Source: an uncultured Slackia sp.
GTDB lineage: Bacteria > Actinomycetota > Coriobacteriia > Coriobacteriales > Eggerthellaceae
NCBI GenBank assembly: GCA_964560045.1
Contig: CAZLKG010000001.1
Coordinates: forward strand, 619-40,202
Direction of reading: 5' to 3'
DNA: 39,584 nt
The notes beneath the pieces were generated by a model. That model ran no database searches. It saw only the letters and a program-made list of their open reading frames with translations, and was not told the origin of the DNA. This document shows positions 1 to 39,584 of the stretch, one piece after another (the first letter of the stretch is position 1; each line of letters starts with the position of its first letter). Made by a program: the position numbers and the translations under genes.

Positions 1-2
1 CC

Positions 3-257
3 GCCGAACCGGTTCCTGAGCCTGCCGAGGTCGATTTCGCTGAGCTTATGGCCGAGCTTTCCGCCGATGACGAAGTGGGGCGCGTGAAAGAGGTCGAATT
101 CACGCCGCTCACCGAGGAAGAAGCCCTGATTCAAATGGATCTTTTGGGGCACGATTTCTTCGTCTACACCGATCGCGACGCCAATGAGGTGCATGTACTG
201 TATCGGCGCACCGGTGGTGGCTACGGCATGCTGAAGCCCAAGAACGATGAGGCATGA
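3..257 (+). CDS. hpf: Ribosome hibernation promoting factor (long HPF), C-terminal part; 5' end outside window
   Basis: Open frame from window edge; RVKEVEFTPLTEEEALIQMDLLGHDFFVY...VLYRRTGGGYGML matches the S30AE/sigma54-modulation C-terminal domain. Confidence 0.9.
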   Translation, partial: AEPVPEPAEVDFAELMAELSADDEVGRVKEVEFTPLTEEEALIQMDLLGHDFFVYTDRDANEVHVLYRRTGGGYGMLKPKNDEA

Positions 258-291
258 CCGCGCCACATCGGCTATAGCAAATCGCTTTATC

Positions 292-323
292 AAAAGAGGA
301 TCCCGAGCCGGGATCCTCTTTTT
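292..323. terminator. Bidirectional intrinsic terminator
   Basis: AAAAGAGGATCCCG-agc-CGGGATCCTCTTTT perfect stem with A/T tracts, between convergent hpf and MFS genes. Confidence 0.85.
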
Positions 324-408
324 GCGACTGTCTCAAGGCAAAGTTCGCGCCGGACTTCAGTCGTGATCTTAAAAGAGGGCTGCGAAGCGATGCTGGAATT
401 TAGTTATG

Positions 409-1749
409 TTAGCCCGCAACCTTCCTGACCTCTTCGGAGTGCGGAATACGCCTGGCAACCGGCAACGCGATGAGATACGCAACCAGACGGATGAGGAGCA
501 AAATGATACCCACCGTAAAGACACCGAAAAACGTGTTGGAGACATCGTACACAAAACCCCAGATTGAAGAACCGACACCGCAAGCAAACGATGAACAGGC
601 CGAAATAATAGACCAAATACGTCCGTAATCCTTATCGCCAAACAGATGTCGCACCGCAAGAGGCAGAATGCTCACATTGCTACATTGAATAGTTCCGTAC
701 AAAAATGCCATTGCGACAATTGCGGTCGAATTCGCACCCCCAACAACCATCAGGCCAATAAATCCGATAATCGGAAAAACGACCGGGCCGATTACCGCAA
801 GCGTAATATTTCTGTCGGCAAATGCGCCGAATACCACTTTGCCTCCCATGTTGCCGAGCGACGCAGCCGAAGTCATTGCAGCCCCCACCATGGTAGCGTA
901 GCCAACATCAAGAGCGTATGAAGTCAGATACTGCGACATCATGACAGCAAGACCCGCTGTCATTGCCATGAGAATCATCAAGTAGAACGAAATCGATTGT
1001 ACAACCCTGGAGAAATCAGCGCCCTCAACCTTGACTATTGAGAACGGCGAATCGGACTTGGCTTCCTTCTCTTCGAAACCATCCAAAGCCGCTCCATACG
1101 ACCTGACACCAACCTCTTCAGGGTAGCTGCGAACGAATGCAATAGAGGAAGGAATGACAAGAATGAGCACCAAGAGCGCAATGACCGCATATCCGATACG
1201 CCATCCGTATGTCGTAATAACAGCTGCAATCGCTATATTGAGAGTGGCAGCACCTATTCCCGAGAGCGCAGCCGCAGCCCCCACCACAAAACCCATGCGC
1301 TCCTTGAACCAGCGCGCGATCATTACGGGAAGCAAATACATGTCAAATGCGCCCATAGCACCCGCCAGCAAGCCCGAAACATACATCACGTATACATTAG
1401 GAGCGAGAGCGTTCAATAAAAACGCCGCGAACAGCAACGCATTGGTTGCCGCATAAATCATGCGCGCGTTTGCGCGCTCCAAAAGTCTGCCACCATACGG
1501 AAGCACGACCATCGTTGAGAAGAATGAGATCGAAACATAAATTCCGACCTGTCCCAAACCAATACCAAACTCATTTGCCACCGGATTGTAGAAGATACCT
1601 GCGCAATTGAACCATGCTCCAATGCATACGAACTCCATCGCTGCACACGCAAACACAAATCCATAATGCCGCCAGGTCATTTTCTGTTTACGACGAACTG
1701 CACCGCCCTCTACATAATCAATGTTTTCCACATCACACCAACCAATCAA
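409..1749 (-). CDS. MFS transporter (OFA/MCT-like); start may be GTG at 1731
   Basis: About 12 hydrophobic segments; motif A-like GGRLLERANAR and second-half GKVVFGAFADR; RWFKERMG, YGWR. Confidence 0.88.
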   Translation of the reverse strand: MIGWCDVENIDYVEGGAVRRKQKMTWRHYGFVFACAAMEFVCIGAWFNCAGIFYNPVANEFGIGLGQVGIYVSISFFSTMVVLPYGGRLLERANARMIYAATNALLFAAFLLNALAPNVYVMYVSGLLAGAMGAFDMYLLPVMIARWFKERMGFVVGAAAALSGIGAATLNIAIAAVITTYGWRIGYAVIALLVLILVIPSSIAFVRSYPEEVGVRSYGAALDGFEEKEAKSDSPFSIVKVEGADFSRVVQSISFYLMILMAMTAGLAVMMSQYLTSYALDVGYATMVGAAMTSAASLGNMGGKVVFGAFADRNITLAVIGPVVFPIIGFIGLMVVGGANSTAIVAMAFLYGTIQCSNVSILPLAVRHLFGDKDYGRIWSIISACSSFACGVGSSIWGFVYDVSNTFFGVFTVGIILLLIRLVAYLIALPVARRIPHSEEVRKVAG

Positions 1750-1907
1750 CTAAACGCTCAAGACGACTACTGCCTGTCCCTCCCGTCCGTGATAAACCCA
1801 CAGACTCCTGAGGAAACTTTCTTTTAGTCGAGCAACCAGACCTAAGCGTGACTACGCTGGCGCATCCCACGCTCCATAAACGCGTTTTCTGCATGCAACA
1901 GAACTCG

Positions 1908-1946
1908 GGTACGGGGCGCAAATCCATCGGATTGGTGCCCCGTACC
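1908..1946. other. Intergenic stem-loop downstream of DASS gene
   Basis: GGTACGGGGC...GCCCCGTACC arms with inner AATCC/GGATT pairing; no strong U-tract. Confidence 0.6.
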
Positions 1947-1965
1947 AAGGCGAATAAGAGGATTT

Positions 1966-3396
1966 TTAGATATACATAACGCCCGTCGCCATCCAGACAG
2001 GACAAGCAATCAAAAAGCCGATGAGAAAGATCACGCAGAACGGAATATTGAAAAACGAAGTCTCGTTGTATTTGATAAAGCCTTCGCCCATTGTACCGAC
2101 GGTGCCAAGAAGCAGAGAGCTCTGATACGGGAACTGGAAGGTGTTAGTGAAGGCATTAAGAATGATTGCGACAATCCAGGGATTGATGCCGGCGGAAATG
2201 GCCAACGGGAACAAAATCGCTGTCGAAACTGCCAGAAAACCGGATTCCGACACGATCAGGAAGCGAACGATGTAAGCAAATACCGCTACTCCTACCGTCA
2301 TCAGAAACGGATTGGAGAAGAAGCCCGCTGTCATCGGACCTGCTATTGATGTAATCCAGTCGGTAACACCAACTTCAGGAAGTACATCACCGATGGAAAT
2401 AGCACATCCGACAAAGACGATGATACCCCATGGAACCTGCTTATTGAAATTCGACATATTGACAATGCCGAAGACAAAAAACAGTGCCATGGCAATACAA
2501 GCAACCGCCCATTCGTTGATACCATGGAAAGACTTCGTCAGCCACAACACAACCGTAAGAATAACGATGATGCCCGCAATTTTCTCATTTTTCGTCCAAC
2601 TCCCAAGCTCGGCAAGACGAGTCGCAACGAAGTCAGCACTGCCCTTCTCATCTTTCTCATCTATGGTTGACCCATCCCCTTTAACGGATCGTCCGTACCA
2701 AAAGATGATGAAAAGCGCACTTAGAATCAAAAATGGAATCATAACCGGCAACGACCAGAGAGCCCATGACATCAATCCATACTGTGCGGCAACGTCTTCG
2801 GGAAGCATGCCTACCAATGCGACGGATACCACAGATGCAGTAATAAACATCGTCGAACATGACTTGAGCGAGGTCCAGTAGGCGAAGAACATTCCGTGTG
2901 CTTTCCTGCCTTCTCCCTGATATCCAGCAGTGTCAGAAATAGCTCGAGCAATTGGCGCGAGAATACCCGTTTTCGCCATAGTGGACGGAACGAACGGGCC
3001 GACGGCAAAAGTCGAAACCATCAACCCAACAACCCGACCTGCAAAGTTTTTCGGAAAGAGCTTCAGCAACATCAGCGCCACGCGCTCCATAAGGCCGCAC
3101 TCTTTCACGGAGATACCAATCATGCAAGCGGGAATAACCAGCCAGATCGTGGTGCCGGAAAACGCCGCGAACGCAACATCAGCACCAACGCCGCCCAAAA
3201 TAACAAAGAGCACGGACATGACAACCGCAGTTACGGCCTCCGGCAGCACGGCACCAATCCAGAAAACAATCGCCCACACGAGCACGCCCAGCACCCGCAT
3301 CGACTCTGTAGTCAGCCCCTCAGGAGCAGGGGTGAACATGATTGCAACGCCAAGGACGATGCCTACAATCGCCCAAACTGTTTTTTTAGTATCCAT
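1966..3396 (-). CDS. SLC13/DASS family anion (di/tricarboxylate) transporter
   Basis: Highly hydrophobic 476 aa; PAPEGLT N-terminus, GLMERVAL, VPSTMAK, LGSWTKNEK, VPWGII patterns typical of DASS. Confidence 0.85.
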   Translation of the reverse strand: MDTKKTVWAIVGIVLGVAIMFTPAPEGLTTESMRVLGVLVWAIVFWIGAVLPEAVTAVVMSVLFVILGGVGADVAFAAFSGTTIWLVIPACMIGISVKECGLMERVALMLLKLFPKNFAGRVVGLMVSTFAVGPFVPSTMAKTGILAPIARAISDTAGYQGEGRKAHGMFFAYWTSLKSCSTMFITASVVSVALVGMLPEDVAAQYGLMSWALWSLPVMIPFLILSALFIIFWYGRSVKGDGSTIDEKDEKGSADFVATRLAELGSWTKNEKIAGIIVILTVVLWLTKSFHGINEWAVACIAMALFFVFGIVNMSNFNKQVPWGIIVFVGCAISIGDVLPEVGVTDWITSIAGPMTAGFFSNPFLMTVGVAVFAYIVRFLIVSESGFLAVSTAILFPLAISAGINPWIVAIILNAFTNTFQFPYQSSLLLGTVGTMGEGFIKYNETSFFNIPFCVIFLIGFLIACPVWMATGVMYI

Positions 3397-3530
3397 TCAT
3401 CACCACCCTCTTACAAAACGCCACGCGAGCGTCCGCATGCAGAAGGAGCCGCCGCCTCTCACTCATACGAGCCGACAGCCCTCCTGCCTTGCATGTATTC
3501 GTACTGAATCGCTTGGACTAACCGTGAAAC

Positions 3531-4295
3531 CTAGCCGTAGTACTCCTGATCAAAGAATTTCATGTCATGCAGCCACAGAATCTTTGCCCCCGTCTGCAAG
3601 ACCTTCACCCGGCTCTGATTCCAGATATCTTGACCGGCGAAATTCGTGTGAATCTTGCCCTTAACATTCTCGTCAACATAGAAGAGATCACCGACGTAGA
3701 TGTAGCGACCATCCTCCGTATCGACAAGAATGGATTGACTACCGAACGTATGCCCCGGGGTAGGAATAAGGTTCAACCCAGGCTCGACTTCGTATTCACC
3801 ATCAACGGGGATCATCTGGCACATGTGTTCTTTCCAGTACGGGAGCTTCGGGTGATCCTGATACGTGTAATCCCATTTTTGTGCCTCGTAAGGAGCCACT
3901 GCGTTATGCATCTCGTCGCGCTGGACATAAATAGGAATATCTTTGGGGAACAGCCACAGATTAGCAGCGTGATCGTGGTGGAGGTGCGTAAGGCAAATCT
4001 GCTTGATGTCTTCTGGCTTGATGCCAACTTTTGCAAGTGCCTCGACAGCATCGGGGCCTTTTTCGACGTTAGTCTTGTATTCCATAAGGTTGTTCTCTTC
4101 GCAGAACTTCCAATGACCGCTTCCGGTGTCAAGCAAGGTGACTTCTCCGGTTTGATTGTTCTTGGCGGCATAAAAACCGTGCGCGAACCAGATTTTCTTA
4201 ACTTCACCTGCGGCGGTATGACCGCCCTTCACTACAAAAGTCTCGGGGATTTCAGAATGACCTAGACGAATGGGATAAATCTTGAACGTGGACAT
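3531..4295 (-). CDS. N-acyl homoserine lactonase-family metallo-beta-lactamase fold hydrolase
   Basis: LDTG, THLHHDH zinc motif, TPGHTFGSQ, GDLFY, terminal HD; ATG at 4295 follows GAGGTGG RBS (alternative GTG at 4304). Confidence 0.88.
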   Translation of the reverse strand: MSTFKIYPIRLGHSEIPETFVVKGGHTAAGEVKKIWFAHGFYAAKNNQTGEVTLLDTGSGHWKFCEENNLMEYKTNVEKGPDAVEALAKVGIKPEDIKQICLTHLHHDHAANLWLFPKDIPIYVQRDEMHNAVAPYEAQKWDYTYQDHPKLPYWKEHMCQMIPVDGEYEVEPGLNLIPTPGHTFGSQSILVDTEDGRYIYVGDLFYVDENVKGKIHTNFAGQDIWNQSRVKVLQTGAKILWLHDMKFFDQEYYG

Positions 4296-4399
4296 ACTTT
4301 CCACCTCTCGCTTTGGTTCCTCGGAACCATTTCACCCTAATCTTGTTCTCGGGAAGTTTCGACAGCGCTTGCCTGAAACACAGCAGCCGCTCTATCGCT

Positions 4400-5650
4400 C
4401 TACCACATCATCGCATCATTGGTGGCGATGGCTCCGTCGTCGTACATCGCCTTAATTTGGTTCTCGTCATAGCCGAGTTCGCCAAGGATCTCTTCGTTGT
4501 CGTATCCGGCGGTCACGCAGCCACGCACGATCTTTCCAGGATGCTTCTTAAATTTCGGTGTGATATTGACACCGCGTACTTTTCCGTCTTCGAAAGGACC
4601 ACCAATGGCATCCCACTCAGTAAAGTTCTCTCGCGCGATGTAGTGCGGATGCTTGACGGCGAGTTCATAGGTCATGATCGGAGAGCAAGCGATGCCCATC
4701 TTGGTAAAGATCTCATCCACTTCCTCCATAGTGTGTTCGACCATCCATTCTTCAATGGCCTTGTTAAGGAGTTCGTAGCCTTCATCCTTGAGCGTAATCC
4801 ACTGCACGCCTTCGGGGAACGTATCCGTTCCATACTCAAACCCAAGAAGCTCTATAAGGCCCCTCATGCCGCTGGTGCCCATCGCGCACAGATACATGCG
4901 TCCGTTCTTGCATTCGAAATTGCCCCAACCGGCATAGTAGCTGCGGTCACCAGGACGTGTTGCGTCCGTAATATCCTGCCCAAGATTGAGATACTCCAAA
5001 GGAAAAGCATTCTGAACGCGCAGCAAAGCCTCATATTGAGCCATATCGATGCTGTCACCCTCTCCGGTCTCGCGCGCCTTATGCAGAGCAGCAAGACACG
5101 CGGCACATCCGAGAATCGGGGGAATCAGATCTCCGGTCCACGGCATGGCGGGCACCGCAGGACGATCGGCATAACCATTAAATGCCATATAGCATCCGAA
5201 TGCCTGACCAATTGAATCGTAAGAGGGACGGCTTACATAGTTGGGATCTCCATACTGACCGAAGCCGGACAGATGGAAGATAACCAGCTTTGGATTAATA
5301 GACCAAAGAAATTCATCGGACAGACCCCACTTCTCATACGTGCCGCCCTTGTTGCTTTCCACGTAGATGTCTGCGGTCTCGACTAACTTCAGTAGAACCT
5401 CTCTACCCTTATCGGTACGAATGTTCAAACTGATGTTGCGCTGATTGCGTCGATTGTCCTGCGGAGATAGATTTCCGCGTGTAAGTTCAGGCACCTTTGG
5501 ATTTTCGATCCAGATTACATCTGCGCCCCAGTCGGCCATAAGCGAAGTCGCGAACGGCCCTGCAATCGATGAACCGGCATTGATGACACGGACACCGGCC
5601 AGAGGGCCAAACGGCGTTTTATCCTTGGAAATATTCTTTCTAAGCTCCAT
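4400..5650 (-). CDS. Family III CoA transferase, CaiB/BaiF-like
   Basis: PFGPLAGVRV, SIAGPFA, WGADVIWIE, RRNQRNISLN, SGFGQYG, catalytic Asp region WTGD; very CaiB-like; GAAGGGG RBS before ATG at 5650. Confidence 0.9.
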   Translation of the reverse strand: MELRKNISKDKTPFGPLAGVRVINAGSSIAGPFATSLMADWGADVIWIENPKVPELTRGNLSPQDNRRNQRNISLNIRTDKGREVLLKLVETADIYVESNKGGTYEKWGLSDEFLWSINPKLVIFHLSGFGQYGDPNYVSRPSYDSIGQAFGCYMAFNGYADRPAVPAMPWTGDLIPPILGCAACLAALHKARETGEGDSIDMAQYEALLRVQNAFPLEYLNLGQDITDATRPGDRSYYAGWGNFECKNGRMYLCAMGTSGMRGLIELLGFEYGTDTFPEGVQWITLKDEGYELLNKAIEEWMVEHTMEEVDEIFTKMGIACSPIMTYELAVKHPHYIARENFTEWDAIGGPFEDGKVRGVNITPKFKKHPGKIVRGCVTAGYDNEEILGELGYDENQIKAMYDDGAIATNDAMMW

Positions 5651-5775
5651 GCTGTTCCCCTTCGGTTTAAACCTCATTCAGAAAGGCGCCGGGTCATCTT
5701 GCAAGAGGCAGTATCTGATACCCCGGCGCCCAGTTTCAAATCAGAATCAACCACCTTCCCTGCAAAAGAGCGATC

Positions 5776-6954
5776 CTAGACCTCACTCACAAAGCTGCCG
5801 TCAAGGGTGCTGCGTCCGATAACCATACGCTGTACCTCTGAAGACCCCTCGAAGATCGTGTACACGCGTGCGTCGCGATAGAGTTGTTCACACTTATTGC
5901 CGCGAATTACGCCGCGACCGCCCATGATCTGCGTTGCGTCGTATACAACCTGGTTGGCCGCCTCAGATGCGAACAGCTTTGCAATGGAGACCTCAGCAGA
6001 TTTCTGCTTACGAGATACACTTCCGGGATTGCTCTCGAGGATCGCAGCCCGATAGCACAGAAGTTTTGCCGCCTGGTATTTCGCAACCATATCCGCGAGC
6101 TTAAACTGGATGGACTGGATATTGCCGAGCTTCGATCCGAAAACAATACGCTCATTGCACCAGGTCTTGCATTCCTCGATGGCACGCCACATAACGCCAA
6201 GGCTCTGAGCCGCAACCTGTATACGCCCTCCGTCTAGCGCACCGAGAGCAATGCCGTATCCCTTATTGACCTCTCCGAGGACAGCATCGTCACTCACGCG
6301 GCAATCAACCAACTCAAACTCGCCGGTACGCTGGCCAAGAATACCCATCTTCTTATAGGTGATACCGGGACGGAAACCGGGATTATCGGTATCGACAATG
6401 AAACCCGTAATGCCCTTGCCGCCCTTTTCAGGGTCGGTCTTTGCAAATACGAAGTAGAAATCAGAATGGCCGAAATTACCCACCAGCGTTTTCTTGCCAT
6501 TTAAAACCCATTCGTCTCCATCGCGAACTGCAGTCATCTGAATTGCTGCCGCATCGGTGCCCGCCATTTTTTCAGTGATCGCGAAACCGGGAGCCTTTTC
6601 GCCTGAAGCAACCAAGGGCAGATACTTCTTTTTCTGCTCCTCGGTTCCGGCAAGCATCAGTGGACCGGTTCCGAGAAGATAGATCTGCAGAACTACAGCG
6701 CACGAGGGACATGCCTTGGCGATCTCTTCTGTTACAATCGCCATCTCCGTCATGCTCCAGCCTTTTCCGCCGTATTCTTCGGGGATGCCGATTCCTGTGA
6801 GTCCAAAATCCTTCATTGCCTGGAGCTGCTTTTCGGGATAACAACCCGTTTCAGCAACCTGGTCAGCCAATGGCTCAATTTCCTTCGCAACGAATTCGCG
6901 AATGGACTCCCTGAGTTTGCTGTAATGCTCCTGATCCTGCAAACAAAAATCCAT
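5776..6954 (-). CDS. Acyl-CoA dehydrogenase (short-chain/butyryl-CoA type)
   Basis: IPEEYGG, FAITE..AGTD, LNGKK, KMGI, LDGGRI, QIMGGRG, YRDARVYTIFEGSSEVQ with C-terminal catalytic Glu. Confidence 0.92.
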   Translation of the reverse strand: MDFCLQDQEHYSKLRESIREFVAKEIEPLADQVAETGCYPEKQLQAMKDFGLTGIGIPEEYGGKGWSMTEMAIVTEEIAKACPSCAVVLQIYLLGTGPLMLAGTEEQKKKYLPLVASGEKAPGFAITEKMAGTDAAAIQMTAVRDGDEWVLNGKKTLVGNFGHSDFYFVFAKTDPEKGGKGITGFIVDTDNPGFRPGITYKKMGILGQRTGEFELVDCRVSDDAVLGEVNKGYGIALGALDGGRIQVAAQSLGVMWRAIEECKTWCNERIVFGSKLGNIQSIQFKLADMVAKYQAAKLLCYRAAILESNPGSVSRKQKSAEVSIAKLFASEAANQVVYDATQIMGGRGVIRGNKCEQLYRDARVYTIFEGSSEVQRMVIGRSTLDGSFVSEV

Positions 6955-7039
6955 GGCTTTCCTTCCTCTAAAGCGCGCAGTTTGCGCACCCCAACAGATT
7001 TCGACCGGATTCAGATGCGGTGGGCTAATTCCGGCCATC

Positions 7040-7210
7040 TCAAACTCTACTCAGGTTTTTATATTTGTAAATAAACAAGATTTATGTTATGTATATATAA
7101 ATTGCTTTTTATTATTTTATAGATTTATCTTATAGCGAATATTTCAATTTTTATTATACGTTTTTCAGTAATTGTTAATTTTTTTTAAAAGAATCACTGG
7201 TTATTCTATG
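7040..7210. promoter_or_regulatory. Very AT-rich divergent promoter region
   Basis: Almost entirely A/T, between two divergently transcribed ACAD genes; contains TTGT-N6-ACAA at 7065-7078. Confidence 0.6.
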
Positions 7211-7251
7211 AACGCGGTGGGATGCAAGGATCCTCAGAAAAGGAGGCGGCT

Positions 7252-8382
7252 ATGAGCATGAATTTTTCCCTCACGGACGAGCAAGAACTACTGCTCGAAA
7301 GCCTGAGTGAACTTATGAGTTCTTTCCCAGATTCCTATTGGCGCAGTTGCGATGAAGAACGACGGCTTCCTACCGAATGGTGGGATGCAATGGTTGATGC
7401 GGGATTCGCATTCCTTGGAATACCCGAAGAGTATGGCGGAACACCTGTGGACGCCGTTACGCACATGATGTTCATAGAGGAAGTTGGCCGCCTCGGTGGT
7501 CCATCTTACCTGATGCACAATTTTTTGCGAATACGCGATATGATTTCCTTCGGTACCCCTGAACAGATGCAATACACACTCGATGCCGCTAAGCACAGTC
7601 CTGTGTCGTTTGCTCTCGGCGCTTCCGAGCCGCAGGCTGGATCATACTCCAAAGGCATTACGGCACGTGCGGAGCATCGAAATGGAAAGGTTTACATCAC
7701 CGGAAATAAAACATTCATCTCACATGCTCTTGCGGTAGAGAAGATGCTCACCGTTACAATAGATGATGAGGGGAAGATGTCCATGTGGCTGGTGCCTCTC
7801 AAGGCTGCAGGTGTAAAGATGAGCGACCTGCATAAAGTAGGGTTAAAGAGTTCCAGCACCTGCGAAGTCTATCTCGATAATGTCGAGATAGAAGAAAGCG
7901 ACCTTGTGGGCAAAGAGGGCGAAGGTCTCTACCAACTCATGGAAAATTATTCCTACGAACGCATTTCCATCGCGGCTCAGGCAACGGGAATGGCTCGCTG
8001 TGCATACGAAGATGCCATGTCATACGCCAATCAGCGCGAACAGTTCGAACAGCCCATTGCGTCATTCCAGCTCATTCAACAAAAGGCGTTAGAAATGTAT
8101 CTGAAGATTCAGAATATGCAGAATCTTCTCTACAAAGCCGCATGGCAGCTCGACCAAGGTATTGATGATCGTATCCTTCCCAATGCAGCGAAATATTACT
8201 GCACGCGATCGTCTTTCGAGGTAATTGATGATGCGATGCAAATCATGGGCGGTATCGGATATACGGACGACTGCCGCATATCTCGACTGTGGCGTGATGC
8301 GCGCTCAATGCGCTTCACCGGCGGAACCGACGAGATCATGGTGCATGTCGCGGGGCGCGGTGTGTTGAAACAGTTTAAATAG
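7252..8382 (+). CDS. Acyl-CoA dehydrogenase/enoyl-CoA reductase, CaiA-like
   Basis: MNFSLTDEQELL, IPEEYGG, SEPQAGS, NYSYERI, QIMGGIGYTDDCRISRLWRD, FTGGTDEIM; AGGAGG RBS before ATG at 7252. Confidence 0.9.
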   Translation: MSMNFSLTDEQELLLESLSELMSSFPDSYWRSCDEERRLPTEWWDAMVDAGFAFLGIPEEYGGTPVDAVTHMMFIEEVGRLGGPSYLMHNFLRIRDMISFGTPEQMQYTLDAAKHSPVSFALGASEPQAGSYSKGITARAEHRNGKVYITGNKTFISHALAVEKMLTVTIDDEGKMSMWLVPLKAAGVKMSDLHKVGLKSSSTCEVYLDNVEIEESDLVGKEGEGLYQLMENYSYERISIAAQATGMARCAYEDAMSYANQREQFEQPIASFQLIQQKALEMYLKIQNMQNLLYKAAWQLDQGIDDRILPNAAKYYCTRSSFEVIDDAMQIMGGIGYTDDCRISRLWRDARSMRFTGGTDEIMVHVAGRGVLKQFK

Positions 8383-8409
8383 CGAGTAACTTGAACGACC
8401 TACCGGTAA

Positions 8410-8438
8410 AGAGAAAGGCTGCGTTGCGGTCTTTCTCT
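8410..8438 (+). terminator. Probable terminator after CaiA-like gene
   Basis: AGAGAAAGGCTGC-gtt-GCGGTCTTTCTCT stem (two G-U pairs) between convergent genes. Confidence 0.55.
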
Positions 8439-8514
8439 CAACGTTTTCTATCCGCCCGCCAACCCTAGACTAGAACCGATAAGGGTACGACTTACGAATA
8501 CCATAAGCGCTACG

Positions 8515-9243
8515 TCATAAGAGGGAGCGACCTGTCTCTCGGGAGGTAGGTGGGATTCTATCCCCGAAATGCCTTATGGACTTTTCCATCTGGTAAGTCT
8601 CTACGATATGCCGCATCCCCTCATGCGCCAGATTATTAACCGGATGGATATGACGTACGTTACTATTCTCGACAAAGCCCATAAAGGCGTTGATCATTCC
8701 TCGCACTACTCCCGTAGCATAGAATGCGGCAGTGTAGCGCTTCGCCTCCTCAGGCATTTTCCTTCCATTCAGGAAGTAGTCCATATCCTCATAAAACAAG
8801 CCTTGGAACAGTTCCTCTAGATACCGGCAAAACGCAACGCTAAACTCAGAGCGCAATATGGCTCGGTAATAATTCTCGTATTTGAGAAACGTGTCGTAGA
8901 AATCACGAAAATATTGTGATTGATCAAGAGACAATGCGTGCACCGAGATCCTTCCGTAGCATGGAAGTCCTTCAAAATTGTAAATATCGCTCGCCGATTC
9001 AACTAAATCAGAAATATCCCAATGACGTAAAAGGCTATCCAGCAGATCTTTCCTGAATCCCCATGCCACCAATTCATCCTGATTGGCAAAATGATTATAA
9101 AATGTCTTACGCGTCATGCCGGCCGCTTCGATAATCGCAGAAACGGTAATCTTGGTCTGACCGTTGCTGACAAACCGCCTAAAAACGTCATATATAGCGT
9201 TTTTGGCGATATTCCTGTTTCTTCGTGCCATATCGTGCTCCAC
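8515..9243 (-). CDS. TetR/AcrR family transcriptional regulator (start 9243 GTG or 9231 ATG)
   Basis: N-terminal HTH KITVSAIIEAAGMTRKTFYNHF...DELVAW. Confidence 0.88.
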   Translation of the reverse strand: MEHDMARRNRNIAKNAIYDVFRRFVSNGQTKITVSAIIEAAGMTRKTFYNHFANQDELVAWGFRKDLLDSLLRHWDISDLVESASDIYNFEGLPCYGRISVHALSLDQSQYFRDFYDTFLKYENYYRAILRSEFSVAFCRYLEELFQGLFYEDMDYFLNGRKMPEEAKRYTAAFYATGVVRGMINAFMGFVENSNVRHIHPVNNLAHEGMRHIVETYQMEKSIRHFGDRIPPTSRETGRSLL

Positions 9244-9329
9244 TATTATGATGCCATCCGCGTAAAAATATTACCATAATTGCCAATTTGTTGATAATCT
9301 TCACGCAGGGTTACCAGATGGGAGAAGTA

Positions 9330-10526
9330 ATGGATTTTTCGATCTCGCGAGAGCAAGAAGATCTTCTATCCAAACTTGACACATTCTGTCAAAAACACCT
9401 TTCGGAAGAGATAGTCAATCGATGGATTGCCGAGGGGAGAGTTCCCGATTCATTCACTCGGAAATATCTTGAAGAAGGCTTTGGGCGCATAGGGCTCCCA
9501 AAACGCCTTGGGGGCATTCCTGCTCCTGTCATCACCAAGGCTCTCATCCTCGAACGATTGGCGCTCAGAGCCGGAGCTACGCTCCCCGCTCAGGGCCTCA
9601 TGACTGACATGCACTTCATATCGAAAGCCGCCAGCGAAGACCAAGCTACTCTTTTACAAAAAACCATTGAGAATACGGGCAGACTTCCTTTCTCTCTGGC
9701 AGTTTCCGAACCACAATCCGGATCAGAGACATTCGACGTACGCACCACCGCATCAGAGAGTGAATCTGGCTTTGTCATAAACGGGACCAAATCCTTTGTG
9801 AATTCGGGGCAATTTGCGCCCTACATTGCCCTTATCGCCTACGACGTTGACATGGATACGCCGCCCCATAACGACAAAGCCCCCCTGACTTTCTTTCTGG
9901 TATCACGTGACGCGGAGGGAGTAGATACCTTCCCTATGGCAAAAATAGGCCAAAAGCTCATCCCGACAGCCGACATAGTTTTCGACAACGTCCAAGTCGA
10001 AAAAAGCGCCGTAATCGGCATCAGAGGACACGGAGCAGAAATGCTCCTTAGCAGTTTCGAGTATGGCAGGATATACGTGTGCGCAACAACAGTTGGACTC
10101 GCACAGTCTGCACTTGAACAGGCAGTAATGTATGCACTTGATAGGAAGATATCCAATTCCTCCATCCTCGCATTCCAGCAAATTCAGGAAATGATTACCG
10201 ATGCCCAAGCGAAGATCGATGCAATGCGCAGCCTGCTCTATAAAACCGCATGCGGCATTGATGAGCAATCAAAATACTCACGACTCGATACAGCTATCCT
10301 CAAGCGATTTATCCCGAAAACTGCTATGGAGGTGGCAGATAGTGCTATGCAAATCATGGGAGGCATGGGATACCAATCGACTACCAAGGCTGCCCGCATC
10401 TGGGAAGAATGCCGCGGAAACCGCATCATTCAAGGTACCGATGAGATCATGACGATAGTAGCTGCAAAACGCATCGCCCAACGACTCGTAGACGAACAAG
10501 TTAATCCTCCCATCTGGCGTTTCTAG
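9330..10526 (+). CDS. Acyl-CoA dehydrogenase family protein, atypical active site
   Basis: MDFSISREQ, LAVSEPQSGS, INGTKSF, KIGQ, QIMGGMGY, RIIQGTDEIM; GGAG RBS before ATG at 9330. Confidence 0.88.
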   Translation: MDFSISREQEDLLSKLDTFCQKHLSEEIVNRWIAEGRVPDSFTRKYLEEGFGRIGLPKRLGGIPAPVITKALILERLALRAGATLPAQGLMTDMHFISKAASEDQATLLQKTIENTGRLPFSLAVSEPQSGSETFDVRTTASESESGFVINGTKSFVNSGQFAPYIALIAYDVDMDTPPHNDKAPLTFFLVSRDAEGVDTFPMAKIGQKLIPTADIVFDNVQVEKSAVIGIRGHGAEMLLSSFEYGRIYVCATTVGLAQSALEQAVMYALDRKISNSSILAFQQIQEMITDAQAKIDAMRSLLYKTACGIDEQSKYSRLDTAILKRFIPKTAMEVADSAMQIMGGMGYQSTTKAARIWEECRGNRIIQGTDEIMTIVAAKRIAQRLVDEQVNPPIWRF

Positions 10527-10576
10527 GTGAAGAACCCGACTGCGAACCGAGAAGATGGGCAGGGCGATTTATTTTT

Positions 10577-12295
10577 TCATTTCGCCCGATTTGAAAGTCG
10601 CTCTCTAAGTTCAGCATCACTATGGAATGCCTGACCCGATTCCTCATAGAGCTGCGCCAGGGCGTGCTTGTTCAGCTTTCCGTTCGCAAGGTGCGGCATA
10701 TGGTCAAGAACGATTACCTGATCTGGTATCTCATACTTGGCAAGCCTGCCCTTCGCGTAGTCCCTCAACTGCACGTCACTTACACATTCTTTTGCCTCTA
10801 CAAATAAGACAATCTGCTCTCCTAGCTCTTCATGGGGAAAACCCATCGCACAGCAGTCCGCAACCAACTGGATCCTGCCATATATCTTCTCTATCTCAGC
10901 GGGATAGACTTTGTATCCTCCCCTGTTGATTACATCGCCTACCCTACCGATGATATGCACGTACCCGTCTGAGTCCACATAGCCCAAATCGTCCATATGA
11001 ACCCATCCCTCCCGATCTATACGTTCGGCAGTAGCAACAGGATTGTCCAGATAGCCAATCATGGCGCCGGGATTCTTGCAGACAATCTCGCCGGACTCCC
11101 CCGGATTCACCTCCTTACCCACACTGTCAACGACCTTTGCCTGAACCAGTTCGTTAAATCTTCCTACCCCCGTAATCGCAACATCTAGTGAATCACCCTC
11201 GGTCGTGAATGCAACAATCGGGCACTCCGTGCTTCCGTATATCACCCGCAGAGAGCAATGAAGAATTCGCTCATACTCCTCCAGGTTGCTGCATTTTGCC
11301 CCAGCAATGGTTCCGGTGCGCATACTCGCCAGATCTCGGGAACATCGCTCCTGTTCATGTGCAATACGCTTATACATGGATGGGACGCCATTGACAACGG
11401 TAACGCGATGCCTTTCCATAAGGTCAAGCATCATGCTCGCCCTAAATTTCGGCATGATGACCGACGTTGCCCCAAGTTTCATAGGCAACAGAAACCCCGT
11501 GTTAATACCGTAGATGTGGCTAACGGGCAGCGATGTGATAAACACATCGTCTTGCAAAGCACGAAGAGCACACTGAATGGAACCTATGGCGTGCTCCAAC
11601 CCCCCTTTTGATAAAAGAACTCCTTTTGGGTTCCCTGTTGTCCCCGAAGTAAATATGGTAAGGATGGGCAGATGACCTCCGAATGAGCAATCTCGATCCA
11701 GTAATCCAAGGGGCGTTGGGGCAAATGGTATCTTTTCGTCATCGAGAAAACCCTCTAACGGCTCGATATGCTCAGGCACATCCCCTAGCCCCTGCGCTTT
11801 TCCTGAGGTGCCCACCTCGCTAAGGCTTGCATTTTCTGCGCCGCGCACCTTCATTGCAGAATACCCAAGCGCTTCACACTCATGCATATGCTCAGGTTTG
11901 GCCACAAAAACCATCACGGGCTTCGCTAGTTCCAAACGAATCCCGAGCTCTTCTGTGGTCGTAAGAATATCAAGAGGAATCAGATTGATACCTTCCTTCA
12001 TAGCAGCAAAAAGCAGAATCGCAAACTCAATCCCGCCAGGCATCACTGCGACGACATTTTTCCCTTTAGAAATTCCGTACTTCCCAAAGGTCTTTCGCGC
12101 CGAGTGTATCCTTTCGCAAAGACCCGCATAACTTATGCTTCCATTCGCATCAATGATCGCCGTTTTTTCCGGCAGTTGGTTGGCCCAGAAATCAATCACA
12201 TCGCCTAAAGATACTTGATCAACAAGAGGACGCTTCCACTCTTCTAAATTGGTGTTATCAATCGAAACTCCACCCAACTCCCAGAAGTCGGTCAC
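10577..12295 (-). CDS. Class I adenylate-forming enzyme, acyl-CoA ligase-like
   Basis: FTSGTTGNPKG P-loop, LPVSHIYG, YGSTE, GEI..K, GR..DVINRGG.KVYPAEIE, NGKL; start GTG at 12295 is approximate. Confidence 0.9.
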   Translation of the reverse strand: MTDFWELGGVSIDNTNLEEWKRPLVDQVSLGDVIDFWANQLPEKTAIIDANGSISYAGLCERIHSARKTFGKYGISKGKNVVAVMPGGIEFAILLFAAMKEGINLIPLDILTTTEELGIRLELAKPVMVFVAKPEHMHECEALGYSAMKVRGAENASLSEVGTSGKAQGLGDVPEHIEPLEGFLDDEKIPFAPTPLGLLDRDCSFGGHLPILTIFTSGTTGNPKGVLLSKGGLEHAIGSIQCALRALQDDVFITSLPVSHIYGINTGFLLPMKLGATSVIMPKFRASMMLDLMERHRVTVVNGVPSMYKRIAHEQERCSRDLASMRTGTIAGAKCSNLEEYERILHCSLRVIYGSTECPIVAFTTEGDSLDVAITGVGRFNELVQAKVVDSVGKEVNPGESGEIVCKNPGAMIGYLDNPVATAERIDREGWVHMDDLGYVDSDGYVHIIGRVGDVINRGGYKVYPAEIEKIYGRIQLVADCCAMGFPHEELGEQIVLFVEAKECVSDVQLRDYAKGRLAKYEIPDQVIVLDHMPHLANGKLNKHALAQLYEESGQAFHSDAELRERLSNRAK

Positions 12296-12309
12296 AATAC
12301 ACCCCCATT

Positions 12310-12450
12310 TCCCCTTATAATATATATACATACTTAGAATATTGTATAGAAATATTCTATCCTGTATATTTATTATGATATTGTATTGAAAATTTTTTCA
12401 CTAATAAATAGTCACTATTTATAATTCGTATATTTTACTGCTTTGACAAA
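12310..12450 (-). promoter_or_regulatory. AT-rich promoter/operator region of acyl-CoA ligase
   Basis: AT-rich block with three inverted repeats at 12335-12359, 12387-12400 and 12404-12422. Confidence 0.6.
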
Positions 12451-12548
12451 ATTGGTAGCCACTGAAGGATGATCAGTCATCGTACAGTCAAATCCCCACA
12501 GTCGGACAAAACAGAAATAATACGACGTCCTCACGGCTCACACCACTA

Positions 12549-14069
12549 TCAGCCCGCCTCCAAGATCTGAATCAGCTCTTCTTTCGATGAGACACCGGCT
12601 TTTCGATACATATTGCGCATGTGTGTCCTCACGGTGTTTTCTGATATAAACAGCTTCTCGGCAATGTAGGGCGATCCGTGGCCCGCTGCCAGATATTCGA
12701 GCACTTCCCGCTCGCGCGCCGTGAACGCATATCGTTCAGCAAGATATGCGCACGCTGCAACCGACCCTACGTTGCGCCCGGATCTTTCCCTTTCGGCCAT
12801 CCGTTCGATGAGATGCCGCGAACGTATGAGCGCAGCAAGCACCACGTAGACGAAATACGCAGAGGCTACCAGCAAAAGTGACGGCCCGATGGCATCTGCT
12901 CCCGCGAGTACATACAAGCGTTGACCAAAAAGGGAGCAAAGCGCTGCACCCACATACAGACATACGTGGAGAACCCATGGGGATATTTCCCCCTTCCCTG
13001 ACACCGCCGCCAGTGACGCAAACGCCATAAGCGCAATAAACGCCATAAGGACATGGGAAAGGAAAAATGCCACTCCAAACGTAGCCGACTCGACCGAAAA
13101 CTGTGAGAGGAAGAAAAACACGGCGGCAAGAGCCGGGATGTACAGATTCACAACAGCCGAAACTTCCAGCCTTTTTCGCAGGGCAAGCAATGCGGCAGCA
13201 CACAGCGCCCCACCCATAAACGAAAGCATCTCAATGCGCTCAAACAAGCTGGGCATGAAGCCCGTGTTATATGCCTCGAAGCGAGCACTTGATACGAACA
13301 CGAGCAAGAATAGGCCTATGCAAAGGTCAAGGGTTGTAGTGAGGGAATAACCGATTGATACCTCGAAGGCTTCGGATTTATCAACCACCCCCTCCTCCGC
13401 AGCTCCCAATAACGAATTCTGCGACACCTCCCGGGTGGACACAAGATCACCGCGCACAGCTTCAACGAGCGGAAAGACAAGCCCGCAGCAAAGCATGACA
13501 ATAAACGAGGGTACACTGATCTCAAACAGCCCCACTGCAAAAAGAAAATTGAACAAACCACCCAACCCGAGCGCACACGCGACACAGGCAAGCGCAACCC
13601 TGAACGAAAGGCGAGCAAAAAGAAATCCCCAGGCAACAGCGGGAAAAAGCATGCTGGCACCGCACAGCGCTCCCAAAACTGCACCGCCCACTCCTTTGTC
13701 ATCTGATCCTGCAAAAACGCAGATGGCGCATGCAACCACATAGCAGGCCGATCCCGCAATCACAGCCAGTCTTGACATAAAAAACGCGCCGCGACGACCG
13801 GAAAGAAAGCGCACCGTCAGAAGAATTCCTGCCACAGCTACCCCTAAAACAAACGGCGCAAGCGAAACGGAGAGTCCTTTTGCCGCAGCACTAAAAAGCG
13901 AGAGTTGGGGTGGAAGGATAGGCAGCGTCATGAAAAACGCTCCGAAAAGCACATACGGTACAAAGGCGCACGCGCCCTTGCTGACGTGGGTGACACATTC
14001 TTCTTGCCGATCGTTGCCCCGCTGAATCGTGTGAAAAATCCGTACGATGTCTCTTCCTATTCCTCCCAT
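12549..14069 (-). CDS. Multi-transmembrane LuxR-family transcriptional regulator
   Basis: About 12 hydrophobic segments then C-terminal LuxR HTH FTAREREVL..LA.G.....IAEKLFISENTVRTHMRNMYRK; ATG at 14069 has AGAGGGG RBS, start uncertain. Confidence 0.88.
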   Translation of the reverse strand: MGGIGRDIVRIFHTIQRGNDRQEECVTHVSKGACAFVPYVLFGAFFMTLPILPPQLSLFSAAAKGLSVSLAPFVLGVAVAGILLTVRFLSGRRGAFFMSRLAVIAGSACYVVACAICVFAGSDDKGVGGAVLGALCGASMLFPAVAWGFLFARLSFRVALACVACALGLGGLFNFLFAVGLFEISVPSFIVMLCCGLVFPLVEAVRGDLVSTREVSQNSLLGAAEEGVVDKSEAFEVSIGYSLTTTLDLCIGLFLLVFVSSARFEAYNTGFMPSLFERIEMLSFMGGALCAAALLALRKRLEVSAVVNLYIPALAAVFFFLSQFSVESATFGVAFFLSHVLMAFIALMAFASLAAVSGKGEISPWVLHVCLYVGAALCSLFGQRLYVLAGADAIGPSLLLVASAYFVYVVLAALIRSRHLIERMAERERSGRNVGSVAACAYLAERYAFTAREREVLEYLAAGHGSPYIAEKLFISENTVRTHMRNMYRKAGVSSKEELIQILEAG

Positions 14070-14329
14070 GATTCCCCTCTGCGCCGACGTGGCAGAAAAC
14101 ACATGCAAATCCATTCGCCCAGGTAAACAGTACCAGGTCAAATTCAGATAACCGAAACGTTGACGCAGATAGCGCATCACGGGGATGGGCAAACACATCA
14201 CTCTGTCGTACGGTTCGGGCGCGCCGGAAGATCAAAACGAAGACGCTCATCTCCGTTCAAACATTTCCGCTCAGGGTCAATGGCGGGTTCTTTCTGCGCA
14301 GGAAGAAGCATACGGCATAAGGAGGAAAA

Positions 14330-16099
14330 ATGGGTATTGGAAGCAAGGGAATTTCTCGAAGAGGCTTTCTGGCAAGTGCCGGAGTCGGCGCGACGGCGCT
14401 AGCCGCGAGCAGCATAATGAGCGGTTGTTCACCCTCAACGGATAGCTCTGGAACCTCCTCGGAAGTCGAAACGTCAACTGTGGCAAGCTGGCGCAACGCA
14501 CCCGATCCGATAAGCGAGAGCGAGATCTCGGAGACGGCAAGCTGCGACGTGCTGGTGCTGGGGTTAAGCTACGCCGGTGCTGCAGCCGCCCGCGCCGCAG
14601 CCGAGTCAGGCGCGGTGGTCATGTGTATGGAGCAACAGGCCGAAGATGAGCGCTCCTTCGTAGGCCAGGGAAACTTTGGTCACATCAATTCGGAATTTTT
14701 GGCCAGCCGCGACGTACCGCAGGTGGATGAGCTGGAATACTTTACCAACTGGCAGCTTCGCAGCGGCAACCGCTCCAACGCACGCCTTGTACGCAAGTTC
14801 TGCGCCAATATGGGTGCAGCGTTCGACTGGTATATTGATGCGTTGAGCGACGAAGAGAAAGAGCAGCTCTATGTGCAATTCTGGCCTACCGACGAGAGCT
14901 ATACCATAGAAAAGAGTCGTATTCAAACTTGGCCCGGCTGCGTAGGTACAGCCAGTTTCCAGACGGAGCTTATCAACGGTATGGCCAACAAGGCAGTGGA
15001 AAACGGTGGCGAGATTTTCTGGGAAACAACCGTGTGCCAGCTCACTCAGGATGACGACGGCGCGGTAACAGGTGCAATAGGCCAGCGAGCCGATGGATCT
15101 TACGTCAAGGTGACAGCCTCAAAGGGTACCATCGTGTGCCTGGGGGATTTCTCCGCAAACTCCGAGATGTGCCACGATCTGCTCACCCCTATCGACATGC
15201 TCGTAGGATCAGAGGGTAACATTGCCGGCATGGGACAGACGGGTACCGGCGTACAGATCTGCTACTGGGCGGGAGGCCGCCTCGATCCCTATCAAGCCAC
15301 CATGGGTGGCGACTACTACTATCCCTGCGATTCGCCCAACGACCCGCTGGGCTCAGCCTCGCCCCTGTGGCTTAACGCCAACGGTGAACGCTACTGCAAC
15401 GAGGGTTTCGCTTGCATCGAGTTGGCGGGTATGCAGGGTGTCATGCAGCCTGACGGCATATTCTGTGCCCTATTCGATGACAACGTGGAAGACCTCTTGA
15501 AGGCCCAAGGCGCCTGGCACATGGGTTTTGACTGGCCCAATACGGGCTTCGATAGCCTGCGCGAGCAGATGGCAGCAGCCGTAGAAAACGGAGCAGGCGG
15601 ATCAACCGGCGAAGGTAACGTCACTTCAAGCAGCACCACCGAAGACGGCGAAGTGGTAGATCGCGGGACTATGGCCGGAGCGAACATATTCGCAGCAAAC
15701 GACTACGAAACATTAGGAGGCTATCTTGGCTATGAGGGCGAAGCACTCGAAAACTTCGTGGCCTCCATTGAGCGTTATAACGAGCTGTGCGAAGCGGGGA
15801 TCGACGAAGACTTCGACAAAGATGCAAGCCTACTCTTCCCCATTACCACACCGCCATATTACGGCTACTGTGGCCAGAGGGAGCTGGGCACTATGCTCGT
15901 AAATGGTTCCGGCATGATGATTGACCACAACGGCCAGGTGCTTGGCGAGGACTTCTCCCCCATCCCCGGTCTGTTTGCTGCAGGCAACACAGCTGGCTGT
16001 CGCTTCGGAACGCAATACAGCACCCCCATTGCCGGCTCAAGCATTTCTTTCGCCATCACACAGGGTAAGTTTACTGCCGAATACGTGGCGAGTCTGTAG
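14330..16099 (+). CDS. Tat-exported lipoprotein flavin-dependent oxidoreductase (flavocytochrome c/FAD_binding_2 family)
   Basis: SRRGFL twin-arginine, lipobox MSGC, FAD-binding DVLVLG...AG, LNANGERY.NE, IERYNELC..G.DEDF.K, PIPGLFAAGN; AAGGAGG RBS. Confidence 0.9.
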   Translation: MGIGSKGISRRGFLASAGVGATALAASSIMSGCSPSTDSSGTSSEVETSTVASWRNAPDPISESEISETASCDVLVLGLSYAGAAAARAAAESGAVVMCMEQQAEDERSFVGQGNFGHINSEFLASRDVPQVDELEYFTNWQLRSGNRSNARLVRKFCANMGAAFDWYIDALSDEEKEQLYVQFWPTDESYTIEKSRIQTWPGCVGTASFQTELINGMANKAVENGGEIFWETTVCQLTQDDDGAVTGAIGQRADGSYVKVTASKGTIVCLGDFSANSEMCHDLLTPIDMLVGSEGNIAGMGQTGTGVQICYWAGGRLDPYQATMGGDYYYPCDSPNDPLGSASPLWLNANGERYCNEGFACIELAGMQGVMQPDGIFCALFDDNVEDLLKAQGAWHMGFDWPNTGFDSLREQMAAAVENGAGGSTGEGNVTSSSTTEDGEVVDRGTMAGANIFAANDYETLGGYLGYEGEALENFVASIERYNELCEAGIDEDFDKDASLLFPITTPPYYGYCGQRELGTMLVNGSGMMIDHNGQVLGEDFSPIPGLFAAGNTAGCRFGTQYSTPIAGSSISFAITQGKFTAEYVASL

Positions 16100-16209
16100 A
16101 CGACGGGCGAAACGGGCTTGTAGCGACCGACCAGAGCCGACTGGACAAGAGGACTGGCACTCCCGCGCGGCTTCCACGTCTTTCCCTTTAGTCCATCTGA
16201 CATCTCGAC

Positions 16210-16245
16210 GCCACCGCACCCTCCCCTCCTGGTGCGGTGGCCTTT
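16210..16245 (+). terminator. Probable terminator after flavoprotein gene
   Basis: GCCACCGCACC-10nt-GGTGCGGTGGC stem followed by CTTT. Confidence 0.6.
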
Positions 16246-16266
16246 AAGCTCGACATTGTTTCCCTT

Positions 16267-16303
16267 CTCAGCGCCCGAGCTTCCTCCCTCAGCGCCCGGG
16301 CTT
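16267..16303. repeat. Short imperfect direct repeat
   Basis: CTCAGCGCCCGAGCTT and CTCAGCGCCCGGGCTT, 21-bp period. Confidence 0.6.
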
Positions 16304-16371
16304 TCCCATGTGCGGCTTTTTCTGGCTCGTGAGCGAGAAATGGCCGGCTTCCTTGGATGACATGAAGCCTT

Positions 16372-17151
16372 TTAAGACTCTCGCTGTTCGTAGCGCGCTA
16401 GGAAGTCTTGGGTGCGCTTGTGTTGGGGATGGTCAATAAGCTGGTTAGCCGGACCTTCCTCAACGATTACCCCGCCATCCATAAAGATGATGCGATCAGC
16501 CACGTCACGTGCAAACTGCATCTCATGCGTAACCACCACCATGGTCATATGCTCCGCCGCAAGCCTTCTTATCACTTTGAGAACCTCACCGGTAAGTTCC
16601 GGGTCAAGCGCACTTGTAGGCTCATCGAAAAATACGATGCTTGGGTTGGTGCACAAGGCTCGCGCGATACTCACGCGCTGCTGCTGGCCACCGGAAAGCT
16701 CGCAAGGCACTTTGTTTTCGTTACCTTCAAGCCCCATTTTTGCGATGAGTTCGCGCGCCTGACGCTCCACCTCATCCTTCGGGCGCTTTTGCACGCTTAT
16801 CGGGGCGTCCATGATGTTTTTAAGCACCGAATAGTGCGGAAACAGATTGTAATTCTGAAACACCAAACCAAAACGCGATTTCGCCTGTTTAAGCACGGTC
16901 CTGCTGCCATACACCGCGCGGCTACCTTCGGTGTGTGCCACCTGCAAATCACCATAGGAAAGCTCACCTGAGTCAAAGGTTTCCAGCAGCGTGGCGCAGC
17001 GCAAAAGCGTTGATTTGCCACCACCAGACGGCCCAATCACAGCAACAACCTCACCCGAATAAACCTCGAGGGTGATGTCTTTGAGCACTTCTGCACTGCC
17101 GAATTTCTTCTTGATATGCGCCAGTCGCACGATTGGTTTTGTTGCGAACAT
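16372..17151 (-). CDS. Polar amino acid ABC transporter ATP-binding protein
   Basis: Walker [46 protein letters not shown]. Confidence 0.95.
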
Positions 17152-17283
17152 GAACACCCCTCGACAATCCGACATATCCTCAAATAATCCGCCTAGCCCC
17201 GATAATCCGGCATTCCCTCAACAATTCGAGATGCTAACGGGTGAATACAGGACACCCCAGGCTACAACGGTCGGGTAAATTTC

Positions 17284-17937
17284 CTAATCATGATAGTAGG
17301 CCAACATCTTCTCGATGCGGTTGAGCACCACTTCCACCACAAAGTTGAACACCCAGTAAAACGCCGCAGCAATGGCAAAGGGCACCATGCTTACCTGTGA
17401 TGCCACGAGGGCGCGAGCAGTGCTGAACATCTCAGCCACACCGATGGCAAATGCCAAAGAGGTGTCTTTCACTAGGGTTATGATTTCGTTGCCCATGGCC
17501 GGGAGAATACGCTTGATAACCTGCGGAAGCACGATTTTAAGGAAAGTCTGCGCACGCGAGTAACCAAGCACCTGTGCCGCCTCGTATTGACCACGCGGAA
17601 TGGATTGGATGCCGCTTCGATAGATCTCGCCGAAATACGCCGCATAATTGATGATAAATGCGGTGATAGTGGCATTGAATTTGGAGTCGGTATTCAGGTC
17701 TATTCCAAACACGTAATACGGGGCGAAATAGATGGCAAACATCTGTAGCATCAGTGGCGTGCCCCGCATGACCGAGATATAGAAGCGCACAACAAGCGCA
17801 AGCAGCTTGAAGCGGCTCATGCGCCCCAGCGCTACCACAATGCCTAGAGGCAGTGCACCGATGAGCGTGAGAAAGAAGATCTGCAGCGTTACCAGAAACC
17901 CTGAGCCCAGCATCGCCAACATGGTAGTTAGCTCCAC
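17284..17937 (-). CDS. Polar amino acid ABC transporter permease
   Basis: RGTPLMLQ, AAYFGEIYRSGIQSIPRGQYEAA..LG (EAA loop), LVKDTSL. Confidence 0.95.
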   Translation of the reverse strand: MELTTMLAMLGSGFLVTLQIFFLTLIGALPLGIVVALGRMSRFKLLALVVRFYISVMRGTPLMLQMFAIYFAPYYVFGIDLNTDSKFNATITAFIINYAAYFGEIYRSGIQSIPRGQYEAAQVLGYSRAQTFLKIVLPQVIKRILPAMGNEIITLVKDTSLAFAIGVAEMFSTARALVASQVSMVPFAIAAAFYWVFNFVVEVVLNRIEKMLAYYHD

Positions 17938-18036
17938 AGATGCCCCCTCTCAGATGCGTTTGCGCATCCACGTCGCAGCGCTGAGGGTGAAATTCTTTGA
18001 CGGGCGCACGCCGCCAACGATATCCCCCAATCGTGC

Positions 18037-18066
18037 AAATCGCGGAAGGCATCCCTTCCGCGATTT
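18037..18066. other. Intergenic stem-loop between binding protein and permease genes
   Basis: AAATCGCGGAAGG-catc-CCTTCCGCGATTT perfect 13-bp stem. Confidence 0.7.
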
Positions 18067-18118
18067 GATCAATTCCTACAAACTCTTACAGGCGGTGCGC
18101 CTGAATCTCTTTGCTGCG

Positions 18119-18964
18119 CTACGACAGTATCCAGTTGTCGTAGGTCAGGCCGTAGTCGGCATACTTGTCGCACAGCTCTTCGACCGTACCATCAGCTACC
18201 ATCTCGCGTAGCGTCTGGGTCACAACCTCAGCAAGCTCGGTGTCACTTAGCCTGAAGCCCACGGCATAATGCTCAGAGGACAGAGCCTCATCAAGCATCA
18301 CATAGACATCAGGATTGGCTGCCATCTGGTATTGAGCGATGGATAGATCACACGCCACAGCGGTCACAGAACCGGACTCCAGCTGCATGAAGGCGGTGTT
18401 GTAATCGCCGATGGTGTCAAGGCTAGCAAATGTGGCAGCGAGATCAGCTTGATCACCCTCAAGCACATCGAGCGCAGCGGAATCAACCTGCGTGATCACG
18501 GTGGCACCGGCAAGATCGTCAAAGCTGGAGATACCGCTGTCGGCCTTTACTACCACGACCTGTTCGTTGAGCATATAAGGCTCGGAGAAGGTATAGTCAT
18601 CCTCTCGACCTTCCATAGTAAAACCGTTCCAGATACAGGTGATAGCTCCGCCATTGAGCAGCGTATCCTTGGCATCCCAGTCGATGGGCTCAAGCTGCAA
18701 CTCCCATCCATTGCGCCCACATACCTCAGCAGCAAGGTCCAGATCGAAGCCGGTGTACTCGCCATCATCTCCCACAAAGCCATAAGGCGGATAGGACTGA
18801 TCAAAGCCCACAACAAGCGTGGTGAGCGTCGAAGGATCGGTGGCAGAGCTTTGGGCATCATCGGATGTCTGAGACTGACCGGTGTCGGAGCAGCCGACTA
18901 AAAGCGCGCCACACAGCGCAAACACCGCGACGAATGCAATAAGAATCTTGAACTTTTTGGCCAT
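18119..18964 (-). CDS. Polar amino acid ABC transporter substrate-binding lipoprotein
   Basis: Signal peptide with lipobox LVGC; VGFDQSYPPYGF, GFDLDLA, IDWD, IWNGFT, FSEPY, EHYAVGFR. Confidence 0.93.
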   Translation of the reverse strand: MAKKFKILIAFVAVFALCGALLVGCSDTGQSQTSDDAQSSATDPSTLTTLVVGFDQSYPPYGFVGDDGEYTGFDLDLAAEVCGRNGWELQLEPIDWDAKDTLLNGGAITCIWNGFTMEGREDDYTFSEPYMLNEQVVVVKADSGISSFDDLAGATVITQVDSAALDVLEGDQADLAATFASLDTIGDYNTAFMQLESGSVTAVACDLSIAQYQMAANPDVYVMLDEALSSEHYAVGFRLSDTELAEVVTQTLREMVADGTVEELCDKYADYGLTYDNWILS

Positions 18965-19037
18965 ATCATCCCCATCTTTCTCGCTATCTTGCCCCCGCCA
19001 TCCTAAGGTCGAGTGCTTTTTGGCAGGATTCGATCGT

Positions 19038-19082
19038 GTTCGCTTTAGCACGCTAAAGCGAACGGCGGCGGACAGTATAGCA
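19038..19082 (-). promoter_or_regulatory. Extended -10 promoter plus 26-bp palindrome for ABC operon
   Basis: Minus strand TGcTATACT (19082-19074) followed by GTTCGCTTTAGC-ac-GCTAAAGCGAAC (19038-19063). Confidence 0.6.
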
Positions 19083-19162
19083 CGCTGGCGCGAATCGAAA
19101 CAACGGACGCCTGGGGGCTGTGGATGAGCGGACGGATGTAGGCGGGCTAGGCCACCGAAATG

Positions 19163-20281
19163 TCACAGCTTTTCATCGTCTTCAAACCAGGCTTGATCAG
19201 GGTCTACATCCTTTATGAAAATGCGGCCTAGATCGTCTCGGTTTTTTGCTTCGTGGTATTTGAAGACCATACGCCCATCGGGCAGATCCCCTAAGATTTC
19301 TATCTTGCCCGTTATGTGCGACAGGGAGTACTTAAATGCTTTACCAAAACCGTTTTGTTGCGCCTTAGCGCCCTCCACGATACGTACGCCCTCACGCAAC
19401 GGCACCTGGAACTGAGTTTTTACACCCGTCACCGGACGACACTGGAAGACGTAGTAAGGCTCCACGCCTATTGCGGTAAGGTCTTTAAGCAGTTTTGCCA
19501 GGATTTCGACATCGGCATTAACCCCGCGCAAAAGCACCGTCTGATTGCGGACGGGAATACCCAGTGAAAGCACCTTTCGAACAGCCTCGACAGACTCAGG
19601 CGTGATCTCGCGGGGATGATCGAACTGCGTGACCATGAAAAGCTGTTTGCGCTTGGTTACCTCTCCCAAAATGCTCACGAGATCATCGTCGGTAGTGATG
19701 CGCTGCGGCAACGACACCGGCACGCGCGTGGCAATGCGGATGAAATCAAGTGAGTCGATACCGGCTAGGGTCTCCAATATCTCACGCACGCGCTCGTTGG
19801 TGTCAAGCAGTGCGTCACCACCACTCACGAGCACGTTCGTGACCTCGGGATGCTCTTCTAAGTACGCGCGAACCGCCTGTATGTCATGCACGCATCCACT
19901 CATGTCAGGCTTGTCATCAAGTCCGACCAAGCGCTTGCGGAAGCAGTGCCTGCAATACATGGCGCACGCATTGGTGGAAAGCATCATTGTGGTTTCGCGG
20001 TACTTGTGCTGCAGACCGGGCAGCACGGTGTTACTCGCCTCACCTGAGGTATCAAGACGGCCTTCGCGGTTCGCCTCCAAAACGGAAGGGATCGCCAGCT
20101 TGCGAATGGGATCGTCAGGATCAGAAAAATCAATGAGCGAGAGATAGTACGGCGGTACGGCCATGGGAGCCCGCTCTAGTATCGGCTCGATTTGGGCGCG
20201 ATCTTCTTCTGAGAATGCCCCGTGTTTCACGAGATCGTCGAAGGTTCTCGCGCACTGCCTCATTTCTTCGTGCCACTCCAT
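19163..20281 (-). CDS. KamA-family radical SAM/PLP aminomutase, substrate uncertain
   Basis: YYLSLID..DPDDPIRK, GLQHKY, CAMYCRHCFRKR, SGGD, RIATR.PV..PQRI, NQTVLLRGVN, PYY.FQC, TGK; GAAAGGA RBS before ATG at 20281. Confidence 0.92.
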   Translation of the reverse strand: MEWHEEMRQCARTFDDLVKHGAFSEEDRAQIEPILERAPMAVPPYYLSLIDFSDPDDPIRKLAIPSVLEANREGRLDTSGEASNTVLPGLQHKYRETTMMLSTNACAMYCRHCFRKRLVGLDDKPDMSGCVHDIQAVRAYLEEHPEVTNVLVSGGDALLDTNERVREILETLAGIDSLDFIRIATRVPVSLPQRITTDDDLVSILGEVTKRKQLFMVTQFDHPREITPESVEAVRKVLSLGIPVRNQTVLLRGVNADVEILAKLLKDLTAIGVEPYYVFQCRPVTGVKTQFQVPLREGVRIVEGAKAQQNGFGKAFKYSLSHITGKIEILGDLPDGRMVFKYHEAKNRDDLGRIFIKDVDPDQAWFEDDEKL

Positions 20282-20860
20282 GGGCGCACCATCCTTTCTC
20301 CTGATCATATGGACGATGGGCACAGCGATGCGCTACCAGCGCAAACGCACTGGTAGCAAAACGCCGCATCGCCGCATACCGAGCTTGAAAGATGCCAAAG
20401 CGCAGGTCTTCAAGGCGGAACGGGAGAACGCGACAGGAGGGTGCTCTTGCAGCAACCGTTCCGCGGAGCCGACAGAATCGAAAGAGCGTCGGACGCGGCA
20501 GGGGATCCCACATGCAGAAACATGCGGGAGGGATTGCGGATTTCGGACCAAATACCGAGGTCATGATAGCGTTAGGGCAGAGACACAGGATGGCATCATC
20601 GGGAAGCTGTAGCCAAACCGTTACCTGACTTTAAGACATTATCCAAAAATCTTCGTTTTGTTAAGGCAGAACCGGCGCAAAATTAACACAAATCGCAATA
20701 TATGTGCAATGCGCCATCTTCTACCAGGGAGCAGAAAGAACATCGTCGAGGTCTTGAATGCCTCCAGTCAACCGCCTTGGTTTTTGCAAAACGAATATCT
20801 GAGCAAACCGAAAACGCAGGCATTCGGAGACAAAACTTCGCATTCCTGTTCTCAAGGAAG

Positions 20861-21502
20861 CTATACCCCTATAGCCACGTAGGGATTGTCGGGATCCGCA
20901 TCGAGCATAACGTTGAAAAAGTCCTGGACACGACCGGCGAATTCCCGAAAATCATACCAAAGCTGATCCTCGTACGCATCCGTATCGCTCACCACTCCCA
21001 CGGCATCAAGTCCCACGCCACGCGCATCGTACACCGCACGAAAGAGATGGTATTCCTGCGTTGTCACGACGGCGGTTTGGGCGCCAAAGACGTTTTTCGC
21101 ACGCCACATGGAGTCATAGGTGTGATATCCGCCGGGATCGCAATAGATCGCATCGGAGGGCACACCCTGGGCTATGGCGTATTCCTTCATGGTTGTGGGT
21201 TCATCATAATTCGAGGCGCGTCCATCGCCTGACATGATGATGACCGGTGCTACGCCCCGCTCGTAAAGCTCGATGGCGGCATCCACACGGCTTTGCAAGA
21301 TCGAGGAAAGGGTTCCATCAGCATACACGCTCGCACCAAGCACGATGATGCAATCGTAAGTCTGCCCGGATTCCGCCGCTTCGGAGGCAGACGTTTCGAT
21401 GTAGGGCTTAACTGACAGCACCATCCACACGTTGATGCCCACAACGACAAGCAACGCTACTACGAGCATGCTTGCGATGCTTTTGAGAACGGTGCGAATC
21501 AC
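20861..21502 (-). CDS. SanA/YdcF (DUF218) family protein
   Basis: N-terminal TM; IIVLGA, RVDAAIELY, MSGD, YDEP..M, DPGGYHTYDS, TQEYHLFRA. Confidence 0.88.
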   Translation of the reverse strand: MIRTVLKSIASMLVVALLVVVGINVWMVLSVKPYIETSASEAAESGQTYDCIIVLGASVYADGTLSSILQSRVDAAIELYERGVAPVIIMSGDGRASNYDEPTTMKEYAIAQGVPSDAIYCDPGGYHTYDSMWRAKNVFGAQTAVVTTQEYHLFRAVYDARGVGLDAVGVVSDTDAYEDQLWYDFREFAGRVQDFFNVMLDADPDNPYVAIGV

Positions 21503-21632
21503 GCGTTTGCCCCCATGTACCTAACCTCTCCTCACCATCTCTTTGCCATGACAGCTCCGCAATCCAACACCGCCCAGGCGGCGCACCCTTAGATATTTCA
21601 AGATGCAACGAAGCGAACATGTATGAGAGTAC

Positions 21633-24212
21633 CTATTTCACGACGATATTCACCAGACGCCCGGGAATGACGATCTGTTTGACTACGACTCTATCTTTGA
21701 TGGCGGTGGCTACCGCACGCCGCGCTTCTGCGGACACAAGGTCTTCTCCCGCATCGGAATCCACCGTGATATGAGCTTTCACCTTACCGTTGACCTGCAC
21801 CGCAAGCTCCACCACATCGGCGATGGCCTTCTTGGGATCAAAGGTAGGCCATCCTTGCGCATGCACGCTATCCTCATGGCCAAGGACGGTGCGCCACAGC
21901 TCTTCGGTCATGTGCGCCGCCATGGGCGAGAGCAGCTTGACCAAAGTTTCAGCAACATCGCGGCCAAGCGCGACATCACGCGCTTCGGGAGAAGTCTTGC
22001 GCAGATAGTCGCCTGCGGCATTGGCCAGCTCCATCATCGCAGCGATAGCAGTGTTGAAGTTGTTACGTTCGAAATCGGCGGTGGCCTTATCCACCACGCG
22101 ATGGCGTTCACGTAGCAGTACCTTTGCCGCTTTAGCTACTTGCGCTTCGGTGGAACCCTCCTGATACAAGGTCTCTTCACCGGCCTTGCCTACCAGGTCG
22201 TGTACGGCACGCCACACGCGGTTGAGGAAGCGGTGAATACCTCCCAAACCCGCCTCATTCCAATCAAGATCTTTTTCGGGCGGAGCCATAAAGAGAATGT
22301 AGGTGCGCACGGCGTCTGCCCCGTACGCCTCCATCATCTCCACGGGTGATACCACGTTGCCCTTGGATTTGGACATGGTATCGCCATGCTCATCCTTCAC
22401 CATACCCTGACACAGCAAATCGACAAACGGCTCTCCAAAATCGAGCATACCCGCATCTCGCATCACCTTGGTGAAAAAGCGCGAGTAGAGCAGATGCATA
22501 ATGGCGTGTTCAATGCCACCGATATAGCGATCCACCGGCATATAGCGATCCGCAAGTTCGCGGCCAAATGGCATCGTGTCATTGTGAGGATCGCAGTAAC
22601 GCAGAAAATACCAGCTCGAACAAGTGAACGTATCCATAGTGTCGGTCTCACGGCGGGCGGGTTTGCCGCATTGGGGACAACTACACTCCACAAACTCCGC
22701 ATGATCCGCCAGCTGCTCACCTTTAGTAATGTCTAAATCCATGGGCAGCTCAACCGGTAAGTCCTCGTAGGGCACAGCTACGATGCCGCAATCATCACAG
22801 TAGATGGCGGGAATGGGATTGCCCCAATAGCGTTGGCGGCTTATAAGCCAGTCTCGCAGGCGAAACTCAACCTTGCGCCTACCAAGGCCCGCAGCCTCCA
22901 GGTCGGCAACGATGGCAGCCTCACCCTCAGAGTACTTGCCACCGGCCATGCCGGTGTATCTGCCCGACTGCACAAGCACCCCTTCGGCCATATGGGCCTC
23001 AGGCCAATCTACAGTCTGTGCGCTGAACTGGGTAATCACCTCATCACGCGCCTGGCCGGATTCTTCCATCATGGCCGTAATCTCATCTTCCATGAGAATA
23101 ATGGGAACGATAGGCAGATCGTATTTGCGGGCAAACTCAAAGTCGCGCTGATCGCCACAGGGCACGGCCATCACGGCTCCGGTACCGTAGTCGGCCACCA
23201 CGTAGTCGGCCACCCAGACGGGAACCTTCTGTCCGTTGACGGGATTGACCACGTAGCGACCGATAAATACACCATGCTTCTCGCGATCGCCCCGGGAGCG
23301 CTCCACCGAGCTCACTTTTTCGGACGCAGCGATGAGCTCCAGCACCTCGGCCTCTTGCTCTGATCCGGCAACGAGTTCTTTCAGACCCGGATATTCCGGG
23401 GCAAGTACGAAGAAGGTGCAGCCAAAGAGCGTGTCCGCACGCGTAGTGAACACGCCGATGATATCTTCTTCGCTAGGATTGGAGGGGGCATTGCCATCCT
23501 TGTCGCAGAGGATGAAATCAACCTCGGCACCCTCCGAGCGACCAATCCAGTTAGCCTGCATCTGCTTGACGCGCTCGGGCCAGTCCTCGAGTTTGTCCAA
23601 GTCATCCAACAGCTCTTGGGCGTAGTTAGTGATCTTGAAATACCATTGTTCCAGTTCGCGGCGCTCCACAAGGGTTCCACAGCGCCAACATGCGCCCTCG
23701 ACCACCTGCTCATTGGCAAGCACCGTATCACACGATTCACACCAATTCACCGGACTACTGCGACGCTCCACCAGGCCCATATCCCACATCTTAAGGAAAA
23801 TCCATTGACCCCAGCGGTAGTATTCCTTGTCGCAGGTACGCACCGTGCGATCCCAGTCATAGGACAAACCCATGCGCTTAAACACCGTACGTTGCGCTTC
23901 AATATTGTCATAAGTCCATGTAGCAGGATGACCCTTATGCTTGATGGCGGCGTTTTCAGCCGGCAGGCCAAAGGCGTCCCAGCCCATGGGGTGCAGCACA
24001 TCAAAGCCGCGCATCTTGCTGTAGCGCGCAATTACATCACCAATGGCATAGTTGCGCGCGTGGCCCATATGCGGATCTCCCGAAGGGTATGGGAACATTT
24101 CAAGCACGTATTTTTTGGGTCTGGAGGGGTCGCCTTCCATCTTGTACTGCTCGGTCTCTTCCCAAACCTTCTGCCAGCGTAGCTCGATTTCGTGGGGGTT
24201 GTACTCTTTCAT
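21633..24212 (-). CDS. leuS: Leucine--tRNA ligase
   Basis: [27 protein letters not shown]1 editing [42 protein letters not shown]; GGAGG RBS. Confidence 0.97.
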
Positions 24213-24261
24213 TATTCCTCCGTGCATATCGGCAAGGTGCAACTCAAACGCGAATTGAGTC

Positions 24262-24289
24262 ATTATACGGCGAGTTTGTCGTTTGCGAA
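24262..24289 (-). promoter_or_regulatory. Candidate sigma70-type promoter for leuS
   Basis: Minus strand TATAAT (24267-24262) with TTCGCA 16 bp upstream. Confidence 0.45.
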
Positions 24290-24443
24290 CTCCTTCCGAG
24301 GCCGCCTTGGCATACTCTGCGGAAAGCTCCACAGCTCAAAGAAGCATCTTTTTGGTCTGAGAAACGAGAAAGCAAAGCGCCACGAGGTAGCCTCCGGTTC
24401 ACCAGATGAGAGGCCACACCGTGGCGGTCAAACCCAAAAACGG

Positions 24444-24476
24444 AAAAATATGCGCCCAGAGTGCTCTCGAAGGCGC
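24444..24476 (-). terminator. Possible terminator after encapsulin
   Basis: GCGCC...GGCGC interrupted stem followed by a T-run on the minus strand, just after the stop codon. Confidence 0.4.
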
Positions 24477-24485
24477 TTTTTGAGA

Positions 24486-25298
24486 CTATTCGAATATGAC
24501 GATGGCTCCAGGCTCCTTAATGCGCAGCGCCACAGTTTCCATGATGCGGAAGGGATGATTCAAGTCGGACTGTCCGAGATAGCCAACGGAAAGATCCATA
24601 CCTATGGCAATATCCATATATCGAGAGTCTGCACAAACTAGCGCTGCTTTGCCCAGACCAAAGGCACCTACGGCATACACACGACCACTTATCAGGGTCT
24701 TAATGCGGTCTATTTCCAACAAGCCCACATTCGGCTGCAAGCGCTGCAGCTGCATATAGACATCCGGACTGACAACCAATGCATAGTGCCCCAGCATGCT
24801 ATTGCTGAGGAAATAGGCTACAGCCTGTGCAACATCGGCATAGGCGTTCTCTCCGGCAGACCAGTCGCCGCGTTTGAGCGTATGGGCACCAGCCGCCGTG
24901 AACAGCCCCTCCGTCCCCAGTGCTGCGTTGCCGAACAGGAATAGCTCATCTTCTTGGCGCGCGCTCATCTGAGCTGCAGTTGCCGCCACCGAAAGATCCA
25001 CGGGATGGCCATTTTTTTCCGCCTCGGCAATATCGCGCCAAAGCAGGGTGAAATCCTGATAAAGCAGGGGCAGCTCCACCAGACTGCGACCGGCAATCCG
25101 CCCGACGTTGTTGTCGAAGACCTCCTCTTTAGTCGTACGATCTACCGCCACATGAGACGTTCCGGCACCTAGAGGGCCGAAGATGGGAAGAAAGCGGCGG
25201 CAAACCATATGCTGCTTCGCGCTCTCGACTACGGCAGAGTCAATCCGATCCCACAGCTCTTCAGAAATCGGCGCATCGCCTCTCGCCAGATAATCCAT
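24486..25298 (-). CDS. Family 1 encapsulin nanocompartment shell protein (Linocin M18-like)
   Basis: MDYLARGDAPISEELWDRID, RRFLPIFGPLG, A..EDELFLFG, GMDLSVGY, ETVALRI; 270 aa. Confidence 0.93.
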   Translation of the reverse strand: MDYLARGDAPISEELWDRIDSAVVESAKQHMVCRRFLPIFGPLGAGTSHVAVDRTTKEEVFDNNVGRIAGRSLVELPLLYQDFTLLWRDIAEAEKNGHPVDLSVAATAAQMSARQEDELFLFGNAALGTEGLFTAAGAHTLKRGDWSAGENAYADVAQAVAYFLSNSMLGHYALVVSPDVYMQLQRLQPNVGLLEIDRIKTLISGRVYAVGAFGLGKAALVCADSRYMDIAIGMDLSVGYLGQSDLNHPFRIMETVALRIKEPGAIVIFE

Positions 25299-25312
25299 AT
25301 TTTCACCTCATC

Positions 25313-25669
25313 CTACTCATCCAAAAGACTGCCCACCGTTGCAGAAGAGGTGGATGTCTCCTTCTTTACAATTCCCAGCGCCTCGAGCGTTTCGTTCACT
25401 TCGCCTTCCCCTTCAAGGAAGAGGGCAGCTTCTTTGGGATCAAGATGACGCATGAGCGTGATCAACTCGCCAACGTGAACTTTCTCTTCATCTCGGATAT
25501 CGGCAAGAACTGCTTTGGCCGCCGGATCGTCAGTTGCCTGGCAATGCGCGTCGTAGAGAAAAATCGCTTCCAGCTCCCCGGCTATATCATGGCGAATAGC
25601 CTGCATGAGCTCGGAATTTGACATTTTTCTTTCCACGTTGGCCGCAAAAGGATTTGGAAATGCGGGCAT
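25313..25669 (-). CDS. Encapsulin-associated ferritin-like protein (Flp/EncFtn) cargo
   Basis: ELEAIFLY and DIRDEEKVHVGEL ferroxidase helices; flexible linker and C-terminal TVGSL targeting peptide; directly upstream of encapsulin. Confidence 0.9.
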   Translation of the reverse strand: MPAFPNPFAANVERKMSNSELMQAIRHDIAGELEAIFLYDAHCQATDDPAAKAVLADIRDEEKVHVGELITLMRHLDPKEAALFLEGEGEVNETLEALGIVKKETSTSSATVGSLLDE

Positions 25670-25870
25670 AAGACGTCTCCTTTCCGAACGATTTATCGCT
25701 CCCCCGCCTACAAATGTAGCACGAGTCTATACCGCGTTTCAATGGTACCTAAATGCCATGGACGCGAGGGCAATTACCGGTGGCAATTATCTCCTCAAGC
25801 GTCCTCATCAAACCTCTTTAAGTGCGATCTTCATCGATCGCCGTACGCGTTCCCGATTGCTTGAAGCCCA

Positions 25871-27034
25871 TCACAAAAACCGGTAGCTCACTTCGCGCAC
25901 GCCCCACGCGTCAGGAGAGCTGAAACCAAGCGCTTTACACACGCCGGGCTGCAGATCGAGCGCACGGGAGCCGCCATCCAAACCACCGCAGTCGTTCACC
26001 ACAGCTACGACGGTGCGCCCGCCGTAACTGATTTCCACGCTTCGACCGAAATACGAACGGTAGTTGGGCCACGACATGGGAATCGCCACACCCATAGATG
26101 TCTCTGTAACCGTAGCACCCGCAGCCGTGCTTGCACCAAGCGTACCATCTGCCTCAGTGCCGTATGCTGAGGCAAGGCCCGTCTTCCAACCGGAACCAAT
26201 CTCTGTCGAGGTATTCTCGCTTGACGATGATTCGCCGCTAGACCCACTCGCCGATCCACTACCGGATGATGACGAATCAGAAGACCCACTCGCCGAATCG
26301 TCGACCCCTGAAGAATCGGAGGATTCGGACGTGGGTGTCTCCTGTGCAGCAGCAGCCTCCGCCTGAGCAGCAGCAAGCTCTTCAGCCGCCTTCTGCAACG
26401 CGGCCAAACGCTCCGCTTCGGCATCGGCCTCTGCCTGTTCAAGCTGGGCTTGGGCGTTGCTCACTAGTTCGGCAGCTTCCCGATTCTTCGCTTCGGCCTC
26501 CTCTAAGGCTGCCATCTGAGAGTCTTTCTTTGCATTCAGATCGTCAAGTGCATCGGACAATTCCTGTTCTCGCTGCTTCTGCTCCTCAATAACCCGTGCC
26601 TGAGCCTCTTGGACGGACTCAATGTAGTGCAGATTATCAATGAGTTCCCCTAGATTTTGCGATCCGAAAAGGACTTTAAGAATGGAAATTCCACCGGTCT
26701 TATATTCGTATAAGACCATCTCGCCGAGCTTGTCGCGACCCTCCTGGACGGCACTCTGCGCGTCCATAACGCCTTCGGCGGCCTCATCGATTTGAGCCTG
26801 AAGATCTTCAATCTGAGCCGCTAGGTTTGCATATTCCTCGGCGATCTGCTCCATGCGCGCTTCCGCCTCTTCAAGAGCCGCCGTGGCCTCACTTACCTCA
26901 TCCGCCCAGGCTGAGCCCAGCGGAACAACCGGAGCAGCAAGAGACGCGGCCAACACACACGCCATCAGCATCTTAGATATGTTTTCCAAGGCTTTGATAC
27001 GAACATCTTCCCTCGAAAACCAAAAACCGAGCAT
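25871..27034 (-). CDS. Secreted coiled-coil protein with C-terminal RlpA-like double-psi beta-barrel (putative peptidoglycan hydrolase); start uncertain
   Basis: Signal peptide ending AWA, PcsB-like coiled coil, Ser/Gly/Asp linker, ASAYG...GRSVEI..GGRTVVAVVNDCG...RALDL. Confidence 0.75.
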   Translation of the reverse strand: MLGFWFSREDVRIKALENISKMLMACVLAASLAAPVVPLGSAWADEVSEATAALEEAEARMEQIAEEYANLAAQIEDLQAQIDEAAEGVMDAQSAVQEGRDKLGEMVLYEYKTGGISILKVLFGSQNLGELIDNLHYIESVQEAQARVIEEQKQREQELSDALDDLNAKKDSQMAALEEAEAKNREAAELVSNAQAQLEQAEADAEAERLAALQKAAEELAAAQAEAAAAQETPTSESSDSSGVDDSASGSSDSSSSGSGSASGSSGESSSSENTSTEIGSGWKTGLASAYGTEADGTLGASTAAGATVTETSMGVAIPMSWPNYRSYFGRSVEISYGGRTVVAVVNDCGGLDGGSRALDLQPGVCKALGFSSPDAWGVREVSYRFL

Positions 27035-27090
27035 CTAAAGCATACACCTCACAAACGCATCAGTATAGTAGCCGATCCACTCAAGACAGC

Positions 27091-28608
27091 TCAGCGCGCA
27101 GTAGTCGCATACGGGGTTTTGTCCTTCAACAGTACATCATGCGCACCGCCTTCCACGATGGAGGTGGAGGAAACCACCGTGAGTTTCGCCTTGTCGCGAA
27201 ACTCGGGAATGGTGAGCGCGCCACAATTGCACATGGTTGACTTAACCTTGAGTAAGGTGACGGCCATGTTGTCCTTCAGACTTCCAGCGTAGGGAACGTA
27301 GGAATCCACTCCCTCTTCAAAGGACAGCGTTCTCCCACCTCCCAGATCATAGCGGCCCCAATTGCGAGCACGGGCCGATCCCTCACCCCAATACTCCTTC
27401 ATGTATTGTCCGTTCACCATGACCTTGGCCGAAGGGCTCTCATCGAAGCGGGCAAAGTAGCGGCCCAACATAACAAAGTCAGCGCCCATGGCAAGCGCAA
27501 TCGAAATGTGATGATCGTAGACGATGCCGCCATCGGAGCAGATGGGTACATAGACACCTGTCTGCTCAAAGTATTCATCTCGGGCTTTAGCAACCTCAAT
27601 GACAGCCGTGGCCTGGCCACGGCCAATGCCCTTGGTTTCGCGGGTGATGCATATAGATCCGCCGCCGATGCCCACCTTCACAAAGTCGGCACCGCAATCG
27701 GCCAAAAAGCGAAAACCTTCGCGATCGACCACGTTGCCTGCGCCCACTTTGACGGAATCGCCGTAGCGCTCACGCACCCATTCGATAGTCATCTTCTGCC
27801 AATCGTAAAAGCCTTCGGAAGAATCGATGCACAACACATCGGCCCCTGCTTTAGCGAGGGCGGGAACGCGCTCGGCGTAATCGCGAGAGTTGATGCCTGC
27901 GCCCACCATGTAGCGCTTCTCGCGGTCAAGCATCTCCAGTGGGTTTTCTTTGTGAGAGTCATAGTCCTTACGAAACACCAGGTAGGCGAGGCAGTCATCC
28001 CCATCCACCAGGGGTAGGCTGTTGAGCTTGTGCTCCCAGATAATGTCATTGGCTTCAGAGAGCGAAGTATCGGCAGGGGCTACGATTAACTTCTCTCGCG
28101 GGGTCATGAAGCCTGCTACCTTCTCGTTCAGCGACATGCGAGACAAACGATAGTCGCGTTCGGTTACCACGCCAAGGAGCCTGCCGTTAGGACTTGCACC
28201 GGCAGTCACAGGCATGGTGGAGTGCCCCGTTTTTTCCTTGAGTTCGAGCACCTGCCCAAGCGTCATGTCAGGCGAAAGCGTGGCATCGCTCACCACAAAG
28301 CCCGCCTTGTACTGTTTGACGCGACAGACCATTGCGGCCTCATCCTCAATGGTCTGGTTGCCATAGATAAACGACAAGCCACCCTCAGTCGCAAGCGCCA
28401 CGGCCATGCGGTCATCCGACACGGCAGCCATAATGGCCGACACCATGGGGACGTTGAGCGACAAGGGGCAATCCTCCTCGCCCTTACGATAGCGAACAAG
28501 CGGCGTTTTCAAGCTGACCTCGGCAGGAATGCAACCCGCCGGCGTGTGACCGGGAATCAACAGATACTCGTTGAAGGTGCGAGAGGGCTCTTCGTAGTAA
28601 AACGCCAT
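27091..28608 (-). CDS. guaB: IMP dehydrogenase with CBS domains
   Basis: PMVSAIM, CBS pair, [26 protein letters not shown] catalytic Cys, [16 protein letters not shown]; GAAGGAG RBS. Confidence 0.95.
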
Positions 28609-28960
28609 GTGGCTACTCCTTCACAACACGTCATATCTGCATTCCCTACGCAAAGCGGTGAGAGAGCATTATAAGCCGCATCGTTTTGTACAACTATGCG
28701 ACCCAATAAAATCAAAGGAGGGATTCTGTTTTGCGGCACACAACCACCACAACTTCGCTTGATTCCCAGACGAATATGAAGCGAACTCCACACGAAGCCC
28801 TCGTTTGCCCCCGATACCTGCTGCCATGCTACCATGCGCTCCATTGCTCAGACACAAAGACCACCGCTGCCAAAGCCAACGTGATAAATCTCTGCCCCAC
28901 GGCAACACATGAGCTACAGGCTACGCAGCAACGCATGAGCTACGGAAGAGAGGATCACTT

Positions 28961-30385
28961 ATGGAACACCCGAACGCATGGAACTCCTATGACGCGGAAG
29001 CGCTGGAAGAACTCGAGTCCTTTGCCGCCGATTACCGCCACTTCATCAGCAAGAACAAAACCGAACGCGAATGTGTATCCACCGCCATATCCATGGCGCG
29101 CGCATCCGGATATATCTCAATTGATGAAGCCCGTGCCTTTGGCAACACGCTTAAAGCGGGCGACAAGGTATATGCCGAAAGCTACGGAAAGAGCGTCGTT
29201 TTAGCACACATCGGTTCGCGCCCCTTGGAGGACGGTCTAAACATCTTAGGAGCTCATGTTGACAGCCCGCGCTTGGATATCAAACAGAACCCCCTCTATG
29301 AGTCGGGTGATCTAGCTCTACTCGACACACACTACTACGGCGGTGTCAAAAAATACCAGTGGGTCACGCTGCCACTTGCCATCCATGGAGTGATAGCCAA
29401 GAAAGATGGTGTGGTGGAACAGGTAAACGTGGGCGAAGATGAGGGCGATCCTGTGTTCTGTGTCACCGACCTGCTGATCCATCTTGCCGGTGAACAGATG
29501 CAGAAAAAAGCCTCTGAGGTGGTTGAGGGAGAGGCGCTTGATGTGCTGGCCGGAGGCCGCCCTATGAAAAAGGCCGAGGACACATCAGAGGATGAAAAGA
29601 CCGAGCTGGAAAAGCTCGCCGACAAAGAACCCGTCAAGGCACTTCTGCTTTCCAAACTTACCGAAAAGTACTCTATGGAAGAAGCCGATTTTTTGTCTTC
29701 GGAGCTGGAAGTGGTGCCCGCCGGTCCGGCACGCGACTGCGGCTTTGACGCATCGATGATTTTGGGATACGGCCACGATGATCGCGTGTGCGCCTACCCC
29801 AGCCTGGTGGCTCAACTTCAAGCGCAGGATTTGGAGAAGACCGGTGTCTGCATCCTCGTGGATAAAGAGGAGATCGGCAGCGTCGGTGCCACGGGCATGA
29901 CCTCGATGTTTTTTGAGAACACCATCGCTGAGATTATGGATCTCGCTGGACAGGCGGGAGATTTGGCGCTGAGGCGCTGCCTTGCCAACTCCAGCATGCT
30001 TTCCAGCGACGTGAGCGCCGGATTCGACCCCTCATACGCAAGCGTCTTTGAAACCAAGAACGCAGCGTATCTGGGACGAGGCGTGGTGTTTAACAAGTTC
30101 ACCGGCAGCCGTGGCAAAAGCGGGAGCAACGACGCAAACGCCGAATACATGGCAAAGATTCGCGCCATCATGGAAAAGGGTAATGCTGCCTTTCAGACCG
30201 CTGAGCTTGGCAAGGTGGATATAGGCGGCGGTGGTACCATCGCCTATATCCTGGCCAAATACGGAATGAACGTAATCGATTGTGGCGTGGCGGTGTTAAG
30301 CATGCACGCCCCGTGGGAGGTCATCAACAAAGCTGACCTTTACGAGGTACTAAAAGCCTACCGCGCGTTTTTGAAGTGGGCCTAA
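28961..30385 (+). CDS. M18 family aminopeptidase (ApeA-like)
   Basis: KTERE, AHVDSPRLD, THYYGG.KKYQW, HDDRVC, DKEEIGS, SDV, GGGGTI, SMHAPWE. Confidence 0.93.
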   Translation: MEHPNAWNSYDAEALEELESFAADYRHFISKNKTERECVSTAISMARASGYISIDEARAFGNTLKAGDKVYAESYGKSVVLAHIGSRPLEDGLNILGAHVDSPRLDIKQNPLYESGDLALLDTHYYGGVKKYQWVTLPLAIHGVIAKKDGVVEQVNVGEDEGDPVFCVTDLLIHLAGEQMQKKASEVVEGEALDVLAGGRPMKKAEDTSEDEKTELEKLADKEPVKALLLSKLTEKYSMEEADFLSSELEVVPAGPARDCGFDASMILGYGHDDRVCAYPSLVAQLQAQDLEKTGVCILVDKEEIGSVGATGMTSMFFENTIAEIMDLAGQAGDLALRRCLANSSMLSSDVSAGFDPSYASVFETKNAAYLGRGVVFNKFTGSRGKSGSNDANAEYMAKIRAIMEKGNAAFQTAELGKVDIGGGGTIAYILAKYGMNVIDCGVAVLSMHAPWEVINKADLYEVLKAYRAFLKWA

Positions 30386-30499
30386 GGCACAAACCTACAG
30401 GTTTGTGTGAGAGATCCGCAAAACCACGCCTGTCGATATGAACCTACGAACATGAAGAAACAAGGAGCTGTGGAGAAAACCCAGAAAGGCCCTCATCAC

Positions 30500-31252
30500 A
30501 TGACAGATCGTATTGAGGGCAAACGCCCTGTTATTGAGGCCTTGCGCACCGGCGTGCCGCTAAAAAGCCTGCTTTTGGCCGACAACGTGCATCAAGACGG
30601 CCAGGTTAAAGATATCCTACGCAAGGCACACCAGCGTAACGTCGAGGTAAAAACGGTTTCGCGCAAAGCGCTTGACAGATTGAGTGAGCGAGGCAGCCAT
30701 CAGGGAGTGATAGCAGAATCTCTCCCGTTTTCCTACGCAAACATAACTGACATCATCACTGATGCCAACAAGCGCGCTGAGGAAGAAGGGGCAGCCCTTG
30801 TTGTGGTGCTCGATCATCTGACCGACGCAGGCAACCTCGGTGCCATCGCCCGTTCGGCTGAATTCGTTGGCGCAAGCGGCCTCGTGATTCCCAACAAGCG
30901 CTCCGCGCGCGTGAGTGCCGCTACCTACAAAAGCTCATCGGGTGCAGTCAACCATATCAAAATCGCTCAGGTGGCAAATCTCGCCTCCGTGATGAGGCAG
31001 CTGAAAAAAGAGGGCTTTTGGATCGTCGGTGCAAGTGAGCATGCGCAACACAGCGTGTGGGAGGTACCGCTGTACGGCAGAATCGCGTTGACTATGGGCA
31101 ATGAAGCCGAAGGGCTTTCTCGTCTTACGATGGAAGAGTGTGACTTTTTAGCAAGGCTTCCCCGGAAAGGCAAAGTAGACTCACTCAACGTGGCCCAAGC
31201 CGCCACCGCCATCATGTATGAATGGATGCGCCAATGCACGGAGAGGGCCTAA
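30500..31252 (+). CDS. rlmB: 23S rRNA (guanosine-2251-2'-O)-methyltransferase
   Basis: IEGKRPVIEAL, HQGV, LDHLTD.GNLGAI.RSA, MGNEAEG, SLNVAQA SpoU motifs. Confidence 0.92.
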   Translation: MTDRIEGKRPVIEALRTGVPLKSLLLADNVHQDGQVKDILRKAHQRNVEVKTVSRKALDRLSERGSHQGVIAESLPFSYANITDIITDANKRAEEEGAALVVVLDHLTDAGNLGAIARSAEFVGASGLVIPNKRSARVSAATYKSSSGAVNHIKIAQVANLASVMRQLKKEGFWIVGASEHAQHSVWEVPLYGRIALTMGNEAEGLSRLTMEECDFLARLPRKGKVDSLNVAQAATAIMYEWMRQCTERA

Positions 31253-31319
31253 GAGGAACAAGATTTTGCCTTTAAGAGATCGGGGATACCCATGAGCATC
31301 CATGAGAGGGACAAACGCT

Positions 31320-31883
31320 GTGGCAAATCAGAGAAAAAGACTCCTTTTGATTGATGGGTACAACGTCTTGCGCAGCGGAACACGCTACCGTGAACTGAAA
31401 GAGCGCGGATCAGAGGCAGGCCCCAACCCCGATTATGACAACGACGCATTTAACCGCGCGCGCGAGGCTCTGATAAACGACGTGGTGGCCTATGCCGGTC
31501 ACGATTTTGATGCTGTGATCGTATTCGATGCCGCTGGCAACACACACTCTGAGGGCACCTCAGAGCGAATTGCGGGGGTTCGCATCGTCTTTTCCCGAGC
31601 GGGAGATTCCGCCGACAAGATTATCGAAAGGATGGCGTGGGACGCTCGCGAGCGCGGTGTGGAGACCCTCGTGGTCACAAGCGATGCCTCCATCCAAAAC
31701 ACAGTGTTTGGCGGAGGTGTGGATCGCATGAGCGCAAACGACTTCAGCCGAGCAGTCAATCTCTATGCCCATGAGTCGCGCATGGACACCTCTCCTGAAA
31801 CGTCCGTGAAAAACACCGTGGCAGAGCGAATCGATTTCTCAACGCGCGCAAAACTCACCGCACTGCGCGACTCCCTGCGCTGA
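31320..31883 (+). CDS. NYN-domain ribonuclease (YacP/Rae1-like)
   Basis: LLIDGYN, IVFDA, VFS...SAD..IE, VVTSD; follows rlmB. Confidence 0.88.
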   Translation: MANQRKRLLLIDGYNVLRSGTRYRELKERGSEAGPNPDYDNDAFNRAREALINDVVAYAGHDFDAVIVFDAAGNTHSEGTSERIAGVRIVFSRAGDSADKIIERMAWDARERGVETLVVTSDASIQNTVFGGGVDRMSANDFSRAVNLYAHESRMDTSPETSVKNTVAERIDFSTRAKLTALRDSLR

Positions 31884-31961
31884 TCGAAGCCGTCCGCCAA
31901 GGAAGAAGCAGGAATCTTATACAGGACAAAGGCACAGTGGCAGACTGGCCTTTCGCACACT

Positions 31962-32022
31962 AAGGCGAAAAGCTCGGAGGTCTTTGTTGTAAAGACCTCC
32001 GCAGCACACCTTTTCGCCTTTT
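31962..32022. terminator. Compound stem-loop/bidirectional terminator between convergent genes
   Basis: Outer AAGGCGAAAAG/CTTTTCGCCTT and inner CGGAGGTCTTT/AAAGACCTCCG stems. Confidence 0.75.
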
Positions 32023-32088
32023 CATCTTTTCGTCAGGCATCCTAAACGTGGGCAAAGCCCCTTGTGGTACCTCTTTTCGCCCAGCATC

Positions 32089-34167
32089 CTAAATGTAGTG
32101 CTTCGTGTTAGCCAACGAAAGGCCCACGGTACTTGCGTTGTGCAGAAACGAGGACGTCTGAGGTGTGATGACACCCCCGATTCCCAGCGCAAGAAGCAGG
32201 GAGTTGATGGAGATGACCGTACGATACGACCCGGTCATACGCCGCACAAGTCCGCTGCTCAAACGGCGCAGGACGACAAGTGAGGCGAGATCAGTACCGG
32301 AAAGCACGATGTCGCCTGCATCTTTGGCAATATCGGATCCCTGGCCCATGGCCACACCCACATCAGCAATCGAGAGAGCGGGAGAATCGTTCACGCCATC
32401 CCCCACCATGGCAACACGCCTGCCCTGCGCTTTAAGCGATTCAAGATAGGCGTATTTGTCTTCGGGGAGCATATCGGCTCGCCATTCGTCGATACCAACC
32501 TCGGCAGCAATGCGCGAGGCTGCGCGCGGGGAATCACCCGTGAGCATGATCACGCGCTTAACCCCAAGCTCTTTGAGCTGGGCGATTGTTGCAGCGGCGT
32601 TAGACTTAATGGGATCCTGGATGCCCAACACGCCTACTACCTGACCGTCTACAGCAAGATAGAGAGGTGAAAGTCCTTCGAAATCCTCTTCAGACTTCGA
32701 GAAGACTTCTTCATTGAACTCCGCCGCCTCATCTCCAAGCACGAAGTGACGCGATCCTATGACTACGCGCTTGCCATCAAGCGATGAGGCGATACCGTGA
32801 GCTACGATGTATTCGACGGACGCATGACGCTCACGATGACTGAGACCCCTCTCTTGGGCTGCGCGCACCACAGCGCGGGCAACGGGATGAGGAAAATGCT
32901 CTTCGAGACATGCCGAAAAGCGCAGCACTTCCCGCTCAGGCCAACCGTTGAGCGCCGCTATCTTCACGAGCTTGGGTACTGCTTCGGTAAGTGTACCGGT
33001 CTTGTCAAACACAATGGTGTCGGCTTCGGCAAACGCCTCGAAGTACTTAGCTCCTTTTACTACGATGCCCGCTTTGGCGGCGTTGCTCATGGCGGTCATG
33101 ACGGCGATGGATCCGGTGAGCTTGAAGGCGCAGGAGTAGTCCACCATGAGCGCAGCTGAGGTCTTTTGCAAGTTGCGCGTGGTCAGAGCTATGATGCCGG
33201 CAAGAAGAAAATTCCACGGCACAATGCGGTCAGCCGCTCTCTCCATGCGCGATTGGGTTTCGGATTTCAGATCGTCAGCCTTTTTCACCAGTGACACGAT
33301 GGAACGCAGTTTGGTCTCGCTGGTGTTTGCGCGCACGCGCACCAAGATATCGCCCTCCTCCACCACGGTTCCGGCGAACACGTCATCACCCACTGTGCGC
33401 TCCACGGCAAGGGGCTCACCGGTGAGCGTAGCCTGGTTCACCATCGCGGTACCGCTCACCACTACACCATCAACGCAGATGGAAGAACCCGTGCGTACCG
33501 CTACGAGATCGCCTTGGACAAGGCTTGACGCCGGTACCGCAATCTCGGTGTTACCTTCGACCTTTTGGGCTTTGTCGGCAACGTTCAAAAGGGAACTGAT
33601 GAGCTCGTTTTCGGAGGCAGCACGCGTGTAGTCCTCAAGCGCCTCACCTACCTTCAAAAGAAACATGGTCTGCCCGGCGGTTTTGGGATCGCGCTTGACA
33701 AATGAGATGCCGATAGCGGCGGCATCAAGCACAGCAACGCTCAGATGTCTGCGACGGATGGCCTGCCAGGCAACTTTGAGGAAGGGAAGATATGTGTAGA
33801 GGGCAAGCAGCGTGCGAACGAAGGTGGGTAAAAAGCAGCGGCGGATGACATAGGAACCCACAAGGCGCGCAAGCCTCAGTATGAGGGCATGAGTGCGCGG
33901 CGCAAGAGCCATGGCGTATCCGGCCTTGGCCTGATCAATGTCGGTGCGATCGATACCTCTGAGATGGGCGAGTACACGATTGCGCCCTTTACATCCTCCG
34001 GAGTATTCGACCGCCATCTGCCCGATGCGTCCGTAAACTTGAACTTTGGTCACATCGGAGCAGGAGCTAACCACCTTGATGAGCGCGTCAAGATCGGAAT
34101 CGGGCACGACACCCGCCAGCTTTACGCGAAGGCGACCGGGTATTTCATGATGGATTGCGTACTCCAT
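32089..34167 (-). CDS. Heavy-metal translocating P1B-type ATPase, SCA motif (P1B-6-like)
   Basis: LTGEP, VDYSCA, DKTGTLT, HFPHP, MLTGD, GDGVNDSPAL, HNAST; N-terminal H..PGRLR domain. Confidence 0.93.
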   Translation of the reverse strand: MEYAIHHEIPGRLRVKLAGVVPDSDLDALIKVVSSCSDVTKVQVYGRIGQMAVEYSGGCKGRNRVLAHLRGIDRTDIDQAKAGYAMALAPRTHALILRLARLVGSYVIRRCFLPTFVRTLLALYTYLPFLKVAWQAIRRRHLSVAVLDAAAIGISFVKRDPKTAGQTMFLLKVGEALEDYTRAASENELISSLLNVADKAQKVEGNTEIAVPASSLVQGDLVAVRTGSSICVDGVVVSGTAMVNQATLTGEPLAVERTVGDDVFAGTVVEEGDILVRVRANTSETKLRSIVSLVKKADDLKSETQSRMERAADRIVPWNFLLAGIIALTTRNLQKTSAALMVDYSCAFKLTGSIAVMTAMSNAAKAGIVVKGAKYFEAFAEADTIVFDKTGTLTEAVPKLVKIAALNGWPEREVLRFSACLEEHFPHPVARAVVRAAQERGLSHRERHASVEYIVAHGIASSLDGKRVVIGSRHFVLGDEAAEFNEEVFSKSEEDFEGLSPLYLAVDGQVVGVLGIQDPIKSNAAATIAQLKELGVKRVIMLTGDSPRAASRIAAEVGIDEWRADMLPEDKYAYLESLKAQGRRVAMVGDGVNDSPALSIADVGVAMGQGSDIAKDAGDIVLSGTDLASLVVLRRLSSGLVRRMTGSYRTVISINSLLLALGIGGVITPQTSSFLHNASTVGLSLANTKHYI

Positions 34168-34186
34168 GCAGATTGCCTGGCGCTTC

Positions 34187-34465
34187 CTACGCAGTAACAG
34201 AAGTATCGTCTGAGGACTCTTGCGCAGACTCCCCGGCATCCTCAGAAGGTCTGGTGGCATTGAGATAGGCAGCCTCGGCCACAATGTCATCAACCTCGGC
34301 CTTTGCCTGCTCTATGATTTGCTCATAGCCCTGCCTCACGCGCAGCGCGCCGGCAACACCGCGCACGTAGCATTTCTTAGCCGTCTGGCTCGTGAGGGCC
34401 TTCATGCCGGCAGTTCCCAAGAGGAATCCGGCACCAACAAGAAGCGTTCCTATTTTGGCGTTCAT
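34187..34465 (-). CDS. Small accessory protein of P1B ATPase operon (DUF1490/DUF6110-like)
   Basis: GFLLGTAG.K.L....AKK.Y..., AKAEVDDIVAEA pattern; AAGGAG RBS; 19 bp upstream of the ATPase. Confidence 0.7.
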   Translation of the reverse strand: MNAKIGTLLVGAGFLLGTAGMKALTSQTAKKCYVRGVAGALRVRQGYEQIIEQAKAEVDDIVAEAAYLNATRPSEDAGESAQESSDDTSVTA

Positions 34466-34531
34466 GATTGTCTCCTTAACTCCTGTGACCGTTTGCACTC
34501 TCGGCTACGGAGATAAAAGTGGCTTTTTCTG

Positions 34532-34578
34532 GCGAACCCTGTCCGGTGAACCTTATCCGATGAACCTTGCCTGTGAAC
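34532..34578. repeat. 14-bp imperfect tandem repeat, three copies plus a partial
   Basis: GCGAACCCTGTCCG / GTGAACCTTATCCG / ATGAACCTTGCCTG / TGAAC. Confidence 0.65.
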
Positions 34579-34667
34579 GGACAAAATGGTTTTGCATCGC
34601 ATTGGACAGACAGCTCCCGCGCAGATCCAAAGCGCCAATTCTCCTTTTTAGCGAGAGACTGGAACAG

Positions 34668-34676
34668 TGCTACAAT
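34668..34676 (+). promoter_or_regulatory. Extended -10 promoter for HMA gene
   Basis: TGcTACAAT about 100 bp upstream of ATG at 34774. Confidence 0.5.
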
Positions 34677-34773
34677 ACCGCAGGATCAACGAATACAGCC
34701 GTCCAAAAACACAAAGTCACCGGAAAATGAGAGCGCGCACGTGCGTGCTCAGTCATGTGAGGAGGAATGTTGT

Positions 34774-35187
34774 ATGTCGGATATGGGAATCAACGCTCAG
34801 ACCATCATTGTACTCGCCGTCATTGCGGTGTTGTTTGTTTTCGCTCTCAAGCATGCCGTCAATGTGTTCGGCGGAAAAACGTCGTCCTGTCATGGCGGCG
34901 GGGGCACAGCAAGGGGTAAGCGGATCAAGGCTGTCACCGTCGAGGATACCGACGAATCGCACTATCCGTATCGCACTGAACTCACGGTTGGCGGCATGAC
35001 CTGCGATCATTGTCGTCAAACCGTCGAACACTCAATAAACGCCATCCCAGGGGTGTGGGCACGCATCGATCTCGATTCGCGCAAGGCCGTAGTTTTGAGC
35101 AAAAATCCCATTGAGCAAAACGCTGTGGAATCCGCTGTTGAAGATGCCGGCTATTACGTAATTCGACAGCCCACACAGCCCGCTTAG
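34774..35187 (+). CDS. Membrane-anchored heavy-metal-associated (HMA) domain protein
   Basis: GGAGG RBS; N-terminal TM helix, SSCHGGGG linker, GMTCDHC motif, AVEDAGY. Confidence 0.85.
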   Translation: MSDMGINAQTIIVLAVIAVLFVFALKHAVNVFGGKTSSCHGGGGTARGKRIKAVTVEDTDESHYPYRTELTVGGMTCDHCRQTVEHSINAIPGVWARIDLDSRKAVVLSKNPIEQNAVESAVEDAGYYVIRQPTQPA

Positions 35188-35198
35188 AGGCTGCACGC

Positions 35199-35230
35199 AA
35201 AGAGGCGAAGTCGCTTGACTTCGCCTCTTT
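35199..35230. terminator. Bidirectional intrinsic terminator
   Basis: AAAGAGGCGAAGTC-gctt-GACTTCGCCTCTTT perfect 14-bp stem between convergent genes. Confidence 0.85.
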
Positions 35231-35303
35231 CTGGTTTAGCTATCGTGCGTTTGCTTATCGCGCCTTATAAGAAAACAAAGGCCGATATGCGTGACAGAAA
35301 CCT

Positions 35304-36071
35304 CTAAGCATTGTCCTTTTGTGCTTCGACAAGGTTTTTGCCGGAGGCAATCTCCTTGCGCGCCCAATGCCCCCAGTGGTACAGAGCATCGGACTCGGAC
35401 ACGGTGCCGTCGCCGAACATAATGCGCAGGGTGCCCCGGTAGGGCTGGAAGATACCCGCGCCAAGGAAGATATGGGCCAGACCAAAAACCGCAATGATGA
35501 AAAATCCGATGTCATGCATGAGCAAAAACACGCTGTAGATATTGCCGGGCATGTCAAATACCGTTGATCCCAACAACATGGACACACCCGATACACCCAT
35601 CACAACACAGGCAAGCCACAGCATACCGTCGGCGAAGCGCTGACCGCTTTTAACCTCGCTCTGATCAGGCATATGCAGATGCTTTGCCATAAAGAGGTAA
35701 GGCATAAACAGGGCCATCCATTTTTTGTCATCGGAGTCCCATTTAGCAAAGAGGTTCTTGAAGATGTGCATCACGCCCTTGGGTGCCAGAATCGCGCTGG
35801 CAAGCGGGAAGAGCACGAAGAGCATGCCGATTACGCGGTGTGCCATTCTAAAGGTAAACACCACTTGTGCAGGAAGCATTGCTGTGGGCGCCGGTACAAA
35901 TACAAACAGGCCGCTTAGGGTAAGCAACAAAACGCAGATAAAATTAACAGCGTGAGTGATACGAGCCTGAAATGATTTGCGCTTAATGCGGATTTCCTTG
36001 CCCTCATGCTCTTTTAACAACGCCTCATTGGAGATGTTTTGTGCGGAGGTCACGTTTGCAGAATTATTCAT
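35304..36071 (-). CDS. fdnI: Formate dehydrogenase cytochrome b (gamma) subunit
   Basis: Four TM helices with His ligands (RITHA, AHRVIG, LMHD, LAHIF), KSGQR, MFGDG.V; start overlaps beta-subunit stop. Confidence 0.82.
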   Translation of the reverse strand: MNNSANVTSAQNISNEALLKEHEGKEIRIKRKSFQARITHAVNFICVLLLTLSGLFVFVPAPTAMLPAQVVFTFRMAHRVIGMLFVLFPLASAILAPKGVMHIFKNLFAKWDSDDKKWMALFMPYLFMAKHLHMPDQSEVKSGQRFADGMLWLACVVMGVSGVSMLLGSTVFDMPGNIYSVFLLMHDIGFFIIAVFGLAHIFLGAGIFQPYRGTLRIMFGDGTVSESDALYHWGHWARKEIASGKNLVEAQKDNA

Positions 36072-36990
36072 GATGGCCTCCCTTAAATCCCTCAACTGCT
36101 TCTTGCAAGTGCTCGACAAGCGATTCTTCATCCTGTCCGTCACCGTGCTTGACTACCTCACCGGTATTAATATCAAGCGTGTCTTCGGTTTCGGGATTAT
36201 AGGCAAGCGTTCTGCGCTTGTAGCCTGCGGCGAGCGCTGCCATAGCAGCAAAGCCAACCACTGCGACACCGGTAACCACGCCGGTAACGGGCTTCATGAT
36301 GTTGGTAAGTGTTGTCACAGGGCTGACCTGCGGATTTTCTACATACCCGTGAGGGTCAACACCGTATTTCAAAACCGAGATCACATGAAGACCGCTCATT
36401 TCATCAGCGCCATAGATGCATGCGTCCTCATAGCCATTATCCTTGAGACGCTGTAGCTGCTCTTCGGCTATCGCAAGCATTTCGTCGCGATCCCCAAAGC
36501 GAAGGGCCTCCGGCTGGCAGGTTGTGACGCAGGCAGGGGCGAGTCCGTGCTCAATGCGATCAGAGCATCCCGTGCACTTGTTGACGACACCTTGGATGCC
36601 ATCGTAGCGCGGTACGTCGAAGGGGCAGGCCGTTGAACAGTACTGGCAGGCGATGCACTTATCCTGGTTGACCTCAACCATGCCGCTATCTTCGTTTCTT
36701 ACCAGACAGCCTGCCGGACACACCGAGGCACAGGGAGCATCGGTGCAGTGCTGACAGGAGCGCCGCCCGATCGCCCACATAACACCCTTCGAGCCCCCCT
36801 CGTGCTCCTCAAAGGTCACCACGAGGCGAGTGTGGCCGTTCAAGTCCGCCGGGTTTTGATAGGTGCCCGAAAATACATTTTCGTTGAGACCGATAGGTGA
36901 GGGTAAATCGTTCCAGCACTTACAGGCAACCTGGCAACCCTTACAGCCCGTACAGCGGGATGTGTCAAAAAGAATTGCTTTTTCGCTCAT
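36064..36990 (-). CDS. fdnH: Formate dehydrogenase iron-sulfur (beta) subunit
   Basis: CTGCKGCQVAC, CQHCTDAPCASVCP, CIACQYCSTACPF, KCTGC...PACVTTC; C-terminal TM anchor. Confidence 0.9.
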   Translation of the reverse strand: MSEKAILFDTSRCTGCKGCQVACKCWNDLPSPIGLNENVFSGTYQNPADLNGHTRLVVTFEEHEGGSKGVMWAIGRRSCQHCTDAPCASVCPAGCLVRNEDSGMVEVNQDKCIACQYCSTACPFDVPRYDGIQGVVNKCTGCSDRIEHGLAPACVTTCQPEALRFGDRDEMLAIAEEQLQRLKDNGYEDACIYGADEMSGLHVISVLKYGVDPHGYVENPQVSPVTTLTNIMKPVTGVVTGVAVVGFAAMAALAAGYKRRTLAYNPETEDTLDINTGEVVKHGDGQDEESLVEHLQEAVEGFKGGHHE

Positions 36991-37003
36991 TGAGTACACC
37001 CCC

Positions 37004-39584
37004 TTATGCCTTCTCGATATTGACAAGGAACGCCTTGTATTCTGGAGTCTGCGAATTGGGATCGGCCACGTTGGGCGTCAGATCATTGACCAGGCTATCG
37101 CTTGCGCCAAAGACACCCGCCCAGCCGTAATGGTGTGTCAAGAATACCTGATGCTGCGACTGGCCGTTTACGGTGAGCGGCTTTAAGCGCTTGGTGACAA
37201 CAGCATCTACCACAGCTGATCCGCGGTTGTTCCACACACGCACCTTGTCGCCACCGGAGATGCCTTTTTCCTCCGCCAGCTCTTCGGAGATTTCCACGAA
37301 CTGCGTCGGCATTGCCTCAACAAGCGCCGGGCATGAACGCGTCTGTCCGCCGGTCTGCCACATCTCGGTGACCGAGCCGGTCGTCGCGACTAAGGGATAG
37401 TCCTCCACGGAGCCTTGTTCGATAGAATCGAAATCCTTGCCCAGATAGACCGGATTGTTGAGCGCTCCGTTCATGATGTTCTCGGACAGCGGAGTCTCAA
37501 CGGGCTCATAATGCTCGGGCAGGGGGCCGTCCACCATGCCGTAGCTCTCCAGACGAGCGTTTTGCTCCCACAGCATGAAGAAGGCATTGTTGTTGGGGGG
37601 CACCGGAACGCCGTCCGTCGCCGACGTAAAGTCGCCCGCATCTACCAGATTCCATTCTTCGCCCGTCCACTCTACAAGCGTACGATCGGAATTCCACGGC
37701 TTGCCTTCAGGATCGGCAGATGCGCGGTTGTAGAGGATGCGACGGTTGTTAGGCCACGCGTAGGCCCAATTGGAGTAGAGCGCAAGTCCGCTCTCGTCGG
37801 TATTGTCGCGACGCGCAATGGGCTGCTCTGCCGGGTCGAGCGGAGCATCGTTGTTGGTCCAAAAACCCGAATAGATCCACATCGCGCACGCCGTGGTTCC
37901 GTCAGCCTGCAGATTAGCGTAGCCCGAAAGCAGGTCTATTTGCGCCTCATCGGACGTCGCCTCGCAGCTCGACCCTTCAATTGTGTAGCCGTTGAGTGCC
38001 CAGGCCACCGAACGTGCATCGATCTTACCGTCGATGTAGTAATCCCACTTAGCGTTAAGGATAGGCTCGGGATTAGCGCCGCCTTCCTGCTCATACAGCT
38101 CAACGATGGCCTTCCACAGCAGATCCGCAATCTCCAAGTCGGGCTTGGAATCGCCCCAAGGCTCAACGGCCTTAAAGCGCCATTGAACCCAGCGACCGGA
38201 GTTCGCAATGGTTCCCGGCTTCTCGTAGATGAGCGCACAGGGAAGGAAGTAGACCTCGGTGTCTATCTCCTCCGGGGTCATGTCCGGTGCTTTCCAGAAA
38301 GAAGCTGCCTCTGTCTCAACCTGATCGACAACCACAAGCCAATCAAGGTTGGCCATGGATCGGCGGACATTACCGGTGTTCGGCGCGGAGTGGCAGGGGT
38401 TCATACCCCAGTTGAAGTAGCCCTTGACAACCCCTTCCTTCATGAGCTCGAAGGTGGAGACGTGCGAGACATCGTTGGCGGGGACTTTCGGCCACCAATC
38501 ATAGCCGTAGTCGTTGTCCACAGTGGCGTTATCGCCCCACCACTCCTTCAAGCTGGAGATGAGGAACTTTGGCTTGTTGGTGTAATAGCCCGACGCATAG
38601 GTCTCACTCTCGAGCCAGTTGCGCAGACTCGAGCGACCGCTTGTGTTTGGCCATTTCAAATAGGCAGGATGCTCATTAACAAGCATTCCCATATCGGTTG
38701 CACCCTGTACGTTGGGCTCGCCGCGCAGCGCCGCTACGCCGCCACCCGCAACACCAACATTGCCCAACAGCAACTGGAGCACGCTCATCGCGCGGGTGTT
38801 CTGCGCGCCGTAGGTGTGCTGCGTCTGACCGAGCGCGTATAAGATAACGCCGGACTTCTCGGGAGCCGCCGAGGAAGTGAAGGTTGAGTAGACCAACTCG
38901 AGCGTTTCGCTATCCATGCCGCAGATGGAGCACACGGTATCTATGTCGTAGCGTGAATAATGCGTCTTGAACTGCTGGTAAACGCACATCGGATCCTGAA
39001 GAGTCATGTCGCGCGCCGGCGTCTCGATTGTCGGCGGGGTGAACTCCGGAACGCCATCGGCTACGGCCCAGGCGTACGTGCCCCCTTCCGAGGTGTCCCA
39101 CTCGCCTTCAGACTCGATCTGATAGTGCCACGACGACGTGTCGTAGGAACCGCTTTCCTCGTCCCAACCCGAGAATAGACCCGTCTCGGGATCAAAGGAG
39201 TACTCGGGATCGAGCAGATAGCTTGCGTTGGTGTAATTGAGCAGATAGCTGAAGTTATAGTCGGCAACTTCCTCGCCTGCAAGGTAGGCATCGAGATTAG
39301 GTTCAATGAGATTCTCGATGATGTACTTGTACATGCCGCCGTAGAAAGCGATATCGGTTCCAGGACGGATGGGACAGTAGATATCGGCCTGCTCAGCCGT
39401 ACGAGTGTAGCGAGGATCTACCACAATCCACTTGGCTCCCCGCTCATGAGCACGATGAAGCCATTTGGCACTAACAGGATGGTTCTCGACGCTGTTAGAT
39501 CCGATATTCATGATGACATCGGCATTTTGAAAATCGCACCAGTGCGTTGTCATGGATCCACGACCAAATGATGCCGCCAGACCG
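37004..39584 (-). CDS. fdnG: Formate dehydrogenase-N type molybdo/tungstopterin alpha subunit, 5' part outside window
   Basis: Frame open to window edge (GLAASFGRGSMTTHW); GSNSVENHP, VVDPRYTRTA, YALGQTQH, ALRGEPNVQG, EKPG...NSGRW.QWR, WPNNRRILYNRAS, TPEYKAFLVNIEKA. Confidence 0.95.
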   Translation of the reverse strand, partial: GLAASFGRGSMTTHWCDFQNADVIMNIGSNSVENHPVSAKWLHRAHERGAKWIVVDPRYTRTAEQADIYCPIRPGTDIAFYGGMYKYIIENLIEPNLDAYLAGEEVADYNFSYLLNYTNASYLLDPEYSFDPETGLFSGWDEESGSYDTSSWHYQIESEGEWDTSEGGTYAWAVADGVPEFTPPTIETPARDMTLQDPMCVYQQFKTHYSRYDIDTVCSICGMDSETLELVYSTFTSSAAPEKSGVILYALGQTQHTYGAQNTRAMSVLQLLLGNVGVAGGGVAALRGEPNVQGATDMGMLVNEHPAYLKWPNTSGRSSLRNWLESETYASGYYTNKPKFLISSLKEWWGDNATVDNDYGYDWWPKVPANDVSHVSTFELMKEGVVKGYFNWGMNPCHSAPNTGNVRRSMANLDWLVVVDQVETEAASFWKAPDMTPEEIDTEVYFLPCALIYEKPGTIANSGRWVQWRFKAVEPWGDSKPDLEIADLLWKAIVELYEQEGGANPEPILNAKWDYYIDGKIDARSVAWALNGYTIEGSSCEATSDEAQIDLLSGYANLQADGTTACAMWIYSGFWTNNDAPLDPAEQPIARRDNTDESGLALYSNWAYAWPNNRRILYNRASADPEGKPWNSDRTLVEWTGEEWNLVDAGDFTSATDGVPVPPNNNAFFMLWEQNARLESYGMVDGPLPEHYEPVETPLSENIMNGALNNPVYLGKDFDSIEQGSVEDYPLVATTGSVTEMWQTGGQTRSCPALVEAMPTQFVEISEELAEEKGISGGDKVRVWNNRGSAVVDAVVTKRLKPLTVNGQSQHQVFLTHHYGWAGVFGASDSLVNDLTPNVADPNSQTPEYKAFLVNIEKA

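What the first reader, a model, noticed from the sequence alone, without database searches (positions are those of the whole stretch)
409..12450. Self-contained CoA-dependent catabolic locus: metallo-lactonase, CaiB, three ACADs, ligase, DASS, MFS and TetR
Seen: a co-oriented run ACAD > CaiB-like > AiiA-type lactonase > DASS > MFS, with a divergent CaiA-like ACAD, TetR, a third ACAD and an acyl-CoA ligase. Known: the E. coli carnitine system caiTABCDE/fixABCX uses a BCCT transporter, the crotonase CaiD and ETF, none of which is here. Inference: the substrate is probably not carnitine but a lactone/ester or carboxylate that is imported, ring-opened, CoA-activated, reduced or eliminated, and exported. 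Diet-derived lactones or lactone-acids are speculative candidates. I do not recognise this gene combination as a described pathway.
Basis: partly seen in the sequence, partly recalled or inferred. Interest (0 to 1): 0.8.

Follow-up and report, generated by a model that had tools for sequence, protein, structure and literature searches.

The report
Lactonase island with catalytically dead dehydrogenase
A nine-gene insertion in what is likely a gut bacterium joins a lactone-opening-type enzyme to a coenzyme A loop that likely reduces the opened acid, and it carries a dehydrogenase lacking its catalytic glutamate that stays paired with a regulator gene and may act as its sensor.

Summary
The nine genes are real, intact and form one unit. 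The block is low in GC (0.496 against 0.548), and a same-genus genome lacks exactly this block between hpf and the LuxR gene. Homologues of five genes (ACAD1, CaiB, lactonase, TetR, ACAD3) recur together on other metagenome contigs, judged by shared contig lengths.

It is not the carnitine pathway: CaiA, CaiB and CaiD cut-offs are missed and no BCCT was found. It is not self-contained either: ETF is encoded elsewhere. CaiB/ACAD/ligase/transporter cassettes are common in this family; the AiiA-type lactonase is the rare addition.

Most likely mechanism: lactone hydrolysis, CoA loading (ligase primes, CaiB recycles), enoyl-CoA reduction by ACAD1/ACAD2, then export. The substrate is unknown.

This holds for a nine-member subclade, and the gene sits 98 bp divergent from a DhaS-like TetR (same contig in 16 of 24 homologues). 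ACAD3 is probably non-catalytic: a regulator co-sensor like DhaQ, or a heterotetramer subunit. Verdict: new variant of a known kind.

The parts
409..1731 (-). MFS transporter, likely exporter (440 aa by the database gene call)
   Evidence: Pfam MFS_1 116 bits; start; role inferred
1966..3396 (-). DASS-family carboxylate transporter, likely importer or antiporter (476 aa)
   Evidence: Na_sulph_symp 155 bits; TIGR00785 160, below cut-off 198.6; its best homologues (45%) sit in CaiB-ACAD-DASS-ligase-ETF cassettes
3531..4295 (-). AiiA/4-pyridoxolactonase-like dimetal hydrolase (254 aa), predicted lactonase
   Evidence: H107-x-H109-x-D111-H112, H185, D206, Y209, H246 (numbering from 4304) conserved in 14 homologues, Y209 nearly invariant, aligned to AiiA; model pLDDT 92.7, TM 0.79 to 3aj3/4keq
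4400..5650 (-). CaiB-subfamily (family III) CoA-transferase (416 aa)
   Evidence: CoA_transf_3 269 bits; PRK03525 402.7, cut-off 413; best PDB match E. coli CaiB
5776..6954 (-). ACAD1, Bcd/AcrC/CarC-type acyl-CoA dehydrogenase or enoyl-CoA reductase (392 aa); catalytic Glu369 present
   Evidence: best NCBIfam acryloyl-CoA reductase 361 of 640; PDB 5ol2 and 6fah CarC among top hits for a C-terminally clipped query; FEG motif
7252..8382 (+). ACAD2, YdiO-like acyl-CoA dehydrogenase (376 aa); catalytic Glu236 at the LCAD/IVD-type site
   Evidence: PRK12341 510 of 537, CaiA 357 of 540
8515..9231 (-). DhaS-like TetR regulator (238 aa)
   Evidence: TetR_N + TetR_C_8; profile best hits 2iu5 DhaS and 4mk6; fold Z 15.4 (4mk6; rmsd 3.9, 184 aligned) and 13.2 (2iu5; rmsd 4.7, 172 aligned), next 11.9
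9232..9329 (.). 98-bp divergent spacer between TetR and ACAD3
   Evidence: 100 bp in G184; sigma70-like sites present but consensus scans are near chance level
9330..10526 (+). ACAD3, intact acyl-CoA dehydrogenase-fold protein (398 aa) with no catalytic Glu: Gly246 at the LCAD site, Gln368 (CAA, 10431-10433) at the MCAD site; likely non-catalytic
   Evidence: Gln or Leu in 9 of 25 clade members, one subclade with SH-aLRT 99
10577..12331 (-). AMP-forming acyl-CoA ligase (584 aa), likely priming enzyme
   Evidence: AMP-binding 207 bits; adenylation motifs present; none of the 25 NCBIfam families shown reaches its cut-off

Best explanation
This is a nine-gene accessory island that likely lets the cell open a lactone and use the freed unsaturated acid as an electron acceptor through a coenzyme A loop, with ACAD3 likely serving a non-catalytic role beside the TetR. 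Inferred steps: DASS imports a lactone-acid or its ring-opened form; the dimetal lactonase hydrolyses the ring; the ligase primes the cycle with ATP; CaiB moves CoA from the finished product to the next acid; ACAD1 (and ACAD2, perhaps for a second substrate or isomer) reduces the alpha,beta-unsaturated thioester with electrons from an ETF encoded elsewhere; the MFS exports the saturated hydroxy acid. Because the block has no hydratase or dehydratase, I favour a substrate that is already an enoate once opened (coumarin-, butenolide- or alpha-methylene-lactone type). Shown: gene content, island boundaries, active-site residues, co-occurrence. Inferred: chemistry, direction, substrate, transport roles and the role of ACAD3.
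For: Unit status. Co-conservation by identical longest-contig length: one 468,929-bp contig carries homologues of ACAD1 (91%), CaiB (87%), lactonase (77%), ACAD3 (67%) and TetR (61%); other contigs link lactonase+ACAD3 (3), lactonase+TetR (1), lactonase+ACAD1 (1), CaiB+ACAD1 (1), ACAD1+TetR+ACAD3 (1). The closest lactonase homologue with readable context (L055, 55%, a Bacillota MAG) keeps ACAD>CoA-transferase>lactonase in the same order; 20 of 158 lactonase-homologue loci carry a CaiB-family gene, enriched among the closest hits. Lactonase residues and fold. ACAD1's nearest families are reductases of anaerobes. Eggerthellaceae respire dietary enoates (bioRxiv 10.1101/2022.12.26.521950, abstract and passages); gut microbes reduce alpha,beta-unsaturated lactones, with Gram-positive enzymes unidentified (PMC13200227, abstract and passages). 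ACAD3 on lactonase- or ACAD1-linked contigs carries Glu in some (P0187, P0192, P0175) and Gln in others (window, P0170), so the locus does not depend on that residue.
Against: No activity data; nothing fixes the substrate or direction. YdiO-type ACADs with ETF/FixC are also used oxidatively (recalled). The known gut route for coumarin reduces first and the lactone then opens spontaneously, needing neither lactonase nor CoA (PMC13200227). DASS suggests a di- or tricarboxylate rather than a neutral lactone. The CoA-transferase next to the L055 lactonase is only 24% identical and of another subfamily, so that order may be convergent. 138 of 158 lactonase-homologue loci show no CaiB gene, though many are short or distant. 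No GTDB relative holds the whole block: the lactonase has no homologue above 31% in 60 relatives and only 15 of 338 family genomes have a distant one. Co-occurrence of DASS, MFS, ACAD2 and the ligase with the rest was not shown (single-member clusters). Contig-length matching is indirect and shows neither order nor adjacency on long contigs. FixC was not found in this 77%-complete genome.
Confidence: 0.45

Rival explanations
1. Same parts, oxidative direction: a saturated lactone is opened and CoA-activated, and ACAD1/ACAD2 oxidise it to feed electrons through ETF into respiration, with hydratases from other loci finishing the job.
For: Three crotonases and a 2-hydroxyacyl-CoA dehydratase locus exist elsewhere in the genome; related family cassettes include ETF and FixC; ACAD2 is YdiO-like; Bacillota loci with this lactonase clade include MaoC, crotonase and ETF.
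Against: No hydratase, hydroxyacyl-CoA dehydrogenase or thiolase in an otherwise discrete island; a CoA-transferase plus exporter fits a recycle-and-excrete loop; FixC not found here.
Confidence: 0.2
2. For ACAD3: it is the non-catalytic subunit of an alpha2beta2 dehydrogenase with ACAD2 (or ACAD1), as in actinobacterial ChsE-type enzymes, and the TetR link is just the family's usual divergent regulator arrangement.
For: Other Glu-less ACAD3-type genes lie in clusters with an ACAD2-type gene (own C37, G220 L396, G220 L277, G221 L395). Most FAD-contact motifs are kept. 26 of 28 wider TetR homologues have an ACAD within 1.5 kb, and 24 of those 26 are Glu-bearing YdiO-type.
Against: ACAD2 and ACAD3 are not co-transcribed here (TetR lies between them on the other strand). 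G184 has the TetR-ACAD3 pair with no other ACAD or CaiB on its 25-kb contig and only one other ACAD in an 87%-complete genome. ACAD3 diverges at the regulator's rate, not the enzymes'.
Confidence: 0.3
3. For ACAD3: it is an enzyme whose mechanism needs no base, such as a decarboxylating malonyl-CoA-type dehydrogenase or an eliminating lyase, which would fit a dicarboxylate brought in by DASS.
For: IaaF and sulfinopropionyl-CoA desulfinase lack the Glu and are active (PMC8360864, Discussion passages); DASS in the block; all nine Glu-less members are full length.
Against: The site is Glu in 16, Gln in 7 and Leu in 2 of 25 close homologues, not one fixed replacement as in IaaF's GGG.
Confidence: 0.15
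4. The block is a patchwork: an ordinary family CoA cassette plus a quorum-quenching (acyl-homoserine lactone) lactonase whose neighbours act on something else.
For: Best sequence hits in the PDB are AiiA; G220/G221 have a similar cassette (TetR, ACAD2 47%, DASS 30%, CaiB 47%, ligase, Glu-less ACAD, ETF) whose metallo-hydrolase is not an orthologue.
Against: The lactonase is embedded mid-operon and travels with ACAD1, CaiB, ACAD3 and TetR; AiiA score is 81 against a cut-off of 375; its clade sits in catabolic operons in Bacillota too.
Confidence: 0.12
5. Carnitine/crotonobetaine reduction with missing parts supplied from elsewhere.
For: CaiB scores 402.7, just under the 413 cut-off; ETF and crotonases exist elsewhere.
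Against: CaiA 357 of 540; best CaiD score among the two full-length crotonases 184.6 of 500; no BCCT found in the genome (77% complete); no role for a lactonase or DASS.
Confidence: 0.04

Closest known systems
E. coli caiTABCDE/fixABCX (carnitine reduction)
   Same: CaiB-subfamily CoA-transferase, ATP-dependent ligase, LCAD-type ACAD, import and export functions
   Different: No BCCT, CaiD or Fix in the block; CaiA, CaiB and CaiD cut-offs missed; adds a lactonase, DASS, a Bcd-type ACAD and a Glu-less ACAD
Acetobacterium woodii caffeate respiration, CarABCDE (organisation recalled, not read here)
   Same: Ligase primes, CoA-transferase recycles, ACAD reduces an enoyl-CoA, no dehydratase needed; CarC (6fah) is among ACAD1's top PDB hits
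   Different: Family III instead of family I transferase (recalled); ETF not in the locus; extra lactonase and two more ACAD-fold proteins
E. coli ydi cluster (YdiO, YdiQRST, FadK; organisation recalled)
   Same: ACAD2 and ACAD3 are nearest to YdiO; MFS and ligase present
   Different: ETF absent from the block; CaiB-type transferase; lactonase
AiiA / 4-pyridoxolactonase family of dimetal lactonases
   Same: All metal ligands, bridging Asp and Tyr; TM 0.73-0.79
   Different: 20-26% identity; far below every named-family cut-off; sits in a CoA-dependent operon
Lactococcus lactis DhaS-DhaQ (TetR activator with a ligand-binding co-activator)
   Same: DhaS and its Listeria homologue are the top sequence-profile and fold matches of the TetR; a catalytically deficient enzyme homologue is its constant neighbour. 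DhaS-DhaQ complex: passage in PMC7590123; DhaQ as a kinase paralogue is recalled
   Different: The partner is an ACAD fold, not a Dha kinase fold; 14-16% identity; TIGR02366 score 51 of 129; no binding shown
alpha2beta2 acyl-CoA dehydrogenases (ChsE/FadE pairs; search listing only; details recalled)
   Same: One ACAD lacks the catalytic Glu and a catalytically intact ACAD is nearby
   Different: The genes are not adjacent in one operon; the pair with TetR occurs without a neighbouring ACAD in G184

Membership tests
cai carnitine pathway | CaiT (BCCT) transporter | tested here: not met
   None in the block; none found in the 77%-complete genome
cai carnitine pathway | CaiA crotonobetainyl-CoA dehydrogenase above family cut-off | tested here: not met
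   ACAD2 357 of 540
cai carnitine pathway | CaiB L-carnitine CoA-transferase above family cut-off | tested here: inconclusive
   402.7 against 413; many 40-47% paralogues across the family
cai carnitine pathway | CaiD crotonase | tested here: not met
   None in the block; best elsewhere 184.6 of 500, two of three crotonases scanned
AiiA-type metallo-lactonase superfamily | HxHxDH plus His, bridging Asp, Tyr and C-terminal His | tested here: met
AiiA-type metallo-lactonase superfamily | Lactonase-type MBL fold | tested here: met
   TM 0.79 to 4-pyridoxolactonase, 0.73-0.75 to AiiA
AiiA proper (AHL lactonase equivalog) | NF045699 cut-off 375 | tested here: not met
   81.5 bits
AiiA-type metallo-lactonase superfamily | Hydrolysis of a lactone | not testable with these tools
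   needs an assay
Car-type CoA-loop enoate respiration | Ligase + CoA-transferase + reductase-type ACAD without dehydratase | tested here: met
Car-type CoA-loop enoate respiration | Cognate ETF in the same locus | tested here: not met
   two ETF pairs on contigs C79 and C35 only
Car-type CoA-loop enoate respiration | Reductive direction in vivo | not testable with these tools
   inferred
Canonical acyl-CoA dehydrogenase (ACAD3) | Catalytic Glu at the MCAD or LCAD site | tested here: not met
   Gln368 and Gly246
DhaS-DhaQ-like regulator/pseudoenzyme pair | DhaS-subfamily TetR | tested here: inconclusive
   top fold and profile matches are DhaS-type, but TIGR02366 51 of 129 and helical Z values near 13 can be generic
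DhaS-DhaQ-like regulator/pseudoenzyme pair | Conserved linkage to a catalytically deficient enzyme paralogue | tested here: inconclusive
   linkage in 16 of 24, but 16 of 25 clade members keep the Glu
DhaS-DhaQ-like regulator/pseudoenzyme pair | Physical complex and ligand-dependent activation | not tested
alpha2beta2 heterotetrameric ACAD | Two ACAD genes adjacent in one operon | tested here: not met
   TetR on the opposite strand separates ACAD2 and ACAD3; no partner near in G184
alpha2beta2 heterotetrameric ACAD | Obligate co-assembly | not testable with these tools
   needs co-expression

The most novel reading that the evidence does not exclude
ACAD3 is a pseudo-dehydrogenase that binds the pathway's acyl-CoA intermediate (or reports FAD redox state) and acts as co-activator of the divergent DhaS-like TetR, switching on an undescribed lactone-respiration island: a DhaQ-DhaS logic rebuilt on the acyl-CoA dehydrogenase fold in gut bacteria.
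Probability: 0.25. Interest if true: 0.8.

Novelty: new variant of a known kind. Interest (0 to 1): 0.52.

Why it matters
Gut bacteria of this type transform many plant compounds, and the Gram-positive enzymes acting on unsaturated dietary lactones are stated to be unidentified (PMC13200227). A bounded, co-conserved island with a lactonase upstream of a CoA loop is a compact, testable candidate for such a route. The TetR/Glu-less ACAD pair offers a direct test of whether DhaS-like regulators generally recruit dead copies of their pathway's enzyme as sensors. If the pair is only a heterotetramer subunit with an ordinary regulator, the locus is one more uncharacterised cassette of a kind that is common in this family.

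Tried and rejected
Complex prediction for TetR + ACAD3 was not available: no verdict on binding. The protein atlas gave no answer.

Rfam: 0 matches in the window. The promoter scan was near chance (19 found against 14.5 +/- 3.1); terminator-like sites were 25 against 15.7 +/- 3.9 but mostly inside genes. The repeat search of 6900-12600 gave no convincing operator.

Sequencing runs: one DNA run listed, no RNA holder listed. Laid on 1-16300, it gave short, near-identical, low-depth pieces in six genes from a bird metagenome: one study, no joins. This is only a habitat hint.

The TetR/ACAD3 distance correlation (Mantel r 0.64, 2 of 5000 permutations, 16 pairs) is set aside because shared descent explains it. 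The first ACAD tree did not finish its careful search; both trees are quick trees.

The metallo-hydrolases in G220 and G184 were first taken as counterparts of the lactonase but are not orthologues. The itaconate/methylsuccinate cluster (PMC12290011, passages), bbu (PMC8364193, three passages), thn (PMC11659651, passages) and the E. lenta model paper (PMC10234575, two passages) showed no description of this combination in the passages seen.

Ten literature searches listed no paper on this locus or on an ACAD pseudoenzyme partnering a TetR. The library is open-access only, and I read no supplements, which could hold induction data for related genes. Earlier scan findings: nothing.
Full report
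Observation. The nine genes are present as described. On the minus strand run ACAD1 (5776-6954), a CaiB-type CoA-transferase (4400-5650), a metallo-hydrolase (3531-4295), DASS (1966-3396) and MFS (409-1731), with gaps of 104-234 bp. Then come ACAD2 (+, 7252-8382), TetR (-, 8515-9231), ACAD3 (+, 9330-10526) and a ligase (-, 10577-12331). The genome is a 1.63-Mb, 224-contig, 77%-complete assembly with dozens of transmembrane-LuxR and flavin-reductase paralogues. I infer Eggerthellaceae from that content; no tool named the taxon.

It is a discrete island. GC is 0.496 over 409-12331 against 0.548 over the rest of the window; 2 of 63 ten-kb bins are as low. Of 27 other same-genus genomes, 24 have the ABC gene to the right of the block, and 13 of those 24 have hpf, the gene to its left, within 1.5 kb. 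G009 has ABC, flavoprotein (76%), LuxR, then hpf about 100 bp later, so exactly these nine genes are extra here and the LuxR/flavoprotein pair is a separate module.

Is it conserved? Not as a whole in GTDB relatives: the lactonase has no homologue above 31% in 60 relatives, and only 15 of 338 family genomes have a distant one. In metagenome proteins it is. I could not read those contigs, so I matched the reported longest-contig lengths. One 468,929-bp contig holds homologues of ACAD1 (91%), CaiB (87%), lactonase (77%), ACAD3 (67%) and TetR (61%). Three more link lactonase with ACAD3; single contigs link lactonase with TetR, lactonase with ACAD1, CaiB with ACAD1, and ACAD1 with TetR and ACAD3. 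As a control, 0 of 12 outgroup ACAD lengths matched, and the 25,196 match is the pair seen directly in G184. DASS, MFS, ACAD2 and ligase gave single-member clusters, so their linkage is untested. Further out, L055 keeps ACAD>CoA-transferase>lactonase, and 20 of 158 lactonase-homologue loci include a CaiB-family gene, 16 a ligase and 11 an ACAD. Several of these are Bacillota operons with GntP-like transporters, ETF and hydratases.

The backbone is common. 58 of 339 family genomes have a CaiB at E<=1e-95, 179 have an ACAD at E<=1e-65 to ACAD3, and this genome has seven other CaiB/ACAD/ligase loci. G220 and G221 carry the nearest analogue: TetR, ACAD2 (47%), DASS (30%), the best-scoring CaiB (47%), a sodium:solute symporter, ligase, a Glu-less ACAD and ETF, with (checked in G220) a metallo-hydrolase that is not an orthologue of the lactonase. 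It is not carnitine metabolism: CaiA 357/540, CaiB 402.7/413, CaiD at best 184.6/500 elsewhere, and no BCCT found. Nor is it self-contained: two ETF pairs and three crotonases lie on other contigs.

The enzymes. The hydrolase keeps HxHxDH, His185, Asp206, Tyr209 and His246 across 14 homologues, matching AiiA. Its model (pLDDT 92.7) is closest to 4-pyridoxolactonase (TM 0.79) and AiiA, but it is below every named cut-off. ACAD1 has the MCAD-type Glu and is nearest to acryloyl-, butyryl- and caffeyl-CoA reductases. ACAD2 has the LCAD-type Glu and is YdiO-like.

What was missed: ACAD3. It has Gly at the LCAD site and Gln at the MCAD site. It belongs to a sharply bounded clade of 25 proteins (50-67% identity, next hit 38%). 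In that clade the MCAD site is Glu in 16, Gln in 7 and Leu in 2, and the LCAD site is never Glu. The nine Glu-less proteins form one subclade (SH-aLRT 99, quick tree), all full length, so this is one old loss and neither an assembly error nor repeated decay. Most FAD-contact motifs remain, and the clade has invariant terminal residues, including Trp396 in a C-terminal extension. Glu-to-Gln inactivates LCAD (PMC11153573, abstract start in listing).

The TetR clade is equally bounded (24 homologues, 44-61%). 16 of 24 ACAD3 homologues share a contig length with a TetR homologue, or 16 of 20 whose contig is long enough; some of these contigs are only 3.5-4.5 kb. The spacer is 98 bp here and 100 bp in G184, where no other ACAD or CaiB lies on the contig and the 87%-complete genome has one other ACAD. 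The TetR's best profile and fold matches are DhaS and its Listeria homologue. DhaS works with a ligand-binding co-activator, DhaQ (PMC7590123, one passage); that DhaQ is a dead kinase paralogue is recalled.

Against the co-sensor reading: most clade members keep the Glu; TetRs of the wider family routinely lie next to an ACAD (26 of 28 loci, 24 of them Glu-bearing YdiO-type); other Glu-less ACADs sit in clusters with an ACAD2-type gene; and Glu-less ACADs can be real enzymes (PMC8360864, Discussion passages). Binding could not be modelled. I put ACAD3 at about 0.3 heterotetramer subunit, 0.25 regulator co-sensor, 0.15 base-free enzyme, and the rest other.

Mechanism. I commit to import, lactone hydrolysis, ATP-primed and transferase-recycled CoA loading, enoyl-CoA reduction with an ETF from elsewhere, and export (0.45). 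With no hydratase in a discrete island, the simplest substrate is a lactone that yields an enoate directly. Eggerthellaceae respire dietary enoates (bioRxiv 10.1101/2022.12.26.521950, abstract and passages), and Gram-positive coumarin reductases are unidentified. However, the known coumarin route needs neither lactonase nor CoA (PMC13200227, abstract and passages), and DASS points to a lactone-acid. The substrate is open.

Novelty. Ten searches of an open-access library listed no paper on this combination; no supplements were read. It works like Car/Cai/Ydi CoA loops but is a member of none. New variant of a known kind; interest 0.52.

Noticed in passing
window 12549-16099: Transmembrane-LuxR and divergent flavin reductase with host-like GC. 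The hpf-ABC interval holds different LuxR/flavin-reductase modules in G009, G019 and G024, so it looks like an insertion hotspot.
   Followed up: partly
window 24486-25669: Encapsulin (Linocin_M18) with an upstream encapsulated-ferritin-like gene.
   Followed up: no
window 19163-20323: KamA-family radical SAM protein below the cut-offs for lysine, glutamate and arginine 2,3-aminomutases, upstream of an amino-acid ABC transporter.
   Followed up: no
window 35304-39584: Molybdopterin oxidoreductase, 4Fe-4S subunit and cytochrome b subunit; the large subunit runs off the contig end.
   Followed up: no
L214 (G000 C37) and L396 (G220): Conserved operon: 2-hydroxyacyl-CoA dehydratase subunit, MFS, YdiO-type ACAD, BadF activator, ligase and a second Glu-less (Gln) ACAD.
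   Followed up: partly
P0022: 388-aa database protein with the N-terminal half of a family III CoA-transferase fused to a close lactonase homologue; a real fusion or an assembly chimera.
   Followed up: no
L056, L058, L059: Lachnospiraceae/Blautia loci with two tandem lactonase homologues near a ligase, a biotin-carrier gene and MFS; aldehyde:ferredoxin oxidoreductase seen in L056 and L059.
   Followed up: no
L142, L143, L136, L150: Metagenome operons pairing this lactonase clade with GntP-like transporters and CaiB; L142 and L143 add ACADs, MaoC and crotonase, L142 also ETF.
   Followed up: partly
L217:3956-4741 (G000 C100): A crotonase 90-93% identical across several family genomes, including another genus, unusually conserved among these cassettes.
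   Followed up: no
L321:5514-8813 (G184): ETF genes followed by a Nudix-like protein (motif recalled; no Pfam hit at 1e-5) and a metallo-beta-lactamase-fold protein, about 2.5 kb from the TetR-ACAD3 pair.
   Followed up: no
window 12334-12391 and 7072-7099: AT-rich 19-nt direct repeat upstream of the ligase, and a 28-nt 75% inverted match between the ligase and ACAD1/ACAD2 promoter regions; possible operators, not tested against chance.
   Followed up: no
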